Assembly: GCA_040954595.2 (NCBI GenBank) | Contig: CM082595.2 | Span: 124,001 to 188,000 of the forward strand | Length of the DNA: 64,000 nucleotides | Origin: Balanoglossus misakiensis | Taxonomy: Eukaryota > Animalia > Hemichordata | Direction of reading: 5' to 3' | Part shown: positions 1 through 64,000 of the stretch, piece by piece | Layout of the letters: every line of letters begins with the position of its first letter | Position numbering within the stretch: position 1 is the first letter of the stretch | The notes under the pieces: generated by a model | Databases searched by the model: none | The model's input: only the letters and a program-made list of their open reading frames with translations | Told to the model about the DNA's origin: nothing | Position numbers and translations under genes: made by a program

Positions 1-116
1 ATGAAATGTGTTTTTCCTACAAGTCAGAGAGAATCACTATTTGTTTCCTTTATGTTAACTGTTGTGCCTGTACTGGTTAGTGGGATAACGGCAACTGTGT
101 GTGGAAAAAAAGTTAC

Positions 117-3100
117 CTTGTGTGCAGTTGTATTCGTCACTTTTGTCAAGGCAGTTAAAATGTAAGTCACATCTTTTAGAGCTGTCGATACACTGACCGC
201 TGTCACACTGGTATTTTCCAGGAGAACACTCAACTGCAATACAAATAGTATAATGATGATGATAAAAGACAAAACAGGACTCGTGATAATTTCTCAGATA
301 AATTCTCTGTAATTGATACTTTGTTCAAACAAAACAACATCTATAGCTACTCGCTAAACTGTGGCTCCGCTCCCGTCCTCATTCCCACCAAAGTTACTCA
401 TGATTCACCAAGCATTGGCATTGGAGGTTGATCAGACACTTCAACAATACAATAAGACAGTATGTATACTACGAATACATCTTATTCGGTGAGCCAAGCA
501 CTGCCTTAATGGGAACTTACCGTTAGTACAATTTTCTTCGTCTGTTAAGTCTGACAGCAAACCGTAAGCACAGTCATAAGAACCATCACACAGCTTTGAG
601 AACTCGACACAGATATGTGATATCGAACATTTCAACATACCGGGAGGACACTGGTCTGTTGTTGAAAAATGTAATACATGTACACATGCGTAAGTATATT
701 CAATTTGTCATGAGATAGCCAGTATTTAGCTATCTCAGTATTATGCGGGTAGACCTGAAAGTTGTAGTGAACAAAAATCATTCACAAAGTATTTCTAAAC
801 ATACTTACAGCTCTCACAGTCTTCTTCATCTGTCCCATTTTCACAATTTGGATAACCATTACATCTAATCATCATCGCCGTATCATTGTGGTCAAGATTA
901 TTGCAATACCAGTTTAATTCCTGTACTTGATCTGTGAAGTGTCAGACATAAATATGATTAACCAAATCCAAGTATGTATCTATCTATCTATCTACATAAT
1001 AAACTAGCATCTGCCTTTTCCCCCAGCACATCTGTGCACTGTGTCTGCATGTCTCCATATTGTATCTGCCTGCCTACATGTCTATCATTCTGTGTCAGTC
1101 TGCCTGCTTACCTGACTGACTGACTGCCAGTCTGTCTCATTTACTGTATTGAATCTCTTTGTCATTTGTATATTATATTGTCTGTTGATACTTATTTCAA
1201 AGACTGACCTCCATGACAGCTCATCTCATCTTTGCCATCCTTGCAATCCATTCTACCATCACATAGCTTGTCTTCAGGAACACACTGACCACTGTCACAC
1301 TTGAACTTCCCATACGGACATTTGAAATAATCTTGGAAATGGAAAAAAAATTATCTTTATATGGAATCTTCTCCCTATGGCAACGAGAAAGCAAAAATCT
1401 TCTCCCTATGGCAACGAGAAAGCATTTCAAATTTACATAAACATTTGAGGTTGTGCTACTTACAGGTATTACAGAACGACTCATCAATACCAAGCTGACA
1501 GTCTGTAATTCCATCACACATATTTGACGTGACCAGACAATCATCCTGTTCACTTCCTCCTCCGCAGAGTGTGTGATCATACCCACTTGGACAGGTCATA
1601 TAACTGGTTGGCGCTGATTAAAAGCAAAACAAATAATGATTAGCAGATATGCAACAACATTCTATATGGTGAAGAATATCTAGCAAGTACAGAATAAAAT
1701 GTAGTGTATTATTAATTGTTGCCTTGTGGGTGTATATTGTCAGGATATATAACTCCTGTTATATATATAAATCAGGAATATGACAATATTCTTAGTTTAA
1801 AGGAGCCGGCCCCACCTTAAAAACATTTTGTTATGTTCACAGAATGTTTTCAATGTTTAAGATGATTAGGTAGATTCGATACAAAATTAAGTAATCACCA
1901 TGAGCTTTTTTGTGGGTTATATTTTTCACAATCTTTCCATGATGCATGCCAAAATGATACAAACTTATCTGATGTCTGAAAGCAAACAATGCCTTTATTT
2001 CTGTAAATATGTAATACACTTACATCCACTACAGGCAAATCCATTAAATTCCGCATTATAAGAACAAAGACCACCTGCAATGTATAATGAGTATGATGAT
2101 TTGTTTAATAAAATAAAATGTGTATGTGTGGGGGGGGGTGTACAAACCACCAGGCAGTGGCCGCTTATCTTAGAATGACGGTTCCATGTATGTAATTAGA
2201 GTGGAAGATAGGTGTCCCTCTCTTCTTCTCCCCCTCTGTTTCTGTCTCTCTCTCTCTCTCTCTCTCTGAGACTCTCTCTCTCTCTCTCTGAGACTCTCAT
2301 CTCTCTATCTCTGAGACTCTCTCTCTCTAAACTCTCATCTCTCTCTTTCTCCTCTCTCTCCCTGTCTTCTCCCTCCCCTCTCTCTATCACCATCCCTCAC
2401 TCCCACCCACCCCCTCTCTCCCTCCATCCCTCCCCCTCCTCTCTCTCCCCCTCCCTCCCTCCCACCCCTCTCTCTCCCTTACTCCCTCAATCCCCCCCTC
2501 TCTCTCTTTCTCAATCGCTCTCCCTCCCTTGTCTTATATAGTTCTTACCTTTGTACGCTCTGCAGAATCCATCTCCCAATCCCATCTCATCCGACCCATC
2601 TGCACAGTCAATATGGTCATCACACAAGACATGGAGCGGTAAGCACTGCAAAGTTTCTTGGCACATGTATTCACCATAAACACACCTCCCTATATAACAT
2701 CATATATACATAGAAATTGTTACAGTTCCCCCTCAATCAAATAAAAAATGTTATAATATATTATTCAAAACATTGTGAATTTCTGAAGTTCAAAGTTTCT
2801 GAAGGGGCAGGGGACTCGACTATTCAAACGTGTGTGGGCGCTCGAACGCATCACTCGATCGACCAAGCATCAGCAGAGTGCACGTGTGCCCACATAAAAG
2901 TGATTCTTTTGTATATAAAATGCGGGTCTCAAATAACACGTTCCCATGGTACAAATTAAGTGTCTTATTTAGCAACAACCATCATACAACAATACCATAC
3001 TCACTTATGATGCAGTCTGCATCACCGAGTTCATCGCTGTTGTCACCACAATCATCTCTAAAATTGCATTTCAGTTCTGAAGGGAGACATTTGCCGTTTC

Positions 3101-4743
3101 TACATTTATACTGGTCAGGCAGACAGCGTCCTGTTAAGCAAAAACAATTGGCTCATTAGTTGATAGCAATTACGGACATGGGCCTATTTTATGTATTGTG
3201 GCATATTTTCTCTCGTCCTCCCTCAATTTTGATGTGACTATCATCCAATCAGTGTGACAATACATCCAAGACAGCATTCCCTCACCATATCTCTATACAG
3301 TATACTTTTGATATGCAGCCTATTTCATACTCGCCGACCAAACAATTGAAGTGTCAAGCCCCTGAAACTGATCCAATTCTGAGAGAGTTTCTGTGAACAT
3401 AATTGGTTTGTAAAAATAGAGGAAAGACTTCCCGGCACCAACTTGTGATGAAAGAAATTTGGTGTGTAACTGTAGGGGAAGAATAGTTTAGTTGGGCCTC
3501 AAGAGCGGCTAATGCGAGGGAATTTGTGAATTGTTTACTTATTTATAAACAACAATAATAGGATACCACTGTTGCAGTCTGTTTCATCAACACCGTTAGC
3601 GCAGTCCACGATACCATTACACCACATGTAGCGTTTGATGCAGACTTTGTTGTCATCATCACATGCTCGGTCGCCGGGCATACACGGACCTGAATACAAA
3701 AAAAAGGTTTATGCTATAAAACAGTCACAGTACTTTCACTTTGCAAATAAACGATATAAAAGACAAGAATGGTTGGGTTTTTACACATGGTAACACTATT
3801 GTTAGAAATCTAACATATCACCTGAAAACAACGGGAAATTGTTAAACGAAAGAAGTCCGCGCAATGGATCGACAATAATCTAGTCATATTTCAGTCCATG
3901 ATACGAGATGAACATGTCCGTGTTATATTTGCAAAGTAACAAGCGAGTTTCTGACTTCAACAACAAATATCAAAAGTGTACGCCGTAAGCGTTCAACGAT
4001 GATTGTAAGAATACACGGATCTGTAAATATTTCATATTCAAATAATGAACGTGGCGCGAATATTGATTGACCTCAAACAATGACAATGATTCTATTTTTG
4101 TTTCAACACAGCACCCGATCGGAACATTATATGCAAAATGATCCTTTGCCTTGAAATTATTATACTCTTATAATTTCACGACAAAGCCTATAATTGATGC
4201 GAGTAATTTTACGTGATGTTGCTCTGATTAAAATTTGTATTGCTACCAATATAAAACATAATATGTAAACTACCGGTATATGAACTCTGTTTTCTTAACT
4301 AGGAATTCTAAAAAATGTTTGCTGGTAATTAACTGGACTATACACATACATGTGTCCAATAAAAGTGATAGAAGGATGATGTACGAACCAAGGTAAGTAA
4401 ACGAGAAATATGGTTCATTGACAGCAGCCAGGTCCGAGTAAGAACTGTTCCTGATTTCTGACAGTCTCAGCTTGTTGGAATTGCAGACTGTGACGGCCGG
4501 AAAGAGCACAGAATCTCCCGTGATGACATCCATCTTGATGGCGACGTCGTATTGCAGGAACTTGGTGACCAGGGTTCCGACGTGAACACTATAACCAATG
4601 AAGGAGCCGAGTACGATGACAGTCCACATGTAACGACGAAAGCGAGTTTTGGACGCGGCGATGCGGGCGACGCCATGTGAGGTTGTTCGGGCGGCAAAGC
4701 TCTTGGCCAGGTCCTGCAGTCTGGGCTTGGTGTTTGGTTTCAT
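117..4743 (-). CDS. DEG/ENaC (amiloride-sensitive sodium channel family) subunit with tandem LDL-receptor class A repeats; 3' part lies beyond the left window edge
   Basis: Exon 1 (4743-4389) encodes the pre-TM1 motif TTSHGV, TM1 ([18 protein letters not shown]) and the family motif [10 protein letters not shown]. It is followed by symmetric phase-1 GT-AG exons at 3689-3567, 3130-3005, 2689-2549, 2074-2024, 1613-1464, 1331-1209, 931-809, 655-521 and 233-117. All but the short 2074-2024 linker encode LDLa-like modules, e.g. [32 protein letters not shown] and [32 protein letters not shown]. Confidence 0.9.
1367..1424. repeat. Short intronic tandem duplication
   Basis: TCTTCTCCCTATGGCAACGAGAAAGCA occurs twice, about 31 bp apart. 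Confidence 0.85.
2215..2530. repeat. (CT)n / polypyrimidine low-complexity tract in an intron
   Basis: Almost purely C/T sequence with long ctctct runs. Confidence 0.95.
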
Positions 4744-5910
4744 AATTGGTCGCTCAGGATTTTAAGCAATATTCCACATCAAGCATAAATTTGCGATGAT
4801 TTGTCAGTATTTCATTACCGGATAACGGCCCGAGCTTTTATCGAATGACGATCGACTAATAATTGCTCTACTAACGTCAATTGATTGCTCGTTACATCTA
4901 ACTTGTAAACACGGTTCCTTCACATCCGTCAACTATGACGTAGACCTATATTGTCTATTTAAATCTAAATAACATACTCTAAAAATAAAAATAAAACGAC
5001 CAGTACATTTACCCCAATCCTGCTTCTATTCACAACAATCGCACTGGTGTCATGTCCCTGGAATCAATCGATGTTCAAAGGTGGTTGGAGGATCGTTAGC
5101 TCAGCTCATTTACAACATATGTGAATCCAGTGCGTATTATTCTATCTTATCTATCTGATTTCATTAAAGAAATTAATTAGAAACCCATCTATCATAAGGG
5201 TATAACTAATAGCAATATACAGTATGCTATTCTGCGAGCTGTCAAGAAAATTGATTATCGCGGTTTACAACAGAGAAATTGGGTCTAGTTTCCGTTTAAA
5301 CATAAACAGATCTAAACTAAATGTATCGAACCAATTCGTATGTATAAAACTTGAAACGTGAAAACTGTGCTAAAACCCCGACTGTCACTATCTAAATTTT
5401 AACAAGTTTACGAACTTCCAACCGGAATGAACAACAACGCGTCTAATTCTGCATCTACAATGGTATCTTCCATGTGTCATATATTTCTTTTTTCTTGTAT
5501 AAAAAGCCCGTAGACTCGATTGTGAATGCACCGAAGGGACATAGGTTTAATTATAAATGACCTCTGATAATTACAGTTAGAAACTAATAGCTTCTTTTAA
5601 ATCATAAACCATCTGCTCATTCAGTGAGAACTAATATTAAAAAGCAATTTAGAACACTGAATCAATTATAGTCAACACTAATAATCATGTGCATCATGCA
5701 TATCATACGGTAAATGTGGACCTTGTTCTATAGAACTGGCACGTTTGGATCACTGATAGCTTGATTTCTTTTTTGATTTTAAAATGCGTTGACAAAAGTT
5801 CTGCCAGTTTATATTAGCATGTAGATAATTGCAATCAATCATGTTCTGTCAAGTACCGTGAAACCATTAACCTTCCTTTCAAGGCTGTGCGTATAAACAT
5901 ATGTACACGT

Positions 5911-5968
5911 ACATCATCATCATCACCTGGGTGTTACCATCATCATCATCATCATCATCATCAACAAC
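5911..5968. repeat. (CAT)n microsatellite
   Basis: Two runs of catcatcat in the intergenic spacer. Confidence 0.9.
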
Positions 5969-6210
5969 TACAAGATTCCTCTTTTCACTGTAGTACACGA
6001 ACCGCACGTACGTAAGCTGGATTATTGTCGGAAAAGAAATGACAAACGTTATAACGCGATCCCTCGTCCGGCATTTCGATCAGATATCCTATTTTCAAGT
6101 TGTTGCAAAGTTACCTGGTGATAAAACGTGCAAATAAACCCTTCTCGGCTTGTTTTAGTTGTAACAAGCACAAAATACGCACAGTTGTGGCATAAAATAC
6201 TGTGATTTTC

Positions 6211-6765
6211 TAATTATGCAATAACCCCCGCCACAGGCGGGTATACACGAGATTTTGGTACATTTCGAGACATATAGCACGAGCCGTTAGGCGAGTGCTA
6301 TATGGAGCGAATTGTACCCAAATCGAGTGTATACCCGACTGAGGCGGGGGTTATTGCTATTATATTATATCAACAGTTGTTTTTGTGGCAAATCAGTGTC
6401 ATTTTCTTACCGAAACGGCGTCAGGAAGAGAAATTACGATTGTGAACCAACATGGCGACGGTGAATGTAAACACGTGCGGCCCGGGATCGAGCATTAAAC
6501 ATAAAGCAGACGCCAAAAAGTGACAAAAGTGCAAAATATTCAGAGCAGAGCAGTTCCAAAATAAAACATCCGTAAAATTCAAGTGTTTTTATGTTATTCA
6601 TTTGGTTTAATCCCGCGCGACTGTGGTATAACCGCACATTTTCCCTGCTGCATGCTAGTTCAGGGGCCCGTTTTACCACTGCCAGCAGTGGTAAAACAGT
6701 ATTTTACCATAGCTCTCGTCCAATCAGAATCGCGGACGGTAGCATGATATAATATAATTATGCAA
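6211..6765. mobile_element. Non-autonomous palindromic element of about 550 bp bounded by 11-bp direct repeats (Crypton-like or other hairpin-type element)
   Basis: TAATTATGCAA is present at 6211-6221 and 6755-6765. There is an imperfect palindrome of about 140 bp at 6218-6357 (GCAATAACCCCCGCC...GGCGGGGGTTATTGC) and a perfect 13-bp-stem hairpin at 6670-6697. The class assignment is inference. Confidence 0.6.
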
Positions 6766-6975
6766 CATACTACGGTGAAAAGAACATGTGGTATTTTTTG
6801 ACCTGTCTAAGGACAGCAGTCTGCGTGTATCAATTTTACAATAAGATAGGCGGTCCGAAAACAATGGCGGCCTACGTGTGTTACTCAACGTGATATGCGT
6901 GATGGTGGTGTACTCGGCGGACGATCGGTAGATATTTGTCGCTTCTTATTTTTTTAAAAGAGCAGAGTCATTGTT

Positions 6976-9261
6976 ATGGAGCGTCTCCTGCAGACTGCGA
7001 AGTTGGCCGTTGCGTGTAACCGGTTAGCACTGACGAGGACGGGACCCGCTGTCCGATGTGGTGTGGGTTTCATTCGCCAGGGAAACGGCATTTCACAATG
7101 CAGTGTAAAGGTATGAAGCACTGAGCACAACAATGGCTAGAGATATCTTTCCGTAGAATATGTACGTATTTGTGGCGTTGATTATGTTTATACGTGAATG
7201 GATTTCAAGTGGTCAAGGACCTTTCGTGCTTCAAGCAAAGGCAATGTTCCAGTTTGCTTTTCAGCCAACATGTACAGTACAAAGCAATGTCACAAACAAT
7301 ATATAATTTACATGTAGAAAAAATTTTCAAATTATCAAGTTTTACCAAAAATATCTCAAAAAAGAATCTCAAATTTCTATACAGGTCTTACCAGTGTCAG
7401 TACTAGCCGTGTGCAGAAGACAATTTCCAGCCACACCATTGATGCTAAGTCGATATTTTTCTGTGGAAGAAACACCTAGGGCTGAAAAGGAGGATAAAAA
7501 GGAATCCAGTGTAAGTATGATGCATAGAATAGAGTGACCACTGGTGCGTGTACAGAAAGGACCAGAATTAATTTTCTATCTTGGTCAGCTCTAGGCTGAC
7601 CTCAAGGCCAGTCTGAGGAAACTTATTTACCACCTCATTGTGATACCTCATATGTATACACACATAAATCACAGCTCATGCTACAAGCAAATGGAGATAA
7701 CTAGCCCAGCCTCAGTTATAATTGTTTGAAGAAAATAGTTTGCTGAGCACAGAAAGTACACTAGCATAGTGTAACTGTAAATACTGGCCTATGAGCTCAC
7801 CCTAATACAGGCCCACATTTTACCTTTGTGAAAATGGGCTTGACAAATCAGTGGTGGAAGGGATAATCTAATGGAGGATGTGTACACTTGATAATTTTGT
7901 AGTTCAAGTATGTGTACTGAACATTTTTTTTCAGCCTGTAACGTGGAAGTCATTACTCATAACTGTTGCATTTGGTACTGTGCTTTTAGTGGGAATGAAA
8001 TATGTGAAGCAAGAAAAAGAAATAGGTATGTAGAGAAATTGAGTGGAAGTAATTGTATGTTGCTCGTCTTTCACTATTTTTCACTGGACGTCAAGTAAGT
8101 TTGTGTCATTCTTAAGTGAGTATACTTACAGAAGTGATTTGGATGTTTCAAGACACATTAGGGAGTACTACTGTCCATGGGCAAATGTACAAATATTCTA
8201 TAAATCACCGTGGCCAGTGATTGGCTTTGAATATGACAATTTTGCCAATTTTGTCTTTTTCTCTCCAAAAGCGGCTGAAAGAGAGAGGACAAAAACTCTA
8301 GGAAAAGCTGCCATTGGCGGACCCTTTGAACTGATTGACCATGATGGCAAACCATGTTCGAATAAAGATTTCCTGGACAAGTGGCTCCTCATGTACTTTG
8401 GCTTCACTCATTGTCCAGACATCTGTCCTGATGAATTGGAGAAGATGTGTGAAGTTGTAGACAGTATAAGTAGGTGTCCATCAAACCATTTCACCTCCGA
8501 TATTCTGTATGGTCTAATCCTGCTATTGTAAACTGTAGGTTTTGGTCAAAGTTAGTTTGCTGGTGAAAAAAATTTCACCTCTGATATTCAGTATGAACCT
8601 GATATATTGTGTTTTATTCCAGATGGGATCAAGACCATATCAGATCTCACTCCATTGTTTATAAGTATAGATCCAGAGAGAGATTCTCCCAAGGTAATGA
8701 AAGATTATGTCAAAGGTAAGATGGAGACACCAAAGATAAAAATGTAGGTGTTAATTGCTCAGGGTATTGCTTTGAATTTTTTCCAAAGTGCATTACTACT
8801 TCTCTATAAAGTTGTTCTGTCTACAATTTTGTTCCAGAATTTCACCCAAAGTTGTTGGGTTTAACGGGTAACAAGCAACAAGTAGAGCAAGCAGCTAGGG
8901 CGTTCAGAGTGTATTACAGTGCTGGACCCAGAGATGAAGATGATGATTATATTGTAAGTCAAGAGTCATGATAATGTGTTACTTGCAAGTAGAAGCACCA
9001 TTTGCCATTTCTGACACATGAAATCATAAAATCAATGTCTCTAACCATTTCAAGATTGCAAAATGTGTCCCCCCAAAACAGGCAACCATAAAATGCATCT
9101 GATAACTACTGTTTTTGTTTTGCTTGCAGGTTGATCACACAATAATAATGTATCTTCTCAATCCAGAAGGACAATTTGTGGATTACTATGGACAGAATAA
9201 AAATAGGGATGAAATCGCCAGCAGTATTGCTAGTCACATGAGGAAATATAGGCATTTGTAG
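6976..9261 (+). CDS. SCO1: Mitochondrial copper chaperone SCO1/SCO2 homolog
   Basis: Exons are 6976-7110, 7385-7510, 7935-8025, 8272-8469, 8623-8715, 8838-8953 and 9130-9261. The product has an Arg-rich presequence, a TM segment ([24 protein letters not shown]), GGPFELIDH, the copper-binding [12 protein letters not shown] (CxxxC), IDPERD and [11 protein letters not shown]. Confidence 0.95.
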
Positions 9262-12135
9262 TTGTACAAACCATTTTGAATTTTATAAATCAGGAAAGAT
9301 TGAAGACACTTTGATGGCGTCATTTCAGTTCTGTGGACTGCTGAGGTGGAGTGCAATTGGTTCAGCTGAGTTTTACACTTTGTACTTTGATCCCCTTGTG
9401 ACCTATGATGTCGTTTGGATGTTTTCTTCCAAGCGTGAGAGGGTTAAGGATCTCATCTTGGTGGGCAATTACTTGAGATTGCATTGTATTGTCATGTTTT
9501 CTGACATGTCAAGTATTGTACAACCCGCCACCCAGCCATGGGGGTGTACTTCACCTGTTTGCACTGGACTTGAAATAAAGCCATAATCAAAGATCAGTTC
9601 TTGTCATTGTTGTTATTAATGGTGACATATGACGCTATGTTGGCCATTCTCGTTCTGCGTATCAACTATGGTTTCTTGCTTGTCAACAAAGCTTGAATGG
9701 CAAACAACCTTTCATCATCAAAAATGAATTCTAATCATGCAAATGTGCTTACTGAGGGGCAAGTATCAGCTAGTTATCAATTGCTGATGGGAACATATAA
9801 ATAAATTATGTAACAGGGTTATAGAAAAACAAATGGTGTTCAATATCTTGCCTGTAGGGGGCATCAACAATAGGACGCTTGTACCAATGTCTGGTGTTAG
9901 ACTGGAATCTTCACTGGCAACATTTGAAATGATACAACAAGCAGTTTAAATACTGTGTGGGCGCATGCAGATGGCATGCAACCCAGTGTCAGTATCTGTG
10001 CCTTGATTTTGCTCTAACCTCATTGGAAAAAAAAAGGAAAGAAACAACAGTTAGCTTTGTAGAGGGCAGCCAGCACAATTACATGTACCAGTATGCAAAA
10101 CAAATGGTGTTGAACTTGTAATTGGATCTTGGCCACCAGAAATGAGGAATGTCTGTCTGTGGGCCATATTCAATTCAGAAAACACATAAGCAAATGTGTT
10201 AATTTTTTCCTGGATATAGCTTTATTACCACTGGATCTCAAAACATTCCATTTAATTACAATATACATTATACTTTTATTAATTGACATCCCACAGGTAC
10301 AATGTACTAAACTTTATTTTACAACATGTAAACGAAAAATGAGATCAAAATCAGATTACTAAAAACAACATATATTCATGTAGTCTTTTCCTGCAGACCA
10401 GCATGAATGAAACAAATAGCGAAAATAATGTTTACAGAATTGAATTTACCTTGGTAAAGTTATTCCAGTGTCTTGTTTCTACATATGAAACGTGTTCACC
10501 TTTTTATAAACCTGCTGATTTTGGAAAGAAAACAAAACTGTTAGAAAGTTCGGTAACAATTTCTTTGAGCAATCTAAAAGATTTTGTTTCCCGTAATTGG
10601 AATGCTGAAGTGACACAGTTGTCCAATACGAATCATGATACAGCAATGTCTACAAGTGATACATTGTTGCATTTGTTTCATATCATTGATGAAAAGCCAC
10701 TGTAAACCAACTGCATGTCTTTGTGTGACTGTATCACTTCACACCATCACAGATTAAGCTGAATCACTCAGTGACATCAAATTGCCCTTTGAAAATCTTC
10801 TACAATTATGAAATAAATTTACACCAAAAGACAAAACTGTAGCCAAACAATGCCTACTTGAAAGCAACACACAAATATTGACACTACAAAACAAAGCCTA
10901 CAACCCAGGTCACAAATATATCGCTTCACCAAATAAATAAAAAACGCCATTTGCTGCTTGTAAAAATATATTAAAAAAAAAACATTACAAATGCAAGACA
11001 AAATCTCAAAATATCCCAAACAAAAAATGTTGCAACTTCATGGCAATTGAGAAGTGTGCGGAAAAAGTTTACGAAAACATTTTGGTTCCCTCAATTGTAC
11101 ACATTTATTTTGATGTGTAGAAATGACAAGACTCATACATCCTACAATTACAACAGTTTGAAACCAAATTCCATCTGTTGAAGACCTGGAGAAATCTCAA
11201 AATATCTGAATCGGGTTAATAATGCCAGACAGTTATCACTGATTAGGCGTACACATTTTAAAATTGTCACATGAAATTTCATGATAGAATTAAAGTCTTT
11301 TCTAAGTTTTGTTGAAACACTGGCTTGTCTTTGATGCATTTAATGCATGAAAAATATTTGTAACAATTAATTTATATGTAGTGACAGATTTCATTTAAAT
11401 CAATGCCCACAATAGATGATTTCAATACATAAACAAGATGTTATAAATAAGAATTGATTCAAATTAGTGTTTAATCTCAGCTACATCTTTGCCAGAAGGA
11501 AATAATATGACTAGCTGTGTCTATCTGTGGACGATTCAAATGTACATTATAATTAACATAAAAACTTTGAAACCTGCCTCCTCCACAAGTAATACCAAAT
11601 GCTCAAAATTACATGAAGGTATGATCCTCTTCATTTTGGATGAAGTATATAATAAACTGATATTGTAAATGATGAATAATTATGCTTATCAAGTTCTACA
11701 CATTTTAAAGCAGGCAAATCTATAGCCAAAATAATGCCTGAAGCTATTATCTTTCAGCTTTTCTTTTAACATCCCAATAATATGCAAACATCTTCATCTG
11801 CATAACCTTTTTTCAAGGTCAATGAAAATTGTTCTGTTGATTTTTGTTTCAGTCATCACTAAGAATATGTAATCTGACGTATTTCACAAGATTGCACTCA
11901 AAATTCCCAATACAATTTCTAGACAAATTTTGGGAAAGAAAGTTGGAATACTGGCATTATTTGTCATGGTTAATACTAATGATGTGAACCATGAAAAATT
12001 TACAAAAGTGTCCAAAGATTCCTACAGCTATTATAATGGCATGTGTGGATAAAATGGTGACATGGCAGCTTAGTTACTTCTTGAAATGAAAATTCATTTT
12101 GCTTGAAAACAATTGTATTCTACAGAAAGGTGGTG

Positions 12136-12293
12136 TACAATGAACCGGTCTATTATAGACACCTTCATTAACAGACAAAATTGTGCTTAATAGTTGTGTT
12201 CGCAATAGACAGGTATCACTGTATTCAAATCATAGTTTTTGTCTTGAAAAATCTGTCCATAGAAAGGTGTCCTTAATGACAGGTTTCACTGTA
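12136..12293. mobile_element. Degenerate TA-flanked MITE (Tc1/mariner/pogo-like)
   Basis: Imperfect terminal inverted repeats TACAATGAACCGGTCTATTATAGACACC ... GGTGTCCTTAATGACAGGTTTCACTGTA, plus an internal copy GACAGGTATCACTGTA. Confidence 0.55.
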
Positions 12294-12583
12294 CATTGAG
12301 ATATATACCACACACATTTGAAGTAAGCAGGGTTGAGAACCTGTGCACATGACTCAAGTTGAAAGGCTTTCATAATTGTTTGCACTGTTGCACAGTAATT
12401 TCTTCATCTAGAAATTATTACAAACATGACTATTTACATTATATTACAGTAAGAACTACCACAAAGAGGTGGTTTGGACTCTGTCAAGTTGAAATAAAAT
12501 ATTTCGCACATGCTTGAACTATTCTTGAGTTTCAACATTGAGAATCATCTCGAGTACTTCAGCCAATGCTGCAGTTTTCAACT

Positions 12584-15500
12584 CTAGGGGGCAGCAGCCA
12601 TCATACTTCCATTGCCGTTTACTGATGTGCCGTTGGTTTTTGCCATTGCCTTCTCATCTGTCACATCCATGGCTGTGTCATCGGAGACCTGTAAATAAAC
12701 CGGGTGAATGCGTTACTAGACATGAAATACTGGACATCGAGTATTGGTCCTTTTAAATAACCCTACTGTCGGTATACACAAACCTGTCATCAACATCCGA
12801 TTGTAACTGCATATTAAATGTAAACAGGTTAATTAATAAACAGGTGCCCATTTATTCAGCCTATTGTGGTATGCTCACATGTTCTACAATAATCACAAAT
12901 TCAAAATGGCATCATCTGTCAAGCTAAGTGTAAAGAGTATAGATTGAATTATTCCATTGTTTAAAATGTGGCAGCTATTGGGGCTTTAAAAAAATCTGCT
13001 ATTTGACCAAATACCTTGAGTTTCTTGACTGGCATCTCATGAGTTCTGTCCTCTGCCTGGATGAGTCTGTCTCTACTCTCAAGCATCTTTTCGATAATTT
13101 CCCACAAAATATTCTCTTCCGGGAAATTATTGTCCACAAGATTCACCAGGAAGTAGTTATCGTGAATGTAATCCATGATGCGTCTTGATTCAGAATCTTC
13201 CGGATAGAGATAGCCCCACTGTGCTTTCCAGATGCCAAATGCCTCATCCTAATGCAAACACGGAAAACATCTTTGGGAAATTAATCTCTACAAAAAAAAC
13301 ATTTCTTCTGTGCATATGATTGTGCTGTTGATGACATTAGTGGATAAAGATCTGTAAAACATTACGTTTCTCTCCTCATGAAAATTCTTGGAATGAATGG
13401 AACCTGTCTTCAGTATTTTGTACACTCCCAAGAAATACATAGAGCAGTGTTTACAGTAATACTGAAGACAGGCACACATATGGTTGAAAAGATTTCTAGG
13501 TGACTGATAGTTTAATGTGAGGACTTTTTTCCAACCTTGAAGTAAGTGTGGAATTGTTTTCAACATTTCAAGAACTTCAGCAGTCATTTTTGTTTTGGAA
13601 CTTGATGTCACCAGAGATTTTTCCAACATTTTAACCCTTTCACCACCATGGTTTGGTCCAATCTCAATGTTTTCTATGGTAAAGTTAGACCTCTACAAGT
13701 GGAATTGGGGGTGAAAGGGTTAAGTTAGAAACAATACCATTGCATGGGTTGAGGCTACAAGCATATACTGATTGTTGCTAGAAATCTTGGCATTGACAAG
13801 CCAACCACTTGTATTGGAGCATGGGGGATTCGAACCCACGGCCTGCAACTCAGTTGCACGCTCTAGCCATCTGAGCTAATGCCCCAAACTAAAATTGTGA
13901 TATGACTCTCGCCAACTGGTATTGTCCAGTTTCTTTAATGTGAAATTTGCGCATCCTCAACGTGTACCATGAAAAGGCATGGCTCAAAACATTACTGGCA
14001 AATTTTATAAGGAACACCATCACTCCACAGACAATTTTTTCTGCAAACAAAAATGTACAAAGTTTAATAATTTGGATGCAAAGATAGAATTGCCATTTTT
14101 TGCATAACCATTTTATATAAAAATAAACATTTGCTTTTCAGAAAGGATGAAATTTCATGCACTTTGGATCTTAAAATTGATGTTATGATTCAAGAAATAG
14201 AATTACCAATATAGGGTTTGTTAACAGGTTCATGTGTTGTCCAAGATGGTGTCCCTTCTACATATCTACGAAATAAACTTGATGTACACCGAGCAGGTAA
14301 AAAACCTTGAGCGAAATACAGTCAATGGAACTTTAAGATGGATTTTTATCTACAAGGTTCAAAATTAGTAGCAGTAGGGAATTACTATGTTACCCACTCG
14401 CGGTAGCTACCTCTTCACATCAACCGGTACAGCAACTGGCCTGGTCTGTACGCAACCACCTTAATATATATATTTTTTGAGTGGCTACAACTATCAATGA
14501 TTGTTGCATTCAATAATCAGCTGGAATCATGGGTTCTATACTTCCATTTGATATCAGGTCAGTCACATGTACCTTTGTCACATAAGGGAAAGTCAGAAAT
14601 ATATCATGTCTCACACTTTTTGGCTTATATTTTTATATAAGCCTTGAAGGGGATGAAATTTATTCCAACGCATGTGCAAAATCATGCATACAGTAGCATT
14701 TTGTCAACATCTCACTTGGCCAAAATAAGTTAGGGAGACTTCTGTGTTTATGTTTCTGTGTTTAACAACACCCCAGAAAAACAAATTTGAATTACAATAA
14801 TCATGTCTGTGCACTCTTAGATAGATGTAACCACTCAGAACTGTCCAGAGCGAAAGGTGAACAATGTAGGTTTCCACTGTTATTCTCCAACTTTACATCA
14901 TGCATCTGATTGGTAAATATCACATCATGTGACACTCCACTTCCTGTTATGTCACAAATGATGTCATCAACAAAATGTGACCTCTCTTGTAATTGTTTGG
15001 TCATTTTGCTTGACATACAAAAAACAGGAAACATTTTTATGAAACATTTTTATGGTCTAGAAAAATATGTTATCTTTTATGTAGTTGGTGTTGACTAGAA
15101 AGACACAAATAGCCAAATAATGCCAAATGATTTGAGTCAACCTGAAGATTAAGTCCTCATTCATTAAAAAGTGACAGCAGAGAAAACTTAAACAGTCTAA
15201 TTTTGAGGACAACATCCATCAATTCAGACATGTAGAATAACAGAAATTGATATTCTACAAAACAGTAAAATAAGCAATCCTGGACCATATATCGGTGAAG
15301 GCAAGTCTTTTCAGATAAAAATATTCAGATGAATACAAAAAATGCCAATATTTTGGGTTTAGGATGTCAATCATTTTAATTTCTGGATATCAACAGAAAT
15401 CTTGTATTCATAAACTCTCTCATCATTTACAAACATCTACAATCTCTATTCTTTTGTTCACTGCTCACATTTCACTCTGGACCCCTACACTGAAAATTAC

Positions 15501-18500
15501 CTGAACTGTAACGTGCATCTTTTCAAGAGAAATACACAAGAAAATCATTAATGCATTCAACAGTAGTCTACTATTACGAAAAATAATTCAACACTCCATG
15601 CCAAAGTTGTCCAAGTTTGTGAAAATGAAATCTAACAAGGATATTCCTCCTGAAGTATAATGAACAGCTAAAGCAAAAAGCGATGGAATTCTATACAAAT
15701 GTAATTTCCTTATCAATTTGGACACAAGACTAGACAAATATTTAAATTTACTTTAAAAATGATCGAGGAAATTCATTCTGAAATGAAAATATGACTAAAA
15801 TCTACCAAATCCACTTTGCGATCTCTTTATGGAAGTATTAGTAACAAGAAGTAAATACTGCCGGTATTATTTAAAAGGGAAGTATTGAGCTTATATCAAC
15901 TATAGGTGTGGCAAAGTGATATTGACTATTCAAACTGCGGTAATTTTATGGTTGATTTATTGCAATATCCTATGTGGATTTCGAACAAAAGGCTTTTAAC
16001 CATAATGAAATGGAAACACTACTTTTCTGAGGATTTTTTGGAAAGAGCAAAATGACAAACTACCATTTCAATATAGCTTAAATAATTTGATCATTTTGTT
16101 ACGCCATTAGTAAAATAGATTACATTATCTTCACAATTGATTGATACAATATGACAAATCAGTCCTTTTTGTGCAACTTGGCATGGAGTTGTAGTTAATA
16201 ATCAAGTCCAATGTTCTGTGTCAACAGAGGTAATGATAAACCCATAGGACAGAATTCAAGACGGGAATGGGTTGTCACCTTCTAATAGGTATAAATCATG
16301 ATTTCTGCAATTTTTTCAGATGACATTTCAACTTTTTCATCTGAGAATATAGCGCTGTTGTATAAAATATTCTGCAGAAACTAGCAAAGAGCTTGAAAAT
16401 GTACACATATTTTGCCCGTTTCATTATGGATATTTGGTTTGCAATTTACAATGTCCTATTTCATGTTGTTGTAAATATCCATGCACCAAATAGATTTATA
16501 CAATGTCATCTTTGTCACCAAATGACTTTAAATTTACCAGCCAGGTGATGTGTATCAAATTGGCCACATTTCAATTTTCTTATATCAGCAAACCCCTTTC
16601 TCATTTCAAGATTTAAAACATTTTTTGCCCACCACTGTTGAATCAGAACAACTGTACCTTCTTTACATATTTTCACATTTCACTCAGAAACTTCAAATCA
16701 TGCAGTAAATGTGCCGAATTCTTTTTTTCAATAAACTCTTTTCTCAATCTCTGGTTTTCAAGACCAAATGGGACCCTTTTTATATTTTGAAGGGTACTGG
16801 TGTATTTATTTTTTTTGCTGCACATTCTTTGCAAGAAGAGAAGCAATACAAATATCACCGAAGAGAACAGAAAATGGAACATACAACTTACCTTCCAGTA
16901 CCAAAAACTGATTGGATCAACAATGGTTGGCTGAACTATTTCCCTACCTGGGAACACACCCCAAGTGACGGCAATGGGTTTCAATTTATCTGAGTTTGTT
17001 ATATCATCCACCCCCTGTAAATAAAAATCAAGAAATTGTAAACCAGGTAATAGGGTCACACTGCAATGGATGAGAGGTTGAGACAAGACTTGAACACAAT
17101 GTATGTATTTCCTTTTATTTATATTTAGACAATACTTACGCTGCTGTTGATGATATGGTAGTTTACTCTTGGAGAGTAATCAGGCAATATTTCCAACAAT
17201 GCCCTGACATTCTCTCTGGTTGTGAAAAACTCCAGGTATGCCTAGACGGTTAAAATAAATTGGTGTCATTAGGAGGAATTGATTCACATCTGATTTTCAA
17301 AATTACTTCTGGTATTGACCAAATAGTAAATTGCTACAATGGAACAAATTCAATCAAATTAAATGAAATGAACAAAGTATTCACGTGTTTATGTTCAGGA
17401 GTTGAATTCTGACAACTTGTCGTTAAGGAGATTTCAGAGAACAGAACAACATGAACTACAGCAATCCAAATAATGTCAAAAGTGATCGACTTTCTCCCTG
17501 CAAGTCAAAACCAAACAGAATACCTTTTGGAAAACATAGCCACCCGCATCTCCCCATCCAAAAACAGGATCAGATGAAGGTTTGGCGCAGACATTTGGCT
17601 GAGAGTTGATTGTCAACACTCCACGTTCATTGATGCTTATCAATCTGTCTTGAAGAACTGACGTCTCTGGAGCAAGCTCTTCTTCATTCCAGGGTAAATA
17701 TGTCACCTGTGGAAGACAGAAGATAAATGTAAATCAAGTGTACTAAACTAGAAAAAGGGATTTTTATTACTATTGCAGTCAAGTTCAAGTCATGGTTGAA
17801 GAGGATTATGTTTTCATGCATCATTTGACTCCATGTTGACCTATTTCCAGATTCCAGAACGATCAAATTATTTCCTCAAACTTAGCAAAAAACATTGCTT
17901 TAATTACCAGGGTAAACCACTAGTTCATGACTATGCTCTGTAGTGCATGCACTAATTATAACGACTGCTCTCCAAGGAGACAAGTCAATCTCATTGAAAG
18001 ATTTCATGAACACAGTTTTAATTTTAGAACTATTCTAACTACAGTGCTCAACTCGAATGGCACATGTATATACATGTACCAGCTATTGCCATATGCTAAT
18101 CCCGCAGGAATACTAGAAAATGACACCAAACTGACCTTCACACCATCTTTGTTGGGTTCACCAGACAAGAAAGAGGAGAAAACCTGCCAAACATCTTCCT
18201 CACTGTGCAGCTCTTGTCCCCACATTTTCATCAAATCTGCTTTCTGTATTTTGGGCTTAAGACAGAAGAGATAATAGTCTTTGAGATCGCCAAAGGCGGG
18301 CGATGTGGAGTCACCCCACCGACCGTTGGGAAACTCATCCCATTCCTGCGTCCTGTAGACATAGCTTTTGGGACGGATGGACCAAAAGATCGGTCTGACA
18401 TCTTCACCACTTCGGGAATGGTTGGCCGTCGTCTTCCAAGGAAGTGCTCGGGAGGGATCCTCACACCACAGACCCAATTTCTTTAGGATTTCGATAGTAG

Positions 18501-21500
18501 CAACTTCTCGGTTCAACGTGTAGAAATGCAGTCCTGCAACCAACCCACTGAAAAGACAAAAATAGAGTAATAAGTGACTCAGTAAAACAAGAATTCCAAA
18601 CAAGGTTTTTAGATGTTGAAACAGGAATGTTCACATATCCAGTAGTATTCGGAGCCTAAATATAAAGTCACTACTCTGAGAGAAATTTTACATTTAGTCA
18701 AAGATCACATCTACATTTGTCTGCAATACCCGACTTCTGGACCACCCATAATTCATAGTAATGCTACGGAAAGGCAAAGGCAATAATCACTTTCAGAAGA
18801 CCTTTACATTGACATTGAAGTTACCTTCAACACTCGGTATCTATAGTTACCTGTGCAAGAGCTCTTTGCAGATTTTAAGTGCATGCTGAACTCCAAACTT
18901 CCTTATGGCTAAATCATCTTCCTTTATTGGTTCTATTATATCTGTAATCTCTTTTGGAACCTCAAGTCTGGAGAGTTTCACTAACTGCCTCAATGATTGA
19001 TATCCCTTTTTGAAAAAAAAAGTCATGAAAAAATTTACAAATTTCAGTTTAAAAAGTGCCCCTGCTGTAAAACAAAACATCCTTATGTAATTTACTGACA
19101 TGCATGTTCAAGACCTCTTGAAAAGGTATTCATTAACTGAATAATTGCAACTGACGGGTCAATGAACTCAACTGTACTCAATACCACTGCCAGCATTCTT
19201 CCCAGGAATTTCTAACATAGTAACAGTGAATTTGCATAACATTGTAATTGTTATAGTAATGAGCTTTGATTGTTTCCCCAGACTAAAAGGTATTCATTAA
19301 TACTTTCAAACCAGCGTGGTATTGGTACAAACATAACGACGACTCTGGTAGAGTAATACCTTTCTAAAACGTGACGTCAAAGGGACTGAGAAATTTGTTG
19401 TTTAGCATAGACAAGTTTCCAGATTATGACAGGGTGCAGTTAAGATAGGTTACACAGCAATCCAATGAGTCTTTATATTTCATGGAGAGCAGGTCACCAT
19501 GAAGAGCTAGATAAAATTCTTTTATTTTTACCTGTATGGGGAAAATGCCAGGTATGATGGGAACATCAATGCCAATTTTCCGACAGTCTTTCACAAAATT
19601 CAGAAAATGACTGGATTCAAAGAACAGTTGCGTAATGATGAAGTCTGCTCCTGCATCCACTTTTTCTTTCAAGTGCTTCAAGTCGTCTTCGTAGCTGACA
19701 GCATCTGGGTGACCACGTGGGTAACCTAAAGTGAAAAACACGAACATTTGGAATGGCTCAATTTAACCCTTTTAGCACATTGTTTGGTCCAAATCCCTTG
19801 TTTTCTATGGTAAAAGTTGGATCTCTAGAGATGGAAATGATCTACTTACATGTTGAAATGTCTAATATTCTGCTTGTGAATGTAGCCTGTATGTGTAACA
19901 ACCATTATTATTGTTGAAATCTGATCTTGAATTCAACTTTCACAAAACTGCCATCTTTTTTCTTACCTGCCACACAAATCACAAAATAGTCTCCAAAGTT
20001 TTCTCTTATGAACTTGACAAGATCAGTAGCATAGCTTAAACCATCTTGAACGGGTTTCCATTCATCACCGACAGGTGGATCTATGATTAATATGGAAATT
20101 ATACAGAAATATTAAATTTCAGACGGGTATCTTCTTCTTACTAAGTTGCATACTTCTGGTAGTTGGAGAGAATTCTGAACGACAGCCCATGATACACCTA
20201 TGTACCAAATAGCAATGTGAGATTCCTGCAGCAGTTTAAGGTTTTGATGGACCGACAGACAGACACAGACAGACAAATAGTTAGACAGACAGACATATTT
20301 GCACATTGGAGCTAAATATTATCATACCTCCTCTCAGAGCAAGAATGTTCCTTATTCCTTGTTCCTTTGCTTTGAGAAGTATTTTCTTAATTTGATACTT
20401 TGTTTGATTGCAACACGTTATGTGCAACATGGTCTCCATTCCACAGTAATTCAAAGCGGTACTTGCAATCATCATGGAGCTTGTCGGGGAATCCCCGCTT
20501 GGGTTTCCGGCTGGGTGCCATGTGACATCACAAAACAACGGCTGTCCAACAACCATTCGATCAAACCTTGACAACAAGTAGACAAAAAGGTCACAAGGTC
20601 AAAGATCTATGTCTAATGGCTAATGGATCTGAAAAAAAAGTTTGCCCACTCATAGATATGCCATGATGGCAAATCCGATTTTCTGCAGTTTACTAATTTT
20701 CCACACATTGCAAGAAAATTTCTGCAAACTCAACATAACTAACAGCAGTGGGAGAACAAACAATTTTTGAAAATCTGATAGCAATAAACAGATGTATTCG
20801 ATACAACTGCTTAATGCTGTAGTCAATTTTTGGTACAGGAAAACAGGAGTCTATTTAGGGAAACCACTGACAAAATCACCATATGCCGAAACATGTGTAA
20901 ATATAGCAGACCCTACCCCACTGGAAATTAAAAGGTGTGTAGCAGTAGATGGACTGGCTATTCCAGTTGGGTTACACTATTACAATTATAATATCAGTCT
21001 ATAATTAGAAAACAAACTGAAGGGATGGTGTTGTAATTAAAATATGGACTTTACTCATATTTTTGACTGTTGGCCTGATGTGAAAATTGACACAATGTGC
21101 ACATGCTTAACAACTTATCAGGCCGTATATCAAATTTTTATTACCCAACAAATTAAAGACATGTCACACAATCTAGCAACAGGTATCGGGTGACATTAAG
21201 GATCGTGCCATTCAGTTAAGGGAACTTGATGAAAAAGTGCACAAATACATCATGAACATGAGAACAGTTAGACATGTCCTGTGTTGATCATTAAAGCATT
21301 TACAATTTTGAAAAATTGCAATCCTTTTTTCATGTGTTTGGAAAGACTTTCAAGTAAAAATAATGTTTTGGCAAATTTTACTAAAGCCACCATGTTTATT
21401 ATGTCCAAGTTTTCAAATGTCTGCTTTGTGGTATACTTTTTTACACTTGGCCACCCAAGGGAAAAACCAAGAATCAGACAGATCTCTTCTTTCCATGGTA

Positions 21501-21789
21501 ACTGTGGCTGGATTTGCATAAATGACCATTTCAAAGATAAATACCTTGCGATCAAATTAACAGCACCATTTGCAGTTCGTGGTGGAAAAAATTCCAGTGA
21601 AAAAAATCTGTCATGGGAGTCGATCCTGGCCTGGATTCGATCGATGAGTTTGGTGTAGCCTGGAGAGACTGGTCGAGAAAGAACTTCAGGGGTGATCTCT
21701 CCACTGGCTAAACTGGAAACACTGCTGTAGGAACTGCATCTTGCAAAGTTATGTCTGCCATTGTAGGTCGACAGGGAATTATTGCTCAT
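12584..21789 (-). CDS. MTHFR: Methylenetetrahydrofolate reductase
   Basis: Exons are 21789-21545, 20566-20328, 20080-19967, 19725-19532, 19005-18851, 18547-18136, 17706-17524, 17241-17140, 17014-16892, 13248-13015 and a probable last exon 12688-12584. Motifs include [79 protein letters not shown] and LVNLVDNNF. Confidence 0.97.
13631..13723 (+). mobile_element. About 90-bp TTAA-flanked MITE (piggyBac-like ends), most intact copy
   Basis: TTAA-CCCTTTCACC ... GGTGAAAGGG-TTAA terminal inverted repeats; the internal sequence is shared with copies at 19763, 33022 and 40878. Confidence 0.8.
13815..13885 (-). pseudogene. tRNA-Ala-derived sequence (tRNA pseudogene or SINE head)
   Basis: The minus strand reads GGGGCATTAGCTCAGATGGCTAGAGCG-TGCAACTGAGTTGCA-GGCCGTGGGTTCGAATCCCCCATGCTCCA. 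It has an acceptor stem GGGGCAT/ATGCTCC with G3:U70, an A box and a B box, but the anticodon arm is a 6-bp stem with a 3-nt loop. Confidence 0.7.
14030..14464. repeat. Probable non-autonomous DNA transposon fragment ending in ...ACCACCTTAA
   Basis: The segment is richer in CpG than the surrounding CpG-poor intron and ends in a CC-TTAA terminus; the other end is not recognisable. Confidence 0.3.
19763..19840 (+). mobile_element. Truncated copy of the TTAA MITE family
   Basis: TTAACCCTTT...TGTTTGGTCCAAATCCCTTGTTTTCTATGGTAAAAGTTGGATCTCTA matches 13631-13723. Confidence 0.7.
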
Positions 21790-24385
21790 ACTTGAAGAAT
21801 TAAACCTGGTTCCCTTTCACTCAACTGTTCATAAACAGAAAAACAAATACAGAAAAAGATTTTAAAAAACACAAAAAACATGTTTTTGTACATTCTGTTC
21901 TGGTGATGGTTTGTGGGAAAAATATATTTTAGTCACTTTTTGATGCTCTTGGCCGCCAATAATTTACCAGCCCACTATTTAGGAATGTATGTACCGGTAT
22001 AAAACAACACTAGATATCTAACCAAGTTGACATACCAACTTTGATATCTTGTTCATCTCAAGTGTGGGTAAACGTATGACTAGCCAAACTCAACAGTCTG
22101 ACCCCCAGATTAACTGTCTATATGTGCATATTGTAATCTCTTCATTATCAATTGACCAGGTCAATCTGGTTTACAAATCACTCATATCGCTAACCACGTA
22201 AAATTTCACTTGACTCATGTCTAAGTTGCTATGTTTTCAAAAAATGCAAAGTTAAACATTTTCTATGAAGTCTTCATTAATGAGAAACAATGTTCAGACT
22301 CTGTTCAGACTGCCAAAACAAGCTTAGAATTTCTTTAAGTACAAAATTCATTATGGCAAGAGAACAAAACTTATAGAAGTTTCAAAATTTTGTTAAAATG
22401 ATAATGTATTTCATTTGTATTTCATAGTTATATTCTTCAACTTACCGAGTAAATCTTCAATTCAACAGGATGAAAAATTCATGGAGTTGTTCGAGTCCTT
22501 TTCCAGCAGATCACAGCAAGAATTTCTGATAGAGAATGCAAACATACATGTATACATGTATTTGTCTCAGGAAATGAAAAGTAAAAGGATTCGGTTGTGA
22601 ATATTAATTAAAAGTAGTATGATTACGCAACAAAAACGGATGCGAAAATACAATAGACACAAAAAGTCGTTTGAAAGAAGCGTTGTTAGAGAAAGTGTTT
22701 ACATGATTGTTGTGCAAATGACAACCCTGAATGACCCATGACCCTGGGTAATTTAAAAGTCCGACGTTTCACGAAGCAGCGGCGTGTACACATCAGAAAT
22801 ATACGTTTGCGTCTTTCACAGAATACGTTGCGGCGGACATAGTCAATTTCACAGGCTGATATTGATATGCACTAAGTATCCCTGGGAAAGAAATGCTACA
22901 GTCTGTTCATAATTTACAAATATTCACTTATTTTGGGATGATGTTTATACGCACGCCGATAGCCCCATGCAGTGAGTGCGGTTAGGTGCAGACGTTCGCA
23001 ACGGAACAAATTTCACTGCATGCGATGTCATTCGGTCACGTCGGCAACGTTTTCTTTAAAAAGAGCAGTTGTCGTTAAAGTATGGTTCGTACTATTTAAT
23101 GACAATACATAAAACGACCATGAACACTTCTTAAAAACCGTAAATAACCTGTGAACATGCATGCGGATAGACGGCTTACCCTGACTATCTCAGCGACTGA
23201 CTCACAATAAAGAGGCCTAACCATTCTGTACGCCGTGTATAAATACCCGTTGACAATATATGCAAAAATACCCCCTGCAGAGTGAGCTCCAGCCATTCAT
23301 TGAGCTCGCTTATGTAGAAATTTGCATACATTACAAATCGCCATTTTCAGTGAAATATCGCCTATTTTGGTCTCATAGATATTATAGAATACTTTCACAT
23401 TTGGCTTGCGGTCTGAGCATTAGTGTATGGGTCTCCCGAAGTCACAAATACCTTCCGCAATATCAACCAAACTGCTAAAGACATAAACACTTAAAATCGT
23501 ACGCACGGAGCGCCATCTACGACACTCGCACATCACGTATATTATCTTTCGTTTACGTCATTTCCATGACTGAGTACGATCAAGGTTGATCACAAGAGTT
23601 TAGTTATTGCGCATACTATTTTGTTAAGTTCTGGCCGTCACGGGATGGTAAAAGTCTAGCCTCTCCGTTTTGCCGACTTTGAAATCTTTGGTGATTTTGT
23701 CATTTTTAGACATTATTCATGACGAAATAAAAGTACTGTACAACATTTCGGTTATGTGTCAAATTTTATTATCCGGAATATTTTAAAAGGTAAAAGTAAA
23801 ACTCGCTGCGTAAGTCTAAGACAATTGTACTGAGTGGGCGTCTTCAATCGGGATGTATACCTTCTCCTCCATAGTCTGCAAAGAACGGAAAGGTTAAGAA
23901 GCATCATCTCGTGCAATAGGCCTACTTGTACAAGTCCACGCTCACATCAGCTTCGGTGTATAACGAGTCTTTCATGCGGTGATCTGTCAAGCTGTCAGCA
24001 GAGCTTACAACCTTTGTACTTGCAGTTTACTGCCCTCTCCGTGACCCTTGGCGAGACAGCCGGGGTAACTGCATTCCAATGACTTATGCTATGCTATGCT
24101 ATGCATATGGCCGACACCGTCGATGGTGGTGACCATGTCTAGCTCCACGAAAATATGAAGACGACATATAGACGAATTATTATTGTGCATGTATATGTGG
24201 CCCAATATTTTAGCAATGAAAAAATGGATTGTGCACGACCCGCGTGGTATATTAAAACTTTTTGGTTTGACGATTTTTCTACCAATACGTAGTCAAGGCA
24301 ACTGTTTGCGCACATATTGACCGTCAGGAACGGACTATTCTTGTGTGTATTTATACAAGTGACAGAAAAACGAGGGTGTTTATAG

Positions 24386-24388
24386 ACA

Positions 24389-24428
<40 letters not shown>
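24386..24428. repeat. (CA)n microsatellite
   Basis: Long cacaca run. Confidence 0.95.
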
Positions 24429-24430
<2 letters not shown>

Positions 24431-25105
24431 ACTATCTTGATTGTGTCATATGTTTTATAGTGCATACGGAGAAATAGTGAGAAAAACTTCAAGAAACTTT
24501 TAGCGTGATTTATTTAATTGACAGCTTTATGCGATAATCAAACGACCTTTACAATCAGCCTCTTGTTTCCCGGTGATGTCGGAAATAATGTATGAAATGT
24601 ATTATGCCTTATTTTCTAGAAAAACAAAACTGCTGAGATACATTTCTCGAAATACAAAATATGACATACATAGATGTAATTTCAGTATTGACTTTGGATA
24701 CATTTCATCAACAATGCACAGCCTCTGAGTTGTATAAGCTTTTGAGTAATCTCTTATCTTGCCGATTTTAATGCGTTTTTTTCTAAATATGTATTTTATC
24801 AATATTGATTTGTGCGCGTCTCTTTTACATGCGAATTTATCAAATAATGTAGTATGTGCTTCTTCTTCGTTTTCAAATAAACACACACTAAGAATTGGAA
24901 GTTTTTTTCAGACAATCAGTCCCCGATGCGCATTCTACCTTAATTAAATTGATTGATAAAGAATCAGTGACTGCTATTTTTGTGGTGCATATGGACTATT
25001 GGATCTAATTTCAATGTTGCGACGACATACTACAGAGTGATAGCTTAAATGGTGCCTTGTACAAACTGCCACCAAACAGTTGGATATATGAAAACCATGA
25101 ACTAT

Positions 25106-25197
25106 CTACCCGATGAAAAGGTATGCCACCACTGCAACCACAACAGCATAAGTCAGCAACATCCAGCTCGCCGTGTTGGGGGCAGCACTGACAGTGA
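25106..25197 (-). CDS. Candidate terminal exon of the GH31 gene encoding a GPI-anchor signal or C-terminal TM helix
   Basis: The acceptor TTCATTCTTTTGCCTTTCAG precedes the exon. Joined in phase 1 to the donor A|GTAAGT at 25906, it reads ITVSAAPNTASWMLLTYAVVVAVVAYLFIG*. Confidence 0.65.
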
Positions 25198-25897
25198 CTG
25201 AAAGGCAAAAGAATGAAGATGATGTTTAATGAGGGCATAGTCCAGTCTGGTTCCACCACGTTTCTCACCGCTGGTGGCACTATGCTTTCGCCAAGACTGA
25301 GTTGGAAACTACGAGGCAACCAGACCGGAGTGATATTGGTGGCATGGTACCTGGTTTCTGTACTGATAAAAATATACGAATACAAAAAACTGTAACTTTT
25401 GCTTAATATATTTTTTAATTTCTCATATTTTTTGCTCTATAATGAAGTCCGTCAACACTATTCAAACACATGAGAAACAAAGACAACGTTACAGGTTTTT
25501 GCCGGGTTAGTACATTTTAGATCGTGCAAGTGAGGTGAATTTGTGCCAGCTACATACAATATGACGTCACAAATAAGTACTAATGTACTAATCAACGATA
25601 ACAAACCTCCATTCAACTAGAGTTCGTCTACAGTTGTCCTTGGGACGCGTACTGCCAGAACAAAACAAAACAAGACAAAACAAAACAAAGGATGTTCCTA
25701 TCATTATTCAGTAAACCACAATGGATGGTGATTCAACCGGACGCGTCGACCTCAGGTGGGCGAATCTGTATACCGTCAGATATCGCGATAACGAAATAGC
25801 TCGACAACAAAAGCAGTAGGACGTCAAAATATGATAAATGTCGAAAGGTTGTCAGTATACTCATGTCATGATAACAGAAAAATAAGCACAGACGTTG

Positions 25898-28336
25898 TTA
25901 CTTACTGCTACGCAGACTTTTAAAGGTGTCCACCCAATTTGACGATTTCTTGTAGAAGACAGGCGGGTATCCAAGTTGGGCGTTGACCGCAACCCATTGA
26001 CCACCAGTAACATCTGTGTCGTTCCACAGGTAAACCCAGTCGTCATCGGGGAGATACAGCGTCCGGCTGGTCTGGTCTGCGTCCAAGACGGGCGCCACCA
26101 AGAGGTCGCGTCCGTACAGGTACTGGTAACCGATGTTGTATGTTTCGGCGTCATCATCGTAGTGGAGAAAGAGGGGACGTTGAGCTGGGATGCTTTGGTT
26201 GACGTGTTGTGCCACGACTTCCTTCGAGTAGTCAACAAGCGCATGGTGCAGCTGGGTCAAGCGGGCGAATTTTCGCAAAGTTCCATCGCTGTCGTAGTAC
26301 TGCCAATTTTCATCTGGCCTGTTCCCTTCGTGTGTGCGCATCATCGGGGTGAAGACGGCCATCTCGCCGGAGCGGAGGAGAAGTTCTTCCGTGCGAGCGA
26401 AGCCGAAGAGCGCCGTATACCCGCCGATATCGAAGTGGGTAAGCCCCGCCCCGAGCACGGCCATGGACAATGCTGCAGGGATGACGGATGGGAGACCATC
26501 TCCCCAACTGAAATCAACAAACTGATCACCCGCCCACATCATGGTGCTGTACTTCTGCGTTCCTGTGTAACCAGCTCGCATCCAGTAGAGGATTTCGCCC
26601 AACTTGCCACTTTCTTCCACGGCTTCTCGATTCATCCTCGCCCAGATGTACGGCCACTTGTTGTGGAGTTCCTCCGCTGTCTCTCCGCTGTGGAACATGA
26701 CATTCTTCGTGGGTAGGTACTCCCCGAAGTCTGCCATCCACCCGGACAAACCCAGATCGATCATATTCTTCTTGATGACTTCGTCTTTATACCAATTATA
26801 AGCAGCGGGGTTCGTAAAGTCGATCGTTCCGCAGAAGAACTCGCCGAAATCCGCCACGTAAGAGTCGTTTTCGGGAGTTTTAACAAAATAGCCATTCTCG
26901 TCGGCTATTTTGAAGAGATCGCCCTCCCTGTTCAAGTACGGATTGATGTACGCCAAAACTCCAATTCCGCGCGCTTTCAACTTCTCTATCTCTGTGTCCA
27001 GGTTGGGATACTGCTCTTGGTTCCACTTCCAGTTCCAGAACAGCCTCCGACCGAAGGAAGTCGTGATTCTTCCCACCCAATCTTGAATCCAGACGGCGCT
27101 CACTTCGATGCCGTATTTGTCTGCCTGGTCGATGTACTCTAGCATTGCGTCCGTGCCTCCCTGGATCCCGAGCACGGCTCCGTTGTAGAGCCAATCGGGC
27201 ATGGCCGGCATGGTGCCCAGCAGGTTACTCACCTTCTGTACCACCCCCAGCATCGTCGGTGCGGTGCCGAAGTAAATCTTCCCGGGAGTGTTGGTCCACA
27301 CTTCCAGCTCATGAAAGTACTCGTTACGAAAGTCCAGCACCGAGTACACCGATGTGTTGAAGTGACAGAAGAACTTGCGGGAGGACACAAACGTCGGTTC
27401 TGGGTAATATGTCGAATGGTAGTCGCCGCCGCCACCGTCGTTCTGGTCAGCGTAGAAGGTGGTTAGCGTGCTCTTATTCCGACCGACGCCCTGTTCTCGC
27501 GTCCACAGCGGGAAATCATGCCCACGTAGATCGAAGTACGAAAACTGCTCGCCGCCGCCATATACATGTTCGTCAACTTCGGCCAAAACGCGGATCCAGT
27601 ACCGGTTGATGACGTCAGAGGTTTGTGTGAACTCTGCGACGTTATTGCCGTCAGCATCGGTACCAAATTTCACAGTGGTCTAGAAAGATGAGTAGATACA
27701 TGATTAAGGGGATTTAAGTTGTTAAGGCCAGGGCTTTAAAAGTTTGAGAAACGACAATAACAATCGCAGTCAAACGAAATTAAAAGTCGTTAAAATGTAC
27801 ACGCCCGGAGCAAACCAGCTATGGGGTTCTTCATCACTTGTTGATTATCACCTACTTGACCACAGGTGATGCAATTTGTCTGGGATTGTAGTGTCGGTCG
27901 CAAACCCTTCTTGTTTTTCTTGAGTGAATGAAACCCCGGGGTCAGCCCAGTCACGTGACACTTTGACGTGCTCTTGGATAATTTAAGACGCCAAAGTTCA
28001 GCCCCAATAAAAATGTCGCTGCCCTCTCACCTGATATTCGGCATTTCGGGAAAAATTCACGAAATAGTCCGAGGATTGTTGGGTGACGTTGAACTCAGTG
28101 AGGCCAATGCGCTCATCCATGTACTCAGAGATCACAAAATTTCCCAGAAACTCTTCGATATCGGCTACTCCGTTGCCGGCGTAGAGAAAAGGCGATTCGG
28201 TGGTGTGACTTATCAACGTGACGTCACCCAGGGATACGGTCAGCGTCGTCTCTGTATAATCAACAACGAAGTTGCCACTGGCAACGGAGCAGTAGCAGAC
28301 CACAAGCAAGAGGGTGTGGTACAACCTCATAGCCAT
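25898..28336 (-). CDS. yihQ: Glycoside hydrolase family 31 sulfoquinovosidase (YihQ-like) with N-terminal signal peptide
   Basis: Exon 28336-28031 (102 codons, beginning with the signal peptide MAMRLYHTLLLVVCYCSVASG) splices in phase 0 to 27679-25898, giving about 695 aa. Motifs follow E. coli YihQ as recalled: GEQFSYFDLRG, EQGVGRNK, GIQGG, WIQDWVGRITTSFGRRLFWNW, WMADFGEYLP (nucleophile), MMWAGDQ (acid/base), DIGGYT and MMRTHEGNRP. Confidence 0.92.
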
Positions 28337-31300
28337 TTCGACAACCCTTTATACTGTAAAGTCCTGAAAACGAAAAAGAAAAAGAAATATTTACAGGACA
28401 AGGCCTCTTAAAAAGACTTGGAAAGTTTGAAGGACAATACTTTTCCTCTGATGGATTGTGTCCCCGAAACCCTGTAATTTCATGTTTCATGATTTGCACA
28501 TAATTCAAAAAGTTGTCAAAGGTTATAAAAATAATTTGTCAAAGGTTAAGAAAAAATATATCAAAGTTTATGGTTATTGACACTGCATCAAAGAGTTTGT
28601 CCACAGCCACTCAAAAAATGATCTCTGAATACACAAAAGTTAGATTAGAAAGATAAGTACGCTTATTAGTGAAGTGTACATGGGACAGAACATGCATACG
28701 TGCACCGTATGTCAATATCTGAGAATTTATATATTTGTGGAATGTATGATTTGGTCCATTCCTCAAACTTGAAAGGAAAGTGGACTGTCTTCGACTAGCG
28801 CTGTCAGTGAAACGAGATGACATCGTCCAGGTAAGAACAGGTCGCTCAGTCTTCGTGCGTAGCAGTTAAAAGTTTTGAGTGTCGGTCATTACACCTTTGT
28901 CGTGAGTTTATCTCTGTGGTATTTTTTGCCGGGGTGGAGACGTCCAAGAACGATCCCCCATTGTATCGCCGAGAATCGACAAATCATTGAACTCATCTGA
29001 TATGGCGACGCGGGCAAGATGGGTCCAGACGGGTCTGTGCTATGTTGTTAGGAGATGTATCTAAGTTAGCATGCGCTCTCTTCTTGCCCTTGCCAGTTCA
29101 AGTTGGAGCATTTTCCGCGTATAGGTGCGATGAAAAAGCAAGCGTTTTCAAGTGGTTAAACCACAGACCCCGTCGTATAATTGTAGTTTTGCACACTAGT
29201 TCAACTCACGTTTACATGCTCTCACAACGGTATTTGGAGCCACTGCCCCGCAGCCCAACTGTGTCGAAACTCCACTGAGTTTAACCCCAAGATACAATCA
29301 GCAACTAAAGTTGCCATTGTTCTCACTACTACCATTTTATCTCTGTTTAACTTTCATAAAAAATTGCACTCCATCACTGTCGTTCAGTTTTGATAAATTC
29401 ATTCACACAATGTCACTGATAAGATGCAAGTTACCAAGAATAAACTCACACTTCAAACAATTCAACGACAGAAAGCAGTGTGTAGGCGAAAATGGGATAG
29501 AAGGGACATTTTTCTAACGAAGTAAAAAACTAAATCAATTTGGTTTTACTGGGTTGCAGTTTCAACGGAAAACAGAGCGCTTTAAAGTACATACATACTC
29601 TGTACAAATGGCTGAAAACTGTGACCTTTCACCCTAACATGCTGACAAGCAATTGTACTTTAAAATAAATCTTCAGGGAAAACGTGCCGACACTTTTACA
29701 CGATATTCATTTCTATCAGCACACCGAATCCCTCATTCAGGTTTCTTACTTTTCGTTTTAGTTAAGAAGTCGGTAAAATCTTCCTCATTATTCTTATCTG
29801 AAAACACTTCGAAAATACCTCTATCCATAATTGATTATTATGTTCCTTCTAAAACCAAACTATTTTCCCCACTGCTTTTCTGACTCAAAAAGTGGTAAAA
29901 ACTGATGCCCGGCAACTGTTTATAGTGCCCAATATTTAAAATTTATCAGCTTCTTAATATAAATCAGATTTTTACTGCCTTCTGTGCCTGGAATTGGCCA
30001 CTAATACCTGTAACAATGAGACCCAGACAGCATATCCGGAGCAATTGAAGTTATATAACCTGGCAACATTCCTCAACAGAAACAGTGATGTCAATCTTTG
30101 CTACAATAGACAGTTTCCTTTTCGTCCTCGTCCCTTTTGCGTACCTGTGAATGTCGGACAGGACTATCGTGGGTGCTATATGGTCGCTAATTCGGTCAGC
30201 CGGTTATGAGTCGAACGACATTCGAAGGAGACCAAAGTAACATTGTGATCGAAGTTCGTTTGGTCGAACAAGATTAAAAGCAAAACCCAAATCAGCAACC
30301 CACCTGCACTAGAGAGCTTCAGCCTATCGCATAATATGTCAACAGTGCATGCGAAAAGAAATTCTGCCGCTCGCTAAAAATTGCTAGTTTCCTCTTGAAG
30401 TTCTCGGTTGTCTCTCTGAATAAAAACCAGTGACACCAACCCAGTACTGCGTGAAGTGTCTCTGCCCAGGGGAGCGGTTCTACCTCGCACCGTGGAGTTT
30501 GGTGTTAATAGTTAACTTTTCAGCATGATTTTATCTTGGTCCAGTGACTCGCTGATAAAAATAGACGCTATAATTTTTGTCTGCAAAGGGCCAGTAAAAA
30601 AACAGTACAACGCTCATTGGTGCGCATGCGTTGTGTATGGATTGGATTACTGGTAATTGAATTGATGTGAACTGAAATGATGTGTAGTTCCTCGTGTACA
30701 CCACAGTCCTTCAAGAAAGACGGTCGGGAATCGCCTAGCTGTAGGATGCGCATTATGGTCACGTGACCATCTTAAAGTTGCGCTTTTTCCTTGGAAGCAA
30801 GCGACAGTCGCTGTACTATCTACGATGATTTTCCCGATATGTTAGTTATGATTCAAGTAGATTCCAATTCAGTACATTAAATTCATTCGACATGTTTTTA
30901 AAGACAAGGGAAGTGCACATTTTGCGTATCAAATCGCTTCTTGTAGCACTCACGAGCATTGTAATTTTCAACTGTGGATTGTGGGCATACACATTCTGCG
31001 GGCGTTTCTGGGACAGCTTTATTTTTGACCCTTTTTTCGATGTTTTTTTCTCGATAACTGTTACCAAAAGCTATGTATGTTAACTCCAATATAACTCCAA
31101 ACAAACACATTTTGCGGGCGTTTCTGGGACCGTAGTGAAACATTTAAATATAACGCAAAGTCAAAGTATCAACGATTCTCTTCGGCAACTGGCGTTCGAT
31201 GGTGTTTCAGCCGAAAATCACGTTGCTATGAGACATTGACTCTTGTCACTCAGTGTCGAGAGAATCAATAAAATATACTTCAAATTTACGAAATATAAGG

Positions 31301-31765
31301 TGCATAAGAAAATATACAAACATCTGAAAGTATCAAACCAACGGGAAATTAAAAAAAAAATTAAAAAGGCACAATATTATGGTTTCACACAAAAATTTGT
31401 TGTTTACGTAGTGGATTGGCATGGCTACGGTTGACATAGAAACCAGGTATTTGATTACTGCGTACATTATACCTTGGAAGATGACATGTAAGCGTGTATT
31501 ATTCTCCAAGAAATAATAACTATTTAAGTATTTAATATCAATCCATAATCCCAAACCAAATGGTCCCTTCTAAGCTATGTTTTAAAGTATGGTATACATC
31601 CCGTGACCTGAACTTTACCCGGCGAGGTTGGTCGACCGACAGACTGATTGGCCGAGTTGAGCTACTTGGTGACATCATAGAGCAAACAACAATACAGTAT
31701 GTCATCGTGCACTTTGATGAGTAAGCGTTCTACTTCAGAAGGACAACTGTTCCTGGCGAGGCAGT

Positions 31766-34700
31766 ATGGCAGCCAAGAACGCTGAAAAGGAACCGCTTTT
31801 GCGGGATCCAGTGAATGGCACACGGGTAGCGTATACAGGCGCCGCGGAAAACGATGAAACAACCGTGGAGCCATTGGAAAGCTCGGGTGGGAGGTAGGAT
31901 TTTCGGTAGCGGGTTCCCTATTCCTAAATCATGGTTTATTTAATATGTTTAATCGATGATCCACCAAATAGTCGACGGTATGATATTCACAGACGGTCAC
32001 TCAGCATGCTAAGAGAGCTTAAACAAACTAAAATCGTACAAACTCCGAGAACACTTAACGCGAACTTCTACGTTCTTATATTATAATTACATGTACATTT
32101 CATCGCTGTCAACGCAACTCGCCTGCATGTCACGCGCACACATAGACGCCCCTAGTCGATTTGCGCTGTTGTGAAACGTACATACGACTGATCTTAAATC
32201 ACCAACGTTTGGTTTTAATACAGGATAATCATGGCTATTGAGCACCATGATAACCTTGAACCTGTAACACTACAGTGAAACGTACAACATGCGCATAATC
32301 AGTTTCCTCACAGCTGCTTGTATAGACCCCTATTCCGACAGTGGTACCAGATCCAAATTGGCAAAGGTGCATTTCTAGACGCATGGACCCAATTCTAACC
32401 ATGTATATCTCAGGCACCGATTCATTCACTAGATGCAAGTGTTAAAGCTTTAACCTCTGGACAATCGTGAATGTAGCAGCCAATCACAGATTTTCAGTGG
32501 CTGCAGTGGCACAATTGAACAAAAGTGCGCCACCACATGGTCAAGACGAGATGTAAGCAATATGTCAAAATAAAACCAACATATAAAGGCATTTAACTTT
32601 TCCATGGTTTAAATGTGAAAAGTACAGGCAATATGTTTAAATATATGCCACACTCTTGAAGTGTCAATGTCCTTTTTAGAATAGTTAAAGTTTGTGGACT
32701 ATGATGATAAAAATAATCTTAGGAATCAAAGGTCATTTTGGCACTGAGGATCTAGGTCAATATGATCATGATGACATCATCAATGCAAACAAAGTAGCCA
32801 CAGCTTTGCCATATTTGGAAGGAAACCGAACTCCAGCTAGTGAATTACATCATTTGCATAATAAAGGATTCACCTGTACGTCATGTACATGTCACAAAAT
32901 GACATCACTGAATGAAGTATATGTCCTATCAGTGGAGCTCCTGACATTTTTTCTTATCAAGTTTGTCACTTTACACTGCTCGAGATTAGATTGATAATAT
33001 TATGGCTAAGCAATCGGCTCTTTAACCCCAGTTCCCTCAGTAGAGGTCCAACCTTATACCACAGAAAACAATGGGCTTTGACTGAACCATGGTCATACCA
33101 AGACATAAATAAAACCAATTCTCTTTTCTTGCTATAAACAGAAGTGATTGCGTTGGAAGATGTTTATTTAATACATATTATTCCACTTTTAATCAGAAAA
33201 TTAGGTGATTATATATCTATCTGTGATTCTGTCATTACAGTGATGATACTGAGGTCAAGATTAAGGCCAAACCAGCAACTCTCAAACAGTTGGTAAGAAA
33301 ATATTTAAGAAATAAAATGAAAGTAAAATCAGGTTATATATTTCATATTTATAGTACATTTTATAATATTATAGCATATTTTTCAGTTCTAATGTCCAAC
33401 TCAGTCTGTAATGTTAATAGATTTTCTTTTCACATTGCTTTGTTCCCAGTTTCGCTATTCAACCTGGCTAGATGTATTTCTAATGGAGATTGGCGGCTTA
33501 TTTGCAATGGTGCATGGTGCTGGCTGGCCTGTGTTGATGGTTGTCTTCGGGCAAATGACCAACCTTTTCATCGAAGGCCCCACCTCTAATACAACTTTAC
33601 CATCCATCCTGCCAACCTTACCAAACACACTGTCACCTGTCAATTTCACCAACGGCAGTTCTGCTGTTATCGTCTTCCCTTATGCATATCCGAGCACCAA
33701 AGCGTGGGAAGATGAAATGTCGCGTTATGCAGTTATCTATTGTATCGTTGGTGGAGCTGTTTTTATAGCGTCCTATTTTCAGGTGAGTTAAAGGAACACA
33801 GTCACCTGTGCAAATTAAGATCTAGCCAATGACAGATTTAAAGTGGGATTCACGTGACCATATTTCTAGCTGTTTGAGTCTCATGAAAGTTTATAACACA
33901 TACCTTATTTGTGAGTAGCAATTCCTGTTGTGATGATGAGGATCTAATTGCAAGACTCAAAGGGATGCTATCATAGACAGATGGTTAGGATCAAAATAAC
34001 TCATAAACTCATTATGAAAAATAATTGACTGTCTGTTTGTTTGTTTGTTTGTTTATACATGCATGAACTGTGCCCCAGTTGTGAAGTTAATGGCAAAAGT
34101 GTTCTATAGAAGGATGATAAAATATTGGAACTATCTCTGAATTTTTTTACTAGATGAATATATTCCTAATTTCATTTCCACTACACAGTGTATGTTATTT
34201 ATAGGCATAGACACTCCTGTATTAGCGTGGACATCCTAAAGCATATTTTCAGTGTTAGTTCATCATATGCACTGTTGGTTTTACAAACGGTATTATTGTC
34301 ATTCGGCCATTCATCTGTGTAGAATGCACTGTTAGATACAGGAATAACTGGAAAAGGCATTATTTTAATCTGCAATGATGTACATTGTAACAATTACACT
34401 TTACACATATCACTGCTGTGGGCCTCATACCGACAACAACCACATAAAGACATGAGCACAAGAGATTATTACTGCATTATCCGAAAATCAAGTGAACTGA
34501 TGGTTTTATTATTATTAAACTTCTTGCAGGTCTCCTTTTGGACCATGAGTTGTGAGAGACAAACTCACAAGTTTCGCAAAGCATTCTTCAAGTCTATCCT
34601 CCGACAAGAGATTGGTTGGTTTGATAAACACCAGAGTGGAGAATTGACAACGAGACTTGCAGAGTATGTATCTGCAGTGCTTTTCTGGGGAGTTGATCTG

Positions 34701-37700
34701 TTCAGTGGGAAGGAATCTGAAGTTGACTGAAACCATGTGTGGCCCAAAATGATCTACGGTAAATTACACAGTAGCAGGACAATAAACAATGTATGATTGT
34801 ATTATTTTGTTTTTCTGATCAGTGACTTGGAACAAGTACGCACAGGTATTGGGGACAAGTTCAGCTTGATGCTGCAATTCTTGGCAGCATTTCTGGCGGG
34901 ATTTGCAATCGCATTCTGGAAGAGTTGGAAGTTGTCTTTGGTGATGATGTCTCTAACACCGCTATTAGCTATTGCAGCTGGTGTCATGGGAAAGGTGAGT
35001 TTATCAATTCTTCTAAAATCATTGAGATGGTAGTGCAAATATTCTGTACAATTTGATATCCTTGCTGACATTGTAATCATAATGTGTCCTTTATGTCTTT
35101 CAGGTTGTTGCCTCATTTGCATCCAGAGAACAAGAAGCCTACGCACAAGCTGGCAGTGTTGCTGAAGAAGTATTGTCCTGTGTCCGTACAGTGACCTGTT
35201 TTAATGGACAGACTCAAGAATGTGAAAGGTCTGTATGTCACAGTTTGTAACTATGGTGATACAACAACACTGACAACTTTACATTACTGGCATGTGCAGT
35301 CAGATGTAATGTGACTGGTTTAAGTTTTCTATTTCACTGAAGATATGCTTGCTTGTAACTGTATAGCTGTACAATAATTAAAGAAATTAAACTAACTTTT
35401 ATTTTAGATATGACATGGAGCTAACTAAAGCCAAAACACTTGGAATCAGAAAGTCTTTTACTACTGGTGTTAGCATGGGTATAACATTTGTCGTCATATT
35501 CAGTGCCTATGCATTGGCATTTTGGTGAGTGTAAACAATCAATATTAAAGTTTTAATATCATTTTCTCTTAAAATGTCAGTTTTGAAAACAAAGTTATTA
35601 TGGATGATTATGTCTGAAATAAAGATTAGTAATAATGTGTAGTTTAGTCGTACATGTAAGAGTTAACTACTAGCTACTACAGAATGTTGAATTAATTTTT
35701 AGTGATTTCAGTTTGTGATATAATTATTTTCTTTCTGAACCCAGGTATGGCCCCACTTTGGTGGCTAACAATGAATTGTCAGGTGGTGATGTTTTGACTG
35801 TCTTTTTCTGTGTGATGATTGGTTCGTTTTCCATCGGCAATATTGGACCCAATTTGCAGTTTGTAGCCTCTGCCAAAGGAGCAGCAGGTACCCTGATAGA
35901 GATTATTGATAATGTAAGTAAGAGTATAGGCTGACCTTGCTAATTCTTTATGTGTGGTAAAAAAAGCTGCAGTTTTCTCATTGTTGGAATTGTTTCATTT
36001 TCCCAGGAGCCAAGCATTGACTCTCACTCAGATGAAGGTGAAAGACTTACAGAAGTTAGAGGTCTCATAGAATTTGAGAATGTTGACTTCGCCTATCCAA
36101 CGCGGGAAGATGTCACAGTGAGTTTAGTTTTTACTTTACAAAGAAGTAGTATAATGTATTTGTTATGTTTTCAAAAATCTATGAAAAAAAACCATTTACA
36201 TGTTAAAAAATGAACAATATTTTCCCTGTTACTATTTCACGAGTCTACATTTTGCCTGTTTCAGGTTCTCAAGAATTTCAGCATCACAGCTCAACCTGGT
36301 CAGACTGTGGCTCTTGTTGGGGCAAGTGGGTGTGGCAAGTCAACTGCTGTAAACCTATTGCTAAGATTCTATGACACATTATCTGGAATGGTAAGGCCTT
36401 GTGTGTAAAAACATGCCTGTAATATACACCTTGCCTCCATAAGATGCTGTGTTGAAAGACCTTTAAAACATGTTCATCTTCAAAAGTTTTTTTAAATTTC
36501 AACAAAAATACATTCATCGTATCAATCGTTTTTCTGTGTTCAACACACAACACATCAGTTACATAAAATGACTTTGTAATTCTTCTCATAGATACGCATC
36601 GATGGCCATGACATACGATCACTGCATATCCGCAGTCTTCGTCAAATCATTGGAGTTGTCAGTCAAGAACCCGTCCTATTTGGTTACACCATCAAGGAGA
36701 ATATTTCGCTTGGCCATCATGAGACAACCGAAGAAGAAATTATACAGGCAGCCAAGAATGCCAATGCGCATGATTTTATTATGAGTCTGCCTCTGGTAGG
36801 TGTTCAACTTTAAGATATTATCTTTGGATCAATTCCCAGTCATAATGTTCATGATGTACTGATAATGATACAATGATTGATAAATTTTCCATTGAATGAC
36901 TTTCCAGATATTTTTAAAAGAAATTTCTTCATTAAATTCTTGCTCAATTGATCACTACTTTTGAATTTTAAAGAAATATGACACACTAGTCGGTGAGAGG
37001 GGTGCCCAGCTATCAGGAGGACAGAAGCAGAGAGTTGCAATTGCCAGAGCTTTGGTCAGAAACCCGAAGATTTTACTTCTGGATGAAGCAACATCAGCTT
37101 TGGATACTGAGAGTGAAAAAGTGGTACAAGCTGCCTTGGATAGGGTAAGTATATTACAATCAAGATTTCCTTGCAGAACTTTTGTATTATCATGTGAGCT
37201 ACAGTGCCATAGGCACTATATTGCCTAACAGAAAAAATTGTTAGATGTAAAATGTAAAGTATTGTTATATTTGTGTAAACATAACAGGCACTTCAGGGAC
37301 GTACAACAATTGTGATTGCCCATCGCCTCTCGACAATTCAGAACGCCGATCTGATTATTGCCATGGAGAATGGCGAGGTCAAAGAACAAGGAACACATGC
37401 TGAGTTGATGAAACATGATGGTGTTTATAAACAGCTTGTGGTGTTGCAGATGGTGGCAGCAGAAGATGGCAGTGCAAGCCACTTTGGTAGGTGCACATTT
37501 ATTTCAGTGACTATGTTGTAATCATGTTCATAGCTTGCCTAGTTATTTCAAAATAACAGCGATAGTAATTCATATCCATTCATGTTTCAAAAGAGGGTGA
37601 AGTACCGATTGTTCTCACTGAAGAAGAAAAGCTTCGTTTGAAACGACAAGCATCCTTGAAAAGACAGGATTCTCAGAAAAGACAAAAGTCTGTGTCTGAG

Positions 37701-40700
37701 GATAAGGCCAAAGATGACTCAGAGGTAGGCTTTTATTTAAGTACATTTTTCTGTTTTATATTAATACTAGTTGCACTTCGTTTACATTATTAGCTGGTTA
37801 AAGGGACAAAGCTCCTAAGTTTTTACTTTATTTTGGTTGTTTTGGATTCTTTTTGAGAGACCTTTTTATATTTTCTACAACTGTCTGCATGAAGAGATCT
37901 TGCTGAACAACAATAGTGGCACAGGACGATTTGACCTTGGGACCCCTCAAAATCTTCAGCTGAGCCTAATTTGCTCAAAAATAGATACATCAATGCGTAT
38001 TCTCTTATATTATAGTTATTAAATCTACAAACAGTGTTAGTCAAAATTTGAGGCATATATGTATGTATGTAATTTTGTTAATATGTGATACCGGTATGTG
38101 TTGAGAAACATACCATTTCTTGATGTGTAACAATTCTTTGATACATTTTTGGTACAATTTACAAGGATGGCAAGGAGATATTTGAGGTGAGCAAACAAAT
38201 TGCACAAACATGCAAATTAGTCTCTGTAGTTTTTCTTAGTGATACGGTAGTAATGTCCTTTTGTAATGCATGTGTAAAACTTTTTTTTTCTTCACAACTT
38301 TTGTCTACTTTCTGTCTTCTGTGTGTTATAGCATCATTAACATTGTTCAGCTTATTGGAACAGCTAGACTCTGTGATTGTGTAATTTTCCTGAAATTTCT
38401 TTCTATTCTTAATATTCTGGTTAGAGGGATCTAATTGTCTTTCTGATCTTATTCCTTTCTGATAAACGAGTTATCAACTGTAAGGAACAATTTTCAGATA
38501 GCCCGCTTGTTTGTGAGACCTATGCACTTTTTTGAAGTGTGAAATTTTAAAAGAGAAACAAAAGATAGAATGAGAGAGCTGCTACAGGTGGACATCTTGA
38601 CAGTCGGGTACCGTGCACTGATGGCGTTTAAGTCCTCTTCTTAACTCAGTTTTGTTTTGTTTTTTGTGTTTTTTGTCTTGTCCATGATGACCATTCCAGG
38701 AGGAAGTTGAACCAGCCAAGTATTTCCGGATTCTTCGACTGAATGCCCCAGAATGGCCCTACATTGTGATTGGTTGTTTCTGGGCAGCTGTAGCAGGTGT
38801 TACTTTCCCCATCTGGGCAATTTTCTTCAGTGAAGTTGTCAATGTAAGATTCTTCTCCACTGAATTTGAGACTATTATTTTTCTGAAGTCCCTGAGATGC
38901 ATACTGATTTCTAAATTCTGTCTGCTTTTGCTTGTGTCCTGCAGCTTTTTACACTACCACCGGATGAGATGAAAGAAAAGGCTTTCTTTTGGTCTATGAT
39001 GTACCTGGTGCTGGGCTGTGTAATTGGCCTCTCCAACTTCTTCTTCAGTTGGATGTTTGGCACCTCTGGTGAGAAGTTGACCAAGAGAATGCGATCAAAG
39101 GCCTTCAAAGCAATCCTACGGCAGGTCTGTCACACATAAGTCTTAACAATTCTTGCATCAGAAACATTCAGAAAAGACTTGGGATAAAGTGTTTATGCCC
39201 AGTATTCTGGCCTTTGAATGATATTTAGACTTTGTTACAATGCAGTTGTTTGGATCTAGTTATATGCAGCAGCATTAGATCATAATTACTTGATGACCAT
39301 CACTACATTGTACCTGCTCATCACTGCTTTGTAACAATGATTCCATGATTTGATTGACAGGACATTGGTTGGTTTGACGACCCACGACACAACACTGGTG
39401 CCTTGACAACAAGACTTGCAACTGATGCATCCAACATCAAAAATGTAAGTGCACTGGTTGCCATAGCACCATCTAGATCATGGACTGAGAGAAGATGTAG
39501 TGTCACAAGCTGAAGGGCGAAAAAATAGGAAATTTGAGCACATGACCCAAGAATACATTGCATTGACCCTGAGAAAGAATAGAAGTACTAAACAATTTTA
39601 AATACAAGCTCTATCCTCAAATTCTTGTTGCAACAGGCCACTGGTGTTCGCATAGGTTCAATTCTTCAGTCTCTAGTCAGTATGATAGCTGCTTTGGTAA
39701 TTGCGTTCATCTACGGCTGGAAACTGGCCCTAGCTATCCTGGCCTCTTTGCCTCTTGTTGCATTGGCTGGATTTATTAACATGAAGGCCGTCCACGGACA
39801 CCAGAAGAAAGACCAGGAACTTCTGGAAAATGCTGGCAAGGTATGTAGTGGAACCTATATTAACTGAACCCTGTGTAAACTGGAAATGCTTCTATCAGTT
39901 GTTTCCTCTAGTTCCTGTATCTTAGACATGTTATTAGCCATGTTTAGATGCATCAACTGAATGCATGACATAAATGAGATCAACATTATGTGTTAGAAGT
40001 AGGCACAGTTTCCATGACAAAGGTGACAAACTCACATTCTAAATCCGACCAACTATAAACAGACATTATGACACAAAGTTCTTGTTTGCTCTATTCATGT
40101 TTGTTGTTTGATTCCTCCTCAGACTGCCGCAGAAGCAATTGAGAATATGCGTACTGTGGCATCACTGACGAGAGAACCAACATTTTATGAGACATACTGT
40201 CAGCACCTAGAGAAACCATTCAGGTGAGATATGCCATTGATAATCTTCAGATTCAAGTGTGTTGCCATCCTTGTTTCACAGTCAATCATTTTGTATGCAA
40301 TTACCTTGTATGACACAATTTATACCTTAGTATGAAGAAAGCAAGGAAATACAAATTGGATATATTTTAATTAATTTTATGTTTTACGTTGTCCCAGAAA
40401 TGCAATCAAAAATGCCCAGGTCTATGGAGTGGCATTTGGTTTCTCCCAAGGAATCATGTTTTTCCTGTACGCTGGTGCGTTCCGCTTTGGGGCTTATCTG
40501 GTTGGAATCAATGAAATGGAAATGCAAAATGTTTTCAAGTAAGATCTCATTATCTTCTGTCATAAATAGTATAAAAGCTATTGATATTAACAACCTAATT
40601 TTATTTAGAGGTATTATGCTTTTCACTGGGCAGTACTGCTATTTTACATGTTAAACCTCACATAATATTGACATGTACATTGTTTCAATTCATGAATTTC

Positions 40701-42419
40701 TTTTCAGGGTGTTTTTCGCCATAGCCTTTGCTGGTATGGCTGTTGGCCAATCAGCATCATTCCTGCCAGATTTCTCAAAAGCAAAACACTCAGCCAGTAT
40801 GATATTTAAATTACTTGACACAACACCAGAAATTGATATCTATTCAGACAAGGGCGACAAACCTGTAAGTACAACATTTCACCCTTTCATCCCCATTTCC
40901 CTCTGTAGAGGTCCAACTTTACCATAGAAAACAATGGTCTTGGACCGAACCATGGAGGTGAAAGGGTTAAGCATCATGAACCCTCTACACAACACATGAT
41001 TTTTTCACACTGTACAGTAATATTCTATTTTCAAATTTTAGTTTCCCTATTCAACCCTGTAGTGAGATACAAAATTACAATTCAAATTTTATTTTCATGC
41101 TAACAACTAGCTTTCTTTTCTTTAATTTTATCTCCGTTTTGAAGACAACTGCACATAATTTGAATGTTACTTTAGGGATGGTAATGTTTGACATAACTTA
41201 TTTTTTTTTTTTTTTCAAACCAAGGATTATTTAGGTGGAGAAGTCACCTATCAGAATGTGTTCTTCAACTATCCAACCAGACCAGATGTAAAGGTCTTGA
41301 AGGGTATTAACTTGAATGTCAAACCAGGACAAGTGATTGCTTTGGTCGGTGCCAGTGGCTGTGGCAAAAGTACAATTGTATCACTGTTGGAAAGATTCTA
41401 TGATGCTGAAGGAGGCGGAAAAATTGTGAGTGAAATTGCAAGAAATTGTCTTAAATAATTGATAGTTCATATGTAACAATCATAGCAAACCTGTACTTGC
41501 AAATTTTGCAAACATTATTGATGTATGTTTCACTTTTTGTTTTCAAGATACTAGATGGCAGAGACATTCGGGAACTCAATCTCCATTGGTTGAGGAAACA
41601 GATGAGTATAGTCAGCCAGGAACCAATCCTCTTTGACCGCACAATTGCTGAGAACATTGCATATGGAGTCGAAGGCGAAGTACCTCAACATGAGATTGAA
41701 GAGGCTGCCAGAACTGCCAATATACATGATTTCATTGCCAGCCTTCCAAAGGTACAGCACAACTGTGTTATATACTAGTCAGTGATTCAGCTAAGCTGTA
41801 TAAGATCTAATGAGTTTGGTGGTCTGCTTTTCAAACATTGAATTATATGCTTTCAAATCACATTGAAGTCACACTTCCCAGGTCACAAACATTGTAAGCT
41901 GTCCAGGTGTACATGAATGTATTATTCAAATTCTTGCAGGGCTACGAGACAGAAGTCGGTGAGAAAGGCACCCAGCTCTCAGGTGGCCAGAAACAACGCG
42001 TGGCCATTGCAAGAGCATTGATTAGAAATCCTACAGTCCTGCTTTTGGATGAGGCAACATCAGCCTTAGACACTGAAAGTGAAAAAGTGAGTCCAACTCT
42101 TTCACACTAAAATGCTTTATCAATGATAACCACTATCAAACAATTTTCTGATACTAACAAGATTTTCTTTACATTTATCCTAACATCCTCTTTGACTGTT
42201 TTTGGTTTATTTCACACTCAGGTTGTGCAGGCGGCTTTGGACAATGCTATGGAAGGGAGATCTTGCATAGTCATCGCACATCGTCTGTCGACAGTCCAAA
42301 ATGCAAGTCAGATCTTGGTTATTGAAGATGGTCGTGTTGTTGAGGAAGGAAATCACCAACAACTACTTGCACAGAAGGGGGCCTATCACACTTTGACAAG
42401 TGGACAGAGATTAGCCTAA
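31766..42419 (+). CDS. ABCB1: ABC transporter B family full transporter (P-glycoprotein/MDR1-like)
   Basis: The probable first coding exon 31766-31893 ([12 protein letters not shown]...) joins in phase 2 to 33241-33292, followed by FRYSTWLD. There are two TMDs and two NBDs, each NBD with Walker [13 protein letters not shown], the signature [19 protein letters not shown] and IAHRLST. The stop is at 42417-42419. The start exon is less certain than the rest. Confidence 0.95.
33022..33093 (-). mobile_element. Degenerate inverted copy of the TTAA MITE family
   Basis: TAGAGGTCCAACCTTATACCACAGAAAACAATGGGCTTTGACTGAACCATGG is an imperfect reverse complement of the core of the 13631 copy. Confidence 0.65.
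40878..40970 (-). mobile_element. Near full-length inverted copy of the TTAA MITE family in an ABCB1 intron
   Basis: TTCACCCTTTCATCCCC...AGAGGTCCAACTTTACCATAGAAAACAATGG...GGTGAAAGGGTTAA. Confidence 0.8.
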
Positions 42420-44112
42420 TGTTGATAATCTTGCATACACTATCTTATTTTTAAGGAGTGTACTTAATACATGAGGGTTCACCCGAAACTAGGAAAGTAA
42501 GTGATCAGGAATTCTTGTGACAACAGCATATTTTATGCGAATTATGTTTTTACAGTACCGTTAAATAATTCAATGCATTTTAGCCATAGAAAATTCATTA
42601 TGCGCACATTTACAATTATAGAAGTTGTTCAAACTTTTAAACTGATCATTCAAGAATATTTTTATAATTTAAAAACTTTTATATTTCTTGAATCAATTAG
42701 GATAATTATATGTGAAAGAGATCTTGTATCAAGACTAGAGAATTGATTTCAGGAGTTCTACAAATTTTATCGGATTATTTTGATATGTGATGCAACTACC
42801 ATCACATAATCAGGGTTCAGAAGAATGCAGGTAGTTGTACCTTTGCAAAAGCATATCCCTCCAAACCAGTACTCAGATTAGAATAGCATATGCTTCAATC
42901 AGTCAGTGCAATAATTGTGCCTTTGGCAAAGTGAGTTTTTCGGATAATGTATAGATGTTTATAATTGTACATGAATTGTATGCATACACACAAAGCTTGG
43001 TTTCTTGAATTAATTTTCACCTGAGAGCTCACCTGTCTTATGCACTGTAGGAGGGTGATTTTTGCCTCAGTTCAAGATGTGTCCGTCTTATCCTACTCTT
43101 TATTATCGAGCCTATTCTTTCTGTAAACAATAGCATTATGTCAAAAAGCTGAAAAAACTTACTAAGGGTAAAATGTTTGTATTTTGTGTGAAGTTATACT
43201 GTCTTACAACACTGGAGAATGTACAAGTTTCTTGCACTTTGTAATGTATTCTTCATTCCAATCTGTTTTTAAATAAAACATTTTTATGATCAAGATCAGG
43301 TTTTAGCAGACACAGATCTCGTTCATTCTTTTATCATACCAGTTTCTCAAAAATAACACAGTCGCAAGAGAGTAACAGCTTTTAGATATTTAATGATTAC
43401 GATATATGCCTTTTGAAATAGACATCAATATTGTGCACACCATTCTCGATTTTTCAACATGGTGGCTGAAAATAATTTATACTTGGATGTATTCAATATG
43501 TTCACACTTACAGTCATGATCTGTTAAAATGCACACTTAATTAGTAATCGAAAATCAAAAATAATGACACAGAATAATTAACTCTATGTATTAGTAACGT
43601 CTCTGTGTTAATTAATGCCCACAATTGAATTTTTTTTCTGTTAAATCTAGTTATACAGATGCAATGTTGCCATGTTGTCAATTTAAAGCAGAAAAGTTAA
43701 ACTTACATGATGAAAAGACAATAAATGAAGTTAAATGTACAATTGTGTTAGTATGGAAGGACAAGGATGACAGTTTTCATAAAGTCGTTATTAAACGGGT
43801 CGCCAGTTTAGTAAATGACATTTAAAGGTATACAATCACCTCTAATTATCAAATATCCATATATGGTCAAATAGTGTGTGAAAGTCATTGAATGACCACT
43901 TTGGGGCACACTATTTTCAGTGGCCATTCACCGGAATCTGATTGGTTAGATCCAAAGTAGCCATGTTGACTGTTCATAAATTTGCATAAGGGACTATTTA
44001 CCTGTAAGTTTTGCCTGTACTTTGTCAGCTCTAAATATTGATGTTAAACACACTCAACTGTAGTCGCTATACTCTTTGGGTACCTGACATGTAAATGCAG
44101 GTTCATTGTCTT

Positions 44113-47100
44113 TTAAACAACACAGCATGAGTCCCACATGGCAACTGTAATTTCAAATTCATCTTGTACGAGATAAACTGCAGCTGTGTCTCCTGGAAAC
44201 ATACAAAAACAAAGAAATAGAAAATAATAAATACATTGCAGTGATCTGATAACTGAATATAGCGAAAGCGGTTTTCGGGTCTTTGATGTGATAATCATAT
44301 CCATCTTATGGTTATTTTTTTTCCGTCAACATTGTGGGGAGTTTGTACAGAAATACATATTAATACTCACCGACCCAAACACCACTGAAAGTTTCAACAT
44401 GACCTAAACCATCTGCTGGAAATGAAATGTCTTCTGCCAGAAATTGTTCCCTGAACAACGGTGACACAGAGTAAGACAGATCCTGTTCCAGGTACAGGTA
44501 AGCACGCCCTCTTCTGCCAATACCTATGCTTCTTGTCGAATTGACGCCGATAAAGTTCGACACTGATTGTACCAAACCTGTTGTAACAACCAGAGGTATT
44601 ATTTGGCCTTCTTTAATGAATATTACTTTGTTTTAAATATCCATTAAGTACAATTGTCTCCTTAATTTTGCTGAAGTATACCTATCAGGTGAGATGGGTT
44701 GGCTTTGCACTTAGATACTATAAGTTAAACATGCAGTTACAGAAATGATTCTTAATGAGACCAGAAAAGTAGTTCCTAAGCTGCTCAAATATTACTTACC
44801 GTACCAACCCTGCGAGTTCCTTGTGAAACACCTGTAGAAAAGAGCAAGTTTGATGTCATTAATGTATTTAATTTTTCGTCATGTTGTACTTTCAAAAATT
44901 GTTTTTACTAGTTGGTTATAATGTACAGTATTCAGAATTAATTATGTTAAATTGTGTAAAAAATTTACCTTTGTACCACTGTGGTGTCACAAACGGTGAC
45001 TCTCTCATCCACATCCACCAGGTAAGACCTTTCATAAAACCCTGGAAAAGTGAACAATTTCTCAGTGTTCTGGCAAATGCATTTGTTTGTGATGTCACTC
45101 AAGACAACTTTAGAGGATTGTGGAAAAAATACTTGTCTGACACCGAATGGTTGATTATTGCATTGGATTGAGCAATGAAATCACAAAAACTAACCTGGAA
45201 GTACTTCAGTATCACCGACAATCGCAGTGGTTTCCGTCGTCAGAGCTGTAAGGGTTTTTGAGAAATATCAATATACCAATAGGGCTAGTAGTGTCTCGAA
45301 ACCCGCTTAATGCTGTTCACAGCTATATTTTATTATGTAATGAGCTTGCTGTATTCAACAGCTATCAGTTTCATTTCTGACGCTATAATAAATTGGTGAT
45401 ACATATAAAATAGTCTGAAAGGAAAAGGCTGTGTGACTTACCACTGATGCTATCCATGGTGAGTGTAAATGATTCCAAAGGAAGAAAAAATGTATTTCCA
45501 TCAACCGAGTTCCACACGAGTTCAACAACACCCACGATTATGTTTGGTTCCACATCTGTTTTGTAACTGGAATCGATGGTCAGGTTTATGCAGACTCTGG
45601 ATTGTTGGGTCAACGATATATTGTGCATCTACAGAGAAAATGAACAAAACATACCCAATCGTTATCCTAAATTGAATGTTTACAACATAATTCAACACAC
45701 ACGCAACTTGGATAGAAAATTATATTGTAGCTTAAATTTACAGTATTTACTTTACCTTGATCGTCTTGGAGAAGATCTCTGAATGAAGGGACGGTGGCAA
45801 TGTCATTGCGACCCATTCTGTTAACACTACATCGGTCACAACTCCTGGCAGGTACATTTTGCATGAAACACTATATGCTTCACTCTGAGATACGGAACTG
45901 TGTATTATACTTGTGCAAAGAGTTACAGTACTGCTGCAATGGGAAACATTAATATATTTATATCAATTGTAAATATTCAGGTATATCAATTACTGCATTG
46001 TTTCTTGATTGCAAACGTTTTCTGATTATTTTAAGGAAACCTTTTTGGACCAACTTACCCTGGACGTACATTAGTGCTGGGTGAAACAGTCAAGTCGTGA
46101 AATCTCAGATTGGGATCCCCATCAATGTTTGGCGGAGACATCGTAGGCAAACTGGTTGTGGTTGGGGTTGAAGTCACTGATGTTGTCGTTGATTCTGTGG
46201 TCGCAGAACCAGTTGTATAGACTGGTGCTGTTGGTGTAGATGTTGTGAGAACATTGGTTGCCGGTGGCGCTGTGGTAGGCGCTGGGTATGTTGGCCTAGA
46301 TGTTGGTTGGACGCTGGTTGTCGTTGGTGTTGTAGTTATCCCTGGTGCTGTCGTTGATACTGTGGTGGTCGCAGAACCAGTTGTATAGACTGGTGCTGTT
46401 GGTGTAGATGTTGTGAGAACATTGGTTGCCGGTGGCGCTGTGGTAGGCGCTGGGTATGTTGGCCTAGATGTTGGTTGGACGCTGGTTGTCGTTGGTGTTG
46501 TAGTTATCCCTGGTGCTGTCGTTGATTCTGGGGTGGTCGCAGAACCAGTTGTATAGACTGGTGCTGTTGTCGGTGTGACTGCAGTTTGCCCCGGGGTTGA
46601 TGGAGCAGACGTTGACCGGGCACTCATCGTTGCTGTTGTTTTCAGCAGCGTTGTTGCCATGAGATATTTAATGGTGATGGTAAATGGTAGAGAAATAGAA
46701 CAAAATTAGATCATGGAACACATGCAAAATACACATTGTAGAAATATTCATTCAGACAGGGATTTATATTGATATGGACGTTGTACACAGATCATTGAGA
46801 GAATAAATATAAAGATTGACTCACTAGGAATGTCACAAGTATCAACAAACTGCACGTCACTGGTGATATATGAATCTGGGATGATTTCTGTGATGTTGAA
46901 CTCTGCCGTTACACCTGTGCTTGCGATGGCTTTAACGACAAAGGGAGGTGCCATTGCGGAGGGGCTTTCATAATATCCATTGCGATCCAGCACCATGGGC
47001 ACCCAGGTTCCGTCCACCAGCACTTCCATTCCGACATTGGGGTAACGGATATAAACAGGTTTGATGTCAAACCCATATATGCTAGAACCAGATCGAAACT

Positions 47101-49968
47101 GCAAAAAGGAGTGAAATAAGGGTTATCCATCAAATACAAGTAAGATGTATTGGGTTGGGTTTAAATGGGAACTCATCTCTGCATCATATATATCCACATT
47201 GCAGGGGCCAGTTAGTCATAACAGATGATCTTCCGGTCATGTTCGCCAAGTGACACAAGCAAAGCTTTGGTGCAGAGATTAACAATAATTCTAACTTGTA
47301 TGTCTTTTAAGACAATGGGCCAAGTGTTGTTTGTACTGTGTCACATGAGACGTTTTATGGAGTTCGAAAAATGCTCCTTCGTGACAGGTACCTTAAATTT
47401 GATGTTGTCCACGTATGGGCAAGGAACGACTCGCCAGGTAATAGAATCTGGTATTGTCGTCACTATGGTGTAGTATATTTCTTCTGGTATAAGAAGATCT
47501 GTCGGTTCTCCGGCCTTATAATTTTCCACAATCGTGAGAGTGGCGTTTCCAACAGGTCCTGTAACCTCGATACATTGTCCACAGTTCTGAAAGTCAAATG
47601 GCGGGAATCTGTTAGTCTCTGAAGGCTTCTAAATTCGACAAGTCTCCCTCTTTCATTCATTCATTCTTGAAAACCCACATGGATTTTATTTACTACATCA
47701 AATGCATCCAAGTCTAGTAGAATTTCTGTTTCAATTCTGGACAACTCTACCGTACATTACCAATCATTGGAATTTTTATAACTTAATGCCTACCTGGCCA
47801 TCTAGGAGATATCCAATACCAGCGATATAGGGACTCATGTCAGTGATGTCGCACCCACCACCGCTGAGAGATCCAGCCGGTTTCGCAAGTCCTGCGTATG
47901 GTCCCCCTAAATCATCACATGTGACAGACACCGTCTCTGTATAAAACAAACAACAGGGATAAAAATGTTTTTAAAGATCTTTTCCCGTAGCTGTTATCCG
48001 TAATATAAGATACATAATCGTATGTCGGTTAGTCGAGTACTTCAACGTTAAAAGTAGGCTATACTCAATCAATCAATCAATTAAGTTTAAAGTTGCATTT
48101 TACACTAGTCGAGTACAAGTACACTTTATAGTCCTGCGTGAATACAATAAACATTAATGGAGAATGATGATCACAGATATAACATCGAACTTTGGTTTCC
48201 GAATTTAGAGTCGTGCATTATGACTATATAGGCCAACAGCTGACTACATTCAAATTAAAAGTCATTTTATATATTCACAAAAACGTTACTGACAGCACGA
48301 ATCGCACAATAGATCGTTATCGGCACGAGAAATAAAACTATTGACAAAAGGCGGCCTCAGAATTGCAAGCTGATCGAATTTGTCGATTTGATCGACGAAT
48401 CCAATAAGAGGAAAAGCATTAAAGCCTCTTTCTACGACTTTCCAGACGTGTTCTTGTTTCTTTCATAAACGGGGAAACAAAATCTCCTTTGTGTGTATTT
48501 CATGGTTGAGAAGAATGGTGACTGGTATTGATTCAAAAGATGGATTTTAGCTCGTTAGTTTTTATGCAAACATTACTGCAGGTAATACAATTGGTATATT
48601 GTTAAGCCCAACATGATTTTTGTGGCGGTACATTTTGTGTGATAAAGTTCAGAATATGCAACTAATTAGCCATTTCTTTGTTCAGGTGTTTATTTGTGGT
48701 GGAATAAAATCAATTTGATTCATAATTGCTTGGCGTTTCCTCGCTTCCAGAATCAATCAAAAAATGAAAATGCATAATCTTTTCCTGTGGTGCCACATTT
48801 CCCTTAAATTGATTTGTTGTAAACCGGTCTTTCGTGGTGGTGTACAAATTCTTGAAATGTAGGTGGTTGCAAATCTCTTGAAAGTATGGTCAGTCTGCAA
48901 CACCTTATTTTGCTTTCTTATATAAGAAACCAATGTTCTAACAGTAGGATGGTATATGAGATACATCTGATACATCTATTAATCATCACCTTATTGAATG
49001 AGTGACAAAGTTAATATAAGAGAGAGAAAGAAAATGGCACGCTTTCTGTAATGAAACCCCACATGTTTGTTTGTAAAAAAATAAAGATAATTTTCCTCTG
49101 GCATGTTCATTGGATCAATACTGTGGTCAATATATTGACGTCTTATCAACAGAAAGCTTTTTAACGGAAGTAGGTGTCATAAACGCATAGTCAAAATCAT
49201 CAACAACATCGACTAAGAATGAAGCTGGTGTCATCATGAGTACATCGTACGCGTGTAACATGTTCAGATTTGGGAATGAAAATAGCAGGAGAGAGAAAGG
49301 AACAAAGGCTTTCGGTTCACCAATATCCTGGACACCCAAAATACATCAAAATCCATCTGGACCAGCTTTATGAAAGCCGTTTCCTACCTTTAAATTAAAT
49401 TTTGAACATATACGAAATATAAATGTAAATATCTGTTTATCTCAAAATTAAGTTTTACATTAATAGAATATCTCCTAATTTTCTCTGAATTATCTTAATT
49501 TAAGCAAACTATTGACACACACGATATTTAAAAACAGGATTAGCGATTTTCGAAACCCTAAAATGGGATTTAAAAATGACAGTACACACATCTTTCAGAT
49601 TATTTTGATCATTGCAGCTATCTGTTCTGCGGGGTGTTTTTTCTTACCCAAATTCCCCTTTTAAGACCTCCAAAAACACTTGCAGTACTATACATGTTGA
49701 TGATACAGAGACAAAATTCATAGAGTTGCTCATTCTTATATAGTTCTTTGGTGTAAAAAACATTTGACCAAGAAAGTTGGGATTAAAAATATGCTGTCGC
49801 GAACCTTAAATGGTACTGCACTTTTTCTTCTCCAGAAAACAAGCAGTTTCTTAGTTACAACGTGTTACAGATGTCGAAATGACCAATCAATTACTGACTG
49901 ATGAAGAAACTACACTCACCGGCAAACCAAGAAAATAACAGCAGTAGTGACAAAAACAAGCTTGCCAT
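44113..49968 (-). CDS. Secreted protein: signal peptide + expansin-like module (DPBB + CBM63) + Thr/Pro-rich mucin-like stalk + uncharacterised C-terminal region
   Basis: A phase-consistent exon chain runs 49968-49920, 47936-47794, 47586-47392, 47098-46825, 46632-46059, 45897-45756, 45628-45442, 45245-45195, 45041-44969, 44831-44800, 44577-44371, 44192-44113. Expansin-like motifs are GGGC, CGQCIEVTGPVG, ITWRVVPCP, FRSGSS, RYP...DGTWVPM and SDVQF. Confidence 0.8.
46185..46569 (-). repeat. Coding tandem repeat, 168-bp (56-aa) unit, about 2.3 near-identical copies
   Basis: TCGCAGAACCAGTTGTATAGACTGGTGCTGTT recurs at 46201, 46369 and 46537; the unit encodes TAPVYTTGSATT...NVLTTSTP. Confidence 0.95.
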
Positions 49969-51335
49969 TTCGCTGGTGGCCGAGCAAATTTGTCCAACAG
50001 GCAGGCAATGACGATATGAACTTAAGATGCCTAGCAGTGGTAAAGTGTTTAATGCGACTGGTAACTGAATCCTAGGATCGATACCTGTTTGCAAATTCAG
50101 CGAGTTTTGCCGATCGTTTGGCAGGTAATGTATACTTTATACAAGCCTGCCAGGCACGATGCTTATTGAATTATGGCAGGTCACGTGCCAAACCTGACCT
50201 GCTTATGAACAGAGGCTGTACTTTGAAAGTTAGTCTAGAGGGAGCTTTCACATCTAACAAGTTGTAATTTGTACTCGTCTCCAAAACACCAGAATCTATA
50301 ACAGAAAATGAATTATGGACACACTGTTTACTTGACCAAACGCCACTCTCCTGTGTTTACAAAGAATATGTAGCTCCAGTATGCCCAGACTTTCATCTGG
50401 CCTCTGTACACACACAACCCAATACAAGCTGTCTATGTGGAATCCATATGTTGAATTTTCTGGGGTTGAACTCATTTCATTTTAAGAAACATTAAGAATA
50501 GATGAGTTTGTACAGTGTTCTCTTTACACCATCTGACTGATCATGTCCAGAAGGTATCAACAGATACAAACGCACCAGTAAAGTACTTGCACTATACACA
50601 CCTACGGTTTCGTTGCATTTTTTAATTCAAACAATGACCAAAGAAAATGTTTTCATCCTCAAATACAACAAATGTTGCTTGTCAATAAAGTGAGTGCAAT
50701 TATATCACAAGTTACCTTGGTTGCTTTGATTAATATCATCGAAACACGCTAGGCAGATCAAATTAAAGTGCTTTGTTGTTTTTGTTCGCATTAAACACGA
50801 CTCACACCCATCAATGGTAATGCATTTTGTAGATAACACCATAATCTCTTTAAATTATTAGTGAAATTGTTTATAAGTAGTTTTGAGATGCTTCATAGTG
50901 ATGTAAATTATACTGTCTGTTGAATACTAGAGTCTTACTCGAACCCATTGTTTTCAAACATTTATTTTCTGATAGGCTGGTGATACTGAATCTTGAATTG
51001 GATACAAGACATTTTTCATTAAAAACAGACGCTTTCACTAACTTAGCAGAGATACTATGTTTTATTACTCTTGTGAAAAATATAACCTATACATGTACAA
51101 AAACTGTACTGCAGTGTGTCCTACAAAATACATCTGTCAATGCAGAGATACATAGAAAATGTCCATTGCAACAGTTACTCAATATTAATGTTTTTCGTGA
51201 AAGACGACATGCAAAGATAGTGAGATTATAATTGGATCTAATTTCTGAAGCCTTGCAATTGTTGTCTGTGTGCAATACTTGTAGTGATGTAAATGACAAA
51301 GTAGCTTATGCAAATACCGGTAAGTCACATGCTCA

Positions 51336-54300
51336 TCATGTGATTTTCAGCCGACTGCCATAGACTGCCTTGATAAAGCCTTGTACTTGGTTGACTATGA
51401 TGTCGTAACCATCCAGCCATGGTTTCCGTTCTGAAAGATTTACTAGCCTGTGGAAGCAAACAAGCAGTTTTTGTCAGAAAAAAGGAGCTGGAAATGATAA
51501 ATGTGACAAACATTTCAAGAAAATCCCCCCAACCATTGCAGTAGAACACAGAGGAAAATTCACGATAAATTCATATTCACAGTAAATTGGTTTCAAGCTC
51601 ACCTTTTTATGTACTTGAGAAGCAAATCGACCATTTCAAGATTCTTATCATCAATCAAGTCACTCAAGTACTCAACAAACTGTTGGACATCTTCTGTTTC
51701 AGGATCTGTGGAGATAAGAACAAATACTATTGCCATAGTAACCACTCCTTTTCAAACTGACTTGTTTGTTCATGTCTAATGTGAGGGCAGACATGAATCA
51801 TTTATAATTCAAACATAAAGCTTTTCTCTCTTACAACTGTCTTGCTGATGAACTTGATATGAATTTCATCCAATGGTCATCAGTCATCACTAGAGTCTCA
51901 GCTCCTCAAGATCAAGGTCGACTTATTCTTAGAAATCTGTGGTGACGCATGCTATTAATACAGGCACACTTGATAGGTCAAAGGTCACTTACTTGTGCAG
52001 CTTTCAACCCATTCTTTGAGCAGTGTTTTCACATCTTGTAATTCCACTCTTCCACACAAATGAATTTTCTTTCCAGCAAACATAGCTTTGTCTTCCTGTG
52101 TGGAATTCTCCTCCTTCTCCTTAGTATTTGCCACTGTCTCAACCCATGAGCACGAACCCTCATCTCCTTTACCCCTTTCTTGTCCATCTCCCAAACAAGT
52201 GTCTTTGTTTCCATGGTGGCTGTTAGCCATATTGTTTGTATCATGGCTGTCGGCCATGTTATTTCCATGGTGACTGCCAACCACACTGCTTGTCCCCATG
52301 AACATGTTCTGGATGTTTCTCTGTTTAATTTTCCAATCTGTTTTCTGTTTTTGAGGACTGGTTTTCTTAGGTCTTCCCGGTCCTCTCTGAGCCTTTCCAG
52401 GACTCACTTTCTTCTTGGTTCCCTTCTTTGGGGATTTCAGTTTAAGGGGACTGCTCTTTTGCTTGGAAGAATCAGTATGCTTCAACTGATTGGCTTTCTC
52501 TTGGTATGCAGATTTCAACTCAGCTTGTAGCTCACTCGGTAATGCTTCCAGAAAGCTAGGGTCAATCTACATGTGAAATAAAAGTATGTCTTCACATGTC
52601 AAAAACTTCTATTATCAATGTCTTACAAAATGTAGATTAAACACATGTAATCAAACTTCACTGAAATGGGACTATGGTAGAAAAAAGTTTACAGTTTGGG
52701 CTAATATTAATTGAGAAAACAGCAAAACAATCACAAACCTGTGAGAATGAAGGAAGGGCTTCGATAGAACCATTTTTTGTCTGAATATTGCTTTCGTTCT
52801 TCACACTGACCCCACTAGGACCGGCTCCAGGATCGTCCGTCCACCTCACCACAGTCTTCTGTTTCATGGTTGGCGGGTTTACTTCACTGAGTTGTTTGAC
52901 GGTTTGTGCTTTTTCTTCCAGTTCCGTCAGCAACAGATCTTTCACGACTTCTGCCGGCAAAGCCTGCAAGACGGAGACATCCCACTCCGATGGGATGCTG
53001 GGCTCTTGTGCGACAGTGTTCCTACAACAAAAAGTGGGACAAGTTATTTTGACTATGCTGTACATGTAATTACAAAACAATCAACGCAATAGTTTACCAT
53101 TGTCCAGTTAACGGGAACTCGATCTTTTTCAGAATTTATGTTTTCTAACATTGCAACTACACATAGTCCACTCCTACCTGTCCGGTATTTTTTGGTTTCT
53201 GGCCGCATAGCCCTTCATGATCTGATCTCTGAGATTCTCAGGCAAGGCTGCCAAGACACTGGGATCAACCTAAACATAAAAGGAAACACCACTGTATTAT
53301 AAACAGTATATGCCAGCTGACCATGGTATCAGATCTGGATATTCTCTTACGTATACAATGAAGTCGTGCATCTGACAATGAAACTAGATGGTATTCCCAT
53401 AGCAACAAACCTGTGATGGCGACGGCAGATACAGATCTTCATCTTCTCTTGTTGCTGTAGTGGCTGAGCTTGTGGATGATGCTCCACTGGTTGCCATGGA
53501 AGCACTGGCAGAACTAGATACAGATGACTTTTTAAACAGAGCCTTGATTCCATGTTTTGATCTGGGAGAAGGTGTCATGAAGCTTTCTCTGTCTTCCTCC
53601 TGACCCATTGAGGGCGCATTACTGTTATTTGTGACAGGCTCTTGTGGGATGGAGGGCTTTGGCTCTGTTGACATTGATGGCTTTGGGATGTTTTTCATGA
53701 AGTCAAGCACAGATCTGGTCTGGGTCGCTTGTCCCCCGGGTTTGTTACTGCTGAGTCGGTGGATTTGAATTCCCATCTGATAGAAGACAGAAAATATGTA
53801 GTCTGTCAACAAACACAATGGGAGCTTGTGCCCGCAATATTTAATGGGCAAGTACAATGTTCAAGGCAATTCTGCAATAAAAGTATGAAATGTCATGTAT
53901 CAAAGGTCATGTGGAATACCCTCCTTACCCCTCTCAGTTCACACGCTGGTATTTTCATCTGTTTCAAGAGTGCCAAACTCTCTCGTCTGATAACCTGCAC
54001 TTGATCTGTGGGCATCACTAGTGTTGTGGACTTTGCCAAATTATCACATACTCCATGTCCCATGAACTTGGCCGTTTCAACAGGAGCACCAGCTTTACGA
54101 ACTTTCAGCTTCAAAGTGATTGTCTTGCCCTTCAAGTTGACATTGGCCAGTCTTTTCTGGACTTCTTCTGAAAGTTCACTGATGAATTTGTCTGCCTCAC
54201 TATCCTACAGATATCAAAACAAACAAACACTCACATAAATAAATAAATAAACATTTCACAAAAATCAAAGAAAAATGCTGATTTTTTTGGGCTTCAAAAT

Positions 54301-57300
54301 AGCACATTCTACTGAGTGCCAAGTCTGACTGTTGTGCCATCTTGCCACACTGCATCATGGGTACTGATTGATCTCTTGTGGGTGTCATGACCTCTGACCC
54401 TTACCTCAGTGAAACGGATGCCGTAGTTGATTTCTGCCGACACCGACTTCCTTTCCTGATCCACTCTGATTGGTCGATCATCAATGCCCCTGCAGTACTG
54501 ATACAACGACTGACCAGTTTTTGGTCCAAACTCCTTCTGTAAATTTCTCTGGTCGTACTCTTGCAGATCTGCGCAAGTCTTGACTCCCATGGTGCTCAGT
54601 CTGTGACCAAGTGACCAGCCTACACCTAAACATCATGGTTTGTGACAGAAGAGAATGTTTCAGTCATTCCAAATCTTGACTGGCACATATTTGTGAAATG
54701 AAATAATTTGCAGTGATAAATTCTTGCATCCATGTACAAAAGTGTTTCTATATAAAAAGTGATACATGCATGTAACTGCACATACAAAATATGTTTCTGC
54801 AATTACCTGGAAGATCCTTGACTAACTGGGTCGTGATGAACTCTGTCACTTTTTCGGGGGCAAGGTGGAACTGTCCATTAGGCTTAGCAACACGAGTGGC
54901 CATTCTGGCGAGGAGTATGTTGGAAGCTGTCAAAATACAGGTTTATGTAGAGATGCTGAAAAGCAGTGCAAACAAATACATACGGATACAATGTGTACAT
55001 AGGAAAAGATTATTAGTCCCATGTTTGTACTATTGTCCTTCCATATTTTAAGTTTCATTAATGATTGTACAAGTTCAGTGTAATGAGCACACCAGACATT
55101 ACCTAGGCCAACAGATGCTCTACAGCCTGTCTTCTGATATACCTCTTCTCGCAAGACTTCACTAAACTGCAGTGATGTGACTCTGGTGTCTTGAAGAACA
55201 TCGCCAATGTCCACCAGCATTTCATCACAGCTCACTGCTTCAATATCATGTGTATAGCTGTGAATGAAGACAATGAAATGTTCACAACAGATACAGAATG
55301 AGTTCAAGTACAGTCCTCATTCAAATCATGGGTGTACGGTACCGGTATGATGCAGACATGTACATATTAAACTTAGAATCAACTTAAACTGTATTGAACT
55401 TGTTAATAAAAGTTCGTCTTTTGATTTACCTTGCTACTGTCTCATAGAGGATTTGTGACACTTCTTTATATTTGTCAAAGTCGTACGGAATCGTCTTCAG
55501 TTCCGGACAAAGCTTCTTGGCTGTTCCCATGAACATTCCATTCTTGATGCCGGCTTTTCTGGCTTCATAGCTGCAGGATGCTATTTCTGCCATGGAGTTA
55601 AACTCTTCCGACGACTTGCCAATATCCGGTTTGGCAGCAATTTCCAGGGCACCCGAATCTTTAGAACTTTGCAATTCCTCAGTGATATCAAACCGACCAT
55701 GTGGTGTTTTGCCCTTCAAGCTTTTTTCTTTACGGAAATGGTTATAATACTCTCGCTCATATACAGGGTCGGTGTTAGTACGATCTGTTTGCGCGCCCCT
55801 TCCCTTGGAATGGGTTACAGCTACAGGTTTTCCGTTCAACTCCGGTCGAGACAGCAGTCCCACAGACACAAAGAAACAATCCATGTCAACATGCATTATC
55901 ACTCTACTGGTCTCACACACAACCAGTTTTTTTGTTCCTTTAACTTCACCAACCATTCCAGTCTCACTTCCAAGCTTTCTCAGTTTTTCTCTGCCAGGGA
56001 AACTTGTATCTCCCTCACTTTGTAATTTCTTGACAAGGGCCTTGTACTCTGCTCCCCACGTCGATATGTGGTGAAGTCTTGAATTGCTGTAAAACTCCGA
56101 CACAAAGTTTGCTTCACCAGCTTTGGCTGGTGACTTTTGCTCTTTGAACTTCAAACTTTGGCAAGGCGAGTGCTCTTTGTTTTTAACCTCTGATGTTTTT
56201 TTCCCACTTTCCAGATCAGTTTGAACTGGAATTTTGATGGCCAAAGTTTCTGCTGATGTAAGATTGCCTTGTTCTTGCTCACATTCCAAGGACTCTACTG
56301 ATTGGACAGGTGGCTCCAAGTCAGCATTCTGATTTGCTACATTACCTTTAACATCTGAAGTCCGATTGGCTGAATCTCCAGAAGCTGACGCCTGAATGCT
56401 GATTGCCTCTTTCCACTTTGATTCCTGACTTCCACCTTGACTGGTCTGTTCTCCTTTCACAGCTCTGCCAAATGGCAAACCTGGCTGAGCTTGGGTTCGT
56501 TGTGAGTAGAGTAGATAAGGTGTACAGGAAAGCAACTTTCCAGCTTTTATGCTGTAAAAACAAACCAAAAAATGGTAATAGGAAATGAATAAGAAAATTC
56601 TTGACACTATAATGTTCTGTCACAATAAATGCACATCTTCAGTTAAGATGGTGACCATAAGAAAAGGACACTAGGGGTACTGCTTCCTCTGCCTCTAAAT
56701 AGTCAAGTCACCTCAATGCAACTATCATTTTGTCATTTGTCAATATTTAGACGTAACTCTGAAAACATTGAAACTTTACATACCAGTCAAGAATCCACTC
56801 TGGTTTGACTACCCTCTCTCCTTTCAGCTCACGAATCTTCCCATGAGGCAAAGCTGATGCGATCATGTGTGTTACCGTGGTTTTACTGTAGTAGTATTGA
56901 TGTTGGCCTCCATGGAGCATCATCAGTCGTTTGAGTTCATCTGATGATGGAACTGAAATAAAAATACAAGTTGTGTGTAAATTACTTCAGAACCTGCAAC
57001 ATGATGACTGTTGGATGACTGGGAACATGTATAAAGAATGACCAATCAATCGAACACAGATTTGGAAAATGATGCAGTATTTCCAAAATGCTGTAACCAT
57101 GGATACTTACCTGTATACCCATTGATATATATTTTGACTCCTTCAAATATCTTGGAGCTCGATCCTTCTCGGTGTATCTGTTTTGGCGCATCTTCTCGGA
57201 ACTGTTCGTCCAACTTGCGCTTTTTGGCTGCCATATATCCACCCTAAACAGAAGAGAGAACTCTTGTTTTACTAAACCCCTACAGCCTGACAAGTACACG

Positions 57301-57556
57301 ACCGAGGTAAACAACGCCCAAGACTACTACAGTGCACGTACAATGTAAGCTAAAGTATTTATGATACTCAGTCGTGGGCCTATATTCCGGTTTTCTTTTC
57401 ATAATAATCTATTAGGAACTTATTGAACACAAAAATCGCATACAACTGAAAAGTCACTGCACTTCCGGGTTCGCCTCGCGTCCTGTGGTTGCCAAGTCAA
57501 CTTACATGTTCAGCCCAGCCGTCATCGGAAGCCAACTTTCTTCGTCCTCTACTCAT
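51336..57556 (-). CDS. REV1: Y-family translesion DNA polymerase / deoxycytidyl transferase REV1
   Basis: The N-terminus MSRGRRK..DDGWAEH|GGYMAAK is followed by a BRCT domain (IFEGVKIYINGYT, THMIAS, VKPEWI). Catalytic-region motifs are SRLHHISTW, MHVDMDCFF, EIASCSYEAR, EAVSCDE and RKSVSAEINYGIRF, followed by UBM-like motifs and a CTD ending YGSRLKIT*. Confidence 0.96.
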
Positions 57557-59289
57557 CGTATGTACTGGTTTCCCGTCTTTGTCAAAGTGCGACTGGAAAG
57601 AGCTGATCAAGCTCTTTATATGAGTTCATTGGCATCGATGACATCATGTGTGCACGTGTAAATGTTTTGATTTTCGCCAACATGCTGAGACTTGCATCAA
57701 GTTTGGTTGAAAGTTATTTCTTTACTCGGGATGCGATCTTGTCCTGACCGGTGAGGGCGATGATAGCATCAACTTGACTGTGTGTGCATGTACACCCTGT
57801 ATTTCTGAAAACGATAATTTAAAGGCAGTATGAGTATAAAGGGGCTGGCGGAGCTTTAAAGGTGTCCAACGGATTCTCAATGATTGATCTGTATGGAATC
57901 GTAAAACATAGCGTGACTCTTGGCGTAAGCACGATTCCCACAGCGCCGTAAACAGTAATAAAATCGAAGTTAGTGCATTGTCGTGATCACATATATCCCC
58001 CATAAATGCTTCCCAGGTGAGTTGTCAGGCGTTTACCGTTTGTAAAAACCCACGCTGGCTGTCGTAAAATGGCTAGAGCTCGAGTGAACAAAACGGGTCT
58101 ATTTTGATATTGTAATGTAAGCATCGGCTCTGAAACAACAAGCGATAAGGACACTGAAGTGACCCTTCTTTATCAGTTTCGCTTCCCGAATCTCTACTTT
58201 GATACGGGTACACTGACATGGATAGTGTTGGGTTTCCGTGACAACAGAGCTACATTAATATTATTCAGGTGATTAATGTAGTTGCCCCCGTTTCTTGCGG
58301 ATTGGAAAACCAGTTCCAACATAATAATGTACATGTGCTGCAGGAAAACACGGCTAATCCTTTTCTTATCAGCACAGGGGTAAAAAAATCAAAGTTGAAG
58401 TTATCTGATACTTTATTGTTAGTCATTTTATGATAGTGCTCTTGAAATACTATGGATGTTGTGGTAACAAAAGGAAAAAGAAAATTGAGGGAGAAGATTA
58501 CGCGAATCTGTATTAATTTTACTAATCACTAATGCACCAAAGGGATTGATCCAAACCCATTAATACTGTGTGCAAATAGAGGCTTATCTGGGTTCCTTAG
58601 GTTTTTCTCGTTGATTGTGAGTTCTATCCTTGGATGTAGCTTTAAGTTTTAATCAAAGGCGCAATGCAGTTATCCCATCCAGGCAAAGCGTGGCATCATA
58701 TCGCCATCTTCAAGGCTTCTTTTCCCATTACGATGGCTGGTGCAATTTTCACAACCAAGGTTAACGAGCTTGGATTTTGAGTATCACTGTGAACTAACAG
58801 CATACAGTCATAATTGCAATTTTGTGTGATAGGAAAAGGAAAAGTGCCACGCACACACAAAGGGGAAGGCAGTAATGACGGAACACAATTAAGAATCCAA
58901 TTTTCAACAAAATTCGTTCCGATGATTTGGCATTCATTCTTGGAAAATTATTACTGCGGGTTTATGACCATGTACCACATATTGTGTCTGCACACACCCA
59001 AGAATAATGCTATACATAAAGCTCGTGATAAAATCACGCTAACCTGGGTAAAAGAATCGTGAAATCACATGACAGCGTGACGTCACTATATTCAGAGAAA
59101 TCCGCAGCTTTAAGTATTTCTCACGCATAGTATGGATGGTTGTATTACTGAGCGGTTGCAGCGCATCGTCTGCTGCCAATGAATTTCAGTGATAGCGCAC
59201 GTGTCAATCGAATATCACTATTTTATTTCTGTACTACACAGGCTAATGCGGTACTCAGATAGCATGTTTTTCTGTCGGGTCGAGGCGAC

Positions 59290-60090
59290 ATGACATCGAA
59301 CGCGAGCGAAGCGGATGCCGAGGCTATCGAGTATGGAAACGCGGTCGCCTGGACCGCTGTGGTGGCGGTGAGCATCGTGCATAACCTCGTCTGCATGCAT
59401 GTCGTCGCCGAGTACACGGAGAAATGGAAGAGCAGTCATATGCTCATCTTCTCGCTGGTGCTGACGGAGTTCTTCAACTTGACCATGCCGCTGGCCATCA
59501 TGTCCATCATGATCGTGTCCAGATCCCAATGGAACACCACCAGCTGCCAGTTTCTGCTGTGGAGCCTGCTGACGTTTCGCGTGGTGGTGGCTCTTCATCA
59601 GGCCTTCCTGGCGCTCGACCGTGTGTGGTTTCTCAAGTGGCCGTCGGCCTACCGAGTGCACTTTGCGGCTCACCGAAGCAGCAAGACAGTGGTCTTCATC
59701 TGGCTGCTGAGCACACTGGCCGGATTCATGCCCATCCTCGGTTGGGAAGACACCCGTAATGCCGACGTTCAAGTCAACGGCAAGTGTCACATCTTACTCT
59801 CCGACATGGGACTCGGTTATGCGATCTCGCTGGAGATTCTCCTCTTGCTGACGCTCGGCGTCGGGACGACGTGCATCCTGGCCGCCGTCGTCGGCATCGC
59901 CTGCAAGTCGTCCAGGAACACCAGGCGTCGGCGAAGCTACCGCATCCCGTCCATAGTGATAGAGAGCGAGACGGGAGAAAGAACACCGGCGTTTGATGGA
60001 ACGATTGACGGGCGAACGAGCAACCAAGTCTGTCTACTTGTCTGTGTTCTCGTGCTGACCAACTACCTGGTCGATGGTGTACCTTTCGTT
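59290..60090 (+). CDS. Class A orphan GPCR, GPR153/GPR162-like; first coding exon (TM1-TM6), remainder not found in the window
   Basis: There are six hydrophobic segments. KWK after TM1, WNTTSCQ, LDRVWFLKWPSAYR, IWLLS..MPILGW and the ICL3 motif IPSIVIE...FDG resemble GPR153/162. A donor GTT|GTAAGT lies at 60090. Confidence 0.8.
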
Positions 60091-63000
60091 GTAAGTTATC
60101 TCTTAGTTATCACTCAGGCGTCGCCTGGGTAACAGTCGCTAAGGTAACAGATGAAGGTGCAATTTTTAAGTCTGGAATCTAAAGTGATAAATTGCTGAAT
60201 GTGCAATAATTTAATGTTTGCCTATTTCCGTGTTGAAAGTTCATGCAGATATCCTATTCATAAAATACACAAAATGTGTACTGATGTTTACCAGAAACCA
60301 TCAGTGCATCTACTAATGGACTAACAATGTGCCTACACCGTTGCATGCGACGGTGTTACAGTTCTGTGAAATCCGATCGTGAAATCGACACAGAAATCTA
60401 TCAAGGAGAAAAAAACAAATCCTGCGGCTATGACTTTGCACGGAATATGACTACAAGTTGTTTTTGTGACATATGTAGCCACAATAATGAAACCAGTTTA
60501 GAAAACTAGTCGTCATTGAATGAAAAAATGTAATAATCCAAGTTGCATGATTGACACAACGCATCGTTTCGCGTTCGCCTCGGAAATTGCCATTTGAAAA
60601 CCGCAATATATCACACGATATTAACATTCATGACGCGCACGCGTATTTCATAATTAATCTACCGAGTCAATCAATGCAGAAGTTCACATACGCGTGAGAT
60701 CTTCGTGGAATTGTGATCGGTTTCGGCAACGGCTATTGTTCCGCTGGACAGTACTAATCAACTCAATGAAGTGACCCTTCAATAATTCACCTGCTTGTAA
60801 ATTACTCTCATTTCTCTTCTCACAAAGACGAATACACAAGCGGATCATGCCAGATGGGCGTGCGTGGGTGATGACGCGTCGCCCATGGCAACCATGCACG
60901 CGTCTGGGGTCATTAATGTATTTGTACACATATCGGCAATGAAAACGTCCCTGCCCGGTCGCATAATTTGATGTATGCTGTGAAAAACGACATGGATATC
61001 TTTACTTCATGTGGTGCGGGTTTATTTTCCATCGCTTTTATGCCCTCTCCCTACCGCCTCATTTCTATATCTGTCTGAGAGAGGGAACACTGTTCACCAC
61101 TTACAGATAAGGCACTGCATCAACGTCACACAGGCATGATCGATACAATGAAAACTTACATGTCTCGAGGCTTTTATCTAAGACACTTTGATATCCCTTG
61201 ATATCAATGTTCGACCTTTGATATTTCCAGTAAGAGTCACGCATACAGAGTTTAAAGGTAGCTTGATCACGTGTCCCTGAAGGAAAATACTGTTCGTGTG
61301 CCGTATCGCTGACATTAGGCAATCGTGTGTCGTATACACTATTGATCATGATGACACATTTAATTTGTATGACGCTACGATGTCATATCGAGCACAGGTT
61401 TGAACAATGCAATGTTCGCCACTCAATGAACCGGTACGGTATCTATATACTAATAGCAAAGTTGTCTTTCATGTAAAAGATTCAGTTCTAAAATGAGCAT
61501 AATCGATTAAGTTTCATCATACCAGGGTCAGTATGTCCTGTGTAATACTTGCATACTAGTATAATGGTCAAGTATTAAATATAGTTAATGTTACTTGAAC
61601 CATGCAACGTTTTTGTGCCAACCGGGAAAAAATCGTGAAAAGTACTCGACGGGGTCCCTTTCTGCTTCATTTACATCGCAAATTCGAACCTTGTGACGCA
61701 AACCACTCTCTAGATAACAAAGTAAGTGAATTTCGGCTCCATTAAAGAGAGAAGAATTTTATTTCCAGGCAAGTAGGCAATAATTACGCTTGAGGAAACA
61801 CGGCCACAGCCAACGGTACATATTGTGAAGAAACACGACATTGCAAGTGATCTACTTGAGAAATGCTGAAGCCACAAACCATGGCAAATTTCCATAAACT
61901 ATATTGTGATCTGTCGTAGGGGAAGTGAAACGGAAGCCTTTGGTTCCACGTCATAATTTCTGGATTTTAATGGCATGCCGTTTCTATTTTCGCTATTCTT
62001 TTATGAACGTCGCCATTTCTTTAGATATTGACAAATAATGAGTTCGGGTCATCTTATCCCGAAGACGTGTCTTCAAAAAGTTCAGTTGCATTGACCTTTG
62101 CAGAGAAACTATATGTTCGTGCCTAAACAAGTTCAAGGGTAAATATAACCAAGGTAATTTGTATGGATATCGACTAAGGAATCGTGCCGAAGCTAAATAG
62201 AGAAAATGCAATAAGTCGACGCAAATATGCCTTTCATTCAATATGCAGATTTCCAATCCAGACTAGTAAAACTGAATCAGTGAATGTCACATTAAAATGC
62301 CATTTCTGACAATGGGCGCTTTAAATGGCCAAGGTTATATCTCGAAAAAGCTAACACCTTCAAGCTGCATTCGTACAATAATTGTTTCATTTCTGTCAAG
62401 CACGGGCTTTGGATTCGCGCAATGCAGTTAATTTGATTTTCATATACTGATTTCTACCGGGAATTAACGAGCATGTTTTAATATGCTAATTATATTCATG
62501 GTTGATACAGTAAGGGGAGAATTACCCATAATTGCTATATCGAAAATACACACAACAGGACCTTTCCGATTAACAGTTTCGTGCATCCATCAATTTCAAA
62601 AAATATTCAGGTTTTTGCCCTTGGCAGTTATGCATGTTGTAAACTGGATTCACAAATGTAAAATGTCAGGTTTGACGTCAATGCTATATTTCAAATATCA
62701 AAACACCTAAAAGCTTTCCACACGACACCCAAGTCAAGGCTGTCACTGTGGAAGAACTTCTCTGTCTTGAATAAAAAATAACACATTTACTCCGTGGCCG
62801 TAAGCTCTCTATGAGCGATAAGAGTGTATGGTCCCCATTTTTGCAAATCAAAATGCACCGGAAATTAAAAATAGTGAGAGAAAGTACAATATTCTTTTGA
62901 GAAAACTTGTAACAAAGACAGTTGGTATTCTACGTATGCAGGGTACTGATGACTGACTTAGCACATCTGGTCATGTGATCAGACTGAGCCAGTTTGGTTA

Positions 63001-64000
63001 TATCTGATGACGCAACGCGACTGCTCAGAACATTAGATTGAATGCACATATTACACTTTGCTCATTAAAATCAGGGCGTTCGCACTGAAGTAGGAATTCC
63101 ATCCAAATGACATAAAAATCCAGTATATTCTTGAAAGAAAGTGGTCTCGCGAGACTCTTTGCAGTATTTCATACGCAAACCAAGATAATTGCGCTGCATC
63201 TCAAGTCTATAAATGGTCGTTCAACGGATGTGACGACATACACGCAGCAATATGCCTATTTAATGATTGGCAACGTGAATCACGTCGTATATCATGATTT
63301 GGCCGTTATCTATTTCTGATTATTATAAATTTCATCCATCCATCTATCCAGCCAGCCACAAACCCACCCGAACACCTATTCATTCATGACGAATTTATCG
63401 ACAAATATTCAACTGGCTAACTTTAGGTTTATGATTACAAATAGCTTGTCAATAAAAACTTTAGCTTGCAACTCACAGGACTTTTGTACAAAGATCACGT
63501 AGGTCTCTCGAGTTCCAATTTGCCCTGTCTATCTTCAATCGACTTAACATCGGGCGTTAATGCTGAGCTGCAGAAGACCTGTTTTGACCGCATTTCACTG
63601 TTACTATAGTATTGCATTGTACTCATCAATTACAAGTGAACGTTGGAAAATCGATTCCCACAAATCCAGTATAAAGGAACAGATTTTATTCCTCTCGGGA
63701 TTTTCCATTTTTGCAATTTCCCGTCTCCCATTCGAGTGGATTATATTGACGTAGACAGGTTCGATAAATCGACAACACATTAACGCAGTATCCGCCTCGA
63801 GGATCAAAGTCTTTACCATTTTTCATATTTTGCTCGAGGAAACTAGTTATTCTCTCTTGAAATTGGCGATAACAATTGAGTGTCTTGACATATGAATGTG
63901 AACGAGAGCAAAATTTTCTCAAATTTGAAAGATCTCTTTGTTTGAGGCCCACAAGTTCTGATATCTAATATAATAATATCCTTGTAACATTTGAGGGATT

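What the first reader, a model, noticed from the sequence alone, without database searches (positions are those of the whole stretch)
25106..25906. Hidden 3' exon gives the sulfoquinovosidase a GPI/TM anchor: possible soluble versus surface-anchored isoforms
Seen: the ORF's last codons AGC AGT AAG TAA contain a consensus donor A|GTAAGT at 25906. About 700 bp downstream, a strong polypyrimidine acceptor opens, in the matching phase 1, the exon ITVSAAPNTASWMLLTYAVVVAVVAYLFIG*. Established: small residues (S-A-A), a spacer and a terminal hydrophobic stretch are the layout of a GPI-attachment signal. An optional 12-nt in-frame microexon (25362-25351, IQKP) is also possible. Inference: a cytosolic bacterial-type enzyme has been rebuilt at both ends into a gut-surface ectoenzyme, and intron read-through would yield a secreted form. 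The ORF track misses this exon.
Basis: partly seen in the sequence, partly recalled or inferred. Interest (0 to 1): 0.8.

Follow-up and report, generated by a model that had tools for sequence, protein, structure and literature searches.

The report
One sulfosugar enzyme, three alternative tails
A gene of a likely acorn worm, for an enzyme predicted to digest algal sulfolipid, carries alternative last exons that would give it either a KDEL-like ER-retrieval tail or a membrane helix with a cytosolic tail, so the simple GPI anchor first proposed is likely only part of the picture.

Summary
This is an animal sulfoquinovosidase (GH31, YihQ type) of an acorn worm. Its catalytic exon ends at a phase-1 donor (25906), an intron position shared with Ptychodera flava, a sea star and a sea cucumber. 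Two more exons were missed. (1) 25651-25617 gives an 11-residue tail ending V-D-E-L; it matches P. flava isoform X3 (same length, ends A-D-E-L) and is the window's only xDEL/xEEL-stop. (2) The stop of the hydrophobic exon lies inside a phase-2 donor (GG|GTAG) that joins in frame to 23875-23752, a basic 40-residue tail 60% identical to P. flava isoform X1. So the supported products are a type-I membrane enzyme and a soluble xDEL form; the GPI form, the read-through form and the micro-exon stay possible but unsupported. No RNA data could be laid. Signal peptides and GPI/TM tails on animal sulfoquinovosidases are already in a 2026 preprint; a splice switch and xDEL ends are not mentioned there. 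VDEL/ADEL may be weak retrieval signals. Verdict: new variant of a known kind, moderate interest.

The parts
28031..28336 (-). Coding exon A: start codon, likely signal peptide, N-terminal beta domain (102 codons, phase-0 donor). An acceptor at 28363 suggests an upstream untranslated exon (inferred).
   Evidence: PRK10426 profile positions 11-89, E 2.9e-10; tblastn with homologues. Signal peptide judged by eye from the hydrophobic N-terminus; no predictor available.
25906..27679 (-). Exon B: GH31 TIM barrel and C-terminal beta domain; ends with the first base of a split codon (phase 1)
   Evidence: (839 bits, cut-off 553); seven YihQ residues present
25898..25905 (-). Donor GTAAGT and, if read through, two codons and a stop (695-aa soluble product; unsupported)
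   Evidence: same intron position in P. flava, Asterias and Apostichopus
25617..25651 (-). Alternative last exon 1 (new): 11 residues ending V-D-E-L stop; 704-aa soluble product with a KDEL-like end
   Evidence: only [DE]EL-stop in six frames of the window; same length and 5 of 11 residues identical to the P. flava X3 tail, 1 of 1000 shuffles as high; 19 of 20000 simulated introns give such an end with an in-phase acceptor
25351..25362 (-).
   Evidence: acceptor ranks 4 of 110 AG and donor 3 of 170 GT in a small same-window matrix; no matching insertion in acorn-worm homologues
25110..25197 (-).
   Evidence: (Kyte-Doolittle 17-residue maximum 2.57); acceptor ranks 2 of 110 AG; helix 714-737 in the model of P. 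flava X1
25104..25109 (-).
   Evidence: rank 12 of 170 GT; weak; two Saccoglossus model versions diverge at the same glycine
23752..23875 (-). Last exon 3 (new): 40-residue basic cytosolic tail (10 K/R, 1 D/E) with the conserved stretch LLLPFKIFRIIK; 763-aa type-I membrane product
   Evidence: tblastn of P. flava X1 on the window, 60% over 35 aa, E 8e-6; in-frame join; 0 of 1000 shuffles versus P. flava, 250 of 1000 versus Saccoglossus; acceptor ranks 6 of 110 AG

Best explanation
The gene encodes a predicted sulfoquinovosidase whose catalytic exon ends in one phase-1 donor that can join in frame to two different downstream exons, and alternative splicing likely chooses where the enzyme ends up: the near exon gives a soluble form ending V-D-E-L, predicted to be held in or slowed through the ER/Golgi, and the far exon plus a third exon gives a predicted type-I membrane form with a basic cytosolic tail. 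Shown by sequence: exons, phases, open frames, conservation of all three tails with P. flava isoform models. Inferred: that both joins are made in this species; that the signal peptide puts the catalytic domain in the lumen; that the membrane form works on dietary sulfoquinovosyl lipids at a cell surface or in digestive vesicles; that the xDEL form is retrieved by the KDEL receptor. Stopping at the weak donor of the hydrophobic exon would give a third, GPI-type end; this is possible but has no isoform-level support.
For: P. flava gene A has three RefSeq isoforms that diverge at exactly the window's donor: X1 TM plus tail, X2 short, X3 ending A-D-E-L. The window holds in-phase counterparts of X1 and X3. 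xDEL exon: only such end in the window, 19 of 20000 simulated introns; it was looked for after X3 was seen, so it was a prediction. Tail exon E 8e-6. The current Saccoglossus model also has TM plus basic tail, and its older version stopped one residue after the same glycine. The three supported acceptors rank 2, 5 and 6 of 110 AG sites. The model of X1 shows domain end at 701, helix 714-737, second helix 745-767. xDEL/xEEL ends recur in Antedon (H-E-E-L) and a Diadema paralogue (K-D-E-L): 5 of 241 fetched proteins, all animal.
Against: No RNA evidence for this species. The P. flava and Saccoglossus isoforms are database models whose read support I could not see. In the small same-window matrix both key donors score low (25906: 0.7, rank 26 of 170; 25110: 3.2, rank 12; leave-one-out range 1.9-12.0). 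V at position -4 is outside the Prosite KDEL motif (PMC2140024) and ADEL is mostly secreted by human cells (PMC8248988), so the xDEL form may not be retained. The cytosolic tail does not align significantly to the Saccoglossus tail on its own (250 of 1000 shuffles). P. flava gene B and Glandiceps are annotated with a terminal hydrophobic end and no tail. The preprint names no hemichordate among its GPI or TM predictions in the text I read. Enzyme activity is untested.
Confidence: 0.75

Rival explanations
1. One reading: the hydrophobic exon is mostly terminal, the product is GPI-anchored at the serine of S-A-A, and intron read-through gives a secreted form.
For: Omega-site layout fits the PredGPI description (PMC2571997): small residues, 7-residue spacer, hydrophobic tail. 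V-S-x-A-P is kept in P. flava A, P. flava B and Saccoglossus. The donor at 25110 is weak. P. flava gene B and Glandiceps end hydrophobic. GPI signals are predicted in many molluscs and some echinoderms and chordates (preprint). S-K-stop after the same donor also occurs in three unnamed sea-cucumber ORFs, and 0 of 10 reference donors would give so early a stop in phase 1.
Against: The stop lies within a donor with a conserved in-frame partner exon; 6 of 10 reference donors give an immediate stop in phase 2. Only about 5 residues lie between the domain's last helix and the omega serine (by homology), against about 11 in the PredGPI description. None of the three P. flava gene-A isoforms ends at the hydrophobic stretch or by read-through. 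Poly(A) hexamers in the introns are at chance density (0.66 and 0.67 per kb).
Confidence: 0.3
2. Only the membrane form (exon B, hydrophobic exon, tail exon) is made; the xDEL exon is a relic or a minor, neutral splice product.
For: The TM acceptor is the strongest of the three. VDEL and ADEL are poor signals for the human receptor (for ADEL). Only 5 of 11 residues match X3. A Lytechinus paralogue appears to have a decayed xDEL end.
Against: Length, phase and D-E-L-stop are kept between two species whose catalytic parts differ by about 18%; xDEL ends recur in a crinoid and a sea urchin.
Confidence: 0.15
3. The xDEL exon is used, but it simply yields the secreted digestive enzyme: the motif is a weak or tuned retrieval signal rather than an ER anchor.
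For: ADEL and DDEL reporters were mostly secreted from human cells (PMC8248988). Arthropod homologues have a signal peptide and no tail at all. Expression is digestive in other taxa (preprint). This rival is compatible with the exon structure of the best explanation and differs only in the last step.
Against: A secreted form needs no D-E-L; canonical K-D-E-L and H-E-E-L occur at the same place in echinoderm homologues. ADEL is a working signal in some yeasts, depending on receptor residues. The acorn-worm receptor was not examined.
Confidence: 0.35

Closest known systems
Animal sulfoquinovosidases (Uchida et al. 2026, bioRxiv 10.64898/2026.02.11.705467)
   Same: Same family, signal peptide, C-terminal GPI or TM predicted in several lineages, Hemichordata listed among the phyla.
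   Different: That study kept the longest isoform per gene and treats anchoring as gained or lost per lineage; 'splic' and 'KDEL' occur 0 times in its main text. Here one gene holds alternative ends, one of them KDEL-like.
Ptychodera flava sulfoquinovosidase-like isoforms X1-X3 (XP_070561501-503) and paralogue XP_070561505
   Same: Same donor position, same 11-residue xDEL tail, same TM plus cytosolic tail.
   Different: P. flava has two copies, both sister to the window's single copy; its short X2 end has no recognisable counterpart in the window.
E. coli YihQ and related GH31 sulfoquinovosidases (PDB 5aed, 6pnr, 5ohy, 8r56)
   Same: E-values 1e-192 to 6e-217, all seven named active-site residues present.
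   Different: Bacterial enzymes end right after the last helix; 97 of 98 non-animal hits have no hydrophobic C-terminal window above 1.17.
Acetylcholinesterase 3' isoforms T, H and R (PMC5388418)
   Same: Works like it: one catalytic core, competing 3' acceptors and read-through choose soluble, GPI or otherwise anchored forms.
   Different: Unrelated enzyme; no KDEL-type or type-I TM form among those three.
Mammalian carboxylesterases with or without HXEL (PMC5818367)
   Same: Lipid-acting hydrolases sorted between ER lumen and secretion by a KDEL-like end.
   Different: In the passages read the choice is between paralogues, as in Diadema here, not between exons of one gene.

Membership tests
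GH31 sulfoquinovosidase (YihQ type) | GH31 TIM barrel plus C-terminal domain; YihQ equivalog score | tested here: met
   PF01055, PF21365; NF007746 839 bits, cut-off 553
GH31 sulfoquinovosidase (YihQ type) | Q288, R301, W304, Y508 (substrate), D405, D472 (catalytic), H537 of E. coli YihQ | tested here: met
   Q301, R314, W317, Y523, D419, D487, H552 (alignment); residue list as given in the preprint
GH31 sulfoquinovosidase (YihQ type) | Hydrolysis of SQ-glycerol or SQDG | not testable with these tools
   needs an assay
GPI-anchored protein | N-terminal signal peptide | tested here: inconclusive
   hydrophobic N-terminus seen directly, as in most full-length animal homologues; no signal-peptide predictor was available
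GPI-anchored protein | Small residues at omega to omega+2, spacer to omega+9, hydrophobic tail from omega+10 | tested here: met
   S-A-A, 7-residue spacer, hydrophobic to the end if the exon is terminal
GPI-anchored protein | About 11 unstructured residues before omega | tested here: not met
   about 5 residues after the domain's last helix, read from the model of P. flava X1; 9 with the micro-exon. The rule is approximate.
GPI-anchored protein | The hydrophobic stretch is the C-terminus of the product made | tested here: inconclusive
   stop overlaps a donor with a conserved partner exon; no RNA data
GPI-anchored protein | GPI predictor call or PI-PLC release | not testable with these tools
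   no predictor, no bench
Type-I single-pass membrane protein | One hydrophobic helix of about 20 residues after the lumenal domain | tested here: met
   hydropathy 2.57; helix 714-737 in the homologue model
Type-I single-pass membrane protein | Basic residues just after the helix and a cytosolic tail | tested here: met
   three arginines two residues into the tail exon; 10 K/R and 1 D/E in 40 residues, if the join is made
KDEL-receptor cargo | Soluble lumenal protein ending x-D-E-L | tested here: met
KDEL-receptor cargo | Position -4 accepted by the receptor (Prosite K, R, H, Q, S, A; also F, W, Y, N in human cells) | tested here: not met
   V is in neither list in the text read; the figure with all XDEL variants was not visible; ADEL is poorly retrieved by the human receptor
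KDEL-receptor cargo | ER localisation dependent on the motif | not testable with these tools
   needs imaging

The most novel reading that the evidence does not exclude
Acorn worms route one bacterial-type sulfolipid hydrolase to three compartments by a single 3' splice switch (ER-retrieved xDEL form, type-I membrane form with an amphipathic cytosolic helix, GPI form), and the xDEL exon is an ancestral ambulacrarian option that sea urchins later split into separate KDEL and anchored paralogues. An ER-held sulfoquinovosidase would mean animals clear algal sulfolipid from their own internal membranes, or trim an unknown sulfo-sugar in the secretory pathway, not only digest it in the gut.
Probability: 0.2. 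Interest if true: 0.7.

Novelty: new variant of a known kind. Interest (0 to 1): 0.45.

Why it matters
Sulfoquinovose release was thought to be mainly bacterial, and animal enzymes have only lately been surveyed, one isoform per gene. [quoted passage not shown] The xDEL form points to a compartment (ER or early Golgi) not named in that survey, and gives a small, direct test: three junction counts and three tagged constructs.

Tried and rejected
No whole genome is held. No RNA holder was listed, so no reads could be laid; this says nothing on expression. A search for short transcript-derived fragments gave 19 hits, none above 59% identity, none named as acorn worm. The Atlas feature search on the homologue's TM and tail gave no usable hit; structure rows were short helix matches under the naming bar. 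Earlier scan findings: none in three look-ups. An intronic 12-bp hairpin at 25225-25355 is not significant (z -1.25, 17 of 200 shuffles); no repeat family in the 3' introns. Poly(A) hexamers after each end are at chance density and were rejected as evidence. No second sulfoquinovosidase copy in the window. No counterpart of the P. flava X2 end among acceptors with at least 9 of 16 pyrimidines. The careful tree did not finish; the quick tree was used, without rooting or a one-clade test, so no donor or order of events is claimed. Among 148 new cluster representatives only one unnamed 925-aa protein ends xEEL. Tyrosine and di-lysine sorting motifs in the tail were considered by eye and are not conserved in P. 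flava (motif definitions recalled).

Full report
Observation. The gene lies on the minus strand. Exon A (28336-28031) and exon B (27679-25906) join in frame to 693 codons plus one base.

Identity. Exon B scores 839 bits against the YihQ equivalog (cut-off 553), and its best six PDB matches are YihQ-type or unnamed GH31 enzymes (E 1e-192 or better). The seven residues that the preprint lists for E. coli YihQ are present as Q301, R314, W317, D419, D487, Y523 and H552. The best database hits are acorn-worm proteins: P. flava 84% and 82%, Glandiceps 74%, Saccoglossus 73%. In a quick tree of 46 rows (window, 26 named or presumed animal proteins, 18 bacterial or unnamed, 1 ciliate, chosen by me from 241 fetched), the window's protein is sister to both P. 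flava copies (support 99) inside an acorn-worm group (100); the 27 animal rows lie on one side of a branch (100). The tree is unrooted and the careful search did not finish. The source is therefore likely a ptychoderid acorn worm other than P. flava (inference).

What homologues say about the 3' end. P. flava gene A has three RefSeq isoforms that diverge at the residue matching the window's donor: X1 runs into a hydrophobic stretch and a 38-residue basic tail, X2 ends after three residues, X3 ends after 11 residues in A-D-E-L. Saccoglossus has the hydrophobic stretch; its older model stops one residue after the closing glycine, its newer one continues into a basic tail. Unnamed ORFs in the sea-star and sea-cucumber clusters leave the annotated proteins at the same residue and continue S-K, which is what A|GT AAG reads, so this phase-1 intron is likely shared across acorn worms and these echinoderms; in sea urchins the divergence lies three residues later.

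Scanning phase-1 acceptors showed one at 25651 that opens an 11-residue tail ending V-D-E-L stop. It is the only [DE]EL-stop in six frames of the window. Of 20000 simulated introns of the same length and dinucleotide make-up, 120 had such an end and 19 had it with an in-phase acceptor. It aligns without gaps to the X3 tail, 5 of 11 identical, 1 of 1000 shuffles as high. Second, tblastn of X1 finds its cytosolic tail at 23868-23764 (60% over 35 residues, E 8e-6). The stop of the hydrophobic exon lies inside GG|GTAGAT; splicing there to the acceptor at 23875 gives an open 40-residue tail, with F-I-G-L at the junction in both species. That tail scores 0 of 1000 shuffles against P. flava but 250 of 1000 against Saccoglossus, where only basic charge and a few positions are shared.

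Splice-site strength. A matrix from 10 donors and 11 acceptors of this window (nine exons of the neighbouring MTHFR-like gene, which join to 589 residues without a stop, plus sites of this gene) ranks the acceptors at 25197, 25362, 25651 and 23875 as 2, 4, 5 and 6 of 110 AG sites; an unexplained AG at 25357 ranks first and one at 25457 third. Donors rank 26 (25906), 12 (25110) and 3 (25351) of 170 GT sites. The matrix is small; it supports the acceptors, calls both key donors weak, and does not exclude the micro-exon.

GPI or transmembrane. The terminal version has a proper omega region, spacer and tail by the PredGPI description, and V-S-x-A-P is conserved in three homologues. Against it: 6 of 10 reference donors would give an immediate stop in phase 2, so the stop is no evidence; the AlphaFold2 model of P. 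flava X1 (mean pLDDT 90.6, tail blocks 46-71) ends the domain at residue 701, leaving about 5 residues before the serine instead of about 11, then a helix at 714-737 and another at 745-767; sea-urchin, sea-cucumber and mollusc homologues with terminal hydrophobic ends have longer S/T/P-rich stalks. For it: P. flava gene B and Glandiceps are annotated with a terminal hydrophobic end. Poly(A) hexamers are present after each end but at chance density. Read-through is neither supported nor excluded: no P. flava isoform has it, three sea-cucumber ORFs show the same S-K-stop, and 0 of 10 reference donors would stop so early in phase 1.

The xDEL end. Five of 241 fetched proteins end in xDEL or xEEL, all animal sulfoquinovosidases: P. 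flava X3, Antedon and three Diadema records of one paralogue; with 410 proteins one unnamed 925-aa protein is added. They sit in three separate places of the tree, and in Diadema the KDEL and hydrophobic ends belong to different paralogues. Whether V-D-E-L is retrieved is open: V is outside the Prosite motif and the residues named as effective in human cells, and ADEL reporters are mostly secreted by human cells, though some yeasts use ADEL with a different receptor.

Mechanism. Shown: exon layout, phases, conservation. Inferred: a signal peptide brings the enzyme into the secretory pathway (seven N-glycosylation sequons); use of the near acceptor gives a soluble 704-residue form held back or slowed by its xDEL end; use of the far acceptor and the next donor gives a 763-residue type-I membrane enzyme facing the lumen or outside; skipping that donor would give the 723-residue GPI-type form. 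Digestive use rests on expression data from other taxa, not on this species.

What is known. The preprint 10.64898/2026.02.11.705467 already reports animal sulfoquinovosidases in 65 species with signal peptides and predicted GPI or TM ends; it kept the longest isoform and has no occurrence of 'splic' or 'KDEL'. I read its abstract, the first of two parts of Results, the whole Discussion and matched passages; its figures and supplements were not visible and could hold hemichordate predictions. Other papers: PMC5388418 abstract and passages; PMC8248988 passages; PMC2140024 abstract, one section and passages, figure not seen; PMC2571997, PMC5818367 and PMC7560691 passages. Searches for a sulfoquinovosidase with ER retention or for a GPI/KDEL/TM splice switch listed no paper that describes this, judged from titles and abstract starts; the library lacks most subscription papers. 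The P. flava isoforms themselves are already in RefSeq, uncommented.

Verdict. A real hidden exon in a known kind of animal enzyme. The addition is the three-way 3' anatomy with a KDEL-like option, conserved between two acorn worms. New variant of a known kind; interest 0.45; confidence in the best explanation 0.75, limited by the lack of RNA evidence.

Noticed in passing
window 21824-16892 and on, minus strand: MTHFR-like gene directly downstream; nine exons join to 589 residues without a stop, PF21895 match. Used as the splice-site reference.
   Followed up: partly
window 25357, minus strand: An AG five bases downstream of the micro-exon acceptor scores highest of 110 AG sites in the small matrix; in phase 1 it opens at least 100 codons running through the hydrophobic exon in another frame. 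No homologue support sought.
   Followed up: no
window 23770-23765, minus strand: The only AATAAA near the end of the tail exon lies inside its last codons, 11 bases before the stop; use of it would leave almost no 3' untranslated region.
   Followed up: no
window 25225-25355, minus strand: 12-bp intronic stem between the micro-exon and the hydrophobic exon; not beyond shuffles (z -1.25).
   Followed up: yes
window 4273-4761 (-), 8043-8528 (+), 33393-33788 (+), 51988-56619 (-), 59263-60129 (+): Other gene pieces by Pfam: amiloride-sensitive sodium channel, SCO1, ABC membrane region (below cut-off), Y-family polymerase IMS with a UBM hit (UBM below cut-off), rhodopsin-family receptor.
   Followed up: no
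proteins P0021 and P0213 versus P0014: The Lytechinus paralogue that groups with the Diadema KDEL paralogue ends K-D-E-P-C-S or K-D-K-P-C-S, which looks like a decayed KDEL end.
   Followed up: no
protein P0203: A Paramecium sulfoquinovosidase-like protein groups among the bacterial rows with an unnamed record, apart from the animal ones; its letter make-up was flagged, so the placement is uncertain.
   Followed up: no

What the first reader, a model, noticed from the sequence alone, without database searches (positions are those of the whole stretch)
25898..28336. Intron-containing animal sulfoquinovosidase (bacterial YihQ-like GH31) fitted with a signal peptide
Seen: a 695-aa GH31 encoded by two spliced exons, with a further splice acceptor upstream near 28363, embedded between ordinary animal genes. 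Established: YihQ-type sulfoquinovosidases release sulfoquinovose from the plant/algal sulfolipid SQDG and use an Arg/Trp/Tyr sulfonate-binding triad. The equivalent segments are present here (RRLFWNW, DIGGY), as are QDW, GIQGG and both catalytic Asp motifs. The protein follows E. coli YihQ collinearly from the N-terminus to the last helix as I recall that sequence, and does not resemble animal GH31 maltases or GANAB. Inference: the gene is horizontally acquired or patchily retained and lets an algae/detritus feeder attack sulfolipid itself, a step normally attributed to microbes. No sulfoglycolysis genes are in this window, so the released SQ may cross-feed gut bacteria.
Basis: partly seen in the sequence, partly recalled or inferred. 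Interest (0 to 1): 0.88.

Follow-up and report, generated by a model that had tools for sequence, protein, structure and literature searches.

The report
Acorn-worm sulfolipid enzyme with switchable tails
An animal, likely an acorn worm, carries an intact, intron-bearing gene for a bacterial-type enzyme that likely cuts the sulfur sugar off algal sulfolipid; this family is already reported in aquatic invertebrates, but extra end exons here are predicted to give secreted, membrane-anchored or possibly ER-retained forms.

Summary
The gene is real but not new in kind. It encodes an intact YihQ-type GH31 (E 9e-213 to E. coli YihQ, all seven published key residues kept) and is 84% identical to a Ptychodera 'sulfoquinovosidase-like' protein. 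A February 2026 preprint already describes this family in 65 animal species, hemichordates included, with signal peptides and gut expression; it reports no enzyme assay. Its stop codon overlaps a splice donor (25905), and three further exons match Ptychodera isoforms: an 11-residue exon ending in VDEL, a membrane-anchor exon and a basic tail exon. The VDEL exon is the only one of 2314 acceptor-like candidates in the window that ends in [DE]EL. KDEL and HEEL ends occur in urchin and crinoid relatives. The preprint does not mention this; ER retention is untested, and ADEL fails in human cells. In my trees animals form one clade inside prokaryotes; grouping with an ichthyosporean copy is rejected (p 0.0007), grouping with ciliates is not (p 0.60). 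An ancient acquisition is likely; a recent one is excluded. No RNA data were available. The scan's earlier notes returned only E. coli clusters.

The parts
28337..28363 (-). Untranslated start of the first coding exon, behind a strong splice acceptor; the upstream 5' UTR exon was not located
   Evidence: Pyrimidine tract and CAG before 28363
28031..28336 (-). Coding exon 1 (102 aa): predicted signal peptide (about residues 1-21) and start of the N-terminal beta domain
   Evidence: Hydropathy peak 2.6 (no SignalP was run); NCBIfam PRK10426 positions 11-89, E 3e-10; 54% identity to Ptychodera P0003
27680..28030 (-). Intron, 351 nt, GT-AG, phase 0
   Evidence: tblastn of four hemichordate relatives breaks at this point
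25906..27679 (-). Coding exon 2: GH31 barrel and C-terminal beta domain, with Q301, R314, W317, D419, D487, Y523, H552 (E. coli YihQ Q288, R301, W304, D405, D472, Y508, H537)
   Evidence: model pLDDT 93, TM 0.97 and rmsd 1.0-1.5 A to solved sulfoquinovosidases
25898..25905 (-). Phase-1 splice donor GTAAGT overlapping the read-through stop codon; unspliced, it gives the 695-aa tailless form
   Evidence: three Ptychodera isoforms diverge at the same residue
25617..25651 (-). Alternative last exon A: 11 residues ending in VDEL-stop (predicted 704-aa form, ER-retrieval-like end)
   Evidence: Same junction and length as Ptychodera isoform X3, which ends in ADEL, 5 of 11 identical; the only one of 2314 acceptor-by-phase candidates and of 5523 stop-ended frames in the window that ends in [DE]EL
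25106..25197 (-). Exon B: short spacer and hydrophobic segment; ends at its own stop (723 aa, GPI-signal-like) or is spliced on from an internal phase-2 donor at 25109
   Evidence: tblastn of relatives' last 75 residues against the window: Saccoglossus E 5e-4, Glandiceps E 0.002; 19-residue hydropathy 2.2
23752..23875 (-). Exon C: basic tail after the membrane segment (predicted 763-aa type I membrane form)
   Evidence: 60% identity over 35 aa, E 7e-7, to the tail of Ptychodera isoform X1; phase fits the donor at 25109

Best explanation
This is an intact, spliced gene of an animal, likely an acorn worm, for a YihQ-type GH31 protein that is predicted to enter the secretory pathway and likely hydrolyses sulfoquinovosyl lipids from algal food, with alternative last exons predicted to decide where the enzyme ends up. 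Mechanism, inferred from the conserved residues: retaining double displacement with D419 as nucleophile and D487 as acid/base; R314, W317 and Y523 hold the sulfonate, and Q301 and H552 contact the sugar. Products would be sulfoquinovose plus glycerol or (di)acylglycerol. The animal would keep the lipid part and the sulfo-sugar would go to microbes; this last step is taken from the preprint's clam data and was not tested here. One donor at 25905 can give four predicted ends: none (soluble), VDEL (possibly retrieved to the ER), a GPI-like anchor, or a membrane segment with a basic tail. The gene was likely acquired once from bacteria at or before the bilaterian ancestor and inherited since.
For: Family: (839 bits against a cut-off of 553). 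Key residues: of 46 animal sequences aligned, Q288, R301, W304, D405 and D472 are kept in 46, H537 in 45, Y508 in 37 (F in 8, gap in 1). Host-encoded: GT-AG introns and spliced animal neighbours; 84% identity to a protein on a 47-Mb Ptychodera contig. Secretory adaptation: 7 N-glycosylation sequons; 0.86 per 100 aa in 25 animal proteins against 0.19 in 16 bacterial. Tails. Gut expression of orthologues in four molluscs and amphioxus: preprint. Origin: 27 animal-group rows form one clade (100) inside prokaryote rows; animals plus Abeoforma rejected, p 0.0007.
Against: Splicing of exons A-C in this species rests on homology and a null count only. ADEL is not a retrieval signal in human cells and is mostly secreted; VDEL is not mentioned (PMC8248988). 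The Lytechinus counterparts of the Diadema KDEL gene end in KDEPCS or KDKPCS, so the signal is not kept there. Animals plus ciliate rows as one clade is not rejected (p 0.60, and the constrained tree scored 5.4 log units higher). The sister of animals changed between trees, so no donor can be named. Both ML trees are quick searches without bootstrap. Some prokaryotic relatives also have hydrophobic N-termini.
Confidence: 0.78

Rival explanations
1. The family is an old eukaryotic inheritance, or moved between eukaryotes, and was lost in most lineages; no bacterium-to-animal transfer is needed.
For: A Paramecium homologue exists, and animals plus ciliate rows are not rejected as a clade (p 0.60). 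Reviews report GH31 sulfoquinovosidase homologues in algae and other eukaryotes (passages). My lists show only the best 120-150 hits per search, so protist copies may be hidden.
Against: Paramecium is 65% identical to a Firmicutes protein but at most 54% to the five best-scoring animal ones, and groups with Firmicutes-like rows in both free trees. The one unicellular holozoan copy found (Abeoforma) lies in a distant, Chloroflexi-containing clade and is rejected as sister of animals.
Confidence: 0.25
2. The enzyme's main job is inside the cell: an ER or lysosomal form removes absorbed or recycled sulfolipid, and digestion in the gut lumen is secondary.
For: Conserved xDEL exon in two ptychoderid-like species. 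[DE]EL ends occur in 5 of 23 ambulacrarian sequences, from Ptychodera, Antedon and Diadema, against 0 of 22 other animal and 1 of 397 remaining sequences. KDEL and HEEL are accepted retrieval signals.
Against: Most animal sequences end in a hydrophobic anchor. ADEL is secreted in human cells. Three of the five are near-identical Diadema proteins. Databases favour long isoforms, so the counts are biased.
Confidence: 0.2
3. The animal enzyme has drifted to another alpha-glycoside, and the sulfonate pocket is a relic.
For: No assay of an animal member was found; GH31 holds many activities.
Against: The Arg and Trp of the sulfonate pocket are invariant in 46 of 46 animal sequences spanning protostomes and deuterostomes. 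E. coli and Agrobacterium GH31_13 enzymes show no detectable activity on pNP-glucoside or pNP-xyloside (PMC12780224 passage).
Confidence: 0.08
4. Bacterial contamination or a recent, lineage-specific transfer.
For: GC3 0.68 against 0.40-0.42 for REV1 and MTHFR stretches.
Against: Spliceosomal introns shared with Ptychodera isoform junctions, placement beside hemichordates at support 99-100, and a host GPCR stretch in the window with GC3 0.74.
Confidence: 0.01

Closest known systems
Animal sulfoquinovosidases of aquatic invertebrates (Uchida et al., bioRxiv 10.64898/2026.02.11.705467)
   Same: Same family, key residues, signal peptide, GPI or membrane tail, and the same digestive and cross-feeding proposal; Hemichordata are listed.
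   Different: The main text has 0 hits for KDEL, intron, fung- or choanofl-, kept only the longest isoform and raises transfer only for rotifers. Alternative last exons, xDEL ends and the origin of the main animal clade are not treated in the text; figures and supplements were not seen.
Ptychodera flava 'sulfoquinovosidase-like' XP_070561501-3 (isoforms X1-X3) and XP_070561505
   Same: 82-84% identity; isoforms diverge at the same residue into a membrane plus basic tail, a short end and an 11-residue xDEL end.
   Different: Two copies on one contig there, one in this window; ADEL there, VDEL here; the names are automatic annotation.
E. coli YihQ (5aed, 5oht), BmSQase (8r56), E. rectale (6pnr) and Agrobacterium (5ohs) sulfoquinovosidases, GH31_13
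   Same: 48-53% identity in structural alignment, TM 0.96-0.97, all catalytic and sulfonate-binding residues.
   Different: Those act in the cytosol as the entry step of bacterial sulfoquinovose breakdown; this gene has introns, a predicted signal peptide, sequons and spliced tails, and no such neighbours.
Animal GH31 glucosidases (GANAB, maltase-glucoamylase, lysosomal alpha-glucosidase, MYORG)
   Same: GH31 fold and secretory-pathway location.
   Different: E 7e-21 or weaker against 9e-213 for YihQ.

Membership tests
GH31 sulfoquinovosidase (YihQ type, GH31_13) | Whole-protein match to the YihQ family above its curated cut-off | tested here: met
   NF007746/PRK10426 839 bits against 553; other GH31 models fall below their cut-offs
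GH31 sulfoquinovosidase (YihQ type, GH31_13) | Catalytic nucleophile D405 and acid/base D472 | tested here: met
   D419 and D487; numbering from the preprint's Fig. 4 legend
GH31 sulfoquinovosidase (YihQ type, GH31_13) | Sulfonate-binding R301, W304, Y508, with Q288 and H537 | tested here: met
   R314, W317, Y523, Q301, H552
GH31 sulfoquinovosidase (YihQ type, GH31_13) | Fold closer to solved sulfoquinovosidases than to other GH31 | tested here: met
   TM 0.96-0.97 for ranks 1-23 against 0.78-0.82 for other GH31; predicted model of exon 2 only
GH31 sulfoquinovosidase (YihQ type, GH31_13) | Hydrolyses sulfoquinovosides and not glucosides | not testable with these tools
   Needs an assay
GH31 sulfoquinovosidase (YihQ type, GH31_13) | Formal CAZy subfamily assignment | not testable with these tools
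   No CAZy models held; the subfamily paper is not held
Animal sulfoquinovosidase (Uchida et al. 2026) | Falls in the animal clade | tested here: met
   With hemichordates at 99-100, animal clade 100
Animal sulfoquinovosidase (Uchida et al. 2026) | N-terminal signal peptide | tested here: met
   Hydropathy and alignment to relatives only; no predictor available
Animal sulfoquinovosidase (Uchida et al. 2026) | Expression in digestive tissue | not testable with these tools
   No RNA holder was listed
KDEL-receptor cargo (ER-retrieved luminal protein) | C-terminal K/H/R-DEL or HEEL signal | tested here: inconclusive
   Exon A ends in VDEL, the Ptychodera isoform in ADEL; ADEL fails in human cells but works in S. 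pombe. Diadema KDEL and Antedon HEEL fit
Horizontally acquired animal gene | Nested in bacteria with eukaryotic monophyly rejected | tested here: inconclusive
   Nested; animals plus Abeoforma rejected, animals plus ciliate rows not

The most novel reading that the evidence does not exclude
Acorn worms and echinoderms have built an ER-resident sulfoquinovosidase more than once, by an alternative last exon in ptychoderids and by a KDEL paralogue in Diadema, from a gene taken from bacteria by the bilaterian ancestor. They would then break down sulfolipid inside their own cells as well as in the gut, which implies an unrecognised animal sulfolipid turnover or detoxification pathway.
Probability: 0.25. 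Interest if true: 0.72.

Novelty: new member of a known kind. Interest (0 to 1): 0.43.

Why it matters
Sulfoquinovose release is treated as a microbial step in a flux of about ten billion tonnes a year (abstract listings). An animal enzyme would add grazers and deposit feeders to that cycle, but this is already proposed in a 2026 preprint. What this locus adds is testable: one gene with four predicted tails is a ready system for asking where animals cleave sulfolipid, and an ER-retrieved form would point to handling inside cells. The rejected link to the ichthyosporean copy bears on the open question of where the animal gene came from.

Tried and rejected
No genome is held for the window, so the search for downstream sulfoglycolysis genes was limited to a Pfam scan of 70 frames of 90 aa or more, taken from the 85 listed; none appeared. 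No RNA holder was listed; this is no evidence. The protein atlas did not answer in eight tries. Abayakoon 2018 and Arumapperuma 2023 are not held; Speciale 2016 was not read. A scan of species genomes with the apparent sister protein P0024 gave only 51-61% matches and named no donor. The clade test on 81 rows and the careful tree on 44 rows did not finish. A large relative clade with hydrophobic N-termini looked eukaryotic, but its named members are mostly Chloroflexi, plus a Desulfobacterales and Abeoforma. GC3 as a sign of foreign origin was rejected. No transposon-like repeats flank the gene. The main text of the hemichordate genome paper has no hit for yihQ, GH31 or glucosidase. Earlier scan notes returned only E. 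coli clusters or unrelated items.

Full report
Observation. The minus strand holds a 306-nt coding exon (28336-28031) and a 1782-nt open frame (27679-25898), separated by a 351-nt GT-AG intron in phase 0. Neighbours with Pfam hits are an ASIC-type channel, SCO1, MTHFR, an ABCB transporter, REV1 and a 7TM receptor, most of them in several exons (70 of the 85 frames were scanned). The host is inferred to be an acorn worm from its nearest relatives: Ptychodera 84 and 82%, Glandiceps 74%, Saccoglossus 73%.

Family. The large exon matches solved sulfoquinovosidases at E 6e-217 to 6e-192, other bacterial GH31 at 1e-41 or weaker, and GANAB and maltase-glucoamylase at 7e-21 or weaker. It passes the NCBIfam YihQ cut-off (839 against 553 bits). 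The seven residues that the preprint lists as critical map to Q301, R314, W317, D419, D487, Y523 and H552. Of 46 animal sequences aligned, five of these positions are invariant, H537 is kept in 45 and Y508 in 37, with F in 8 and a gap in 1. A model of the exon (pLDDT 93) superposes on sulfoquinovosidases at TM 0.96-0.97 and on other GH31 at 0.78-0.82. This adds little beyond the sequence match.

The stop at 25898 overlaps a GTAAGT donor at 25905 in phase 1. A Ptychodera gene has three database isoforms that diverge at this same residue: X1 with a membrane segment and basic tail, X2 with three residues, and X3 with 11 residues ending in ADEL. The window holds counterparts of X1 and X3. Exon A (25651-25617) gives 11 residues ending in VDEL, 5 of 11 identical to X3. 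Exon B (25197-25106) gives a hydrophobic segment that matches the Saccoglossus and Glandiceps tails (E 5e-4 and 0.002 within the window). An internal phase-2 donor at 25109 leads in frame to exon C (23875-23752), 60% identical to the X1 tail (E 7e-7). Predicted lengths are 695, 704, 723 and 763 aa. As a null, exon A is the only one of 2314 acceptor-by-phase candidates on both strands, and the only one of 5523 stop-ended frames, that ends in [DE]EL. I noticed the ADEL end in Ptychodera before looking for it in the window. No RNA evidence was available.

ER-like ends elsewhere. [DE]EL ends occur in 5 of 23 ambulacrarian sequences (Ptychodera ADEL, Antedon HEEL, three Diadema KDEL), 0 of 22 other animal sequences and 1 of 397 other sequences over 500 aa. 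In Diadema the KDEL form is a separate paralogue; its Lytechinus counterparts end in KDEPCS or KDKPCS. Against ER retention of the hemichordate forms: ADEL does not work as a retrieval signal in human cells and is mostly secreted, though it works in S. pombe; HEEL is called canonical; VDEL is not mentioned (PMC8248988, passages). The exon is conserved; its function as a retrieval signal is about even odds at best.

Origin. A first FastTree used 261 core regions after 13 short matches were dropped. An IQ-TREE quick tree of 81 chosen rows puts 27 animal-group rows (25 named, the window and one unnamed) in one clade at 100, inside prokaryote-type rows behind branches at 93, 95, 97 and 95; hemichordates, echinoderms and molluscs each group together, while deeper order is imperfect. 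E. coli and Agrobacterium were not in the trees; Serratia and Hafnia stood in. Paramecium and one unnamed row group with Firmicutes-like proteins; Paramecium is 65% identical to Tepidibacillus and at most 54% to the five best-scoring animal proteins. The ichthyosporean Abeoforma lies in a distant clade whose named members are mostly Chloroflexi. On 44 rows, animals plus Abeoforma is rejected (p 0.0007), but animals plus the ciliate pair is not (p 0.60; the constrained tree scored higher). These groups were named after the trees were seen. The sister of animals changed between trees. No sponge, cnidarian, choanoflagellate or fungal name appeared, but only the top 120-150 hits of each search are shown and most are unnamed, so this is not absence. 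One acquisition from bacteria at or before the bilaterian ancestor is the simplest reading (about 0.65); older eukaryotic inheritance remains open; a recent transfer or contamination is excluded.

What is known. bioRxiv 10.64898/2026.02.11.705467 (parts 1-5 of 7 read, the main text up to the references; figures not held, supplements closed) reports homologues in 65 animal species of nine phyla including Hemichordata, signal peptides, GPI and membrane anchors, digestive-organ expression, no downstream pathway genes in Tridacna, and cross-feeding of microbes. It reports no assay, kept the longest isoform only, and raises transfer only for rotifers. Its supplementary trees may include non-animal eukaryotes that I could not see. 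A molluscan survey lists sulfoquinovosidase among GH31 activities (PMC7560691, passages). PMC12780224, PMC13436972 and PMC4729200 were read as passages. Searches for sulfoquinovosidase with 'invertebrate', 'endoplasmic reticulum' and 'horizontal gene transfer' (listings only) showed no title on an animal enzyme assay or an ER form; subscription journals are largely missing from the library.

Mechanism. Shown: gene structure, residues, fold, conserved tail exons, animal clade. Inferred: secretion, retaining hydrolysis of sulfoquinovosyl lipids, gut expression, use of the four tails, fate of the sugar, origin by transfer. The best reading is a digestive sulfoquinovosidase whose location is set by splicing.

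Verdict. A new member of a family described in 2026, with a corrected gene model and one unreported feature, the conserved xDEL alternative exon. Interest 0.43, down from 0.88.

Noticed in passing
window about 46050-50100, minus strand: A spliced expansin-like gene in an animal. Two successive exon frames match NCBIfam expansin_EXLX1 in order (47344-47628, model 38-108, E 2e-7; 46751-47122, model 106-193, E 1.5e-5; both below the whole-protein cut-off), and the four best PDB hits of the first are expansins. A Thr/Pro-rich repeat frame follows (46055-46705), and candidate upstream exons lie near 47776-47970 and 50050. A second microbial-type, possibly diet-related gene 20 kb from the finding; distribution and literature not checked.
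   Followed up: partly
P0016, P0125, P0126 (Diadema); P0006 (Antedon); P0023, P0127, P0128 (Lytechinus): Sea urchins have two sulfoquinovosidase paralogues, one with a hydrophobic anchor and one soluble; the soluble one ends in KDEL in Diadema but not in Lytechinus. The crinoid protein ends in HEEL.
   Followed up: partly
P0464 (Paramecium sonneborni), P0448 (unnamed): Ciliate YihQ-like protein 65% identical to Firmicutes proteins, a likely separate acquisition from bacteria; not separated from animals by the clade test.
   Followed up: partly
P0185 (Abeoforma whisleri) and the clade of P0180-P0305, P0326-P0444: A large, little-named clade of YihQ relatives with hydrophobic N-termini, many with Gln in place of the sulfonate-binding Arg; named members are Chloroflexi, a Desulfobacterales and an ichthyosporean. 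Possibly extracellular sulfoquinovosidases.
   Followed up: partly
P0467 cluster: A Thermoplasmatota archaeal YihQ homologue with a hydrophobic N-terminus, close to the main bacterial group.
   Followed up: no
window 59263-60132 (+) and 25898-27679 (-): Long exons with GC3 0.74 and 0.68 beside REV1 and MTHFR stretches at 0.40-0.42.
   Followed up: no

Follow-up and report, generated by a model that had tools for sequence, protein, structure and literature searches.

An expansin-like gene of the hemichordate Balanoglossus misakiensis probably encodes a secreted pseudo-expansin

Microbial expansins of the EXLX type (B. subtilis EXLX1/YoaJ, 2bh0 and 3d30; Clavibacter, 4jcw; Talaromyces, 7wvr; Streptomyces, 9ms5; NCBIfam NF041144) carry a signal peptide followed by a DPBB domain and a CBM63 domain at a shared spacing. 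The D82A and D82N mutants of EXLX1 are inactive, its aromatic triad carries cellulose binding, and the catalytic Asp of GH45 and lytic DPBB enzymes is the equivalent of Asp82 (PMC5072189). In a survey of microbial expansins (bioRxiv 637728), a bona fide expansin is defined by this domain 1 Asp together with the domain 2 aromatic triplet. An expansin of the bacterium Stigmatella aurantiaca (YP_003956816) has Leu at the Asp82 site, and it has been proposed, as a proposal only, that it may be active through an electronegative patch, the source being silent on any loss of the aromatic triad (PMC5072189).

Expansin-like genes of animals were in print before the locus described here. The name "expansin-YoaJ" has been given to Exaiptasia Aipgene19685, with the Barwin-like and pollen-allergen domains that form the two-domain module stated for Exaiptasia, and to a Spongilla mesocyte marker, and the same survey lists expansin-like genes from bivalves and the tunicate Oikopleura, leaving undecided whether the few animal annotations stand for true genes or for contamination (bioRxiv 637728). 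An "Expansin-YoaJ" of a sea anemone, which has a chitin-binding domain, is upregulated in the adhesive pedal disc (PMC6626399), and in the sponge a yoaJ-like gene is a marker of cells with many polysaccharide hydrolases. Transfer has been argued for the expansin-related genes of nematodes (expansin-like effectors) and of a whitefly (EG45-like).

The gene analyzed here lies in a 64-kb stretch of B. misakiensis DNA (the window). Its predicted product shares with the microbial proteins the signal peptide, the domain order and the spacing, but it has lost the Asp82, Trp126 and Tyr157 sites, has Glu for Asp71, is encoded by 12 exons and is fused to a mucin-like stalk and a region of 271 residues. 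Like the animal "expansin-YoaJ" proteins as described, it is of animal origin, two-domain and classically secreted in prediction; the anemone protein, compared by its description, carries a chitin-binding domain, whereas none was seen here. In the nematode proteins the domains are ordered differently, and the whitefly protein has the DPBB domain alone, whereas here both domains stand in canonical order. Searches of the literature outside subscription journals yielded no account of an animal expansin without Asp82, or of a stalked form.

Gene model and variation

The gene is predicted on the minus strand, from 49968 to 44110, as 12 exons with GT-AG introns and matching phases that give a frame of 659 residues:

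49920..49968, minus strand: exon 1, ATG and putative signal peptide (aa 1-16), donor GTGAGT
47794..47936, minus strand: exon 2, aa 17-64 with C23 and C45, probable start of expansin domain 1; GT-AG, phase fits
47392..47586, minus strand: exon 3, aa 65-129, DPBB core; matches in NCBIfam, PDB and our own profile
46825..47098, minus strand: exon 4, aa 130-221 with C217, CBM63-like domain 2; NF041144 match and predicted fold
46059..46632, minus strand: exon 5, mucin-like stalk (aa 221-388) from composition and repeat, then start of the C-terminal part
45756..45870, minus strand: exon 6, C-terminal region; GT-AG and phase
45442..45628, minus strand: exon 7, C-terminal region; GT-AG and phase
45195..45245, minus strand: exon 8, C-terminal region; GT-AG and phase
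44969..45041, minus strand: exon 9, C-terminal region; GT-AG and phase
44800..44831, minus strand: exon 10 (32 bp), C-terminal region; GT-AG and phase
44371..44577, minus strand: exon 11, C-terminal region; GT-AG and phase
44110..44192, minus strand: exon 12, with the stop codon; the frame ends at 44113

The product would thus consist of a signal peptide, a two-domain expansin module (about 17-217), a Thr/Pro stalk of 168 residues and a C-terminal part of 271 residues. The signal-peptide exon and the three exons after it (47936-47794, 47586-47392 and 47098-46825) are present as originally predicted, with GT-AG ends and matching phases. The VQF motif taken at that time for the end of the protein lies inside it: a strong GTGAGT donor closes exon 4, and eight further exons follow, down to the stop at 44110, beyond the end first proposed for the gene. 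Introns 2 to 11 are 127-293 bp long (192 bp between exons 4 and 5), and the exon 4-exon 5 join is predicted from its splice signals, the exon 5 acceptor being the first AG past a pyrimidine tract, yet a weak one. The exon 4 frame stays open for another 26 codons before a stop at 46748; that of exon 5 has an in-frame Met upstream, near 46660. GC3 is 0.44 in the expansin module vs 0.45 in the C-terminal exons. Judged from hydropathy, exon 1 encodes a signal peptide (residues 1-16), the most hydrophobic 19-residue segment of the protein lying here, with no other above 1.21; the same plot gave no hydrophobic anchor at the C-terminal end.

Only 5 of the 38 variants are exonic, although exons make up 34% of the bases (p 0.004; 0.04 without exon 5), and four of the five are synonymous (one in exon 2, two in exon 6, one in exon 11), the remaining one being F573I in exon 11. 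Frame-changing indels were found only outside the reading frame. The coding frame is under constraint. In run X1, which with run X2 represents one sample that may itself be the source of the window, variants are denser over the gene than over its flanks (25 in 5.9 kb vs 7 in 13.1 kb), the excess being intronic. A single X1 contig carries exon 1 together with REV1-like and GPCR genes. The neighbourhood consists of ordinary animal genes, and therefore the gene is no contaminant; no paralogues were found within the window. With its eleven spliceosomal introns, animal neighbours and constrained variation, the locus is clearly a genuine animal expansin-like gene.

Relationship of the module to expansins

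The homology of exons 3 and 4 to expansins was detected by several searches. Scanned singly, exon 3 matches NF041144 at positions 40-106 (E 5.9e-7, 29 bits) and exon 4 at positions 108-193 (E 2.5e-5, 23.7 bits), scores that as single exons do not reach the cut-off of 100, and a profile made from 120 microbial proteins (the best 120 of 239 matches to one bacterial query, without animal, plant or fungal rows) gives the joined module 58.6 bits; out of 2000 shuffles the highest reaches 8.4, and the reversed module 1.0. A single alignment of about 60 bits spans residues 64-242. A scan of all 1662 six-frame frames of the window with this profile picked out exons 3 and 4 and nothing else (E 1.5e-8 and 0.0011; next 1.9). 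In PDB sequence searches the four best matches of exon 3 are all expansins (E 0.025-1), whereas for exon 4 two cellulosome chains (E 0.22) outrank the expansin 7wvr (E 0.82). A full HMMER scan of exon 4 against 1.84 billion representatives returned a bacterial expansin as its sole genuine match (E 4.9e-4); the second of the two matches (P0001) was dropped as a repeat artefact. Single exons gave no match to DPBB_1 or Expansin_C in Pfam, only a chance one to Gp7_helical (E 0.07).

Exon 2 behaves differently from the other two exons that had been aligned by eye with expansins. Alone it scores -1.8 bits against the expansin N-terminus (rank 2418 of 2733 scored), and its PDB matches include no expansin. 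G32, G43 and C45 line up with near-invariant columns, so that by position and by these Gly and Cys matches exon 2 probably belongs to domain 1. The motif pairs quoted for B. subtilis EXLX1 were recovered in machine alignments to 2bh0. The "Bacillus-type" label is loose, since the protein retains four cysteines of the disulfide-bearing expansins.

Identity to microbial expansins is at most 29%. Of 51 columns conserved in at least 90% of the rows (best 120 of 239), 19 are retained in the model, and these are for the most part Gly, Pro, Cys and Trp, hence fold-setting positions. Its N- and C-terminal Cys are both present, as in 66 of these 120 rows, both being missing in 52. The exon 4 model adopts the expansin domain 2 fold even without an alignment. 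Superposed on 4jcw, domain 2 gives TM 0.84 and rmsd 1.6 in the alignment-led model, and Z 7.6 and rmsd 3.3 over 78 residues in the single-sequence model, this best Z falling below 8, the level under which the tool advises caution. In Foldseek the single-sequence model reached no E below 0.001, all ten top rows being expansins or their domain-2 allergens. The order of domain 1 followed by CBM63 domain 2 is found in the NF041144 positions, in the 60-bit alignment and in the predicted exon 4 fold. Taken with the profile, NCBIfam and PDB matches, these data bear out the proposed DPBB+CBM63 homology in an intron-rich animal gene, and the front end of the protein is truly related to plant and microbial expansins.

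Behind the module, the stalk contains 50% Thr+Ser (67% with Pro), and exon 5 holds a tandem repeat at 46197-46569 with a period of 168 bp (56 aa), 2.2 copies and 99% identity. Exons 6, 7 and 11 of the C-terminal part have no family match in Pfam or NCBIfam, exons 7 and 11 none in PDB, and single-exon scans of Pfam and NCBIfam found no hydrolase domain in the protein. VWD/ITIH (with its GDPN motif), CARDB and beta-gamma-crystallin were picked by eye as C-terminal candidates, and they were not supported. Profiles built from domains of Chloroflexota genomes, which remote animal forms may escape, scored within the range of shuffles (VWD, 6 bacterial domains, -2.5 bits; CARDB, 19, 0.1 bits; beta-gamma-crystallin, 23, -1.3 bits).

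Sites of wall loosening and cellulose binding

Sites were mapped following 2bh0 numbering, and frequencies refer to the microbial rows (best 120 of 239). Asp82, present in 118 of 120 rows, is Leu96 in the pairwise alignments to 2bh0, 9ms4 and 9ms5 and in the profile, so that the Asp equivalent to that of GH45 and lytic DPBB enzymes is also absent. Asp71 (120/120) is Glu85. In the aromatic triplet W125/W126/Y157, W125 is replaced by Tyr137, W126 (Trp/Tyr in 120/120) by Gly138 and Y157 (aromatic in 116/120) by Asn169, leaving one aromatic of three. Kept sites are Y73 (Y87), W125 (as Y137) and K119 (as R131), and E85, Y87 and R131 lie within a well-aligned stretch. The Thr12 and Thr14 sites correspond to K35 and A37. 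At seven key sites 88 of the rows lose none, 28 one and 4 two, whereas the model loses five, one of these losses being unsure because the T12/T14 sites sit in exon 2, an exon without significant alignment. Another of the five, D71 to Glu, is conservative. D94 stands two residues ahead of the D82 site, and domain 1 is very acidic (pI 4.05).

Since both features of a bona fide expansin are missing, the idea of a working wall loosener is not supported. Having lost the wall-loosening Asp and two of the three cellulose-stacking aromatics, the module is likely a binding one, and from its sequence the product is probably a pseudo-expansin that binds or cross-links rather than loosens walls.

Origin and possible role

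Horizontal acquisition, part of the original prediction, is not established: in a quick tree of 50 rows (the model and 49 of the 120 microbial rows, none from animals, plants or fungi) the branch of the model is about 10 changes per site long, without usable placement, and expansin-like genes are already reported from several animals. Transfer, if any, is not recent. The case for two transferred carbohydrate genes side by side is weak, because the GH31 gene at 25.9-28.3 kb is a sulfoquinovosidase, a gene reported from nine animal phyla, with a tree broadly in line with that of the species; it is widespread in aquatic invertebrates. An unrelated ABC transporter gene sits between the two. Word-based searches among longer proteins returned no homologue for exon 4 (92 candidates) or exon 3 (12 candidates), which is weak evidence; metagenome contig scans gave 84 pattern matches for exon 4 and 437 for exon 11, none confirmed, and neither a close relative nor an animal one turned up in the collections searched. 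One microbial expansin gave three clusters below 0.9 in a protein atlas, one of them of giant viruses; these clusters are left out of the analysis.

Our leading explanation, on which we are evenly balanced, is a secreted glycan tether or cross-linker of mucus, gut lining or extracellular matrix, with an expansin-derived head, a stalk and a C-terminal module. The protein would be secreted through its signal peptide, its two-domain fold would be held by disulfides among C45, C66, C69 and C120 and by an N-to-C clamp (C23-C217), and O-glycosylation would turn the 168-residue stalk into an extended spacer. As a guess, the head, acidic with a pI of about 4.1, might bind a ligand other than crystalline cellulose, for example chitin or a mucus glycan, perhaps with contacts through Y87, Y137 and R131, and the C-terminal module might bind a second partner.

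An unlikely alternative, an adjusted form of the original prediction, is that the protein still loosens walls in a non-canonical way, D94/E85 and Y87 replacing Asp82; secreted into the gut, it would make algal walls, chitin or biofilm accessible to hydrolases as their accessory. The kept Y73 site, the nearby D94 in an acidic domain, the Stigmatella precedent, the sponge cells rich in polysaccharide hydrolases and the algal-lipid-digesting sulfoquinovosidase 16 kb away speak for it, but Asp82 substitutions inactivate EXLX1, two binding aromatics are gone, no hydrolase domain was detected and the ABC transporter gene separates the supposed partners. Somewhat less credible still is that the disulfide-locked scaffold binds protein or a microbial surface, as in pattern recognition, its glycan-loosening history gone: changes cover the entire polysaccharide face and spare Gly, Pro and Cys positions, DPBB-only (papain inhibitor 5ntb) and domain-2-only (pollen allergens) offshoots have other jobs, and the variant density recalls some host-microbe genes, but this excess is intronic and comes from one sample.

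The gene model itself bears on two further readings. A short expansin-like product that stops behind exon 4, with a separate stalk-plus-C-terminal gene starting from the Met near 46660, would agree with the open frame of exon 4, the upstream Met and the weak acceptor at 46633; the GTGAGT donor, the fitting phase, an intron similar to the others and a downstream frame without its own signal peptide make us give it little credence. A pseudogene, contaminant or chance match, to which the missing close relative could point, is very improbable in view of a 659-codon frame unbroken over 12 exons, the synonymous bias of the exonic variants, the contig link to the REV1-like gene and a profile score far above shuffles.

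In a bolder reading, which we take to be less likely than not, the gene could represent an old unrecognised animal lineage of expansin-derived proteins that dropped cellulose loosening and were exon-shuffled into stalked secreted glycan binders of mucus or matrix, here joined to a C-terminal module outside the known families; a plant-wall tool would then have become an animal extracellular adhesive or lectin. If animal orthologues share the substitutions, they would offer a natural test of the expansin fold without Asp82 and the triad. The label "expansin" in an animal need not imply wall loosening, as the functional face may be erased with the fold kept and a mucin stalk fused to it.

Structure of the expansin-like gene and its product

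The expansin-like gene is a predicted model based on splice signals and frame reading, in which 12 GT-AG exons with compatible phases on the minus strand encode an unbroken frame of 659 residues, from the ATG at 49968 to the stop codon at 44110. The four exons of the original prediction (exons 1-4) are present, but the gene model is longer and runs on to exon 12. Introns are located after the signal peptide, within domain 1 (DPBB), near the border between domain 1 and domain 2 (CBM63-like), and directly after domain 2.

Layout of the predicted product (minus strand)
aa 1-16: hydrophobic leader
about aa 17-217: expansin-like module
aa 221-388: stalk, by composition (64 Thr, 29 Pro and 20 Ser in 168 residues)
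C-terminal 271 residues: abundant strand-forming residues, six Cys, three N-glycan sequons

The stalk holds a 56-residue duplication with copies 99% identical, and no membrane anchor was found in the C-terminal region. Single exons of this region had no match in Pfam, NCBIfam or PDB, and the by-eye guesses of VWD, CARDB and beta-gamma-crystallin found no support on small bacterial profiles.

Expansin homology and functional residues

The NCBIfam family expansin_EXLX1 (NF041144) was matched by exon 3 (E 5.9e-7) and exon 4 (E 2.5e-5) in the correct order, below its cut-off of 100, whereas Pfam gave no expansin match with single exons. The top four PDB matches of exon 3 were all expansins, and exon 4 matched one genuine protein among 1.84 billion representatives, a bacterial expansin (E 4.9e-4). 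A profile was made from the 120 highest-ranking microbial expansins among 239 matches to that protein. On it the joined module scored 58.6 bits, the best of 2000 shuffles reaching 8.4, and exons 3 and 4 were the only ones picked among the 1662 frames of the window. Modelled alone (pLDDT 59), exon 4 gave ten top Foldseek rows that were all expansins or domain-2 allergens, with no E under 0.001, and by VIA the best row was the Clavibacter expansin (Z 7.6, rmsd 3.3, 78 residues). The model built with the microbial alignment showed pLDDT 95 and TM 0.76-0.84 to EXLX1 and to the Clavibacter structure 4jcw, in a comparison that is partly circular. These matches, the profile score and the exon 4 fold, including its superposition on EXLX1, support the expansin module (DPBB+CBM63) originally proposed, yet exon 2 by itself does not score as expansin.

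Functional sites were transferred by alignment from 2bh0, the B. subtilis EXLX1 structure. The site of Asp82, reported as required for loosening (PMC5072189), is occupied by Leu96, Asp71 by Glu85 and Lys119 by Arg131, and Tyr73 is kept as Tyr87. The triad Trp125/Trp126/Tyr157 becomes Tyr137/Gly138/Asn169, in such a way that the first alone survives, as Tyr, and Thr12 corresponds to Lys35 in exon 2, where the alignment is unsure. Five of seven key sites are lost, against a maximum of two in any of the 120 microbial expansins, and 19 of 51 near-invariant columns are kept, mostly Gly, Pro, Cys and Trp. The predicted protein has the four cysteines of fungal and actinobacterial expansins, and its N- and C-terminal pair is common to 66 of the 120 microbial sequences.

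Neither cysteine of this pair is found in 52 of the microbial sequences, and 2 have the second one alone; the co-occurrence likely represents a disulfide clamp marking one expansin subgroup.

Judged from the aligned residues, the expansin fold is preserved and the polysaccharide face is not. The B. misakiensis protein falls outside both criteria given in bioRxiv 637728 for a bona fide expansin: it is expansin-derived, but in functional terms it does not belong to the family.

Genomic context, variation and origin

Genes around the expansin-like gene
window 1-22 kb: LDL-receptor class A repeats, DEG/ENaC channel, SCO1, MTHFR
25898-28335, minus: GH31 gene, two exons, signal peptide; best PDB matches sulfoquinovosidases (YihQ 5aed, E 8.8e-213)
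about 31.7-42.4 kb, plus: ABCB1/MDR-like ABC transporter, intron-rich, tail to tail with the expansin-like gene
about 52-57 kb, minus: REV1-like Y-family polymerase with IMS domains, upstream
59263-60132, plus: rhodopsin-family GPCR exon, upstream

The first 22 kb are an ordinary animal neighbourhood. A single contig of sequencing run X1 spans exon 1 through everything up to 60 kb, and a second covers exons 8-12 and stops a few bases away from the last frame of the transporter; X1 and the other run, X2, come from one sample, possibly the window's own source. The gene span holds 38 of the 40 single-base variant rows (one intronic row derives from a high-copy repeat), with 5 of the 38 in exons, which make up 34% of the bases (p 0.004, or 0.04 without the repeat exon). 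Four of these five are synonymous, a single indel falls within the frame and removes 3 bases of the stalk, and an extra T at 49967 is part of the T-run immediately 5' of the start codon. A dead or foreign gene, set beside these data, is very hard to credit.

X1 shows 32 single-base differences between 41 and 60 kb, of which 25 are inside 44110-49968 (5.9 kb, p 5e-8), nearly all of them intronic. In this one sample, the cluster might reflect either local balancing selection or a haplotype block that has diverged. Many other contigs stack with loose ends at about 45275-45340, 47315-47350 and 43820-43870, short stretches that are small dispersed repeats in introns and 3' of the gene.

The expansin-like gene had been proposed as the second candidate for transfer among carbohydrate-active genes within about 20 kb, the other being probably the GH31 gene. 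Sulfoquinovosidase genes of this kind have been described from a wide range of aquatic invertebrates (bioRxiv 2026.02.11.705467), so that the two genes do not form a transfer cluster; GC3 is 0.68 in the GH31 large exon versus 0.44 in the expansin-like gene. Any transfer of the latter would be old, since the nearest microbial sequence is 29% identical to the module, the GC3 of the module equals that of the rest of the gene, and the module itself contains introns. A quick tree, containing no eukaryotes, gave no usable placement, and no animal relative was retrieved by word-based searches, a full HMMER scan and metagenome contig scans. Expansin-like genes have been noted in bivalves and Oikopleura, flagged as possible contamination (bioRxiv 637728), in Spongilla mesocytes (PMC10176882) and, with a chitin-binding domain, in the Exaiptasia pedal disc (PMC6626399), and whelk egg fluid has one EXLX1-annotated transcript, listed as bacterial (PMC10913743). 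The nematode and whitefly expansin-related cases, as described in PMC11800479, differ in architecture from the B. misakiensis gene, and we found no literature description of an expansin module joined to a stalk and such a C-terminal region.

Possible role of the protein

The protein would be secreted, with disulfides locking the expansin-like fold. Mucin-like linkers are O-glycosylated, and the stalk may be so as well. There is about an even chance that the protein tethers or cross-links partners in mucus or matrix, a role that fits a head and tail separated by a long, putatively glycosylated spacer, without anchor or catalytic site. An unusual active loosener is unlikely given the altered sites, even having in mind that Asp94 adjoins the lost Asp site, that domain 1 is strongly acidic, and that a bacterial expansin with Leu for Asp was argued, by an assay-free argument, to be possibly active (PMC5072189). 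A protein-binding or defence scaffold seems slightly less probable still, and a split or shorter gene is improbable. In a bolder and less likely reading, the protein might belong to an ancient family of animal pseudo-expansins that were turned to a new use.
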